Assembly: GCF_006345805.1 (NCBI RefSeq)
Contig: NW_021835834.1
Location: 1 to 38,578 of the forward strand
Direction: 5' to 3'
DNA length: 38,578 nucleotides
Source of the DNA: Octopus sinensis
Taxonomy: Eukaryota
A model generated the notes under the pieces. That model did no database searches. It was not told the DNA's origin and saw nothing but the letters and a program-made list of their open reading frames with translations. Numbering within the stretch: position 1 is the first letter of the stretch; the number at the start of each line of letters is the position of its first letter. Shown piece after piece: positions 1 to 38,578 of this stretch. The position numbers were made by a program, and so were the translations under genes.

Positions 1-1160
1 ATGGGAGTTTCAGAGCATCCTCCCTTCCAAAGTGGATCAGTTCGAATTTGTCTTCATTTAGTAACATGTTATTCTTTTCCGCCCATTGGACAACAGCCAG
101 TAGGTCTGACTGAAGGTTTATTCGGTCATCCACGCCATTGATGACCTTCTGGAGCTTGGAATCATCAGCGAAGGTTCTGATGTTACTGTGTTTGATGGTG
201 TCAGTAATATCATTTATGTAGATGATGAAGAGAAGTGGGCCCAACACAGTGCCTTGTGGGACACCACTGCTGACTTTGGCTGGGCTGGATTTGACTCCTT
301 CAACTACAACATGTTGGGTTCTGTTAGGCAGGAAGCACTTGATCCACTGCAGCAGCTTTCCAGTGACACCAATATTGGACAGCTTTCTCAGAAGGATCTT
401 ATGATCAACCCTGTCAAAGGCCTTGCTGAAATCAAGGTAGATGACATCAGTGTTGGAACCCTCTCCCAAGGCTCTCAAAATGTCATCAAAATGATGCAGT
501 AGCTGCGTCAGGCAATCTCTCCCATTACGGAATCCATGCTGGATGGAGTTCAGCATATTATGACTCTCAAGGAAGTGAGTCATACGTGATCTCAGCACTC
601 TCTCAAATACCTTAATGATATGAGAGGTGAGTGAGATTGGACGGTAATTCACGGCAAGCGATTTGTTTCCTTGTTTGAAAACTGGGATAACAGACTGGGA
701 TAGAAGGTCTTCTGGTATATATCCAGCATTCAGTGAGTTCCACCACAGATTGGCTAGAGGGGGTGCAAGTTGGTTTTGACACATCTTCAAGACACAAGCA
801 GGGAACCTATTGGGACCTACTGCTGAATTATGCTTCATTTCCTTTATTACTGCTAAGACATCAGGAGCGCCAAAGGTTATGTCCGATAAAGTGTATTGGG
901 GAGTAACATCACTGATACAGCCCAGATCAGTCATATCAGGATTGCTGAAAACAGAGCAATATTGTTTCTGCAATATCTCTCCCATGGTTTTGGCATTGTC
1001 TTGAAGAGTACCATTTTCATCAATCAGAGGGCCAACAGTAGAACCAGTGACTCTGTGTTTTTTGCAAATGAAAAGAACACTTTGGGATTGAGTTTGATCT
1101 TCTCAATGGCCCAGGCCTCTTCAGCTCTTCGCTGACTATTGATGATAGACATCATGTTGT
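1..1160 (-). mobile_element. CR1/L2/jockey-type non-LTR retrotransposon ORF2 fragment (reverse transcriptase), 5'-truncated, runs off the window start
   Basis: Hand translation of the minus strand gives NYRPISLTSHIIKVFER...QHGFRNGRDCLTQLL...YLDFSKAFDRVDH...SGVPQGTVLGPLLFIIYINDI...FADDSKL, the standard RT motifs. One apparent frameshift in an A-run near 1060-1070; otherwise open to position 1. Confidence 0.93.
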
Positions 1161-1193
1161 TTATATATACTACTGTAGTATATATATACTACT

Positions 1194-1590
1194 GTAGGAG
1201 TGGCTGTATGGTAAGTAGCTTGCTAACCAACCACATGGTTCCAGGTTCAGTCCCACTGCGTGATATCTTGGGCAAGTGTCTTCTGCTATAGCCCCGGGCC
1301 GACCAATGCCTTGTGAGTGGATTTGGTAGACGGAAACTGGAAGAAGCCTGTCGTATATATGTATATGTATATATATGTATGTGTGTCTGTGTTTGTTCCC
1401 CTAGCATTGCTTGACAGCCAATGCTGGTGTGTTTACGTCCCCGTCACTTAGCAGTTCGGCAAAAGAGACCGATAGAATAAGTACTGGGCTTACAAAGCAT
1501 AAGTCCCGGGGTCGATTTGCTCAACTAAAGGCGGTGCTCCAGCATGGCCGCAGTCAAATGACTGAAACAAGTAAATGAGTAAAAGAGTAT
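1194..1590 (+). mobile_element. tRNA-derived SINE, family A (dominant family in the window)
   Basis: Head GGAGTGGCTGTGTGGTAAG...GGTTC(C/A)GGTTCAGTCCC with A/B-box-like motifs, internal (TA/TG)n, tail ...GACTGAAACAAGT(AAAAGAGT)n. The same sequence recurs more than 12 times in the window. Confidence 0.9.
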
Positions 1591-1592
1591 AT

Positions 1593-1646
<54 letters not shown>

Positions 1647-1960
1647 GAGGGCATTATTACACATAAATGCCTCACACTAAGAGGGACATAAGTCATTACT
1701 ACCAAAATTTCACTAATCATACCCAATGCAGTTTTTCAAAGCAAGACATTTAAAAAATGAATTATATATAAAAAAATAAATAAATATATATATATAAATT
1801 AAATTAGAGATAAAACCACAATTAGGCAAATCAAACAGTGTAAAACATGAACCAGAACATAGAAATAAAATTAATTAATATAAAATTCAAAATTTAAATT
1901 ATTTAAATTTAAAGTTAAAAATTTAAAATTATTAATTTATATTTATAAATTTTTATATTT
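1647..1960 (-). repeat. AT-rich dispersed repeat; 1797-1940 is the reverse complement of 34080-34255 (possibly Penelope-associated)
   Basis: aaattagagataaaaccac...aaattcaaaatttaaatt matches the reverse complement of 34080-34255; 1647-1705 recurs at 3181-3238. Confidence 0.55.
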
Positions 1961-2115
1961 ATATATATATTTATATTTATTTTTATTTATTTATTTATTT
2001 ATTTTTTATTATTGAATATATATATAACTATGAAAAAGTATAAAAAGTTTAATATAAGATAAACAATATATGTGTGGTGTGTGTGTGTGTGGTGTGTGTG
2101 TGTGTGTATATATAT

Positions 2116-2518
2116 ACAGGAGTGGCTGTGTGGTAAGTAGCTTGCTTACAAACGACATGGTTCCGGGTTCAGTCCCACTGCGTGGCACCTTGGGCAAGTG
2201 TTTTCTACTATAGCCTTGGGCCGACCGAAGCCTTGTGAGTGGATTTGGTAGATGGAAACTGAAAGAAGCCCGTCGTATATATGTATATATATGTGTGTGT
2301 GTGTATGTTTGAATATGTGTTGTCCCCCACCAATATCGCTTGACAACCAATGCTGGTGTGTTTACGTTCCCGTAACTTAGCGATTCGGCAAAAGATACCG
2401 ATAGAATAAATACTAGGCTTACAAAGAATAAATCCTGGGGTCGATTTGCTCGACTAAAGGCGGTGCTCCAGCATGGCCGCAGTCAAATGACTGAAACAAG
2501 TAAAAGAGTAATAGAGTA
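2116..2518 (+). mobile_element. SINE family A copy
   Basis: Full head-to-tail match to 1194-1590. Confidence 0.9.
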
Positions 2519-2597
2519 AGCTAAATGTTTTCTACACCCGACATGTTTTCTACGTGTATATCTGGAAAATTTTGTTGGAGTATTCATTTTTAAAGCA

Positions 2598-2599
<2 letters not shown>

Positions 2600-2651
<52 letters not shown>

Positions 2652-2652
2652 C
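2600..2652. repeat. (GA)n microsatellite
   Basis: Direct reading. Confidence 0.95.
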
Positions 2653-2855
2653 AGGAAAGGAATGATTCTAAAAAAAATATTTCCAATTCCACCCTTCATA
2701 GTTACAATCTTGGAGGAATTCAGCAAAATCATTTCTTCCTAATTTGTATCTCTGGAAATTTTCGTCATAAAATCGGTCGGTGGAGCATACGTCTATATTT
2801 TGGGAATGTAATTACGTTACATATTTTATATATATTTTAAATTCCTACAGATAGG

Positions 2856-3420
2856 TGCAGGAGTGGCTGTGTGGTAAGTAGCTTGTCTATCAACCACATG
2901 GTTCTGGGTCAGTCCCACTGCGTGGCATCTTGGGTAAGCGTCTCTACTACTACAGGCTCAGGCCGACCAAAGCCTTGTGAGTGATTTGGTAGACGGAAAC
3001 TGAAAGAAGCCCATTGTATATATGTATATATATATATTTATATATATGCGTGTGTGTGTTTGTGTTGTCTGTGTTTATTCCCATAGCATTGCTTGACAAC
3101 CGATGCTCGTGTTGTATGTCCCAGTTACTTATGACTGAAACAGTAAAAGAGTAAAAGAGTATATAATATATAATATTAATAGAGGGCATTATTACACATA
3201 AATGCCTCACACTAAGAGGGCCTAAGTCATTACTACCCCTAGCATTGCTTGACAACCGATGCTGGTGTGTTTACGTCCCCGTTACTTAGCGGTTCGGCAA
3301 AAGCGACCAATAGAATAAGTACTGGGCTTACAAAAGAATAAGTCCCGGGGTCGAGTTCCTCGATTAAAGGCGGTGCTCCAGCAGCCGCAGTCAAATGACT
3401 GAAACAAGTAAAATAGTAAA
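2856..3420 (+). mobile_element. Rearranged SINE family A pieces (internally deleted copy plus a separate 3' half)
   Basis: Head at 2856, tail fragments at ~3130-3160 and 3235-3420. Confidence 0.75.
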
Positions 3421-3644
3421 GAATGGGTGAATGTTTTAAATACTTCTATTATTTACAAACATTCGTTGATTTACCTATTTCCAGGTGTGAATACAGAGTA
3501 ATTGCTTCAATTTGAACCTGGTCTGGGGAGTTTTCTCACTGGGATTTCTAATGGTTATATAAATGGGATCCAGTCCAATCATAAATTCACAAATTGTTAT
3601 TGTATTTCAGCAGGAAAAACAAAAAGAAAAGAGTTAAAAAGAAC

Positions 3645-4165
3645 GAACTATACATAAGGGTGGAGTTCAGGTCTAAGCACCCTTCTCCTTCCTTTTCTTT
3701 TTTTTTTTCTCTCCCCCAAATTTCTTCGGATTCCTGTTTTCCTAATAACTTCAAGAAAAATGGGTATTTTTAATGAAAGATGTTATGAATATAATTACAA
3801 TTGCCGAGTCTGTGTGTCTGTCATAAATGTCATAGGTATCCTTTATCTTTTACATGTTTCAGTCATTTGACTGCGACCATACTGGGGCACCGCCTTGAAG
3901 TGTTTTAGTCGAACGAATCGATTCCAGGACTTTTTTTTTAAGCCTTATATTTATTCTATCGGCCTTTTTCGCAAAACCAGGGCATAAACACACCAACACC
4001 TGTTGTCAAACGGTGATAGGATACAAACGCAAACAAACTATACATAAGGGTGGAGTTCAGGTCTAAGCACCCTCCTCCTTCCTTTTCTGTTTTTTTTCTC
4101 CCCCCCAATTTCTTCGGATTCCTGTTTTCCTAATAACTTCAAGAAAAACGGATATTTTTAATGAA
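3645..4165 (+). repeat. ~125-bp direct repeat (3645-3775 and 4037-4165) flanking a minus-strand SINE A fragment; 3775-4040 is also duplicated at 6008-6260
   Basis: aactatacataagggtggagttcaggtctaagcacc... appears twice; aaagatgttatgaatataa... appears twice. Confidence 0.8.
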
Positions 4166-4534
4166 TTTTCTATAAATAACGCTTCAGATGGTACAAACCC
4201 GATTATATCAGAATTTGTTGAGGAAGAATTTTTCTGTGGGTGAGAAAAGGGGTTTCAGAAAATCCCAACGAGTCGGGGTGAGGCACACAAGTAGAGGTAG
4301 GCTGAATTTTCTTACCTGTTGCTTTCTTTAGTCCGGATATTTTTAGTATCCTAATTTGACACAGCAACTTCTGTTTTGATGTGAATGTTGTCTTGAATGA
4401 CATAATTTTAATACAAGGTAGGCGTACTAAACAGAAAGAGGAATATTTATGAATGGTGATAGGGGGGATAGTAAGAGATAAGAGGAAGGGAGGGAAAGGC
4501 AGTTGTGACATAAAGGTGTCAACTGCTTTATATT

Positions 4535-4840
4535 ATATATCACGTGATCACGTGACCGACCAGGCTATCAGATGTAGTTACACATCGCTGGTCACAATGC
4601 ATTCGCATTGTTTTAGCCTTCGAATGACGTCACCCCGCTGGCTAAGTGAGCAGGCCAACAGAAGAAAGAGTGAGAGAAAGTTGTGGCGAAAGAGTAGAGC
4701 AGGGGTCGCCACCACCCCCTGCCGGAGCCTCGTGGAGCTTTTAGGTGTTTTCGCTCAATAAACACACACAACGCCCGGTCTGGGAATCGAAACCGCGATC
4801 CTACGACCGCTGCCCTAACTACTGGGCCATTGCGCCTCTA
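4535..4840 (-). mobile_element. tRNA-derived SINE family B1 (tail ...GGTCGGTCACGTGATATA)
   Basis: Reverse complement gives GCGCAATGGCCCAGTAGTTAGGGCAGCGG...GGTTTCGATTCCC; matches the plus-strand copy at 28375-28665. Confidence 0.85.
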
Positions 4841-4981
4841 CATATTATATATACTTTATACTATATATATAAATCAACAGCAAAGTAACAATACCTCATT
4901 CTTTCTTCTTATCAGTTACCGGGGGGGGGGGGGGGGCCTTATGTGTGTGTGTGTGTGTCTTTGTGTCAGTATTGACAACTG

Positions 4982-5818
4982 GGATCTTTTCCGTTTGAAC
5001 GGCAGTTTTTTCTACCGGTGTCATATGAAATTGTCACCCATAATTATGACCCTAGTATCGATCTATTGCATTTCAATCTGTTTTAGGGTTAGGGGTGAGT
5101 TAGGGGTGGTGGAAGGGTATCTTTTTTTGTCTTCACAAATGTAAATAAACCCAATCTGTTTCTTAAACGAGGGACATTTTCATATGGCACAGAATGTTTT
5201 CATCTCAATAGACGTCATTGATTGGTTGAAATTGCAGAAATTGAAGAAAAAAAAACAACAAATATCTTACAAACTATAGAATTTTCTCAATAAAGCCAAG
5301 AGAAAAAGATGTTTTATAAACACATTCTACCAGTATACGAAGTTTAAAAGTGTTTAGTTACCTACTCTTTTACTCTTTTACTTGTTTCAGTCATTTGACT
5401 GCGGCCATGCTGGAGCACCGCCTTTAGTCGAGCATATCGACCCCGGAACTTATTCTTTGGAAGCCCAGTACTTATTCTATCAGTATCTTTTGCCGAAACG
5501 CTAAGTAATGGGGATGTAAACACACCAGCATCGGTTGTCAAGCAATGCTAGGGGAACAAACACAGACACACAAACATATACACACACACTTATACATATA
5601 TACATATATACGACGGGCTTCTTTCAGTTTCTGTCTCCCAAATCCACTCACAAGGCATTGGTCAGCCCGTGGCTATAGCAGAAGACACTTGCCCAAGATG
5701 CCACGCAGTGGGACTGAACCCGGAACCATGTGGTTGGTTAGCAAGCTACTTACCACACAGCCACTTTATATATACCTAGAAATTATTTTAAAAAACTAAC
5801 GTTCAAACCGAAAAGATA
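4982..5818. mobile_element. MITE with ~28-bp TIRs (GGATCTTTTCGGTTTGAACGGCAGTTTTT), carrying a nested minus-strand SINE A at ~5364-5765
   Basis: TIRs at both ends; internal sequence is shared with 19434-19850 and 29024-29431; the SINE is flanked by a short TACCT repeat. Confidence 0.85.
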
Positions 5819-6268
5819 TCTGATAATGGTGTGTTTATGTCACCTTGACATAGCAGTTCAACAAAAAACCGATATAATAAGTACTATGCTTCAAATATAA
5901 CATTCTGCTTCATTTTTATTCTTTTCATTACCATTTTGTCTTTGTCTTTTAATTAAAAACAACACAACCATTCCTTCTAACATCATTAGCAGAAACTGTA
6001 ACATCAAAGATGTTATGAATATAATAACAACTACCGAGTCTGTGTGTCTGTCGTAAATGTCATGGGTATCATATATCTTTTACATGTTTCAGTCATTTGA
6101 CTGCGACCATACTGGGGCACCGCCTTGAAGTGTTTTAGTCGAACGATTCGATTCCAGGACTTTTTTTTTTAAGCCTTATACTTATTCTATCGGCCTTTTT
6201 CGCAAAACCAGGACATAAACACACCAACACCTGTTGTCAAACGGTGATAGGACACAAACGCAAACACA

Positions 6269-6309
<41 letters not shown>

Positions 6310-6737
6310 CACGTACACTGGGCTTCCATTCAGTTTCCATCTACCAGATCCATTCGCAAGGCCTTAGTGAGTCCGAGGAAATAGAAGACACTTGCCCGAG
6401 ATATATCAAAACAAAAAGGGATTTATAAGGTATTCGTAATCAAGAGGAAACACATCTTAAGCTCTTTGTGATTAAAAAATTTCAGTCAAACATTCCATCA
6501 AGGTATAAAGTTGTGCTATCAACCCTCCCTTAGTTAAGTAGATATGGAAGGTGGGGGTGGGTGCTTTCTGATAAAAATGAACCAGGATTCTATTACACAA
6601 TTTAGCCTGATTTTCATTGGTCTGAGTGGATGACAAAAGGACGTTAAATTCTCAATCTGACACATAGGAAATTTCAGATTTCACTACACCTTAATGTAAA
6701 GCTATTCTTTCCCCCTCCTCTCTCTCTCTCTTCTCTC

Positions 6738-6769
<32 letters not shown>

Positions 6770-6834
6770 TTATATATGCATGTATATATACATGTAGATG
6801 TAGGTACGTACATATATGTTTGTATGTATGCATA

Positions 6835-6865
<31 letters not shown>

Positions 6866-7023
6866 TTTTATTTATCTCCTATATATCTATATTATATATA
6901 TCTATATCAATCAATTATTCCTTTCCGGATGCAATCTGTAAAAAGTAACTATTTTTTGTTGTTTTTTTTTACTGTTGTACTTTTTCTCTGTCACCCAGCT
7001 TTTCTTTTTATTGTTGTTAAACA

Positions 7024-7448
7024 AGGCACAGGAGTGGCTGTGTGGTAAGTAGCTTGTTACCAACCACATGGTTCCAGGTTCAGTCCCTGCATGACACCTT
7101 GGCAAGTGTCTTCTATATCCTCGGGCCGACCAATGCCTTGTGAGTGGATTTGGTAGACGGAAACTGAAAAAGCCCGCGCGTATATATGTATATATATGTT
7201 ATATATATATGCGTGTGTGTGTGTGTGTTTGTGTGTCTATGTTGTCCCCCCTAGCATTGCTTGACAACCGATGCTGGTGTGTTTATGTCCCCATCACTTA
7301 GCAGTTCGGCAAAAGAGACCGATAGAATAAGTACTGGACTTACAAAAGAATAAGTACCGGGGTCGAATTGCTCGATTAAAGGCGGTGCTCCAGCATGGCC
7401 GCAGTCAAAATGACTGAAACAAGTAAAAGAGTAAAAGGGTAAAAGAGT
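7024..7448 (+). mobile_element. SINE family A copy
   Basis: Full head-to-tail match. Confidence 0.9.
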
Positions 7449-7449
7449 T

Positions 7450-9625
7450 ATACAAGAAAAAAAAAAGCTCGTCTCTCATGGTTTTAAAACGCTTGCCTTC
7501 TTCTTTATATCATCCACAACGTAAAACATTAATGCAAAATAGGTGACCCTCACCTCTCTTTTACTCTTTACTCTTTTACGTGTTTCAGTCATTTGACTGT
7601 GGCCATGCTGGAGCACCACCTTTTTAGTCAACCAAATCGATCCCCCCCCCCCAGGACTTATTCTTTGTAAGCCTAGTACTTATCTATCTCTCTTTTGCCG
7701 AACCGCTAGTTTACTCTTTTACTTGTTTGAGTCATTTGACTGTGGCCATGCTGGAGCACCACCTTTTTAGTCAAGCAAATCGATCCCCCCCAGGACTTAT
7801 TCTTTGTAAGCCTAGTACTTATTCCATCAGTCTCTTTTGCCGAACCGCTAAGTTTACTCTTTTACTCGTTTCAGTCATTTGACTGTGGCCATGCTGGAGC
7901 ACCACCTTTTTAGTCCAGCAAATCGATCCCCCCCAGGACTTATCTTGTAAGCCTAGTACTTATTCTATCGGTCTCTTTTGCCGAACCGCTAAGTTACGGG
8001 GACGTAAACACACAGCATCGGTTGTCAAGCGATGTTGGGGGGGACAAACACAGACACCCACACACACACATATATATTTTATACATTATATACGACGGGT
8101 TTCTTTCAGTTTCCGTCTACCAAATCCACTCACAAGGCTTTGGTCGGCCCGAGTCTATAGTAAAGACACTTGCCCAAGGTGCCACGCAGTGGGACTGAAC
8201 CCAGAACCATCTGGTTGGTAAGCAAGCTACTACCACACAGCAACTCCTGCGCTTATATATATACATATATACGACGGGTTTCTTTCAGTTTCCCTCTAAC
8301 CAATCCACTCACAAGCTTTGGTCGGCCCGAGTCATAGTAGAAACACTTGCCCAAGGTGCCACGCAGTGGACTGAACCCGAACCATGTGGTTGGTAAGCAA
8401 GCTACTTACCACACAGCAACTCCTGCGCTTATATATTATCTATCATGTTCGATTATTTGCTTTCAGATCAATCGGTAAAAAGTAACTTTTCTTTGTTGTT
8501 TTTTTTTACTGTTGTACTTCTTTCTTTCTCGGTGACCCAGCTTTTCTGTTTATTGTTGTTAACAAAGTATCTTTATACAAGAAAAAAACTCGTCTGTCAT
8601 GGTTTTAAAACGCTTGCCTTCTTTTTTATATCATCCACAACGTAAAACATTAATGCAATAGGTGACCCTCACCTCTCTTTTACTCTTTACTCTTTTACGT
8701 GTTTCAGTCATTTGACTGTGGCCATGCTGGAGCACCACCTTTTTAGTCACCAAATCGATCCCCCCCCCCCCAGGACTTATTCTTTGTAAGCCTAGTACTT
8801 ATTCTATCAGTCTCTTTTGCCGAACCGCTAAGTTTACTCTTTTACTTGTTTGAGTCATTTGACTGTGGCCATGCTGGAGCACCACCTTTTTAGTCAAGCA
8901 AATCGATCCCCCCCAGGACTTATTCTTTGTAAGCCTAGTACTTATTCCATCAGTCTCTTTTGCCGAACCGCTAAGTTTACTCTTTTACTCGTTTCAGTCA
9001 TTTGACTGTGGCCATGCTGGAGCACCACCTTTTTAGTCAAGCAAATCGATCCCCCCCAGGACTTATTCTTTGTAAGCCTAGTACTTATTCTATCGGTCTC
9101 TTTTGCCGAACCGCTAAGTTACGGGGACGTAAACACACCAGCATCGGTTGTCAAGCGATGTTGGGGGGGACAAACACAGACACCCACACACACACATATA
9201 TATATGTATACATATATATACGACGGGTTTCTTTCAGTTTCCGTCTACCAAATCCACTCACAAGGCTTTGGTCGGCCCGAGTCTATAGTAGAAGACACTT
9301 GCCCAAGGTGCCACGCAGTGGGACTGAACCCGGAACCATGTGGTTGGTAAGCAAGCTACTTACCACACAGCAACTCCTGCGCTTATATATATCTATGTTC
9401 GATTATTTGCTTTCCAGATACAATCGGTAAAAAGTACTTTTCTTTGTTGTTGTTTTTTTTACTGTTGTACTTCTTTTCTCGGTGACCCAGCTTTTCTGTT
9501 TATTGTTGTTAAACAAAGTATCTTTATACAAGAAAAAAAACTCGTCTGTCATGGTTTTAAAACGCTTGCCTTCTTTTTTATATCATCCACAACGTAAAAC
9601 ATTAATGCAAAATAGGTGACCCTGA
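7450..9625. repeat. Local tandem duplication (~1.0-1.1 kb period) of unique flank plus a minus-strand SINE A with a triplicated tail
   Basis: The block tatacaagaaaaaa...cgcttgccttc...ggtgaccct occurs at ~7450, ~8575 and ~9525; the SINE tail unit (~130-150 bp) occurs three times in each copy. Confidence 0.85.
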
Positions 9626-9763
9626 CCTGTGAAATCTTATTTGGCAACTGACGCAAATAATGATCAAAACAACTTCTACAACTTTTAAGCAAACTTTTTC
9701 AGATTTGTGAACAATCCAGGTGAATGGTTGTATTACTATTTTGTGAATATTTGTGAACAATAC

Positions 9764-9929
9764 AGGTGCAGGAGTGGCTGTGTGGTAAGTAGCTTGCTTA
9801 CCAACCACATGGTTCCGGGTTCAGTCCCACTCGCTGGCACCTTGGGCAAGTGTCTTCTATTATAGTCTCGGGCCCACCAAAGCCTTGTGACTGGATTTGG
9901 TAGACGGAAACTGAAAGTAGCCCGTCGTA

Positions 9930-9980
<51 letters not shown>

Positions 9981-10200
9981 ATGTATGTATGTTTGTGTGT
10001 CTGTGTTTGTCTCCCCAACATCACTTGACAACCGATGCTGGTGTATTTACGTCCCCGTAACTAAGCGGTTCGGCAAAAGAGACTGATAGAATAAGTACTA
10101 GGCTTACAAAGAATAAGTCCTGGGGTCGATTTGCTCGACTAAAGGTGGTGCTCCAGCATGGCCACAGTCACATCACTGAAACAAAAGGGTAAAAGAGAAT
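9764..10200 (+). mobile_element. SINE family A copy
   Basis: Full head-to-tail match. Confidence 0.88.
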
Positions 10201-10514
10201 ACAACCATTCAACTATTTCTCTCTCTCTCTCTCTTTCTCTCTCCCTCTCTCGCTTTCTTTCACTCTCTCCCTCTCCCCCACTCTCTCTCTCTTTCTTTTG
10301 GTGAGCTGGCAGAATCATTAGACTGTGGCCATTCTGGGGCACCACATTAAAGAACTTTCAGACGAGGCAATTGAACCGAAGACTTCTTTTTTTTAAAGCC
10401 AGGTTCTCCTTTTGCCGAACCGCTAAGTTAAGGAGATGCAAATACACCAGGGACTATGGTCAAGCGCTGGGTCAATCCAATCACAGACAGAAAGACACAC
10501 ACACACACACACAT

Positions 10515-10596
10515 GTATGTGTGTAGATATATACATATATATATATATATATATGATGATGATGATATACATACATATATATATATATATATTATA

Positions 10597-10627
<31 letters not shown>

Positions 10628-10632
10628 CACAC

Positions 10633-10670
<38 letters not shown>

Positions 10671-10695
10671 TATATACATATATTTTTTTTTTTTA
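10515..10695. repeat. (TA)n/(CA)n microsatellite
   Basis: Direct reading. Confidence 0.95.
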
Positions 10696-10759
10696 TTTTA
10701 TCTAGATTCTGCTCACAAGCTGTGGCCATGCTGGGGCACCGCCATTTGGTGTTGCTACA

Positions 10760-11599
10760 TGAATTTACTTCACGAATGCTTTTTAGCAATTGCCATTTGG
10801 TGCATGAGAGAGTTCGATGCAGCTGCCCTCATCTGCACCTCCTGCCGTGAAGTTGGTTCATCTGGGATACCTGACAAGAAGAGATCCAGTTTCATTTTAA
10901 AGACATCTGCATCCACCCCATGCAGGTCTCTTAGGTTCTTCGGGAGGATATTGAAGAGCTGTGGGCCTCGGAAGCCCAGGCTATCACAGTATCTTGTCCT
11001 ACATCTTGATGGCAAATTTGGAGTCCTTGGCACTATGCAGTGGCGCCCAGTTCTGGCATTTGTGTAACTCTCGATGCCAAAGTTTGGGACAAGTCCTTCT
11101 AGGATCTTCCAGATGTATATTATGGCATATCTTTCTCGCCTACACTTTAAGGAATAGAGTCTCAATCTCTTGAGTCTTTCCCAATAGCTTATATGCTGCA
11201 CAGAGGCTATCTTCTTTGTGTAGCTTTGTTGGATTGCCTCAAGTTCAGTGATTAACTTGACACTGGATGGTGACCATAGCTGAGAGCAATAGTCAAAGTG
11301 GCTTAGGACAAGTGTCCTCCAGAGGACCATCATGGTTTCCTGGTCTCTTGTTCTAAAGGTTCTAAGAATCCATCCGGTCAGCCGCCTACATCTCATTGCC
11401 AATTTAGCAACATGCACATGAAAAGTTGCATCATCACTCATGTAAATACCTAGGTCTCGCACTGATTATGCCTCTGGGATTGCAAATCCTCCGAGTCCAG
11501 TGTATTCATTGGGTATTGCATTCAGTTTTGCATGCTGATAGTATAAAGCTTGAAACTTTTCAGCATTGAACTGCATGCTATTCTTTTCAGCCCACTTAC
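10760..11599 (-). mobile_element. CR1/L2-type LINE ORF2 3' fragment (5'-truncated, one internal stop)
   Basis: ORF 10770-11462 (RDLGIYMSDD...FDYCSQLWSP...YWERLKRLRLYSL...RRERY..IYIWKIL) plus upstream [15 protein letters not shown], typical of the post-RT region of CR1-group LINEs. Confidence 0.9.
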
Positions 11600-11600
11600 A

Positions 11601-11674
<74 letters not shown>

Positions 11675-11732
11675 GTATATATATATATGTATAATATATA
11701 TATATACATATATATTATATATATATATATAC

Positions 11733-11795
<63 letters not shown>

Positions 11796-11813
11796 CATAC
11801 ATTATATACATAC

Positions 11814-11868
<55 letters not shown>

Positions 11869-11887
11869 TATACATACATATATATAC

Positions 11888-11941
<54 letters not shown>

Positions 11942-11954
11942 TATACATACATAT

Positions 11955-12021
<67 letters not shown>
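11600..12021. repeat. Long (TA)n/(TACA)n microsatellite
   Basis: Direct reading. Confidence 0.97.
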
Positions 12022-12023
<2 letters not shown>

Positions 12024-12051
12024 GAAATACTAAATCAAATTAGAAAAAAAA

Positions 12052-12299
12052 CACCTTTTATCAATTCAAAATGAAAAATCAAATTACACCATCTAGAAAA
12101 TTACATATAATAGAAAGATTAAATATACGATAAAAAATATAACATTAATTAAGTAATGTGCAAAATATATACGTTTTATTTATTATTTTGCACATTACTT
12201 AATTATCGTTATATGTTTTATCTTACATTTAATCTTTCTATTATATGTAATTTTCTAGATAGTGTAATTTAATTTTTCATTTTGAATTGATAAAAGGTG
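12052..12299. repeat. ~250-bp near-perfect palindrome (foldback)
   Basis: Left arm cacctttta tcaattcaaaatgaaaa...aagtaatgtgcaaaata pairs with right arm tattttgcacattactt...ttttcattttgaattgataaaaggtg. Confidence 0.9.
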
Positions 12300-12446
12300 G
12301 TTTTCTCAAAGCAGAATTCTTCCCACAGAACAATTAAAAGCTAAAAGATGATTAGATCAATGCTCCACAACCTTTGTTTTATATTCTTTGCAAAATTCGG
12401 TGGCACACCTGAACTAGAAATATGACTAATAGTATAGGGGAAAAAG

Positions 12447-12960
12447 ATTATATTGAGGTTACACTACGGAACACCTAGCATCAACTCCTGGCACACCATT
12501 GTGCCGCAGTAAACCAGTTGAGGGGCACTGGTTCAGATGGTGCCTCAAAAGCAATCCAATGAATTTAACCTGCAATTTTTTTTAATGAAATTTTACTTTT
12601 TTGAAATTATGTTTTGAAATTATATTCAGGTTACACTACGGGACACCTAGCATCGTCTCCTGGCACACCATTGTGCCGTAGTAAACCGGTTGTGGGGCAC
12701 TGGTTCAGATGGTGCCCCAGAAGCAATCCAAAGAATTTGAACCTGCAATTTTTTGAAATAAAATTTTACTTTTTTGAAATTATATTTTGAAATTATGTTT
12801 TGAAATTATATTCAGGTTACACTACGGGACACCTAGCATCAACTCCTGGCACACCATTGTGCCGCAGTAAACCAGTTGAGGGGCACTGGTTCAGATGGTG
12901 CCTCAAAAGCAATCCAAAGAATTTGAACCTGCAATTTTTTGAAATGAAATTTTACTTTTT
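12447..12960 (+). repeat. Three tandem ~170-185-bp units
   Basis: attatatt(g/c)aggttacactacgg...ggcacaccattgtgccg...cactggttcagatggtgcc starts at ~12447, ~12619 and ~12805. Confidence 0.9.
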
Positions 12961-14318
12961 TCTTAATGTTAATCTGATTTGGATAATGCACATACCCTTT
13001 AAATATAAACAAAATATAAATAACACAAAATATATTTTAAATGTGTCTTTATTGAAAAAATCAAAAATATATTGACATGATTTAAATGTAAATGATATGC
13101 TTTTATTTGTATTAATACACATATTTAAATACACATGATTTAAATGTAAATGATATGCTTTTATTTGTATTAATACACATTTTTTAAACACGCATACACA
13201 GAGAGAAAGCATTACATATACATTTGAAACCTGGCCTGGATTTTAGGAAAGTCTCTGGAGTTATTTATAAATTATTTTAAAGCCATTCTTTGAAAAATGG
13301 TATCACAGAAGTTTAATGAGAATCATTCAGATCTATCTATTTGTTCCGCAAATCCTGTAATAAAAGTGTAGTATTTAAAATTATAATTGAAGATATTTAT
13401 GTGAAACCAATAAGCACACACACACACAGATATGCTCCACTGACTTTGTCTCATCATAGATTTCAGAAAAACGAAAATTTCTACTAATTCCTTTCAGATT
13501 GTAATTATATCGGAATTTAATATGAAAAAATAAATCGGTGGGATACGTACTAACACAAATCCCATTTTTTGGCAGAAAATTTTGTCGCATCAAATTCCAG
13601 TATAAAAAGAATCTACACCATCTGAAGTGTATTTGTAGAAAATTTCCTTAAAAAATATAGATTTTTGTGAAAGTCATGAGGCAAGTCTTTGGAGCATTCA
13701 TGTGTAGATGTGCCTCAGGTATTGCCCCTGGGTGGTTACGATGTGTCAAGGTGCATGCATTACCTGAATATCCACAATAAATATGAGTTGTATTAAATTA
13801 TAATCACAGATATATGTGTGTATGGGGGAAGGGGTCTTTGTGTCTGTGTTTGTCTTCCCTCCCCACTACTTGACAACCGGTGTTGGTGGGTTTATGTCCC
13901 TGTAACTTAGCAGTTTCACAAAAGAGATCAATAGAATAAGTACAAGGCTTCAACAAAAAAACATTTCTTCCAGGCAGTGCCCCAGTATGGCAATAAATAC
14001 ACATCAAGTAGGAAACTGCCTGGAGCGTGATCTTTCTGAGGTGGAAACTGTGTGGAAGCCCCTGGTCTATGTGTGTGTGTGTCTTTGTGTTTGTTCCCCC
14101 CACCACATGAGCAGGGTTTTTGAAAAAATGCTGCTAAACCAAGGATGATGATGAAGGTGTATATAATATGGAAGGAATTTAGCAGAAACCAAATATGCTA
14201 CATCAAATGTGTTACATCATAAGGCACAAAAAGAAAATGACTCTCCCCAGACACAACAGAATATGTTAATGCAATCATTGAAAGTCTATAAGAAGAAAAA
14301 TAAAAAAACATAGCAGTC

Positions 14319-14919
14319 TTATGCTGTAACCGGTGGATTCTGGTTTTTCATACAAGATATCCTGCGGGTGACACGGTTCATGATAGAAATGTAAAGACGC
14401 CATTTGGGTATGATACAGAAGATTATGAGAAGGATGTTTACAAGAACAAGTACAGAAACGATGACTACGGCATGGATGGAAGCACTCCGTTGGTTACGAC
14501 GATGAGGGTTCCGGTTGATCTGAATCAACGGAACAGCCTGCTCGTGAAATTAACGTGTAAGTGGCTGAGCACTCCACAGACACGTGTACCCTTAACGTAG
14601 TTCTCGGGGATATTCAGCGTGACACAGAGAGTGACAAGGCTGGGTTCCTTTGAAATACAGGTACAACAGAAACAGGAAGTAAGAGTGAGAGAAAGTTGTG
14701 GTGAAAGAGTACAGCAGGGATCACCACCATCCCCTGCTGGAGCCTCGTGGAGCTTTAGGTGTTTTCGCTCAATAAACACTCACAACGCCTGGTCTGGGAA
14801 TCAAAACCGCAATCCTATGACCGCGAGTCCACTGCCTTAACCACTGGGCCATTGCACCTCCACGACTACGGCATAGGTGGATATGCATGTTCCTGATCCA
14901 TTAGCTTCAAACCCAGTAG
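14319..14919 (-). pseudogene. Duplicated terminal transmembrane exon (copy A), interrupted by a SINE
   Basis: Acceptor ttcatcttttgcAG at 14921-14920, phase 1. Without the SINE it reads (A)TGFEANGSGTCISTYAVVIVSVLVLVNILLIIFCIIPKWRLYISIMNRVTRRISCMKNQNPPVTA*. With the SINE it stops at 14839-14837. Confidence 0.75.
14474..14863 (-). mobile_element. tRNA-derived SINE family B2 with an 11-bp TSD
   Basis: The TSD gactacggcat is at 14463-14473 and 14864-14874; head GGTGCAATGGCCCAGTGGTTAAGGCAG...GGTTTTGATTCCC. Confidence 0.92.
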
Positions 14920-17073
14920 CTGCAAAAGATGAACAAGAAAACATATACTTTTTGTATTTAAGCAAAGATAGTAATATCAATAAGGCTGAACCCTTTTGAT
15001 CCCAACCTGCTCAAAACCACCCTTGTTTTTATTGTATGAATTCCCTGTTTTGAAGAGATCTAAAGTAAAACCTTCCATCAAGGCTTCAAATAAACTTGTG
15101 TTCCAAACACTAGCTTAGTAAGGACGAGGTTATTTCATTGAATTCTTTACTATTTCCAAAATTTATTGAAACAAAGGCAATGCATTTCAGCAGAAATATG
15201 GTAAGAAAAGGATTAACACACACAATTATCTTAAGACTATTATGTCTAACTGATTAAATGACCCCCTTCAGATCAGTCCATCATTTAGAAAGGTTACGTA
15301 GTATTAACAAGGGGGACTGACTTCTCAACACAAAAAATGGATGGTCAACAGATCAGTCCATCATTTACCAGGGGCAGCATATACATTTACCCGTTATTTA
15401 AGCATAATTAATTTCCTCGTTATTCAAACAGAAACTGAAACTTTCTTGTTTATTAAATTAGATGCAAACTCTGCATGAGGCTTCCTAACATTTTTGTGTA
15501 ATTAAATTTTGTGTATTGGTGTAATTTTTCATGCTGAATCTTAGGAGATAATTCACTTTTTCCACAAAAATATTAAAATAAGCTTCAGGGCTTTAAAGTT
15601 TGATCATTTTTACCCAGTCAGAAAACGGGATTTGGAAGCTGTCATTTTGTGCATGGCTGCACATGTTGTGAACTGTAAACAAATGAAATATTGTTGGAAT
15701 TCTGCTTTATGCATCCCATAAAACCCCTTAAGACATTTTTATTTTTATTTTTTGGAATCTTCAGAAAATTTTAGTGAATTTGCATTCTACACACAAAAAT
15801 TCATACAGTTATGCAAACACAAAACAAAATGCATGATTTGAGACCTATTTAGCTGTTATTTTTAGCACATCTGATGATCACTTCATACTGCATATGTTTT
15901 AAGCATTTGAAAACAGAGAAAAAGAACACATGGTAAGCAACTTGGCTTGTTGTTATGGAAACAAAAATTGTAGATATTGAAGTGAAAGCCAAGCAGAAAT
16001 GATCTTAGTTTTACTAATTAATTAAACGACTTCAGTCTAACTTCACAGGAATTTAGTTTACATCACAGGTAATGGTCGAGCCTGATAAGGTACGATTTTT
16101 GACAAGGATTTACGATTGTTTACACAGCAATAAGATTTTTTTTTCAACAAGTTTCTTCCTACCACTTAGTCTTTCAAATTTTCACCTGATTACTTTTAAA
16201 AAAATATAGTTCTGATGTAGTTTTGGATACTGATAATGAAAATCACAATCATTATTTCTAAAAACAAATAATAAAAAAGTTACATGCACTTAAAGTTAAG
16301 TAATTTTAGCCAATCGAAATCATCCATTGTTCACATATTGCTATTGCCATGGAGATTAACACAAACATAACTATTATGTGGTCTCTTGACTTGTTAGAAA
16401 TAGCTTTCAGAAAAAAATCACATTTTTTGGCAGAAAATTTTGTCACATCAAATTCCAGTATAAAAAGAATCTACACCATCTGAAGTGGATTTGTAGAAAA
16501 TTTCCTTAAAAAATATAGACTTTTGTGAAAGTCATTGGAGCATTCATGTGTAGATGTGCCCCAGGTATTGTCCCTGGGTGGTTACTATGTGTCATGGTGC
16601 ATGCATTACCTGAATATCCATAATAAAAATAAATTGTATTCAATTATAATCACAGACATATGTGTGTATGGGGGAAGGGGTCTTTGTGTCTGTGTTTGTC
16701 CTCCCTCCCCACTACTTGACAACAGGTGTTGGTGGGTTTATGTCCCTGTAACTTAGCAGTTTCGCAAAAGAGATCAAAAGAATAAGTACAAGGCTTCAAT
16801 AACAAAAAATTTCTTCCAGGCAGTGCCCCAGTATGGCCATAAATTGGGAGTGAAATGTGTTGATAACAATTAGCAACAAGTAGGAAACTACCTGGAGGGT
16901 GATCTTTCTGAGGTGGAAACTGTGTGGAAGCCCCTGGTCTATGTGTGTGTGTGTCTTTGTGTTTGTACCCCCCACCACTTGAGCAGGGTTTTTGAAAAGA
17001 TGAGGCTAAACCAATGATGATGATGAAGGTGTATATAATATGGAAGGAATTTAGTAGAAACCAAATATGCTAA

Positions 17074-17300
17074 TGACTTGACTTGACAGCATTCACCCGG
17101 GGTGGGCTGAGCTGGCTTCATTCATCCTCAATGCTGCATCTCTCACAAACGCTGACCAGACCTGGCGATTTGAGGCTCACGACCATGTGATCTCCAACCA
17201 CTCCTTATTCCAGCAGCAAATGCCATAGATGTGGGGGCCTAGGTTGGGTTCCAGATCAGCCTTGACTGTCATCAGCCAGGTTTTTCGTTGTCCAATACCC
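17074..17300 (-). mobile_element. RTE-clade LINE 3' end fragment with a (CAAGT)n tail, present only in copy B
   Basis: Minus strand reads GQRKTWLMTVKADLEP...NRQVWSAFVRDA and ends ...TGTCAAGTCAAGTCA. Confidence 0.7.
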
Positions 17301-17386
17301 TTCAAATATTCCTCATGTATATCGCAAAATATGCTAAAGCAATCATTGAAATTCTATAAGAAAAAAAATCACAAAACATAGCATTC

Positions 17387-17586
17387 TTACGCTGTAGCCG
17401 GTGGATTCTTGTATCTCTTGCGAGATATCCACTTGTTGACACGGTTCCTGATCCAAATGAAAGGTTGGCATTTGAATATGATACAGAAGATTATGAAGAT
17501 GGCTACAAGACCAAGTACAGAAATGACGACATAGATATGTATGCTGGTTCTTGATCCATTAGCTTCCAAACCTTTTGTTTCTTCAT
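17387..17586 (-). CDS. Terminal exon of a single-pass receptor-like gene: stalk, transmembrane helix and ~28-aa basic cytoplasmic tail
   Basis: Acceptor ttcatcttttgcAG (17588-17587), phase 1; (D)EETKGLEANGSRTSIHIYVVISVLGLVAIFIIFCIIFKCQPFIWIRNRVNKWISRKRYKNPPATA*. Hydrophobic run of ~22 aa followed by K/R-rich residues. Confidence 0.8.
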
Positions 17587-18289
17587 CTGCAAAAGATGAA
17601 CAAGAAAACATATACTTTTTGTTTTTAAGCAAAGATAGTAATATCAATAAGGCTGAACCCTTTTGATCCCAACCTGCTCAAAACCACCCTTGTTTTTATT
17701 GTACGAATTCCCTGTTTTAAAGAGATCTAAAGTAAAACCTTCCATCAAGGCTTCAAATAAACTTGTGTTCCAAACACTAGCTTAGTAAGGACGAGGTTAT
17801 TTCATTGAATTCTTTACTATTTCCAAAATTTATTGAAACAAAGGCAATGCATTTCAACAGAAATATGGTAAGAAAAGGATTAACACACACAATTATCTTA
17901 AGACTATTATGTCTAACTGATTAAATGACCCCCTTCAGATCAGTCCATCATTTAGAAAGGTTACGTAGCATTAACAAGGGGGACTGACTTTTCAACACAA
18001 AAGTGGATGGTCAACAGATGAGTCCATCATTTACCAGGGGCAGCATATACATTTACCCGTTATTTAAGCATAATTAATTTCCTCGTTATTGAAATAGAAA
18101 CTGAAACTTTCTTATTTATTAAATTAGATGCAAACTCTGCACGAGGCTTCCTAACATTCTTGTGTAATTAAATTTGGTGGCTCAAACAAAATGTTAACAA
18201 ATTCTAGCATTGAAAATGGCAGGTGTAAAGAATTGTGAGGTGAGATAATATTGAGGGTTACGGGGAAGGCAAAAGGGGGTCATTTCAAA

Positions 18290-18683
18290 TCTTTATATAT
18301 AAATGTGAAGTTGTGTGTCTGTCTCCTACGATTTAGATTCCTAACTACTCCCACATTTTGCGGTGCAGTGTAACCAAAAGCAGGTATCTTATAGTCGTGA
18401 TTCATATCGAGCCCTTCTGGTTATTAGCGCGTGTCTACGATGAGTCTACGATTTTAAAATATATTACCATCATTTTTTCCCATTTTTGATGCATTTTTTT
18501 GCTATTATATAAGGTAAGTAACTCTCTAAAAATGTATTATTAAATCTCAGAACGTAAAAAGCTACAGTAACACCCCCCTTTGTGGTTAGCCATTTTGAGA
18601 TGGCTATTATACTTTACATCTCTAAAAATACTTATATAGTTATTTCCCTTACAAACCCGAGCAACACCGGGCGATACTGCTAG
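18290..18683 (+). mobile_element. Non-autonomous Helitron (~390 bp)
   Basis: Begins TC after an A, ends with the hairpin CCCGAGCAACACCGGG and then CTAG, followed by T; canonical Helitron termini and A|T target. Confidence 0.85.
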
Positions 18684-18813
18684 TTGTAAATATATCTGTA
18701 AAATAAATATAACCATTATCCTATAAGCTTTCATTAAGCAAAACGTAAATCTGTTGCTAAAATAGATAATTAGTAAATATATATCCTGCAACTGATAGAA
18801 GGATTATACAGAA

Positions 18814-19186
18814 CTAGCATTATCGCCCGGCGTTGCTCGGGTTTGTAAGGGAAATAACTATAAAGCATTTTTAGAGAGTTATAGCCAAAAAATAGAAAAA
18901 AAATGAAGGTAAATTTTTTTTGAGAGTTAAAACGGTCGAGTTGCGTCATCTAGACAGTCTGTGGTTTGTGTTTCTGATTCTCGACCCCATGTCGAATTTA
19001 TCGATTTTTTTCAGAACTGGGGAAACTTTTCAAAATTTTCTCTGCATTAGTTTTGAATTATGACATTGGGCTATGTGTGTGTTAAGTTTAATCAGAATCG
19101 GTTGAAAGCCGTGGTCAGGGTGAGGGTACAACCTAACAGACACACAGAAACACACACAGACAAACTGCCGTTTATATAGAGAGAGA
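18814..19186 (-). mobile_element. Non-autonomous Helitron with a different 5' body and the same 3' end
   Basis: CTAG plus CCCGGCGTTGCTCGGG on the plus strand at 18814; the other end reads TCTCTCTATATAAACGG on the minus strand. Confidence 0.75.
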
Positions 19187-19433
19187 CTGGTAAAGACATT
19201 GGTTTCTGTCAATTTTTGCTCTTACTAATATTTTTCTCTTTGAATTCTTTCACAAACAAGAAACTAGAAAATGCCAAATCCTTTCTATAACAATTAAATA
19301 GTACAATAGACAGACGATCCTCAAGAACGAAGCTAATTAATCCATTCAGTCAACTACAAATATATCCCACCAAGGGTCATAATGAAAACTTCTTAACATG
19401 AAAACAAAAAAAAACTAATTCAGAAGAAACTTT

Positions 19434-20395
19434 GGATCTTTTCGGTTTGAACGGCAGTTTTTTCGAGCGGTGTCATATGAAATTGTCACCCATAATTATG
19501 ACCCTAGTATCGATCCATTGCATTTCAATCTATTTTAGGGTTAGGGGTGGGGGGAAGGGTATCTTTTTTTCTACAGAAATGTAAATAAACCCAATCTGTT
19601 TCTTAAACGAGGGACATATTCATACGGCACAGAATGTTTTTTTTTTACCTCAATAGACGTGATTGATTGGTTGAAATTGCAGAAATTGAAGAAAAAAAAC
19701 AACAAATATCTTACAAACAATAGAATTTTCTCAATAAAGCCAAGAGAAAAAGATATTTTATAAACACATTCTACCAGTATACGAAGTTTAAAAGTGTTCA
19801 GTTATGTGGAAATTAATTAAAAAAACTGCCGGTCAAACCGCAAAGATCCTATTTCTTAAATGAGGGACATATTCATACGGTGCAGAATGATTTTTTACGT
19901 CAATAGATGTGATTGATTGGTTGAAATTGCAGAAATTGAAGAAAAAAAACAACAAATATCTTACAAACTAGAGAATTTTCTCAATAAAGCCAAGAGAAAA
20001 AGATGTTTTATAAACACATTCTACCAGTATACGAAGTTTAAAAGTGTTTAGTTACCTGGAAATTATGTTAAAAGAACTGCCGGTCAAACCGAAAAGACCC
20101 AAATCTCTTACAAACTATAGAATTTTCTCAATAAAGCCAAGAGAAAAAGATGTTTTATAAACACATTCTACCAGTATACGAAGTTTAAAAGTGTTTAGTT
20201 ACGTGGAAATTATTTTTAAAAACTGCTGTTCAAACCGACAAGACCCAAATATCTTACAAACTATAGAATTTTCTCAATAAAACCAAGAGAATAAGATGTT
20301 TTATAAACACATTCTACCAGTATACGAAGTTTAAAAGTGTTTAGTTACCTGGAAATTATGTTAAAAAACTGCCGGTCAAATGGAAAAGATCCAAA
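19434..20395. mobile_element. GGATC-TIR MITE followed by three tandem re-duplications of its right part
   Basis: TIR at 19434; right-TIR copies end at ~19850, ~20100, ~20245 and ~20393. Confidence 0.85.
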
Positions 20396-20479
20396 ATTTT
20401 TGTAATTGTTCAGTTACAAACTGTGATTTTGATTAAGTATTAGAAAAATATTTGCATGATGATGATGACAACGGGGGGG

Positions 20480-21470
20480 GAGGGGCAACGGCAGCGCGTG
20501 AGCTGCCAGAATCCTTTTTATGCTGGATGAAATGCTTAGCAGTTTTTCAGCTGTTGTCACATTCTGAGTTCAAACTCCACCAAGGTCTTTCATCCTTTCA
20601 GGGTCGATAAATTAAGTACCCATTAAACACTGAGGACAAAGTAATTGTCCCCGCTCCACAAAATTCAGGCCTTGTACCTATGGCAAGGGTCTTACTATCA
20701 TCATCATCATCATCGAAGGTGTGAGCTGACAGAACTATTACTGCACCAGAAAAAAGGTCCTGTGGCAAGCTGGCAGAAACATTAGCACGCCGGGCAAAAT
20801 GCATAGCCGTGTTTTGTCTGCCGTTATGTTCTGAGTTCAAATTCCGCCAAGGTGGACTTTGCCTTTCATGCTTTCGGGGTCGATAAATTAAGTACCAGTT
20901 ACACACTGGGGTTGATGTAATCAGCTTAATACCTATGTCTGTCCTTGTTTGTCCCCTCTGTCTTTTAGGCCCTTGTGGGTAGTAAAGAAATAGGTATTTC
21001 GTCTGCCGCTACATTCATCATCATCATCATCGTTTAACGTCCGTTTTCTGCGCTAGCACAGGTTGGATGGTTCGACCAGGACCTGGGAAGCCAGGGGCTG
21101 CACCAGGCTCCAGTCTGATCTGGCAGTGTTTCTACAGCTGGATGCCCTTCCTAACGCCAACCACTCTGCGAGTGTAGTGGGTGCTTTTTACGTGCCACCA
21201 GCACAGGTGCCAGGGGAGTCTGGCATCGGCCACGATCGGTTGGTGCTTTTAACGTGCCAAGGCGGCGCTGGCATCGGCCAATTCTGAGTTCAAATTCCGC
21301 CAAGGTGGACTTTGCCTTTCATCCTTTCGGGGTCGATAAATTAAGTGCCAGTTACGCATTGGAGTTGATGTAATCAGCTTAATACCTATGTCTGTCCTTG
21401 TTTGTCCCCTCTGTCTTTTAAGCCCTTGTGGGTAGTAAAGAAATAGGTATTTTTTTTTTACCCATTAACC
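20480..21470 (+). mobile_element. Cluster of SINE family C fragments (TTCTGAGTTCAAATTCCGCC...CTTTCATCCTTTCGGGGTCGATAAATTAAGTACCAG) with a nested (GAT)n-tailed element at ~21016-21280
   Basis: The motif recurs at ~20565, ~20830 and ~21283, and again at 23235-23770, 33265-33530 and 38410-38578. Confidence 0.8.
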
Positions 21471-21651
21471 CCTGAGTTCAAATACTGCTAAGGTCAGCTT
21501 TGCCTTTCATTCCTTTGGGGTTGATGAAATAAAGGACCGACTAAATATACTCAAATTAATGGAATTGAGGAACCTCTTCCACATGAAATTCCTGACCTTG
21601 CACCAAAATTAGAATTATTATTGTTATTATTAGCAAAAGCGATTTCCTTAC

Positions 21652-21900
21652 CTTTCATCACCAAAGTATAACTTTCTGAGCAGAAATAGTAGTCACAAAA
21701 ACTCCAAGTCAAATCTTGTTCAGTGACATTATGGATCAAAAGAGTTGAGCTGTTACCCTTGTAATGAACTTCATAATTTCCTTTATTCTCACAAGTATCT
21801 ACACATTGAAGATAATTAAACTCGTTAACCCACAAAACTGGTGTTCCAATCAAGCTTGATTCGATATGAATAGTAGCATTTTTTCCTAATACAACTGGTG
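21652..21900 (-). CDS. Extracellular domain exon 2 (249 nt, phase 1-1), probable atypical Ig-like domain
   Basis: Acceptor tttttatttcAG, donor GTAAGG. PVVLGKNATIHIESSLIGTPVLWVNEFNYLQCVDTCENKGNYEVHYKGNSSTLLIHNVTEQDLTWSFCDYYFCSESYTLVMK; sequons NAT, NSS, NVT; homologous to 27199-27444. Confidence 0.85.
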
Positions 21901-22123
21901 CTGAAATAAAAAGGTAAAAGTCAATATTATTGATTTGTTTCCCATATGAAAGATTTCTGTTTTTTTTTGTTTTTTTTCATCATCATCGCCAATTTAACAT
22001 TTATTTTTCCCTACTTGGGATCAGAGTTTTCTTTGTGCACAATTGGATGCACTTCCTGTCCTAATAGGTACTCGGACTGCATAGGCAGTCCAATATCGCC
22101 TCCGCAGGTGGCTGCGGAGGTAA

Positions 22124-22417
22124 TCTTTATATATAAAACTAAAGTTGTGTGTGTGTCTGTCTACTCCGATTTAGATTCCTAACTACTCCCACATTTTGCG
22201 GTGCAGTTTAACCAAAAGCGGGTATCTTATAGTCATGATTCATATCGAGCCCTTCTGGGTTTTAGCGCGTGTCTACGATGAGTCTACGATTTAAAAAAAA
22301 ATTTACGTTCATTTTTCCGCATTATTAACGCATTGTTGCTCAGTTTATGTAAGGGAAGTAACTCTCTAAAAATGCTTATATAGTTATTTCCCTTACAATG
22401 CCGAGCGATACTATTAG
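22124..22417 (+). mobile_element. Non-autonomous Helitron, internally deleted
   Basis: TCTTTATATATAAAA start; body matches 18290-18683; degenerate 3' end (TTAG). Confidence 0.75.
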
Positions 22418-22859
22418 TAGAACATAAAATTCTATCAAGGGTCATAGCGACCTTTGACAAGAAAGAGTTTGCTTTCCTCTTCACGGGCCCCAACTTGTCG
22501 GTGCAGAGTTGTCTGCAGGTGGCAAGGCAACTTGCTTGGGGGCTCCGATGAGGAGGATTCACCTTATTTCTATTGATATTTTTGTATTCGAGGGCTTGTT
22601 GTGTTCAATTGGATGTTCTTCCTGTCCTAATATCCCAGTTTGTTGAATAACAAAGAGCCTGGACATGCTTTACCTAGTAAACTGGAAACAAACGACCCCA
22701 TATAAACGAGCCTTTTGTTTACTAAGATTGTGCAGAGTAAGATACACCCTTGTCACCCATAAAGTTAATCAAGTTGTACAGAAATTTCTATGCCACTGAA
22801 ACCAGGAAACTGGCCCTTATGAGCCTGGCATCGCTTGAGAAGGAAATCAAGTTGTAGTC

Positions 22860-23165
22860 AGATGTTACAAGCATAAAGGAGAGGCCTTAAATGTGATTGA
22901 CCAGGTCAAGAAAGTTATAATTAATTAGAAACAGAATTAGACTTGATGAGATGCAGTTTGATTTTCTGCCAGGAAGAAGGACTACTGCTGCCATCTACTG
23001 AGTAAAACAACTTCAGATGTATTTAGCTAAAAAATAAACCATTTCACTTGGCATTTGTTGACTTGGAGACAGCTTTTGACAGGATATGGAGATCTCTGAG
23101 GAAGCTAGGAGTTGACAAATGGCTTGTGAGGGCTGGATACGCCATGTATAGGGGTGCTGTAAGAG
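22860..23165 (+). mobile_element. Degenerate RTE-clade RT fragment
   Basis: ...LDEMQFDFLPGRRTT...AFVDLETAFDRIWRSLRKLGVDKWLVR, with stops. Confidence 0.8.
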
Positions 23166-23189
23166 TTAATACAGCAGACGAAGGTGACG

Positions 23190-23770
23190 AGCTGGCAGAA
23201 CCGTTAGCATGCCGGGCGAAATACCTAGCTGTATTTCGTTTGCCGTTACGTTGTGAGTTCAAATTCCGCCGAGGTCGACTTTGCCTTTCATCATTTCGGG
23301 GTCAATAAATTCAGTACCAGTTACGCACTGGGGTCAATATAATCGACTTAATACCTTTCTCTGTCCTTGTTTGTCCCCACTGTGTTCAGCCCCTTTTGGA
23401 TAGTGAAGAAATAGGTATTTCGTCTGCCGTTATGTTCTGAGTTCAAATTCCGCCAAGGTCAACTTTGCCTTTAATCCTTTCGGGGTCGATAAATTAAGTA
23501 CCAGTTACGCACTGGGGTCAATATAATCGACTTAATACCTTTCTCTGTCCTTGTTTGTCCCCTCTGTGTTTAGCCTCTTGTGGGCAGTAAAGAAATAAGT
23601 ATTTCGTCTGCCGTTATGTTCTGAGTTCAAATTCCGCCAAGGTCAACTTTGCCTTTAATCCTTTTGGGGTCGATAAATTAAGTACCAATTATGCACTGGG
23701 GTCGATGAAATCGACTTAATTTGTTTGTTTGTCCCCCCTGTGTTTAGCCCCTTGTGGGTAACAAAAAGAA
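23190..23770 (+). mobile_element. Tandem SINE family C copies (~180-bp period, three units)
   Basis: gtatttcgtctgccgttatgttctgagttcaaattccgcc repeats at ~23230, ~23415 and ~23600. Confidence 0.8.
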
Positions 23771-24099
23771 ATAAATACAGCAGTGAATTTAAGTTCCGGT
23801 AAGATTTCACCAAGGTTCCGTTCTCAGTACCTTCCTATTCATCAGTGTGCAGGCACATGGCCTAGTGGCTAGAGTTGCGGACACACAGTCGAGGGATCAC
23901 GGGTTCGAATCTCAGACTGGGCGATGTATGTGCTTATGAGCAAAACACCTAAGCTCCACGTTGCTCTGGCAGAAGGTAATGGCAAACTGATCAGAAAAGG
24001 AAATAAAAAAGTAACCAAAAACTCTGAGTTAAGGGAAAGAAACAGAAGACAGAATTGGAAAGAGTGTCTAGCGTAAAAGGAGTTTGTAAATCCATTTAC

Positions 24100-24138
24100 C
24101 GTTTTGGGTCATCTTATAAATTTCTATTCTTGTCGAAT
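24100..24138 (-). CDS. 39-nt linker micro-exon (phase 1-1)
   Basis: catcttttacAG|ATTCGACAAGAATAGAAATTTATAAGATGACCCAAAACG|GTAAAT gives (N)STRIEIYKMTQN(A) and joins both domain exons in frame. Confidence 0.75.
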
Positions 24139-24249
24139 CTGTAAAAGATGAAAACAAAAAAAGATGACAACAAAGAAAAAAGATGAAAACAAAAAACGAT
24201 GTAAACAAAAATTTTTGAGTTTCAGATTTTACATTCAATCAACAGGATT

Positions 24250-27165
24250 CATCATCATCATCATCATCGTTTAACGTCCGTTTTCCATGCTAGCATGGGT
24301 TGGACGGTTCAACTGGGGTCTGGGAAGCCAGGAGACTGCACCAGGCTCTAATCTGATCTGGCAGTGTTTCTACAGCTGGATGCCCTTCCTAATGCCAACC
24401 ACTCCATGAGTGTAGTGGGTGCTTTTTACGTGCCACCAGCACAGGTGCCAGGCGAGGCTGGCAATGGCCACGATCGGATTGGTGCTTTTTATGTGCCACC
24501 GGCACAGGTGCCAGGCGAGGCTGGCAATGGCCATGATCGGATTGGTGCTTTTTATGTGCCACCGGCACAGGTGCCAGGCGAGGCTAGCAATAGCCATGAT
24601 CGGATTGGTGCTTTTTACGTGCCACCGGCACAGGTGCCAGGCGAGGCTAGCAATGGCCATGATCGGATTGGTGCTTTTTACGTGCCACCGGCACAGGTGC
24701 CAGGTGAGGCTGGCAATGGCCATGATCGGATTGGTGCTTTTTACGTGCCACCAGCACAGGTGCCAGGCGAGGCTGGCAATGGCCACGATCGGATTGGTGC
24801 TTTTTATGTGCCACCGGCACAGGTGCCAGGCGAGGCTGGCAATGGCCATGATCGGATTGGTGCTTTTTATGTGCCACCGGCACAGGTGCCAGGCGAGGCT
24901 AGCAATAGCCATGATCGGATTGGTGCTTTTTACGTGCCGCCGGCACAGGTGCCAGGCGAGGCTAGCAATGGCCATGATCGGATTGGTGCTTTTTACGTGC
25001 CACCAACACAGGTGCCAGGCGAGGCTGGCAATGGCCATGATCGGATTGGTGCTTTTTATGTGCCACCGGCACAGGTGCCAGGCGAGGCTAGCAATAGCCA
25101 TGATCGGATTGGTGCTTTTTACGTGCCACCGGCACAGGTGCCAGGCGAGGCTAGCAATGGCCATGATCGGATTGGTGCTTTTTACGTGCCACCGGCACAG
25201 GTGCCAGGTGAGGCTGGCAATGGCCATGATCGGATTGGTGCTTTTTACGTGCCACCAACACAGGTGCCAGGTGAGGCTGGCAATGGCCATGATCGGATTG
25301 GTGCTTTTTACGTGCCACCAACACAGGTGCCAGGTGAGGCTGGCAATGGCCATGATCGGATTGGTGCTTTTACGTGCCACCGGCACAGGTGCCAGGTGAG
25401 GCTGGCAATGGCCATGATCGGATTGGTGCTTTTTACGTGCCACCAACACAGGTGCCAGGTGAGGCTGGCAATGGCCATGATCGGATTGGTGCTTTTTACG
25501 TGCCACCAACACAGGTGCCAGGTGAGGCTGGCAATGGCCATGATCGGATTGGTGCTTTTTACGTGTCACCAACACAGGTGCCAGGTGAGGCTGGCAATGG
25601 CCATGATCGGATTGGTGCTTTTTACGTGCCACCGGCACAGGTGCCAGGTGAGGCTGGCAATGGCCATGATCGGATTGGTGCTTTTTACGTGCCACCAACA
25701 CAGGTGCCAGGTGAGGCTGGCAATGGCCATGATCGGATTGGTGCTTTTTACGTGCCACCACACAGGTGCCAGGTGAGGCTGGCAATGGCCATGATCGGAT
25801 TGTGCTTTTTACGTGTCACCAACACAGGTGCCGGTGAGGCTGGCAATGGCCATGATCGGATTGGTGCTTTTTACGTGCCACCAACACAGGTGCCAGGTGA
25901 GGCTGGCAATGGCCATGATCGGATTGGTGCTTTTTACGTGTCCACACACAGGTGCCAGGTGAGGCTGGCAATGGCCATGATCGGATTGGTGCTTTTTACG
26001 TGCCACCAACACAGGTGTCAGGTGAGGCTGGCAATGGCCATGATCGGATTGGTGCTTTTTACGTGCCACCAACACAGGTGTCAGGTGAGGCTGGCAATGG
26101 CCATGATCTGATTGGTGCTTTTTACGTGCCACCGGCACAGGTGTCAGGTGAGGCTGGCAATGGCCATGATCGGATTGGTGCTTTTTACGTGCCACCAACA
26201 CAGGTGCCAGGTGAGGCTGGCAATGGCCATGATCGGATTGGTGCTTTTTACGTGCCACCAACACAGGTGCCAGGTGAGGCTGGCAATGGCCATGATCGGA
26301 TTGGTGCTTTTTACGTGTCACCAACACAGGTGTCAGGTGAGGCTGGCAATGGCCATGATCGGATTGGTGCTTTTTACGTGCCACCAACACAGGTGCCAGG
26401 TGAGGCTGGCAATGGCCATGATCGGATTGGTGCTTTTTACGTTCCACCAACACAGGTGCCAGGTGAGGCTGGCAATGGCCATGATCGGATTGGTGCTTTT
26501 TACGTGCCACCAACACAGGTGCCAGGTGAGGCTGGCAATGGCCATGATCGGATTGGTGCTTTTTACGTGTCACCAACACAGGTGTCAGGTGAGGCTGGCA
26601 ATGGCCATGATCGGATTGGTGCTTTTTACGTGCCACCGGCACAGGTGCCAGGTGAGGCTGGCAATGGCCATGATCGGATTGGTGCTTTTTACGTGCCACC
26701 AACACAGGTGCCAGGTGAGGCTGGCAATGGCCATGATCGGATTGGTGCTTTTTACGTGCCACCAACACAGGTGCCAGGTGAGGCTGGCAATGGCCATGAT
26801 TGGATTGGTGCTTTTTACGTGCCACCAACACAGGTGCCAGGCGAGGCTGGCAATGGCCACGATCAGATGGTGCTTTTTAGGTGCCACCAGCACAGGTGCC
26901 AGGCGAGGCTGGCAATGGCCATGATTGGATTGGTGCTTTTTACGTGCCACCAACACAGGTGCCAGGCGAGGCTGGCAATGGCCACGATCAGATGGTGCTT
27001 TTTAGGTGCCACCAGCACAGGTGCCAGGCGAGGCTGGCAATGGCCATGATTGGATTGGTGCTTTTTACATGCTACCAACACGGAGGCCAGCTGACCCGGC
27101 GCTGGCAACGACCACGTTCTGATGGTCCTCTTACGTGCCACCGGCACTGGTATCACAACTACAAT
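24250..27165 (-). mobile_element. (GAT)n-tailed retro-element (RTE-like 3' end) hosting the 63-bp array
   Basis: (CAT)n-CGTTTAACGTCCGTTTTCCATGCTAGCATGGGTTGGA...GGATGCCCTTCC matches 21016-21260 and the reverse-oriented copy at 34760-34970. Confidence 0.75.
24418..27080. repeat. 63-bp GC-rich minisatellite, about 42 units
   Basis: Unit GGTGCTTTTTACGTGCCACC(G/A)(G/A)CACAGGTGCCAGG(T/C)GAGGCTGGCAATGGCCATGATCGGATT; 21-aa periodicity in the ORF track. Confidence 0.97.
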
Positions 27166-27198
27166 TTCCAAAAGTATCATTATAATTCATTTCCTTAC

Positions 27199-27444
27199 TG
27201 TTTATTTTCAGATGAAATATCCCTCCTTCGACGTTGTCGTCTAGAAATTTCCAAGTCAAACATTTGTTAGTTATTCTCCTCATCCAAAGAGAAGACTTGT
27301 TGCCACTCTGACTCACTTGAAATTCAGTACCTTTGGCACATGATCTATCGCACTCGTATCTCTTATTGCCACAATACCACACAGCCGGTCTCTTCATGTT
27401 TTCAATTTCAATAGAGAGGGTGGCACTTCCTCCGAGTATTTCCC
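27199..27444 (-). CDS. Extracellular domain exon 1 (246 nt, phase 1-1), probable atypical Ig-like domain
   Basis: Acceptor ttctttatttcAG, donor GTAAGG. (G)EILGGSATLSIEIENMKRPAVWYCGNKRYECDRSCAKGTEFQVSQSGNKSSLWMRRITNKCLTWKFLDDNVEGGIFHLKIN. Confidence 0.85.
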
Positions 27445-27474
27445 CTGAAATAAAGAAATCAAGATGTTTACTTC

Positions 27475-27780
27475 CTAGTTACATGGGTCCAGGTTCAGTC
27501 TCACTTAGTGGCACCTTGGGCAAGGGCGTGCCACTATAGTCTTAGGACAACCAAGGCCTTGTGAGCAGATTTGGTAGGTGGAAACTGAAAGAAGACTGTC
27601 GTGTGTCTGCATGTGTGTGAGTGTGTCAGTGTATGTGCGTGGTTGTGTGTGTTTCAGCAAAGCAGTTCAGCAAAGGAGACCAACAAAATAAGTTCCAGAC
27701 TGAGGTCAATTCATTTGACTAAAAATTCTTCAAGGTAGTGCCCCAGCATGGCCATAGTCTAATGACTGAAACAAGCAAGT
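27475..27780 (+). mobile_element. Diverged SINE family A copy
   Basis: catgggtccaggttcagtc...ggcaccttgggcaag...gactgaaacaag. Confidence 0.75.
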
Positions 27781-27872
27781 GACCATCATGCTTGAATGGA
27801 TCAGAGTTTTCATTTGTAACAGTAGGATGCTCTTCCTGCCACTAACCTCCATCTGTTTCCCAGTCTATAGAT

Positions 27873-28091
27873 CAGTGGTTTTCAACCAGGGTTCCGCAGA
27901 ACCTTAGGGTTCCACCAGTACAGTCCAGGGGTTCCGCAAGAAGTTACAATACTGCTAAAATTGGCAGTGATTTTTAATTCTCCTGTGCAGATATGTGTGC
28001 ATAAGACAATTAAATTATTGCACAGGGGTTCCTCGAGCCAGTGGAATGTTTCCTTGGGGTTCCGCTCCAGCAAAAAGGTTGAAAAGCCCTG
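27873..28091. mobile_element. hAT (Charlie-like) MITE
   Basis: TIRs CAGTGGTTTTCAACC / GGTTGAAAAGCCCTG; near-perfect 8-bp TSD ctatagat / ctatagaa. Confidence 0.85.
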
Positions 28092-28374
28092 CTATAGAAT
28101 AACAAACAGCCTGGATATGTTTTATGCAGGGAACTGGGAACAAACGACACCGTATAAATGGGCCTTTTGTTTACTAAGATTGTGCAACACAACAAGATTT
28201 TGTGGTGAACTTCAAGCAAATGACATCGCTGGGAAAACCATATTGTTGCAAGTAGCCATCTTTAAATAAGGGGCCAATTTGTGGTGACTGGCAATATGAT
28301 GTAATGTCGTATTGCCGAAGAAATATCATTGTCGTTTTTCCATTGGTTAATATAACTGCTCATATAAGGATTCT

Positions 28375-28665
28375 GTGGAGGCGCAATGGCCTAGTGGTTA
28401 GGGCAGCGGACTCGCGGTCGCAGGATTGCGGTTTCGATTCCCAGACCGGGCGTTGTATGTGTTTATTGAGCGAAAACACCCAAAAAGCTCCACGAGGCTC
28501 CGGCAGGGGGTGGTGATCTCTGCTGTACTCTTTCACCACTCTTTCTTCTGTCGGCCTGCTCGCTTAGCCAGCGGGGTGGCGTCATTCGAAGGCTAAAACA
28601 ATGTGAACGCATTGTGACCAGCGATGTGTAACAACATCTGATGGTCTGGTCGGTCACGTGATATA
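28375..28665 (+). mobile_element. SINE family B1 copy
   Basis: GGAGGCGCAATGGCCTAGTGGTTAGGGCAGCGG...GGTTTCGATTCCC; reverse complement of 4535-4840. Confidence 0.88.
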
Positions 28666-29023
28666 AAGATTCTAAAAGTTACTTACAGAATATTGGTATG
28701 TAATTTCGATTCTTTAAAGTCAAGTTGAGCAGTTATAAAAACCCGGGATTTTGGGATGTAATTAAACCCCACGACACTCACTCCTTTGAGACATTGGGGA
28801 TTTTTCATGCCATGTCCAAGGAAAATCCAACAATATAGTAAAATAAGTTTGTGGCATATTTTAACTTCTAAAACACCATATCTACCCAGTGCTGCCCTCT
28901 AGTGCAATGGTTCTCAACCATTCTTCACCTATGGACCCCTTTGTTTCCTATTATACTCAGGTGGACCCTTATAACCATTTCTGGTTTAAAACATCCTAGT
29001 ATATTCTTATAATCAAATATTTT

Positions 29024-29431
29024 GGATCTTTTTAGTTTGAACGGCAGTTTTTTCTAGCGGTGTCATATGAAATTGTCACTCATAATTATGACCCTAGTAT
29101 CGATCTATTGCATTTCAATCTGTTTTAGGGTTAGGGGTGGGGGAAGGTATCTTTTTTTTCTTCACAAATGTAAATAAACCCAATCTGTTTTTTAAACGAG
29201 GGACATTTTCATACGGCACAGAATGTTTTTTACCTCAATGGACGTCATTGATTGGTTGAAATTGCAGAAATTGAAGAAAAACAACAAATATCATACAAAC
29301 TATAGAATTTTCTCAATAAAGCCTAGAGAAAAAGATGTTTTATAAACACATTCTTCCAGTATACGAAGTTTAAAAGTGTTTAGTTACCTAGAAATTATTT
29401 TTAAAAACTGCCGGTCAAACCGAAAAGATCC
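29024..29431. mobile_element. GGATC-TIR MITE with an 8-bp TSD (hAT-like), nested in an older hAT-type MITE (~28905-29575)
   Basis: TSD aatatttt at 29016-29023 and 29432-29439; the duplicate near 30630 shows the empty site (aatattattagg). Confidence 0.9.
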
Positions 29432-29868
29432 AATATTTTTAGGAATTATATAACAAAATTGTTAAAATATTTTGTGTACTGTAAAAATATAACCCATTAA
29501 TTGTACATAAATTTTAACAACAAAATCCTATGTGGACCCCCAACAGCCATATTGACCCCGGTTAAAAACCACTATTCTAGTGGATTCCCCGATGAGTGAT
29601 TCTGGCTCATTAGCCTTTATCAATGGGAAACTCCAGAGAAAGATAAACCTGAGCAGATTCAAAGCTGTTGTTTTATCTAAAGAGCAGTCACTATCAGTGA
29701 CTGAGTTGTGCTAGTGAACTGCCTGGTCGGAATAAATGTTTTAAGAAATCAAAAAACACAAATGAAACAGTGAATAAAATTTATGAGTTGAGTTAAAGAA
29801 ATAGAAGAGAGAATTGAAAAAGTTGTGTCTAGTTTAGAAGGCGAAAGGGGATAAGGTAATCCACTTAC

Positions 29869-29925
29869 CACTTTGGGTGAAATTTTTAACTCCTTCTGAT
29901 CTCAAATCGTTTGCACTTGCCAAAT
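29869..29925 (-). CDS. 57-nt linker exon, copy 1 (phase 1-1)
   Basis: catcttccacAG|ATTTGG...CAAAGTG|GTAAGT gives (D)LASANDLRSEGVKNFTQS(G); in frame with exon 27444. Confidence 0.72.
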
Positions 29926-31067
29926 CTGTGGAAGATGAATACAAGGACTTTTGAATTTCAGATTTTACATTCGATCAACAAGATTGTTTCCTATTTCTGT
30001 TACAATAATTAAATAGTAATTAACACGAGTAGATCTAATTACACATTATATACTGTACCACTGGTATGTTACTCCATACTCCTATTAGCAATAATCTACA
30101 TAAACCTAACTTATACACTTAATCTAAGAAGCTCACACTTATGAACCTTTCAGAAAATATACGCGTGATGAGTTTTTCGTACTTACCAGCACTAAGTTAT
30201 TTAAATGCACCCGAGCACTAAACATACTAGTCTAGCACACTACCCCCACCATAGCCTCTATGTCACGCTGGTGAGACCCATATATTTTATAATTATTGGT
30301 GCTACCTTGTTCATGGCTACTGTTTCTAGGATCCATGTTTCCAGGATTATTATTATTATTATTATTGTTATTTGTGCCCTAAGAGTGAAACTGCCAATCA
30401 TAAGTAATCCCTCTTTAGTTAAAATATGTTTGTGACATATTTTAACTTCTAAAGGCAAATTTACTGCATTTACCAAAGAGAAGGATTTCTCACTGATGGT
30501 AAAAGGTGTGAAAACACCATATCTGCCCAGTGCTTACCTATAACACAATGCAACCCTTTTGATTTCTATTTCACTCAGGTGGACCCTTATAACCATTTCA
30601 TGTTTTAAAAAATCCTATTTTTATAATTAAATATTATTAGGAATTGTATTTAAAAAACTGATTAAAAATTTGGTGTACTGTAAAGCTAAAACCAATTAAT
30701 TGTACATAAATTTTAACAACAAAATCCTATATGGACCCCCAACAGCCATACTGACCCCGGTTAAAAACCACTATTCTAGTGGATTCCCCGATGAGTGATT
30801 CTGGCTCATTGGCCTTTATCAATGGGAAACTCCAGAGAAAGATAAACCTGAGCAGAGTCAAAGCTGTTGTTTTATCTAAAGAGCAGTCACTATCAGTGAC
30901 TGAGTTGTGCTAGTGAACTGCCTGGTCGGAATAAATGTTTTAAGAAATCAAAAAACACAAATGAAACAGTGACTAAAACCTATGAGTTAAGTAAAAGAAA
31001 TAGAAGAGAGATTTGAAAAAGTTGTGTCTAGTTTAGAAGGCGAAAGGGGATAAGGTAATCCACTTAC

Positions 31068-31124
31068 CACTTTGGGTGAAATTTTTAACTCCTTCTGATC
31101 TCAAATCATTTGGACTTGCCAAAT
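31068..31124 (-). CDS. 57-nt linker exon, copy 2 (phase 1-1)
   Basis: catcgtccacAG...GTAAGT intact; (D)LASPNDLRSEGVKNFTQS. Confidence 0.62.
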
Positions 31125-31469
31125 CTGTGGACGATGAATACAAGGACTTTTGAATTTCAGATTTTACATTCGATCAACAAGATTGTTTCCTATTTCTGTT
31201 ACGATAATTAAATAGTAATTAACACGAGTAGATCTAATTACACATTATATACTGTACCACTGGTATGTTACTCCATACTCCTATTAGCAATAATCTACAT
31301 AAACCTAACTTATACACTTAATCTAAGAAGCTCACACTTATGAACCTTTCAGAAAATATACGCGTGATGAGTTTTTCGTACTTACCAGCACTACGTTATT
31401 TAAATGCACCCGAGCACTAAACATACTAGTCTAGCACACTACCCCCACCATAGCCTCTATGTCACGCTG

Positions 31470-31960
31470 GGATTCATGCCTCTTCTCCTTATCTCCTCAA
31501 AGACATACATCATCTCGAAAGAGTCCAGAAGCCGGCTACCCGCATGGTTCTTGGTCTCAAGCATTTGTCTTATGAAGAAACGCTGAAGACACTTGACCTT
31601 TATTCTCTAGAAAAACGACGACGCCATGGTGATCTCATTCTCGCTCACAACATCATAAGCGGAAAGTGTAACCTCTCGAAAGAGCTGTTCTTCACTCCGG
31701 CTCCAGAGCGTCGGCTGCAGGGTCACTCCGAAAAGCTCTATCTACGATGATTTCATCTCAATCAAAGGAGAGGAGCTTTCTCCGTCCGGGTTGCGGATCT
31801 GTGGAATAAGCTGCCGGACGAGATAGTGAAGATGCCGACGACCGCTCGGTTCAAAGTCTCTCTTGACCAGAAAAGGCCTGAACTCTTTGCATGAACACCA
31901 CCCTGTACATAACTCCATGTCCCCCTACATGGCCTTGCGCTTTTTGAACCAATAAAAATT
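31470..31960 (+). mobile_element. CR1-type LINE 3' end fragment
   Basis: VLGLKHLSYEETLKTLDLYSLEKRRRHGDLI...GHSEKL...FSVRVADLWNKLP, with one stop. Confidence 0.88.
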
Positions 31961-32237
31961 GAATCGAATAACCCCCAACTATATATATATATATATATAT
32001 ACCCTTATATACAATTAGATATATATTATAGCTAAACTACCCATAGTTGATACATTTACCTAAACACAAACACCCCCAACTGCATCTAGAACTGATATAG
32101 TTTCTTCCCTAAGACCAAAATAGAGCACCCCTTTTAACTACACCCAAACAAGACCATTTTAGATGAAAATAATGGTAATATGAATGAGATTAAAGAAATG
32201 AGTAATTATCTTAACGAAATTACATGAATTAAATTAT

Positions 32238-32610
32238 AGGCGCAGGAGTGGCTTGTTTACCAACCACATGGTTCCGGGTTCAGTCCCACTGCGTGGCACC
32301 TTGGGCAAGTGTCTTCTACTACAGCCTAGAGCCGACCAATGCCCTGTGAGTGGATTTGGTAGACGGAAACTGAAAGAAGCCCGTCGTATATATGTATATA
32401 TATATGTTTGTGTGTCTGTCCCCCTAGCATTGCTTGACAACCGATGCTGGTGTGTTTACGTCCCTGTCACTTAGCGGTTCGGCAAAAGAGACCGTTAGAA
32501 TAAGTACTGGGCTTACAAAGAATAAGTCCCGGGGTCGATTTGCTCGACTAAAGGCGGTGCTCCAGCATGGCCACAGTCAAATGACTGAAACAAGTAAAAG
32601 AGTAAAGAGT
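32238..32610 (+). mobile_element. SINE family A copy
   Basis: Head-to-tail match. Confidence 0.88.
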
Positions 32611-32682
32611 ATGAGAGATAAAATGAAAATTATATTTTGGAGGGGACATTTTCAGTGGTTAGTTAATGAAATCAAGCTGTTA

Positions 32683-32977
32683 GTAATGACCCCCTTCGGT
32701 CAGACACTGACCATGGGTTTGCACCTAGAGAGTTACCCTCTGAGGCACAAGTCTGGGCAAGGTTGTTTTATGGAAGACCAGCAGTCGCCCATGCATACCG
32801 GCCTCCCCTCTCCGATACAGCAACTCATCGCAACTCATTTCTACAGCTGAGTGAACTGAAACATCGTGAAATAAAGTGTCTTGCTCAAGAACACAACACG
32901 CAGCCCGGTCCGGGATTCGAGCTCACAAACTCACGATCATAAGCTCGACGCTCTAACCACTGAGCCACGCGCCTTCA
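32683..32977 (-). mobile_element. tRNA-derived SINE family D with a CORE-like central block and a 12-bp TSD
   Basis: Reverse complement gives GGCGCGTGGCTCAGTGGTTAGAG...GTTCGAATCCC...GTTCTTGAGCAAGACACTTTATTTCACG; flanked by agctgttagtaa on both sides. Confidence 0.8.
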
Positions 32978-33254
32978 AGCTGTTAGTAAATAATATATTT
33001 AAAGTGTTAATGGCGAATGAAGTCAAGGAGTGGAAAAGAATGAGATGAATCGTAGCTTCGCTTCTCAAGATTGTTTGGAGGAGGAATGGGATGTTAGCAG
33101 AAAAAAAGCAAAAATAAAGCAAAAACGGAAGAAAACTTACAAAAGCACCATGAAAACAAAAAGATCAACTTTAAAGGGTCCATCTGAAAAATAATTTTGG
33201 AAAATATGCAAAAAATTGTTAGCATGCGAGACAAAATGTTTCGTGGTATATCGA

Positions 33255-33600
33255 CCGTCTATATTCTCTGGGTTCAAATTCTGCTGAGGTCGACTTTGCC
33301 TTTCATCCTTTCGGGGTCAATAAATTAAGTACCAGTTACGCACTGGGGTCGATGTAATCGACTTAATACCTATGTCTGTCCTTGTTTGTCCCCTCTGTGT
33401 TTAGCCCCTTGTGGATAATAAAGAAATAGGTATATTGACTGTCTATATTCTCTTGGTTCAAATTCTGCTGAGGTCGACTTTGTCCTTCATCCTTTCAGGG
33501 TCGATAAAATAAGTACCAGTTGAGAACTCGGGGGGGGGGGGGTCAATGTAATCAACTTACCCCCACCCCTCCCCCAAACTTGCTAGCCGTATGCCAAAGT
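33255..33600 (+). mobile_element. SINE family C tandem copies
   Basis: ggttcaaattctgctgaggtcgactttg occurs twice. Confidence 0.78.
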
Positions 33601-33935
33601 TTGAAAGCAATGTTACAAATTTAGTTGTTACCTTAATTCAAGGGCAATGCATGAATATCATCATCATCATCACCGTTTAACGTCCGTTAATACTTTTTGA
33701 TAGTTATATATATTTATAAAATATATATATATATATAAAATATATATATATATATTTATAAAATATATATATAATTTTAAAAAAATTTTTAATAAAAAAT
33801 ATAAATAAAAATAAAAATAATAATAAAAATAAATATAATAATAATAATAACAATAATAATAATAATAATATATATATGTACCGTGGGGATTTTTTTTCCT
33901 CTGTCTTCCCTTCTCTGGATCTTTCCTTTTCCTAT

Positions 33936-33970
33936 GTTTCCGACGAAGAGCTTCGCTCGAAACGTTAAAC
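33936..33970 (+). ncRNA. Minimal type I hammerhead ribozyme motif (Penelope-type) with a U4C core change
   Basis: GTTT-CCGACGA-A-GAGC-TTC-GCTC-GAAA-CG-TT-AAAC: stem I GTTT/AAAC, stem II GAGC/GCTC, palindromic AACGTT stem III. Confidence 0.6.
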
Positions 33971-34282
33971 CCTCCTTCTTCCCTTCTTTCCTGAGCGTCC
34001 AATACTATAATTGTTCCACGTCCTCGCGTTGTTGTGTTTTTTTGTGTTTTCTTGTTTGGATTAACTATAAATTTATAAGTATAAATTAATAATTAAAAAA
34101 TTTTTTTTAAATTTTAACTTTAAATTTAATTAATTTAAATTTTGAATTTTATATTTTATATATTTTGTACATTATATTAATTAATTTTATTTCTATGTTT
34201 TGGTTTATGTTTTTCACTGTTTGATTTGCATAATAGTGGTTTTATCTCTAATTTAATATAAATATATATATATATATATATA

Positions 34283-34690
34283 TAGGCGCATATAGGCGCA
34301 GGAGTGGCTGTGTGGTAAGTAGCTTGCTAACCAACCACATGGTTCCGGGTTCAATCCCACTGCGTGGCATCTTGGGCAAGTGTCTTCTGCTATAGCCCCG
34401 GGCCGACCAATGCCTTGTGAGTGAATTTGGTAGACGGAAACTGAAAGAAGCCTGTCGTATATATGTATATATATATATATAAGTGTGTGTGTATATGTTT
34501 GTGTCTGTGTTTGTCCCCCTAGCATTGCTTGACAACCGATGCTGGTGTGTTTACGTCCCCGTCACTTAGCGGTTCGGCAAAGTACTGGGCTTACAAAGAA
34601 TAAGTCCCGGGGTCGATTTGCTCGACTAATGGCGGTGCTCCAGCATGGCCGCAGTCAAATGACTGAAACAAGTAAAAGAGTAAAAGAGAA
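34283..34690 (+). mobile_element. SINE family A copy
   Basis: Head-to-tail match with a small internal deletion. Confidence 0.88.
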
Positions 34691-34723
34691 TATCATCCAG
34701 CTATAGAAACTCTGCCAGATCAG

Positions 34724-34756
<33 letters not shown>

Positions 34757-34983
34757 AAGCACCATTTGGATGTGGCCGTTGCCAGTACCACCAAACTGGC
34801 CCTCGCGCCGGTGGCACGTAAAACCACCCACTACTCTCTCTGAGTGTTTGGCGTTAGGAAGGGCATCCAGCTGTAGAAACTCTGCCAGATCAGATTGGAG
34901 TCTGGTTCGCCATACCTCAGTCAAATCGTCCAACCCATGCTAGCATGGACAACGGACGTTAAAAGATGATATATATATATATA

Positions 34984-35755
34984 CTAGCAGTATCGCCGGC
35001 TTTGCTCGGGTTTGTAAGGGAAATAACTATATAAGCATTTTTAGAGAGTTATAGCCAAAAAATAGCCAAAAAATGCATTGAAAATGGAAAAAAAATGATG
35101 GTAAATTTTTTTTAAATTGTTGACTCATTGTAGACATTTTTAGAGAGTTACTTCCCTTATATAATAGCGAAGAAAATGCATTAAAATGGGAAAAAAATTA
35201 CGGTAAATTTTTTTTTAAATCGTAGACTCATCGTAGTCGCGCGCTAATACCCAGAAGGGCTCGATATGAATCACGACTATAAGATACCCGCTTTTGGTTA
35301 AACTGCACCGCAAAATGTGGGAGTAGTTAGGAATCTAAATCGTAGGAGACAGACACACAACTTCACTTTTATATATAACTAGCAGTATCGCCCGGCGTTG
35401 CTCGGGTTTGTAAGGGAAATAACTATAAACCATTTTTAGAGAGTTATAGCCAAAAATTGCATTAAAAATGGAAAAAAAATGATGGTAAATTTTTTTTAAA
35501 TCGTTGAATCATTGTAGACATTTTTAGAGAGTTACTTCCCTTATATAATAGCGAAGAAAATGCATTAAAAATGGAAAAAAAAATTATGGTAAATTTTTTT
35601 TAAATCGTAGATGCGCGCTAATACCCAGAAGGGCTCAATATGAATCACGACTATAAGATACCCGGTTTTGGTTAAACTGCACTGCAAAATGTGGGAGTAG
35701 TTAGGAATCTAAATCGTAGGAGACAGACACACAACTTCACTTTTATATATAAAGA
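34984..35755 (-). mobile_element. Two head-to-tail non-autonomous Helitrons (34984-35378 and 35379-35755)
   Basis: Each starts on the plus strand with CTAG plus CGCCCGGCGTTGCTCGGG-like hairpin; reverse complement of 18290-18683. Confidence 0.85.
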
Positions 35756-36081
35756 TATATGTATGTATGTATGTATGTGTACGAGTATGTGGGATACATT
35801 TTCTCTATGGTTACAATTATGCTCCAGGTTACAATTATGCAGATGATGCTCATGAGGGCATCACCTGCTTGGCTTTTCCAAGCCGTCAGCCTCCCCATCA
35901 ACCGTGTTAATACTACAACCAATCGGAGCGCTTGCTACTGCATTGAGGCTATTTTTCTTCCTCCCCCCACACTTTCTTTTTTTTCCCCCTTTTAAAAAAT
36001 TTCTTTGTCTTTCTTTTGTAAATGCTATTAATTTAGATTAATTAAAAATACTATAAATATTTTTATTTATATATATATATA

Positions 36082-37498
36082 GGCGCAGGAGTGGCTGTGT
36101 GGTAAGTAGCTTGTCTACCAACCACATGGTTCCGGGTTCAGTCCACTGCGTGGCACCTTGGGCATGTGTCTTCTACTATAGCCTCGGGCCGACCAAAGCC
36201 TTGTGAGTGGATTTGGTAGACGGAAACTGAAAGAAGCCTGTCGCATATACGAGGGACGTTCAATAAGTAATGCCTCTGACCCACTTGCAGTTGTTTGATC
36301 TAGCTGAAATTTTGCATGTGCAATCATTTATATGGTCGCCCCCTTCTGCCATTGATGAGGCATCTGTCTGTCAAGTTGAGGCTGCCATTTTGGAAGATCG
36401 ACGCATAATTATTTGCCAAATAGCCCATGAGGTCAAGTTTAGTACCGGGTCTGTGGAAACTATCATTCATGACCATTTGCATATGCAAAAGGTGTCTGCC
36501 AGATGGATTCCCAGGTTGCTCACGCCTTTCCAGAAGCAAGAACGCGTCGAGTGCTCGAGGGTGAATTTGGAGATGTGCCAAGAAGATGAGTCAAAATTTT
36601 TCAAAAGACTGATTACACAGGATGAAACCTGGGTCCAGAGACCAAAGCCCAGTCAATGCAGTGGAAGCACCGTGACTCACCCCTCCAAAGAAGGCAAGGG
36701 TGCAGCCCTCTGCTGGCAAGGTCATGCTCACAGTCTTCTGGGACCAGGACGGAGTAGTGATGACAGATTTCCTGGCAAAGGGTACCACAATTGCAGGAGC
36801 CTATTATGCTTCACTTTTGAGGAAATTAAGAGAAGTTATCAAAATCAAGAGGCGGGGCAAGATCAGCAAAGGCATCCTCCTCCTGCAGGACAACGCTCCG
36901 GTCCACAACTCGCTTGTCGCCAGATCAGAAGCACAGGCGTATGGCTATGAACTCCTCCCCATCCCCCCTACTTTCCTGACCTTGCACCCTCTGATTTTCA
37001 CCTCTTCCAGCCATGAAGTTGTTTTTGAAAGGAAAGCGTTTCCCAGATGATGCAGCCTTGATTTCTGAAGTCACGTTGAGGTTGGAGGAACAAGCTGGGG
37101 TATTCTACAAAAACGGTCTCCAGAGCCGCATCAAACGATGGGAGAAATGCGTAACTCTGGGTGGTTCCTATGTAGAAAAAGACTAATAACTGTGCCAAGT
37201 TTCGTTGCTCTACTGCTATGGGAAGTGGGTCAGGGGCATTACTTATTGAACGCCCCTCGTATGTATATATATATAAGTGTGTGTATGTGTGTGTGTCTGT
37301 GTTTGTCCCCCTTGCATTGCTTGACAACCGATGCTGGTGTGTTTACGTCCCCGTCACTTAGTGGTTCGGCAAAAAGAGACCGATAGAATAAGTACTGGGC
37401 TTACAAAGAATAGTCCCGGGGTCGATTTGCTCGACTAAAGGGCGGTGCTCCAGCATGGCCGCAGTCAAATGACTGAAACAAGTAAAAGAGTAAAGAGT
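36082..37498 (+). mobile_element. SINE family A copy split by a mariner insertion
   Basis: 5' half at 36082-36247, 3' half at 37262-37498. Confidence 0.88.
36250..37259 (+). mobile_element. Mariner (DD34D) DNA transposon, internally deleted and frameshifted
   Basis: TIRs CGAGGGACGTTCAATAAGTAATGCC / GGCATTACTTATTGAACGCCCCTCG with TA on both sides; peptides WIPRLL, ITQDETWV, KVMLTVFWD, LLQDNAP, and across a frameshift PDLAPSDF. Confidence 0.95.
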
Positions 37499-37949
37499 AT
37501 ATATCATCTGGAAGGGGCAGAAGTCGGGTGTAAATATCCCCCCACCCTTCCACGTTTCAAACTTTTATTTCCAAAAATTACGATTTTGCCATAAACAAAA
37601 AAGAAGAGGAAGAAGAAGAAAGTATACGTGCAATGTTTCGGAGAAAGTTTACGAGAATTGAAAGTATTTGTTCGGCAATTTCCGTAAGAAATTAATATTT
37701 CTTTCATTGTATTTTTTCGCGCCAAATCGTTTATATTTACCTATTTTTGTGTATATATGCGTTTATGTGTGCATGTATGTATATTTTTGTGGGTAATTTC
37801 TATATAAATTTCCAAGCAAATACTTCCAGTTCTTGTATACTTTCATCCTTAAACTAGAATCCTGTCCAACTCGTGAATAACAAAAAGAGAAGTGTAAAAC
37901 AAGGAACGAAAGAAAAAATTAATTAATGACGCCGTTTTGGAAGTCTGCA

Positions 37950-38405
37950 TGTGTGAACGGACATCGCTCCTTTACTCATGTGAGGCATGGGCCCTTTACA
38001 AACGTCAATTAAGGGTCCTTGAACGCTTTCGTCAGAGACGTCTGAGACACTATCTAAATGTTGGCTGAACCTTAAAAACTCCAGACACACGAGTCCTGAG
38101 GACAGCTGATAGTTACATTGGACTGGACACCTTATTAGAATGAAGGATAGCAGAATCCCTAAGGAGATGCTATACGGGGAACTTGTGAATGGAAAGAGAC
38201 CCCGGCAGAAACCGAGGCTGCGATTTAAGGACTGTGTCAAGTCCTCATTAAAGTCCTGTTATATGCTGGAGACTAACTGGGAGAGCAATGCCTGTCATCA
38301 CCACAGATGGAAGAAGCAGGTTAAAGAGGAGGGCAAAACTTTTCAGAGAGCATATATTCTGTATGAATAATTTAAGCGTGCTGCTCGAAAGCGCATGGCT
38401 GTGTA
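37950..38405 (+). mobile_element. RTE-clade LINE ORF 3' fragment, degenerate
   Basis: LLYSCEAWALYKRQLRVLERF...WTGHLIRMKDSRIPKEMLYGELVNGKRPRQKPRLRFKD. Confidence 0.88.
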
Positions 38406-38409
38406 GTGA

Positions 38410-38578
38410 ATAGGGAAAGCTTGGTTAGCAATGTTTGCCGTCTTGTATGCTTGTCGGCGAAATTTGAACTCGGAACCTAACGGCAGACGAAGTACCAATT
38501 TCTTTACAAGGGGCTAAACACATAGAGGACAAACAAGGACAGACAGATGGATTAAGTCGATTACATCGACGCCAGTGC
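38410..38578 (-). mobile_element. SINE family C fragment
   Basis: Reverse complement of the 23230-23600 units. Confidence 0.75.

Follow-up and report, generated by a model that had tools for sequence, protein, structure and literature searches.

How can an exon come to differ about ten times more than the intron that it adjoins? This question is raised by two neighbouring exon copies, termed T1 and T2, in 38,578 nucleotides of Octopus sinensis DNA (RefSeq assembly GCF_006345805.1, contig NW_021835834.1, positions 1 to 38,578), the whole of which is referred to as the window. By blastn, the intron tracts beside the two acceptors (14920-15513 against 17587-18179) were 97.5% identical, with 14 mismatches and one gap in 594 columns (14/593, 2.4%), whereas the exon together with the start of the 3' UTR (14257-14465 against 17325-17530) reached 81%. 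The 3' flanks (13557-14200 against 16415-17072) were 89.7% identical with gaps included and 4.9% different by substitutions only. In the codon alignment of T1 and T2, from which a SINE-like insertion had been removed, 42 of 189 nucleotides (22%) and 28 of 63 codons differed, and the exon departed strongly from both the intron (Fisher p=7.6e-17) and the 3' flank (p=2e-11). Identity in 60-nt windows was 92-100% up to the acceptor AG and 75-80% across the exon, so that the divergence forms a sharp peak of 200 nt, which rises at the acceptor AG and ends within some tens of bases past the stop.

These values bear out an earlier note on this DNA, which had counted about 14 intron differences (roughly 2-3%) and an approximately tenfold exon excess; the excess also extends to five distinct cassettes, with introns 1.6-3.3% and exons 18-29% different. 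For the last 29 sense codons the note had counted about 21 nucleotide differences, 15 amino-acid changes and one silent change, against which we obtained 23 of 87 nucleotides, 16 changes and one cleanly silent change (GCA/GCG). In numbers, its remark that almost all differences change an amino acid holds, yet chance would give roughly this level, as 77% of the sites are non-synonymous; by codon position the T1/T2 differences are even (14, 16 and 12). Among the cassettes, changes private to a single one occupy 6-10% of exon sites versus 0-1.3% of intron sites.

The O. sinensis gene on this scaffold, LOC115231405, encodes a type I membrane protein whose two ectodomain repeats are probably Ig-like, and belongs to an octopod-specific, uncharacterised family. 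Its architecture comprises a hydrophobic N-terminus, domain exons of phase 1-1 as read from the sequence, a single transmembrane (TM) helix and a short tail; T1, T2 and the corresponding O. vulgaris exon, TL, each contain a hydrophobic stretch of about 22 residues. P0001 aligned with Pfam I-set (PF07679) at E=0.0015 and 19 bits, below the cut-off of 23.7 bits, precomputed PF07679 matches are on record for the paralogues P0053, P0055 and P0057, and phmmer gave distant matches to the repeats of an obscurin-like protein. The AlphaFold single-sequence model placed a helix at 240-263, with a pLDDT of 41 that is too poor to use. Between O. sinensis and O. vulgaris, 4 of 230 ectodomain residues differ. 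The translation of T2 equals the RefSeq protein XP_036355964.1 (P0003) up to ...PPATA, after which the protein continues with YWV. This one gene carries two RefSeq LOC numbers, one for the unplaced scaffold copy and one for a partial model on the chromosome. The features of the locus are collected in Table 1.

Table 1. Features of the Ig-like receptor gene and of its two anchor/tail cassettes in the window, in gene order
Feature	Position	Strand	Basis or remark
Signal-peptide exon, start, MDPLKLIFLFSWCF	33142..33183	-	tblastn with P0001
Two duplicated mini-exons, DLAS[A/P]NDLRSEGVKNFTQS	~29870-29935 and ~31069-31134	-	within 1.2-kb tandem duplication 29864..31143
Ig-like domain 1, constitutive exon	27199..27444	-	phase 1-1
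Micro-exon STRIEIYKMTQN	24098..24145, limits approximate	-	tblastn with P0001
Ig-like domain 2, constitutive exon	21652..21900	-	phase 1-1; donor feeds cassette acceptors; weak Pfam I-set match
Cassette 2, acceptor-proximal intron segment I, ending ...TTCATCTTTTGCAG	17587..18179	-	97.5% identical to 14920-15513
Exon T2, phase 1, DEETKGLEANGSRTSIHIY-VVISVLGLVAIFIIFCIIF-KCQPFIWIRNRVNKWISRKRYKNPPATA, then stop (juxtamembrane/TM/27-aa tail)	17387..17586	-	ORF and translation
Cassette 2, 3' UTR and flank F2	16415..17386	-	blastn 16415-17072 vs 13557-14200, 89.7%; three-way alignment
Segment S, distal intron before cassette 1	15514..16414	-	integral to repeat unit; single-copy in window
Cassette 1, acceptor-proximal intron segment I'	14920..15513	-	blastn, alignment with cassette 2
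Exon T1, 5' part, ATGFEANGSGTCISTYAVV in TM frame	14864..14919	-	translation
SINE-like retroposon within T1, gene orientation	14474..14863 (390 bp)	-	lacking at homologous site in cassette 2 and in O. vulgaris locus L001
Exon T1, 3' part, IVSVLVLVNILLIIFCIIPKWRLYISIMNRVTRRISCMKNQNPPVTA, then stop (14319-14321)	14319..14462	-	translation
Cassette 1, 3' UTR and flank F1	13557..14318	-	1.3% from single O. vulgaris cassette flank

The two copies had been described as duplicated terminal exons. Duplicated they are, as neighbouring cassettes of a tandem membrane-anchor/tail array, but they are not equivalent, T2 being intact while T1 is split by a SINE and used out of frame after T2. In each cassette an intron stretch of about 0.6-1.5 kb precedes a phase-1 exon of 200 nt, which encodes a juxtamembrane segment, a TM helix and a 27-residue tail and is followed by about 0.7-1 kb of 3' flank. 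The same phase-1 acceptor (...TTTTGCAG) is present in every cassette, giving tandem homologous exons with equivalent splice sites. The TAA stop of T2 (17387-17389) overlaps a GT donor (GC/GTAAGA), and T1 has AT where T2 has the GT. In the RefSeq model T1 is the last exon, joined after T2 out of frame, and its acceptor is read in the other frame as YWV followed by a TGA stop at 14907-14909. Apart from the SINE, the T1 reading frame is intact, and its indels relative to T2 are all multiples of three.

The SINE within T1 is flanked by an 11-nt direct repeat, ATGCCGTAGTC (14864-14874, repeated at 14463-14473), as a target-site duplication, and introduces a stop codon 8 codons into the insert. Partial copies lie elsewhere in the window (28375-28546, 89%; 4657-4810, 91%), and the SINE is also found at L002 on an O. 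sinensis chromosome scaffold. A tRNA-like head was called by eye; ARAGORN and Rfam returned nothing for it. Flank F2 holds an insertion of about 250 bp specific to cassette 2 (around 17073-17324) and an old SINE-like repeat, whose family is copied elsewhere in the window. Segment I of cassette 2 matches its orthologue at L001 in O. vulgaris with 98.8% identity and the cassette introns at L004 and L007 with 96-98%. Segment S belongs to the repeat unit and is no junk spacer, as each 2.46-kb unit of L004 carries it in one run with I and F; these units match 14920-15963 and 15956-17013 of the window, and S recurs in L005 and L007.

Arrays built of the same unit were found at three further loci (L004, L005 and L007) across O. 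sinensis and O. vulgaris, their orthology being assumed from layout alone, and the cassettes compared here are nine copies, eight of them distinct, from these two species. L004 contains at least three cassettes with a period of 2457 bp, L007 is an O. vulgaris locus, and L002 has both cassettes of the window, SINE included. At the orthologous O. vulgaris locus, L001, there is one cassette versus two in O. sinensis, with TL as a third exon type. In this single cassette the intron resembles that of cassette 2 (1.2% different), the flank resembles that of cassette 1 (1.3%) and the exon lies 21-24% from both. Consecutive cassettes are joined in the gene models P0003, P0032, P0010 and P0071, the models of two annotations on which cassette-to-cassette splicing rests.

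Positive selection on the transmembrane/cytoplasmic tail was one of two causes proposed in the earlier note, to be checked by alignment and dN/dS. The alignment upheld the contrast between exon and intron, and the T1/T2 pair gave dN of 0.27-0.28 and dS of 0.15-0.21 by NG86, and so an omega of 1.3-1.8, whose bootstrap interval spans 1; the pair by itself is thus not significantly above 1. It is the five distinct cassettes that argue for selection, with an omega of 2.42 under GY94 M0 (LRT 9.66, p=0.0019), a test that assumes a single tree, which recombination among the cassettes violates. Pairwise omega among cassettes ranged over 0.9-4.1, several bootstrap intervals excluding 1. Segregating sites by codon position numbered 22, 32 and 18 of 56, which makes second positions the most variable, and the amino acid varied in 41 of 56 codon columns, 20 of these showing at least three residues among five sequences. 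In the closest pair of first cassettes, TL and L007a, dN was 0.114 and dS 0.038, the latter intron-like.

The divergence excess goes with translation rather than with the kind of sequence. Second cassettes are read out of frame, and their exons differ about as much as the DNA on either side (L004b vs L005b: exon 3.3%, flanks 3.7-4.3%); the first cassettes of the same loci are 16-22% apart. As a control, the anchor exon of another paralogue is identical in amino acids between O. sinensis and O. vulgaris. Silent sites seem elevated as well: over the five cassettes the exon tree reached a dS of 0.32, whereas the intron tree was about 0.05 long, silent divergence in the exon being about five times that of the intron, and for T1/T2 the NG86 synonymous sites exceeded the intron (Fisher p=0.0009). 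At fully conserved codons there were 2 variable sites per 12.7 synonymous sites versus 4.7% in the intron (p=0.13, on small counts).

Gene conversion or unequal crossover had been offered as the alternative to selection. It gains support from the cassette number (two versus one), the grouping of TL, a clustered block and the fivefold silent divergence. The nearest relative of TL is the first-cassette exon of the adjacent O. vulgaris gene, from which it differs by 8.2%, while T2, its positional orthologue, lies 21% away. TL and this first cassette also have a 24-nt deletion at the acceptor in common. Between L007b and L005b, 5 of the 11 differing sites fall within one 6-nt window (permutation P=0.0002), and 4 of these 5 carry the state found in W_c1 and L005a; a block of 6-16 nt (VNEW/VTRR) is common to non-sister cassettes. 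Many mutually incompatible site patterns occur in intron and exon both; a PHI-like test for spatial clustering of the incompatible exon sites was not significant. Cassettes swap short tracts by gene conversion, both within a locus and with neighbouring paralogues, and the arrays gain and lose units (one, two or at least three at related loci), presumably by unequal crossover. Each of the two proposed causes therefore finds support, and it is the either/or between them that fails, as they act jointly.

Homogenisation of the non-coding parts calls for a more guarded statement. A concerted-evolution test of the flanks was negative, intron distances being 1.8-3.3% within O. sinensis and 1.2-2.7% between species. 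As the intron copies do not cluster by species, ongoing homogenisation is unsupported, and recent duplication could equally give the low divergence. Most exon differences are private to one cassette, a star-like pattern that agrees both with independent change in place and with exchange.

In our judgement the cassette pattern is probably best explained by diversifying selection on the translated tail combined with unequal crossover and short-tract gene conversion. From the gene models, the first cassette past the last Ig-like exon would supply the anchor and tail, and where its stop/donor is spliced, the next cassette would be read in the other frame, yielding a short C-terminal extension and the 3' UTR. 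Exchange between cassettes may keep the non-coding parts about 97-99% alike, while diversifying selection on the protein would maintain the differences among translated exons and add to them, new variants probably arising by point substitution and by block reshuffling among cassettes. The selected trait could be the interaction specificity of the TM segment and tail, for example in sorting, in pairing with partners or adaptors, or in evading an antagonist.

The strongest competitor, which we nevertheless hold to be unlikely, is pure in-situ acceleration: a very recent duplication (about 2% neutral divergence) after which positive selection alone fixed changes at about 10% of sites per exon lineage, with neither conversion nor old lineages, a course of events that has been described for isozyme genes of the venom gland. 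An omega above 1, the high variability of second codon positions, the predominance of private changes, introns that are not grouped by species and a transversion-rich change spectrum in the exon, which the intron lacks, all agree with it, as does the closest pair, whose silent divergence is about that of the intron. The silent divergence on the five-cassette tree and in the T1/T2 pair does not, nor do the positional orthologues T2 and TL, which are non-sisters, TL instead grouping and sharing an indel with the neighbouring paralogue, nor the significantly clustered block common to non-sister cassettes. It would moreover require about 36 substitutions in 181 nt while the adjoining intron changed by 1.2%, or 7-15 times the neutral rate across the whole exon, in a family where a paralogue's anchor exon stayed unchanged between the same two species.

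A mutational hot spot in the exon (hypermutation, repair- or transcription-associated) without selection on the protein would raise silent and replacement sites alike above the intron, as observed, and could leave multi-nucleotide differences inside codons, which do occur; yet second cassettes, although the same kind of sequence, diverge no more than their flanks, the paralogue's anchor exon is identical between species, no deaminase-like bias appears (21 transitions and 26 transversions, all classes present), the excess is greatest at second codon positions and the reading frame is kept. We regard it as very improbable.

The assembly might also have joined two haplotypes or paralogues end to end, or collapsed or over-polished a repeat, leaving a falsely near-identical intron beside two genuine exon alleles. 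In favour of this, the window is a short unplaced scaffold whose locus is present a second time on a chromosome, its difference from the chromosome copy is a single substitution precisely where the cassettes lie (about 4.1 kb) but 2.3-2.9% in the flanks, and O. vulgaris has one cassette. Such an assembly artefact is nonetheless highly doubtful, as two sequences that were assembled separately agree in layout and in the 14 intron differences, segment S links the units exactly as it does in L004, L005 and L007, including the independent chromosome-level assembly of O. vulgaris, the region is free of N runs, and gene models splice T2 to T1. Relaxed constraint, with T1 dead and decaying, is barely credible: T1 is indeed interrupted in both O. 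sinensis copies, with its TM frame unused in the RefSeq model, but neutral decay cannot surpass the 2.4% of the adjoining intron, the T1 frame is intact except for the insertion, with in-frame indels only, and an equal excess separates intact translated cassettes (T2 vs TL, L004a vs L005a, L007a vs others).

A bolder proposal, which we would put forward as a rather long shot, is that the arrays are a working diversification module of cephalopod-specific Ig-like surface receptors, with a repertoire that changes per animal and per species. Choice among near-identical acceptors, a stop that doubles as a donor and rapid turnover of TM/tail exons would here be combined, so that a shared ectodomain could be given differing signalling, sorting or adaptor pairing, possibly with an arms race or self/non-self discrimination as the driving force; some cassette TM helices carry polar residues (N or EN). 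If true, invertebrates would have an equivalent of paired or variable immune-type receptors in which the anchor, and not the binding site, is the diversified part.

To our knowledge, exons that outpace their introns are rare, the known cases being secreted toxins, reproductive proteins and extracellular binding domains. The present pattern is of a known kind, in a new uncharacterised family. The comparison with venom toxins made in the earlier note holds for the pattern (exon excess, and dN/dS of at least 1 on five cassettes), not for membership, since the TM anchor is kept. As in venom-gland PLA2 genes, introns and UTRs are far more conserved than coding exons in a tandem multigene family, the codon positions are substituted at similar rates and KA is near or above KS; unlike them, the octopus gene encodes a membrane-anchored Ig-like protein rather than a secreted toxin, and what varies in it is the TM helix with the cytoplasmic tail, the ectodomain having changed little (4/230). 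MHC class I and II genes likewise have divergent peptide-binding exons amid homogenised introns; the reference list of PMC3924837 includes Ohta's work of 1991. They resemble the octopus cassettes in having exons older or more divergent than introns and in diversifying selection plus conversion, but there the contrast is between alleles and in an extracellular binding domain, whereas here it is between tandem cassettes and in anchor and tail.

Exons 17.1 and 17.2 of Drosophila Dscam1 are two alternative TM exons, and the clustered protocadherins are exon arrays. With Dscam1 exon 17 the cassettes share the arrangement of tandem homologous exons of the same phase with near-identical acceptors, encoding alternative TM segments of a receptor of Ig-superfamily type. 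The octopus cassettes differ in that each has its own stop and in that the gene models are serial, the first cassette being translated and the next read out of frame, in place of the mutually exclusive choice of Dscam1. In protocadherin clusters, conversion is reported to be limited to certain regions (PMC1852091).

A close parallel in form is the peak of divergence expected at a selected target in gene-converted duplicates (PMC3924837), for which the models of Innan and of Teshima and Innan and the case of human red/green opsin exon 5 are reviewed in the same article. Near-identical introns, a short divergent coding target, a sharp exon-centred peak and exchange between copies are common to both. 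The octopus peak, unlike that of the opsin type, extends over an entire exon of 200 nt, in which 41 of 56 codons vary, and not over two key residues, and it involves more than two copies at several loci with changing copy number, within-species homogenisation of introns not having been found. Short exon segments have also been described as swapped in blocks between isoforms, in a 2008 study as reported in PMC7285919. The VNEW/VTRR block of 6-16 nt, common to non-sister cassettes, is similar, with the difference that donor-like sequences are visible in neighbouring octopus cassettes, so that ordinary short-tract gene conversion suffices for the octopus blocks.

Overall, the octopus case exchanges the conserved and variable parts of these systems, the ectodomain being near-unchanged between sister species while the membrane anchor and short tail are hypervariable, and it packages the hypervariable exon as a copy-number-variable cassette array in which the stop codon doubles as a splice donor. 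Its units of about 2.5 kb are a compact natural system for gene conversion and diversifying selection on tandem exons, and if the pattern reflects selection on anchor/tail interactions, it would point to a new signalling or host-pathogen interface in cephalopods.

Pairwise comparison (blastn) of the two cassettes, the repeat units comprising an intron segment, an exon of about 200 nt for juxtamembrane stretch, transmembrane (TM) helix and tail, and a 3' flank, revealed 97.5% identity in the acceptor-adjoining intron (14920-15513 vs 17587-18179; 14 mismatches and one gap) and 89.7% in the 3' flank with gaps included (13557-14200 vs 16415-17072; 4.9% divergence if only substitutions are considered), whereas the exon with the beginning of the 3' UTR (14257-14465 vs 17325-17530) reached only 81%. 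In the codon alignment of the exons of cassettes 1 and 2 (T1 and T2), 42 of 189 aligned bases and 28 of 63 codons differ; over the final 29 sense codons, 23 of 87 bases are different, which amounts to 16 amino-acid replacements and a single cleanly silent change, and the hand counts of the earlier note are therefore correct within one or two. Its claim that the exons diverge more than the intron was borne out (Fisher p=8e-17), exon divergence likewise exceeds that of the 3' flank (Fisher p=2e-11), and identity in windows of 60 bases remains at 92-100% as far as the acceptor AG but is only 75-80% over the exon.

Positions of features in the window and in related cassette loci
Feature	Sequence	Position	Strand	Remarks
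Exon T2 (copy 2)	window	17387-17586	minus	intact, phase-1
Exon T1 (copy 1)	window	14319-14919	minus	split by 390-bp SINE-like element
SINE-like element within T1	window	14474-14863		390 bp; 11-base target duplication on either side
Insertion, cassette 2 3' UTR/flank	window	17073-17324		~250 bp
Upstream domain exons	window	27199-27444; 21652-21900		phase 1-1
Tandem duplication	window	29432-30271 vs 30630-31470		1.2 kb, ~97% identical
63-bp satellite	window	24418-27081		~42 copies, 55% G+C
143-bp tandem repeat	window	7567-7995; 8686-9120		3 copies each
143-bp tandem repeat	L001	30192-32313		roughly 15 copies
Long ORF	window	10770-11462	minus	
Long ORF	window	36270-37050	plus	
Long ORF	window	188-502	plus	
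Stop/donor overlap	window	17387-17392		
Stop/donor overlap	L004	~2085-2095		
Stop/donor overlap	L005	~17882-17892		
Stop/donor overlap	L001	~23610-23618		
Second-cassette repeats	L004	4510-4600		24-27-base units
Second-cassette repeats	L005	18975-19135		24-27-base units
Second-cassette repeats	L007	~35345-35505		24-27-base units
Lost canonical stop	L004	4768-4790; 7225-7247		TAA to ACA

The genes run on the minus strand. The product of T2 consists of a juxtamembrane stretch, the TM helix and a tail of 27 residues. Once the SINE-like element is taken out, T1 keeps the open frame of T2 and the identical stop, and every indel between the two exons is a multiple of three. Partial copies of the element lie at other sites in the window; a search of the insert with ARAGORN and Rfam yielded no tRNA-like gene or family, so its tRNA-like head is an impression only. 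The insertion in the 3' UTR/flank of cassette 2, probably a further fragment of a repeat, is missing from cassette 1 and from the orthologous O. vulgaris locus (L001). A mobile-element nature of the intron segment was ruled out, as the window holds two copies only, each in register with its exon.

The search with the joined upstream exons, which encode domains of ~85 residues 25% identical to each other, led to "uncharacterized protein LOC115231405" (window protein XP_036355964.1, Octopus sinensis). Its domains gave only a weak I-set Ig match, precomputed I-set matches are on record for its paralogues, and the distant matches are Ig repeats of an obscurin-like protein; Pfam matched neither domain exon singly. 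The profile search with eight aligned tail peptides yielded P0032 alone, and the single-sequence AlphaFold model of P0001 had a mean pLDDT of 41. The longer isoforms P0046 and P0071 took the place of P0010 and P0056. There are ~34 representative relatives, many clustered on a single chromosome; those whose source was looked up belong to octopods (O. sinensis, O. vulgaris, O. bimaculoides, Argonauta) or are distant giant vertebrate proteins.

A second exon duplication within LOC115231405 is the 1.2-kb tandem duplication, also present in L001 and in L002, the chromosome-scaffold copy of the O. sinensis locus; each of its copies holds one 22-residue mini-exon (DLAS[A/P]NDLRSEGVKNFTQS), and the two mini-exons, both part of the RefSeq protein, are conserved, unlike the cassettes. 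The intronic 63-bp satellite, between the first Ig-like exon and a micro-exon, differs in array length among the window, L001 and L002, and the 143-bp repeat is expanded in O. vulgaris. The long ORFs appear reverse-transcriptase-like or transposase-like by eye and could be mobile-element remnants; Pfam gave no match for these three ORFs.

Cassette number varies among the related loci. L002 holds both cassettes and the SINE as in the window, and one base differs in ~4.1 kb (window 14070-18180 vs L002 18100-22200), precisely over both cassettes, against 2.3-2.9% on either side; this near-identity may reflect identity by descent, conversion between the copies or a polishing effect. The O. sinensis assembly contains the locus at least three times (window scaffold, chromosome scaffold and VCDQ01005282.1) at 98-99% identity, each copy under its own LOC number, and these are probably uncollapsed haplotigs. 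L003, compared with the window alongside L002, ends ~500 bp before the cassettes and contributes no exon. L001, ~97% identical overall and with 4 of 230 ectodomain residues differing from the window, has a single cassette, of which the intron lies 1.2% from cassette 2 and the flank 1.3% from cassette 1, and the exon (TL) 21-24% from both T1 and T2. A simple NAHR chimera for TL (5' T2 and 3' T1) was ruled out by interspersed site patterns and 18-23 TL-specific states. L004 of O. sinensis carries at least three cassettes (L004a, b and c) with a period of 2457 bp, from which it follows that the window "spacer" (15514-16414) belongs to the repeat unit, and further arrays occur at L005 (O. sinensis) and L007 (O. 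vulgaris, 41 kb from L001). At the O. bimaculoides locus L006 (15331-15585) the terminal 257 cassette-intron bases are 84% identical, the exon only ~60%; the remainder of that cassette is not alignable. This alignability hints that the acceptor-proximal intron may be under constraint.

Five distinct cassettes (T2, T1, TL, L004a and L004b) were compared. Divergence is 1.6-3.3% over the last 452 bases of their introns and 18-29% in their exons; private states amount to 6-10% per exon, compared with 0-1.3% in the intron. Variable codon columns number 41 of 56, with at least three residues in 20 of these, and variability is highest at second codon positions (32/56), followed by first (22/56) and third (18/56). 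The residues kept across cassettes form the hydrophobic helix core and, in the tail, a periodic I/V pattern. The one-ratio GY94 model gave omega 2.42 (LRT 9.66 vs omega=1, p=0.0019), so the positive selection on the TM/tail region proposed by the earlier note is supported for the set; for the pair on which it was founded, NG86 omega is 1.3-1.8, and 1 lies inside the interval. Pairwise NG86 values among cassettes span 0.9 to 4.1.

Several results argue against a mutational hot spot confined to the exon. Second cassettes, out of frame in the models, diverge only as their flanks do (exon 3.3%, flanks 3.7-4.3%; the L004a vs L005a downstream flank, at 40%, was left out as a misalignment due to structural differences), while divergence between the first cassettes at these loci is 16-22%; the anchor exon of another paralogue has an identical amino acid sequence in O. 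sinensis and O. vulgaris. Decay of T1 as a dead exon could not surpass the intron's 2.4% and is likewise disfavoured as the source of the difference. Deaminase- or editing-type hypermutation was ruled out, the exon substitution spectrum having no such bias.

Selection alone is not enough to explain exon divergence. Silent divergence of the exon on the tree is 0.32 against ~0.05 in the intron, although clean silent counts are small and the exon-intron comparison gave p=0.13. The exchange or gene conversion put forward in the earlier note found support at two places. TL is 21% from its positional orthologue T2 and not its sister; the sister of TL, at 8.2%, is L007a, the first cassette in the adjacent O. 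vulgaris gene, with which it has in common a 24-base deletion at the acceptor. In this pair dS is intron-like (0.038) and dN is 0.114. Between the second cassettes of L007 and L005 (L007b, L005b), five of the 11 differing sites fall within 6 bases of one another (P=0.0002), and at four of these five L007b agrees with T1 and L005a; this block is a short converted tract. Informative sites of intron and exon alike support many mutually incompatible groupings, and a PHI-like permutation test for clustering of incompatible exon sites was not significant.

The RefSeq protein ends in ...PPATAYWV, so the GT overlapping the T2 stop (GC/GTAAGA) must splice to the T1 acceptor, and T1 is read out of the T2 frame for three codons. 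A stop/donor overlap of this kind, with a splice from one cassette to the next, is also seen in the models of three other loci and in a separately deposited O. vulgaris annotation, in which spliced and unspliced isoforms are both given. T2 would thus supply the anchor and T1 serve in the O. sinensis genome as an out-of-frame last exon, provided that splicing follows the gene models. Each first cassette bears such an overlap (GC/GTAAGA or GAA/GTATAA), whereby identical bases either terminate the protein or get rid of the stop; T1 has AT at the position of the T2 donor. Second cassettes begin with tandem repeats at the 5' end, which in the upstream-cassette frame give a tail rich in Q and D (EAADQQMDQ...); downstream of these repeats, the ORF in the TM frame is still open. 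L004b and L004c are mutually identical and have lost the canonical stop, their TM-frame ORF extending 12 codons beyond it.

Overall, we propose that unequal crossover would change cassette number, that short-tract conversion would move blocks among cassettes and neighbouring paralogues while non-coding parts stay alike, and that the translated anchor/tail exon would be under diversifying selection that keeps and amplifies differences. The introns would accordingly be alike through conversion and not through recency. Selection may act on anchor/tail interactions. The pattern is of a known type, here in an uncharacterised octopod family: it matches the "peak of divergence" expected where duplicates undergo conversion and are selected to differ (PMC3924837), and it resembles venom-gland isozyme genes (PMC7285919) in the conserved intron, the accelerated exon and rates that are equal across the three codon positions. 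Unlike in both of these cases, the octopod target is a TM helix with a cytoplasmic tail, the ectodomain is conserved, and the exon sits in a variable array where its stop is a splice donor too.

Follow-up and report, generated by a model that had tools for sequence, protein, structure and literature searches.

The minus strand of the 38,578-nucleotide Octopus sinensis window analyzed here (contig NW_021835834.1) carries a real, previously annotated protein-coding gene, LOC115231405, which is spliced as six exons plus a signal-peptide exon. The gene structure, the Ig-like fold class of its two domains, the family to which the product belongs and the octopod range of that family, as sampled, are established. 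It seems somewhat probable that the gene encodes a type I surface glycoprotein whose two Ig-like domains bind a ligand in adhesion or recognition.

Gene structure and annotation

Six exons were read directly on the minus strand, with AG before each and GT after all but the last. Phase 1 is maintained throughout, and the joined exons form one open frame, exactly as the original prediction had described them (Table 1). That prediction had regarded the gene as hidden. However, the spliced product is identical to RefSeq XP_036355964.1 (P0003, 299 aa), "uncharacterized protein LOC115231405" from O. sinensis, and the O. vulgaris GenBank annotation also lists the orthologue as an uncharacterized protein. 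Because the same protein exists in RefSeq, the join of the exons is not a product of chance. The O. vulgaris orthologue (P0001) has the same exon plan, and its locus is 98.5% identical in noncoding DNA.

While the six exons stand, the predicted extent missed both the signal-peptide exon and the 3' splice of the RefSeq model from 17391 to 14919. The signal-peptide exon reads cag/ATG ... TTTT/gtaagt in the sequence, agrees with the RefSeq product and is identical at 13/14 positions in tblastn with the O. vulgaris orthologue. The full frame is intact over seven exons in both the window and O. vulgaris, and every splice site is kept.

The mini-exons had been taken for mere linkers. Instead, those of 39 and 57 nt are mutually homologous, carry the family-conserved Y-K-I-T-Q and are modelled as the first strand of each domain; mini-exon 1b aligns to this segment and forms strand E4-10 in the AlphaFold2 model. 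Two exons encode each domain, a mini-exon followed by a main exon of about 82 codons; all are in phase 1, and the paralogue P0011 shares this mini-exon arrangement. Mini-exon 1a is the upstream copy in a 1.2-kb tandem duplication (30630-31470 vs 29432-30271, blocks 96.6% identical), and the RefSeq product includes both copies, 1a and 1b. The predicted junction 29869/27444 is correct, with the second linker exon beginning at 29925.

Table 1. Coding features of LOC115231405 and its duplicated 3' exon; positions are those of the window.
Feature	Position	Strand	Description
Exon 1, coding part	33183-33141	-	ATG and signal peptide MDPLKLIFLFSWCF; ends in phase 1; beyond the range originally predicted
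Mini-exon 1a	31124-31068	-	57 nt, phase 1-1, LASPNDLRSEGVKNFTQS; AG/GT ends
Mini-exon 1b	29925-29869	-	57 nt, phase 1-1, LASANDLRSEGVKNFTQS; 3' part is the first strand of domain 1
Domain 1 main exon	27444-27199	-	246 nt, phase 1-1, EILGG...HLKIN; D1 type, Cys35 and Cys72
Mini-exon 2	24138-24100	-	39 nt, phase 1-1, STRIEIYKMTQN; inter-domain link and first strand of domain 2
Domain 2 main exon	21900-21652	-	249 nt, phase 1-1, PVVLGKNATIH...TLVMK; D2 type, Cys78 and Cys83
Transmembrane/tail exon, copy A	17586-17387	-	200 nt including TAA; juxtamembrane sequon, helix IHIYVVISVLGLVAIFIIFCIIF, basic tail
Last coding piece, RefSeq model	14919-14907	-	13 nt, ..A-YWV-stop; copy B acceptor, different frame
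Transmembrane/tail exon, copy B	14919-14322	-	From a ~2.9-kb tandem duplication; tblastn E 1e-11

If unspliced, copy A of the transmembrane/tail exon ends at the TAA at 17389-17387, as in the originally predicted terminus ...PPATA-stop, whereas the RefSeq model has a donor at 17391/GT and its product ends in ...PPATAYWV. The latter ending fits a donor GC/GTAAGA at 17391/17390, overlapping the TAA stop, that is joined to the acceptor at 14919. The window matches the corresponding pattern AG-N-TAY-TGG-GTN-stop once, against 0.02 matches expected by chance. Copy A also has an alternative acceptor 24 nt downstream, and isoform X2 of the near-identical copy on the chromosome (P0006) corresponds to its use. 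The ~2.9-kb duplication appears in self-BLAST as blocks 13557-15513 and 16415-18179. A 390-bp SINE-like insertion at 14863-14474, read directly in the sequence, breaks copy B and has the 11-bp direct repeat ATGCCGTAGTC on either side.

Domain fold and relationship to the I-set

The ungapped alignment of the two domains gives 22/82 identical residues, the same count as in the original prediction, and BLASTP aligns 67 aa of them at 31% identity (E 1.5e-12). At the level of sequence, D1 and D2 are thus confirmed as paralogous domains. The AlphaFold2 model of D1, run with a 29-domain alignment, has a pLDDT of 87.8 and a pTM of 0.79, and its eight strands form a beta-sandwich from A to G including C'. 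Foldseek against the PDB returned 28 matches at E <= 1e-3, and each of the best 50 listed is an Ig domain or a chain that contains one. They include titin M1 (E 1.6e-4, TM 0.62), antibody chains, obscurin and twitchin (Ig26), with a moderate fit (TM ~0.6, rmsd 4-6 Å). The full-length model comprises two beta domains, the second with strands at 143-216, plus a helix at 240-263, and in the PDB it most closely matches chains with tandem Ig domains (E about 1e-7).

Profile comparisons point in the same direction. By hhalign, the family profile matches I-set domains with a probability of 85.5% (E 5.7e-6), in register at the B strand, the C-strand Trp and the E-strand L-x-I-x-x-V. HMMER against 1.84 billion representatives found proteins that contain 17-24 I-set domains, including obscurin-like ones (E 1.3e-19 to 3.7e-6), and against PDB sequences the family profile matched Ig proteins only, with marginal E-values. 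Together, the predicted fold, the profile-profile comparison and the HMMER matches support both domains as divergent Ig-like domains near the I-set type, in keeping with the fold originally proposed.

The divergence is nevertheless considerable. Domain 2 matches the Pfam I-set (PF07679) at E 8.6e-4 and 19.8 bits, below the 23.7-bit gathering cut-off, and even weak matches to Pfam Ig occur in just 4/29 family domains. The canonical B-strand Cys, which had been noted as replaced by Ile, is found in none of the 29, all of which have Ile, Thr, Val or Ala instead. The C-strand Trp and the E-strand run S-T-L-x-I-x-N-V-T are retained. The C-x3-C pair previously described as an addition is, by hhalign, a conserved insertion relative to the I-set, with six residues (E-C-D-x-x-C) after C' in a nearly invariant loop, Y-E-C-D-x-T-C. 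In the region of the I-set Y-x-C-x, these domains possess W-x-F-x-D. The proposed replacement of the F-strand Y-x-C by W-x-F holds only approximately, since hhalign sets W-x-F one residue earlier and the equivalence is uncertain by one position. A second Cys pair is subtype-specific, Cys35/Cys72 in D1-type and Cys78/Cys83 in D2-type domains. From these residues, the canonical B-F disulfide appears to be lost, and the pairing of the remaining cysteines is predicted. In contrast to the I-set muscle proteins titin, obscurin and twitchin, the octopus protein is predicted to be extracellular and glycosylated, and each domain is split over a mini-exon and a main exon.

An octopod gene family

HMMER returned 34 matches, of which about 28 are small paralogues (cluster representatives). 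The named members are all uncharacterized octopod proteins, except for a single model labelled 'zinc finger protein 239-like', and those looked up come from O. sinensis, O. vulgaris, O. bimaculoides, Argonauta hians or an octopus transcriptome. The protein library searched contained no squid, cuttlefish or Nautilus member. For one member, an octopus RNA-seq run supplied a 1067-bp contig that contains the complete CDS. The paralogues keep the exon plan, and both domains of the LOC115231405 product possess the family signature residues. A sub-family (P0024, P0028, P0029, P0031 and P0035) carries a second, Cys-rich domain in addition to the family domain. The O. sinensis members lie on chromosome CM016885.1 at 5.5, 11.7, 12.3, 15.9, 19.0 and 19.1 Mb. 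The available sequences support an unnamed, lineage-specific family, as first suggested, and restrict it to octopuses or octopods so far as sampled. Its expansion came about by duplication of both exons and genes, mostly on a single chromosome.

Proposed function and alternatives

The mature product would be a small type I single-pass membrane glycoprotein, consistent with the single-pass receptor architecture proposed earlier. The signal peptide would be followed by a short disordered N-terminal stretch arising from the duplicated mini-exon, two tandem Ig-like domains, one helix and a basic tail of ~30 residues. Sequons at residues 29, 48, 101, 134/135, 155, 197, 205 and 240 all precede the transmembrane helix (246-268) and hence lie outside the membrane, as predicted; they suggest glycosylation at a probable surface location. 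The Ig-like ectodomain may bind a ligand on another cell, a particle or the matrix, in which case the protein would act in adhesion or recognition. By inspection, ITIM, ITAM and ITSM were not found in the tail, and the helix has no charged residue. With no recognizable signaling motif in the tail, any signal would have to go via a partner, putatively engaged through the transmembrane and juxtamembrane segment.

A similar architecture is found in CD2, CD58 and SLAM, which are likewise type I with two Ig-like domains and predicted heavy N-glycosylation, and whose N-terminal domain also lacks the canonical disulfide. The sub-family with the Cys-rich domain resembles them as well. This resemblance is architectural only: CD2 chains are among six weak profile matches, at nonsignificant E-values of 0.09 and 0.31. 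Furthermore, the octopus tail has neither an ITSM nor a proline-rich signaling motif, and D1 and D2 are mutual paralogues rather than a V plus C2 pair.

Alternatively, the protein could be an immune or allorecognition receptor from a rapidly diversifying family, with variable ectodomains that sense non-self and drive a response. Such a role would fit an expanded, lineage-restricted family with recent duplications of exons and genes, one to four domains per member, at least 12 RefSeq isoforms for one paralogue and best O. bimaculoides relatives just about 46-53% identical. Lineage-specific single-pass proteins from clustered families are known from Hydractinia (Alr1/Alr2, with Ig-like ectodomains) and from the Biomphalaria polymorphic transmembrane cluster. 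The hallmark of these systems, likened here by description rather than sequence comparison, is extreme allelic polymorphism of the ectodomain. In contrast, the octopus ectodomain is nearly invariant: over 691 coding nucleotides, O. sinensis and O. vulgaris differ at 6 nucleotides and 4 residues, where noncoding DNA of the locus diverges by 1.5%. Between these sister species D1 is 99.6% and D2 99.2% identical, and the D1 exon of two O. sinensis haplotypes is identical save for a 1-bp deletion. The transmembrane/tail exon has diverged far beyond its flanks, with a dN/dS of 1 or more, which would favor diversification. The motif-free tail and uncharged helix, however, argue against an immune receptor, and a search for expression or challenge data found none. 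Overall, this role is unlikely.

No more probable is a neuronal or sensory surface protein that serves adhesion and wiring or acts as an auxiliary channel or receptor subunit through transmembrane/juxtamembrane contact. Myelin P0, sodium-channel beta subunits and basigin/neuroplastin combine one to three Ig-like domains with a single helix and a short basic tail, and act via the ectodomain and helix-helix partner contacts. The octopus protein is likened to them by architecture only, with no detectable sequence relation. Its small size, short motif-free tail and unusual evolution, concentrated outside the ectodomain in the transmembrane/tail exon, are compatible with such a role, as is the juxtamembrane motif kept by a sub-family, F-K-x-P-P-Y-I-W-I-x-x-R-V-x-x-W-I-S. 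Nevertheless, its sequence is unrelated to that of any known auxiliary subunit, and the closest non-family matches are generic I-set chains. Moreover, the orthologous transmembrane exons are only 47% identical, which argues against a fixed partner.

Less probable still is a young, decaying or dispensable gene copy, at most weakly transcribed and becoming a pseudogene. The 1-bp deletion shifts the D1 frame in the near-identical copy placed on the chromosome, reflecting either a null allele or a fault in the assembly. Further near-identical O. sinensis models are partial, copy B is disrupted and the RefSeq 3' end enters it, and the 90% cluster of the product holds NCBI-derived sequences only, with no transcript-derived member. 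The intact seven-exon frame in two species, the preserved splice sites and the signature residues kept in both domains speak against decay. Finally, a chance run of open frames or transposon exons, the latter a concern raised with the original prediction, has a negligible probability: although interspersed repeats and transposon remnants abound in the window, self-BLAST shows no exon overlapping a repeat family, and the similarity of D1 to D2, the orthologues and the ~28 paralogue clusters that share its exon plan refute it.

Gene structure and annotation

The original prediction placed six minus-strand exons in one open frame, and this arrangement is borne out by the sequence: an AG lies 5' of each exon, a GT lies 3' of all but the last, and all are in phase 1. 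A further upstream exon, missed in that prediction, was located by mapping the N-terminus of the orthologue. By inspection, it encodes a signal peptide, which gives the gene a proper start outside the range first proposed. The internal exons are all phase 1-1, in keeping with the phase-1 introns that bound domain exons in the immunoglobulin superfamily (IgSF). However, while the usual IgSF plan is one exon per domain, the octopus gene uses a mini-exon and a main exon for each. The two Ig-like domains of the product, D1 and D2, are paralogous, with 22 identities over 82 ungapped positions, the same as the earlier hand count, and a BLASTP E of 1.5e-12. The product has nine N-x-S/T sequons, every one of which precedes the helix (residues 246-268) and is thus outside the membrane, as had been proposed. 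Queries by tblastn covering both domains, the linkers and the transmembrane exon detected no domain copies in the window besides D1 and D2, and the only extra match was a second, broken transmembrane exon (exon B). A search for other genes in the window turned up only repeats and transposon remnants.

Exons, repeats and mobile-element remnants located in the window
Feature	Position	Strand	Remarks
Signal-peptide exon	33183-33141	minus	cag/ATG...TTTT/gtaagt; encodes MDPLKLIFLFSWCF; ends in phase 1
Mini-exon 1a	31124-31068	minus	57 nt, phase 1
Mini-exon 1b	29925-29869	minus	57 nt, phase 1
Domain 1 (D1) exon	27444-27199	minus	246 nt, phase 1
Mini-exon 2	24138-24100	minus	39 nt, phase 1
Domain 2 (D2) exon	21900-21652	minus	249 nt, phase 1
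Transmembrane and tail exon (A)	17586-17387	minus	200 nt, phase 1
Transmembrane/tail exon copy (B)	14919-14322		inside a ~2.9-kb tandem duplication
63-bp GC-rich satellite	24418-27081		42 copies; intron between D1 exon and mini-exon 2
Mariner-type transposase remnant	36700-37050	+	Pfam Transposase_1, E 6e-17
230-aa ORF	10770-11462	-	retroelement-tail look; no Pfam match
~400-bp interspersed repeat	e.g. 1178-1589, 2106-2518, 5363-5765		>15 in window
143-bp tandem repeat	7567-7995 and 8686-9120		three copies per site

The spliced product is 87% identical to the O. vulgaris protein over 99% of the query. Although described at first as hidden, the gene is already annotated in RefSeq as XP_036355964.1 (299 aa, "uncharacterized protein LOC115231405 [Octopus sinensis]"), though without a name or function, and the gene itself is therefore no discovery. 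The RefSeq protein equals the seven-exon join apart from its C-terminal end, ...PPATAYWV. This ending is attributed to a donor, GC/GTAAGA at 17391/17390, which overlaps the originally predicted TAA and would splice to the exon B acceptor at 14919, where reading in another frame would yield the AYWV end. The pattern for that spliced end occurs just once in the window. No paper was found to mention the locus or its relatives by LOC identifier or accession, and broader literature searches returned nothing specific.

The window is most likely an unplaced alternative haplotype, because a segment of chromosome CM016885.1 (19.12-19.15 Mb) matches it with 98-99% identity along its whole length. In the D1 exon, the two haplotypes differ only by the loss of 1 bp from the chromosomal copy (AAATTT to AAATT, at about 9990 of the segment), a deletion which shifts the frame of D1 and explains the late start of the chromosomal RefSeq model LOC115225279. 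An assembly error would account for the deletion, as would a null allele.

Structural evidence for an Ig-like fold

The fold prediction supports the assignment of both domains to the Ig-like class. When modeled by AlphaFold2 with a 29-row alignment, D1 forms a beta-sandwich of eight strands, within the seven to nine of the two-sheet, Greek-key Ig fold (mean pLDDT 87.8, pTM 0.79). Foldseek returned 28 matches for this model in the PDB at E <= 1e-3, and the best 50 matches listed were all Ig domains or Ig-containing chains, with a probability of 1.0 and a TM of about 0.6. The full-length model (pLDDT 71) consists of a disordered segment at 10-44, corresponding to the duplicated mini-exon, followed by two beta domains and then a helix spanning 240-263, and it matches tandem-Ig chains in Foldseek. 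The gene, its single-pass topology and its atypical Ig-like domains stand as originally proposed.

Sequence profiles place the domains near the I-set. With the whole protein, Pfam I-set (PF07679) scores 19.8 bits (E 8.6e-4), below the gathering cut-off of 23.7, and the paralogue P0008 reaches 23.6 bits. Weak Ig_3 or I-set matches were obtained for 4 of 29 single domains, and at the curated cut-off neither the protein nor any single family domain has a Pfam match. The six non-family proteins matched by HMMER are giant proteins. The three scanned with Pfam carry 17-24 I-set domains each, and the one looked up by name is a lamprey obscurin-like protein, whose E of 1.3e-19, like the other phmmer and hmmsearch scores against such proteins, is summed across many weak domains. 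The family profile aligns in a constant register to every repeat of these giant proteins. Moreover, an hhalign comparison between the alignment of 29 family domains and one of I-set domains from the non-family matches gave a probability of 85.5% (E 5.7e-6, 64 columns), indicating homology at the profile level.

The same comparison clarifies how the domains depart from the canonical pattern. The family C-strand Trp33 aligns to the invariant I-set Trp. The canonical B-strand Cys falls on a family Ile, and E-C-D-x-x-C is a six-residue insertion, so that the proposed loss of the B-strand Cys and gain of a C-x3-C pair are upheld. The further proposal that W-x-F takes the place of the F-strand Y-x-C is less exact, as W-x-F sits one residue before Y-x-C and the equivalence is uncertain by one position. 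Among the 29 domains, the B-strand column holds Ile in 19, Thr in 6, Val in 3 and Ala in 1, and Cys in none, so the canonical B-F disulfide is absent. Such a disulfide is typical of the Ig superfamily and not obligatory, and some accepted Ig domains lack it. Based on the predicted structure and the profile alignments, we conclude that the domains are Ig-like but divergent, closest to the I-set, and form a variant without the canonical disulfide.

Domain signature and cysteine subtypes

The family domains share the signature L-G-x2-T-L-x-I-x-I-P-N-M-K-R-P-V-V-W ... Y-E-C-D-x-T-C ... S-T-L-W-I-x-N-V-T ... W-x-F-x-D. Trp33 and Cys42 are present in all 29 domains aligned and Cys46 in 27, while Val54, Trp75, Asp79 and Leu89 are each conserved in at least 90%. 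The mini-exons, previously taken for linkers, encode a conserved Y-K-I-T-Q segment and are parts of the domains, because the structural model puts this segment in the first strand. Beyond the shared cysteines, two subtypes can be distinguished. Cys35 and Cys72 co-occur in 11 of 29 domains (D1 type), and Cys78 and Cys83 co-occur in five (D2 type). Since the two subtypes are mutually exclusive across the 29 domains, their distribution suggests one shared disulfide, Cys42-Cys46, together with one that would be specific to each subtype.

An octopod gene family

A HMMER search of 1.84 billion representative proteins yielded 34 matches at E <= 1e-3. About 28 of these are small proteins of 97-455 aa with 40-60% identity to the query, each with a signal peptide, between one and four family domains of ~94 residues, and then a helix and short tail. 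When the 29-domain alignment was used to query a word-indexed protein set, there were no matches, and a single-sequence query found only the orthologue; this outcome reflects a limit of the index, because HMMER recovered 34 relatives from the representatives. Of 20 representatives looked up, 17 come from Octopus sinensis, O. vulgaris, O. bimaculoides or Argonauta hians, and 15 of these are named "uncharacterized" or "hypothetical". The other three are unnamed and come from Logan read assemblies. Among them is P0026, whose full coding sequence is contained in a 1067-bp contig of run SRR3401912. Because PMC11662614 describes this run as an octopus meta-transcriptome, at least P0026 is expressed and spliced.

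Paralogues repeat the exon plan of signal, mini-exon, domain, mini-exon, domain and transmembrane exon. In O. sinensis, members lie on the 21-Mb CM016885.1 at 5.5 (two tandem copies), 11.7, 12.3, 15.9, 19.0 and 19.1 Mb, with others on another chromosome. The family is therefore concentrated on a single chromosome, where some members are paired locally, and does not form one tight cluster. So far as sampled, it constitutes an unnamed IgSF family with a distinct signature, seen only in octopods. Cephalopod surface receptors are poorly known. Defined here are a domain signature beyond the reach of Pfam, the encoding of each domain by two exons, the two cysteine subtypes and the restriction to octopods as sampled. 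The signature offers annotators a handle by which to name dozens of "uncharacterized" octopus proteins, and the family is small and tractable for experiments on immunity, adhesion or neural recognition.

Several members depart from the common plan. P0024, P0028, P0029, P0031 and P0035 form a sub-family, to which the Argonauta hians member belongs, with one family domain and a different Cys-rich domain of ~100 residues that has no Pfam match. XP_036358517.1 of O. sinensis ("zinc finger protein 239-like") combines C2H2 zinc fingers with one family domain and is probably a chimeric gene model. If the D2 donor is read through into the start of the intron (21551-21651), the resulting tail would be GKEI(A/T)(F/S)ANNNNNNS..., which is seen again in models or contigs of the paralogues P0007, P0012, P0027, P0034 and P0039. 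Two readings fit this tail: the start of the intron is conserved, or retention of the intron yields a genuine soluble isoform.

Divergence of the transmembrane and tail exon

High variability of the ligand-binding ectodomain, among alleles or from species to species, is a property of Alr/PTC-like receptors. Between O. sinensis and O. vulgaris, in contrast, the octopus gene shows 99.6% identity in D1 and 99.2% in D2, compared with 98.5% for 13.2 kb of noncoding DNA aligned between the window and the orthologous O. vulgaris locus (L001). The ectodomain exons differ at 6 of 691 nt, and four of these differences change an amino acid. In the two haplotypes and two species compared, high variability was thus not found, and the exons of the ectodomain give no hint of being hypervariable. 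The outlier is the transmembrane and tail exon, with 79.8% identity and 28 gap columns relative to L001 (about 23437-23615). That divergence between sister species is limited to this exon is an oddity.

Neutral decay of a pseudo-exon was rejected as the cause, because divergence is about 20% in the exon and only 2-9% in its flanks, with the upstream flank about 98% identical. Pure positive selection on the exon was likewise rejected: among exon A, exon B with its insert removed and the O. vulgaris exon, dN is 0.25-0.36, and dS is raised too, at 0.12-0.21. Gene conversion from paralogues or the retention of old exon lineages is possible. The O. vulgaris exon is 57% identical to that of the paralogue P0032 versus 47% to exon A.

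Possible function

The architecture, a signal peptide followed by two Ig-like domains with predicted glycosylation, one helix and a basic tail of ~30 residues, argues for a probable surface binding protein. The tail contains no ITIM, ITAM or ITSM and the helix no charged residue, and the protein would therefore need a partner to signal. The SLAM tyrosine switch T-x-Y-x-x-V/I is also absent, by inspection, from the tail KCQPFIWIRNRVNKWISRKRYKNPPATAYWV, which likewise lacks a proline-rich signalling motif like that of CD2, and CD2 chains have no significant similarity to the family profile (E 0.09 and 0.31).

An immune or allorecognition receptor would be allowed by the lineage-specific expansion of the family and its many splice isoforms, but it is disfavoured by the nearly invariant ectodomain. 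A neural, sensory or auxiliary-subunit role is possible, as is a decaying young gene copy. We consider it improbable that octopods have invented, in this family, a system of recognition receptors diversifying by exons rather than alleles, through variable numbers of domain exons, many splice isoforms and the swapping or conversion of the transmembrane and tail exon between paralogues. In this scenario, the transmembrane and tail exon would link one conserved ectodomain with various membrane partners. If true, such exon-level diversification would furnish a cephalopod-specific immune, self/non-self or neuronal-identity repertoire, with a role like that of other invertebrate-specific families.

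Repeats and mobile elements

Both 57-nt mini-exons are carried by a 1.2-kb tandem duplication (29432-30271 versus 30630-31470, 96.6% identical). The duplication with its mini-exon is also present in O. vulgaris, and the near-identical O. sinensis models P0004 and P0007 have only one copy of the mini-exon. Exon B is split by a 390-bp insertion (14474-14863) flanked by an 11-bp target-site duplication, ATGCCGTAGTC. A tRNA origin was considered for this element and rejected, as ARAGORN detected no tRNA anywhere in the window; the insertion is therefore termed only SINE-like. Relatives of the insertion occur at 28375-28546 and 4657-4841. The copy number of the 63-bp satellite differs strongly between the species, the O. 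vulgaris array occupying only about 540 bp (L001 16051-16590), and the 143-bp tandem repeat is present there in about 15 copies (L001 30192-32313).
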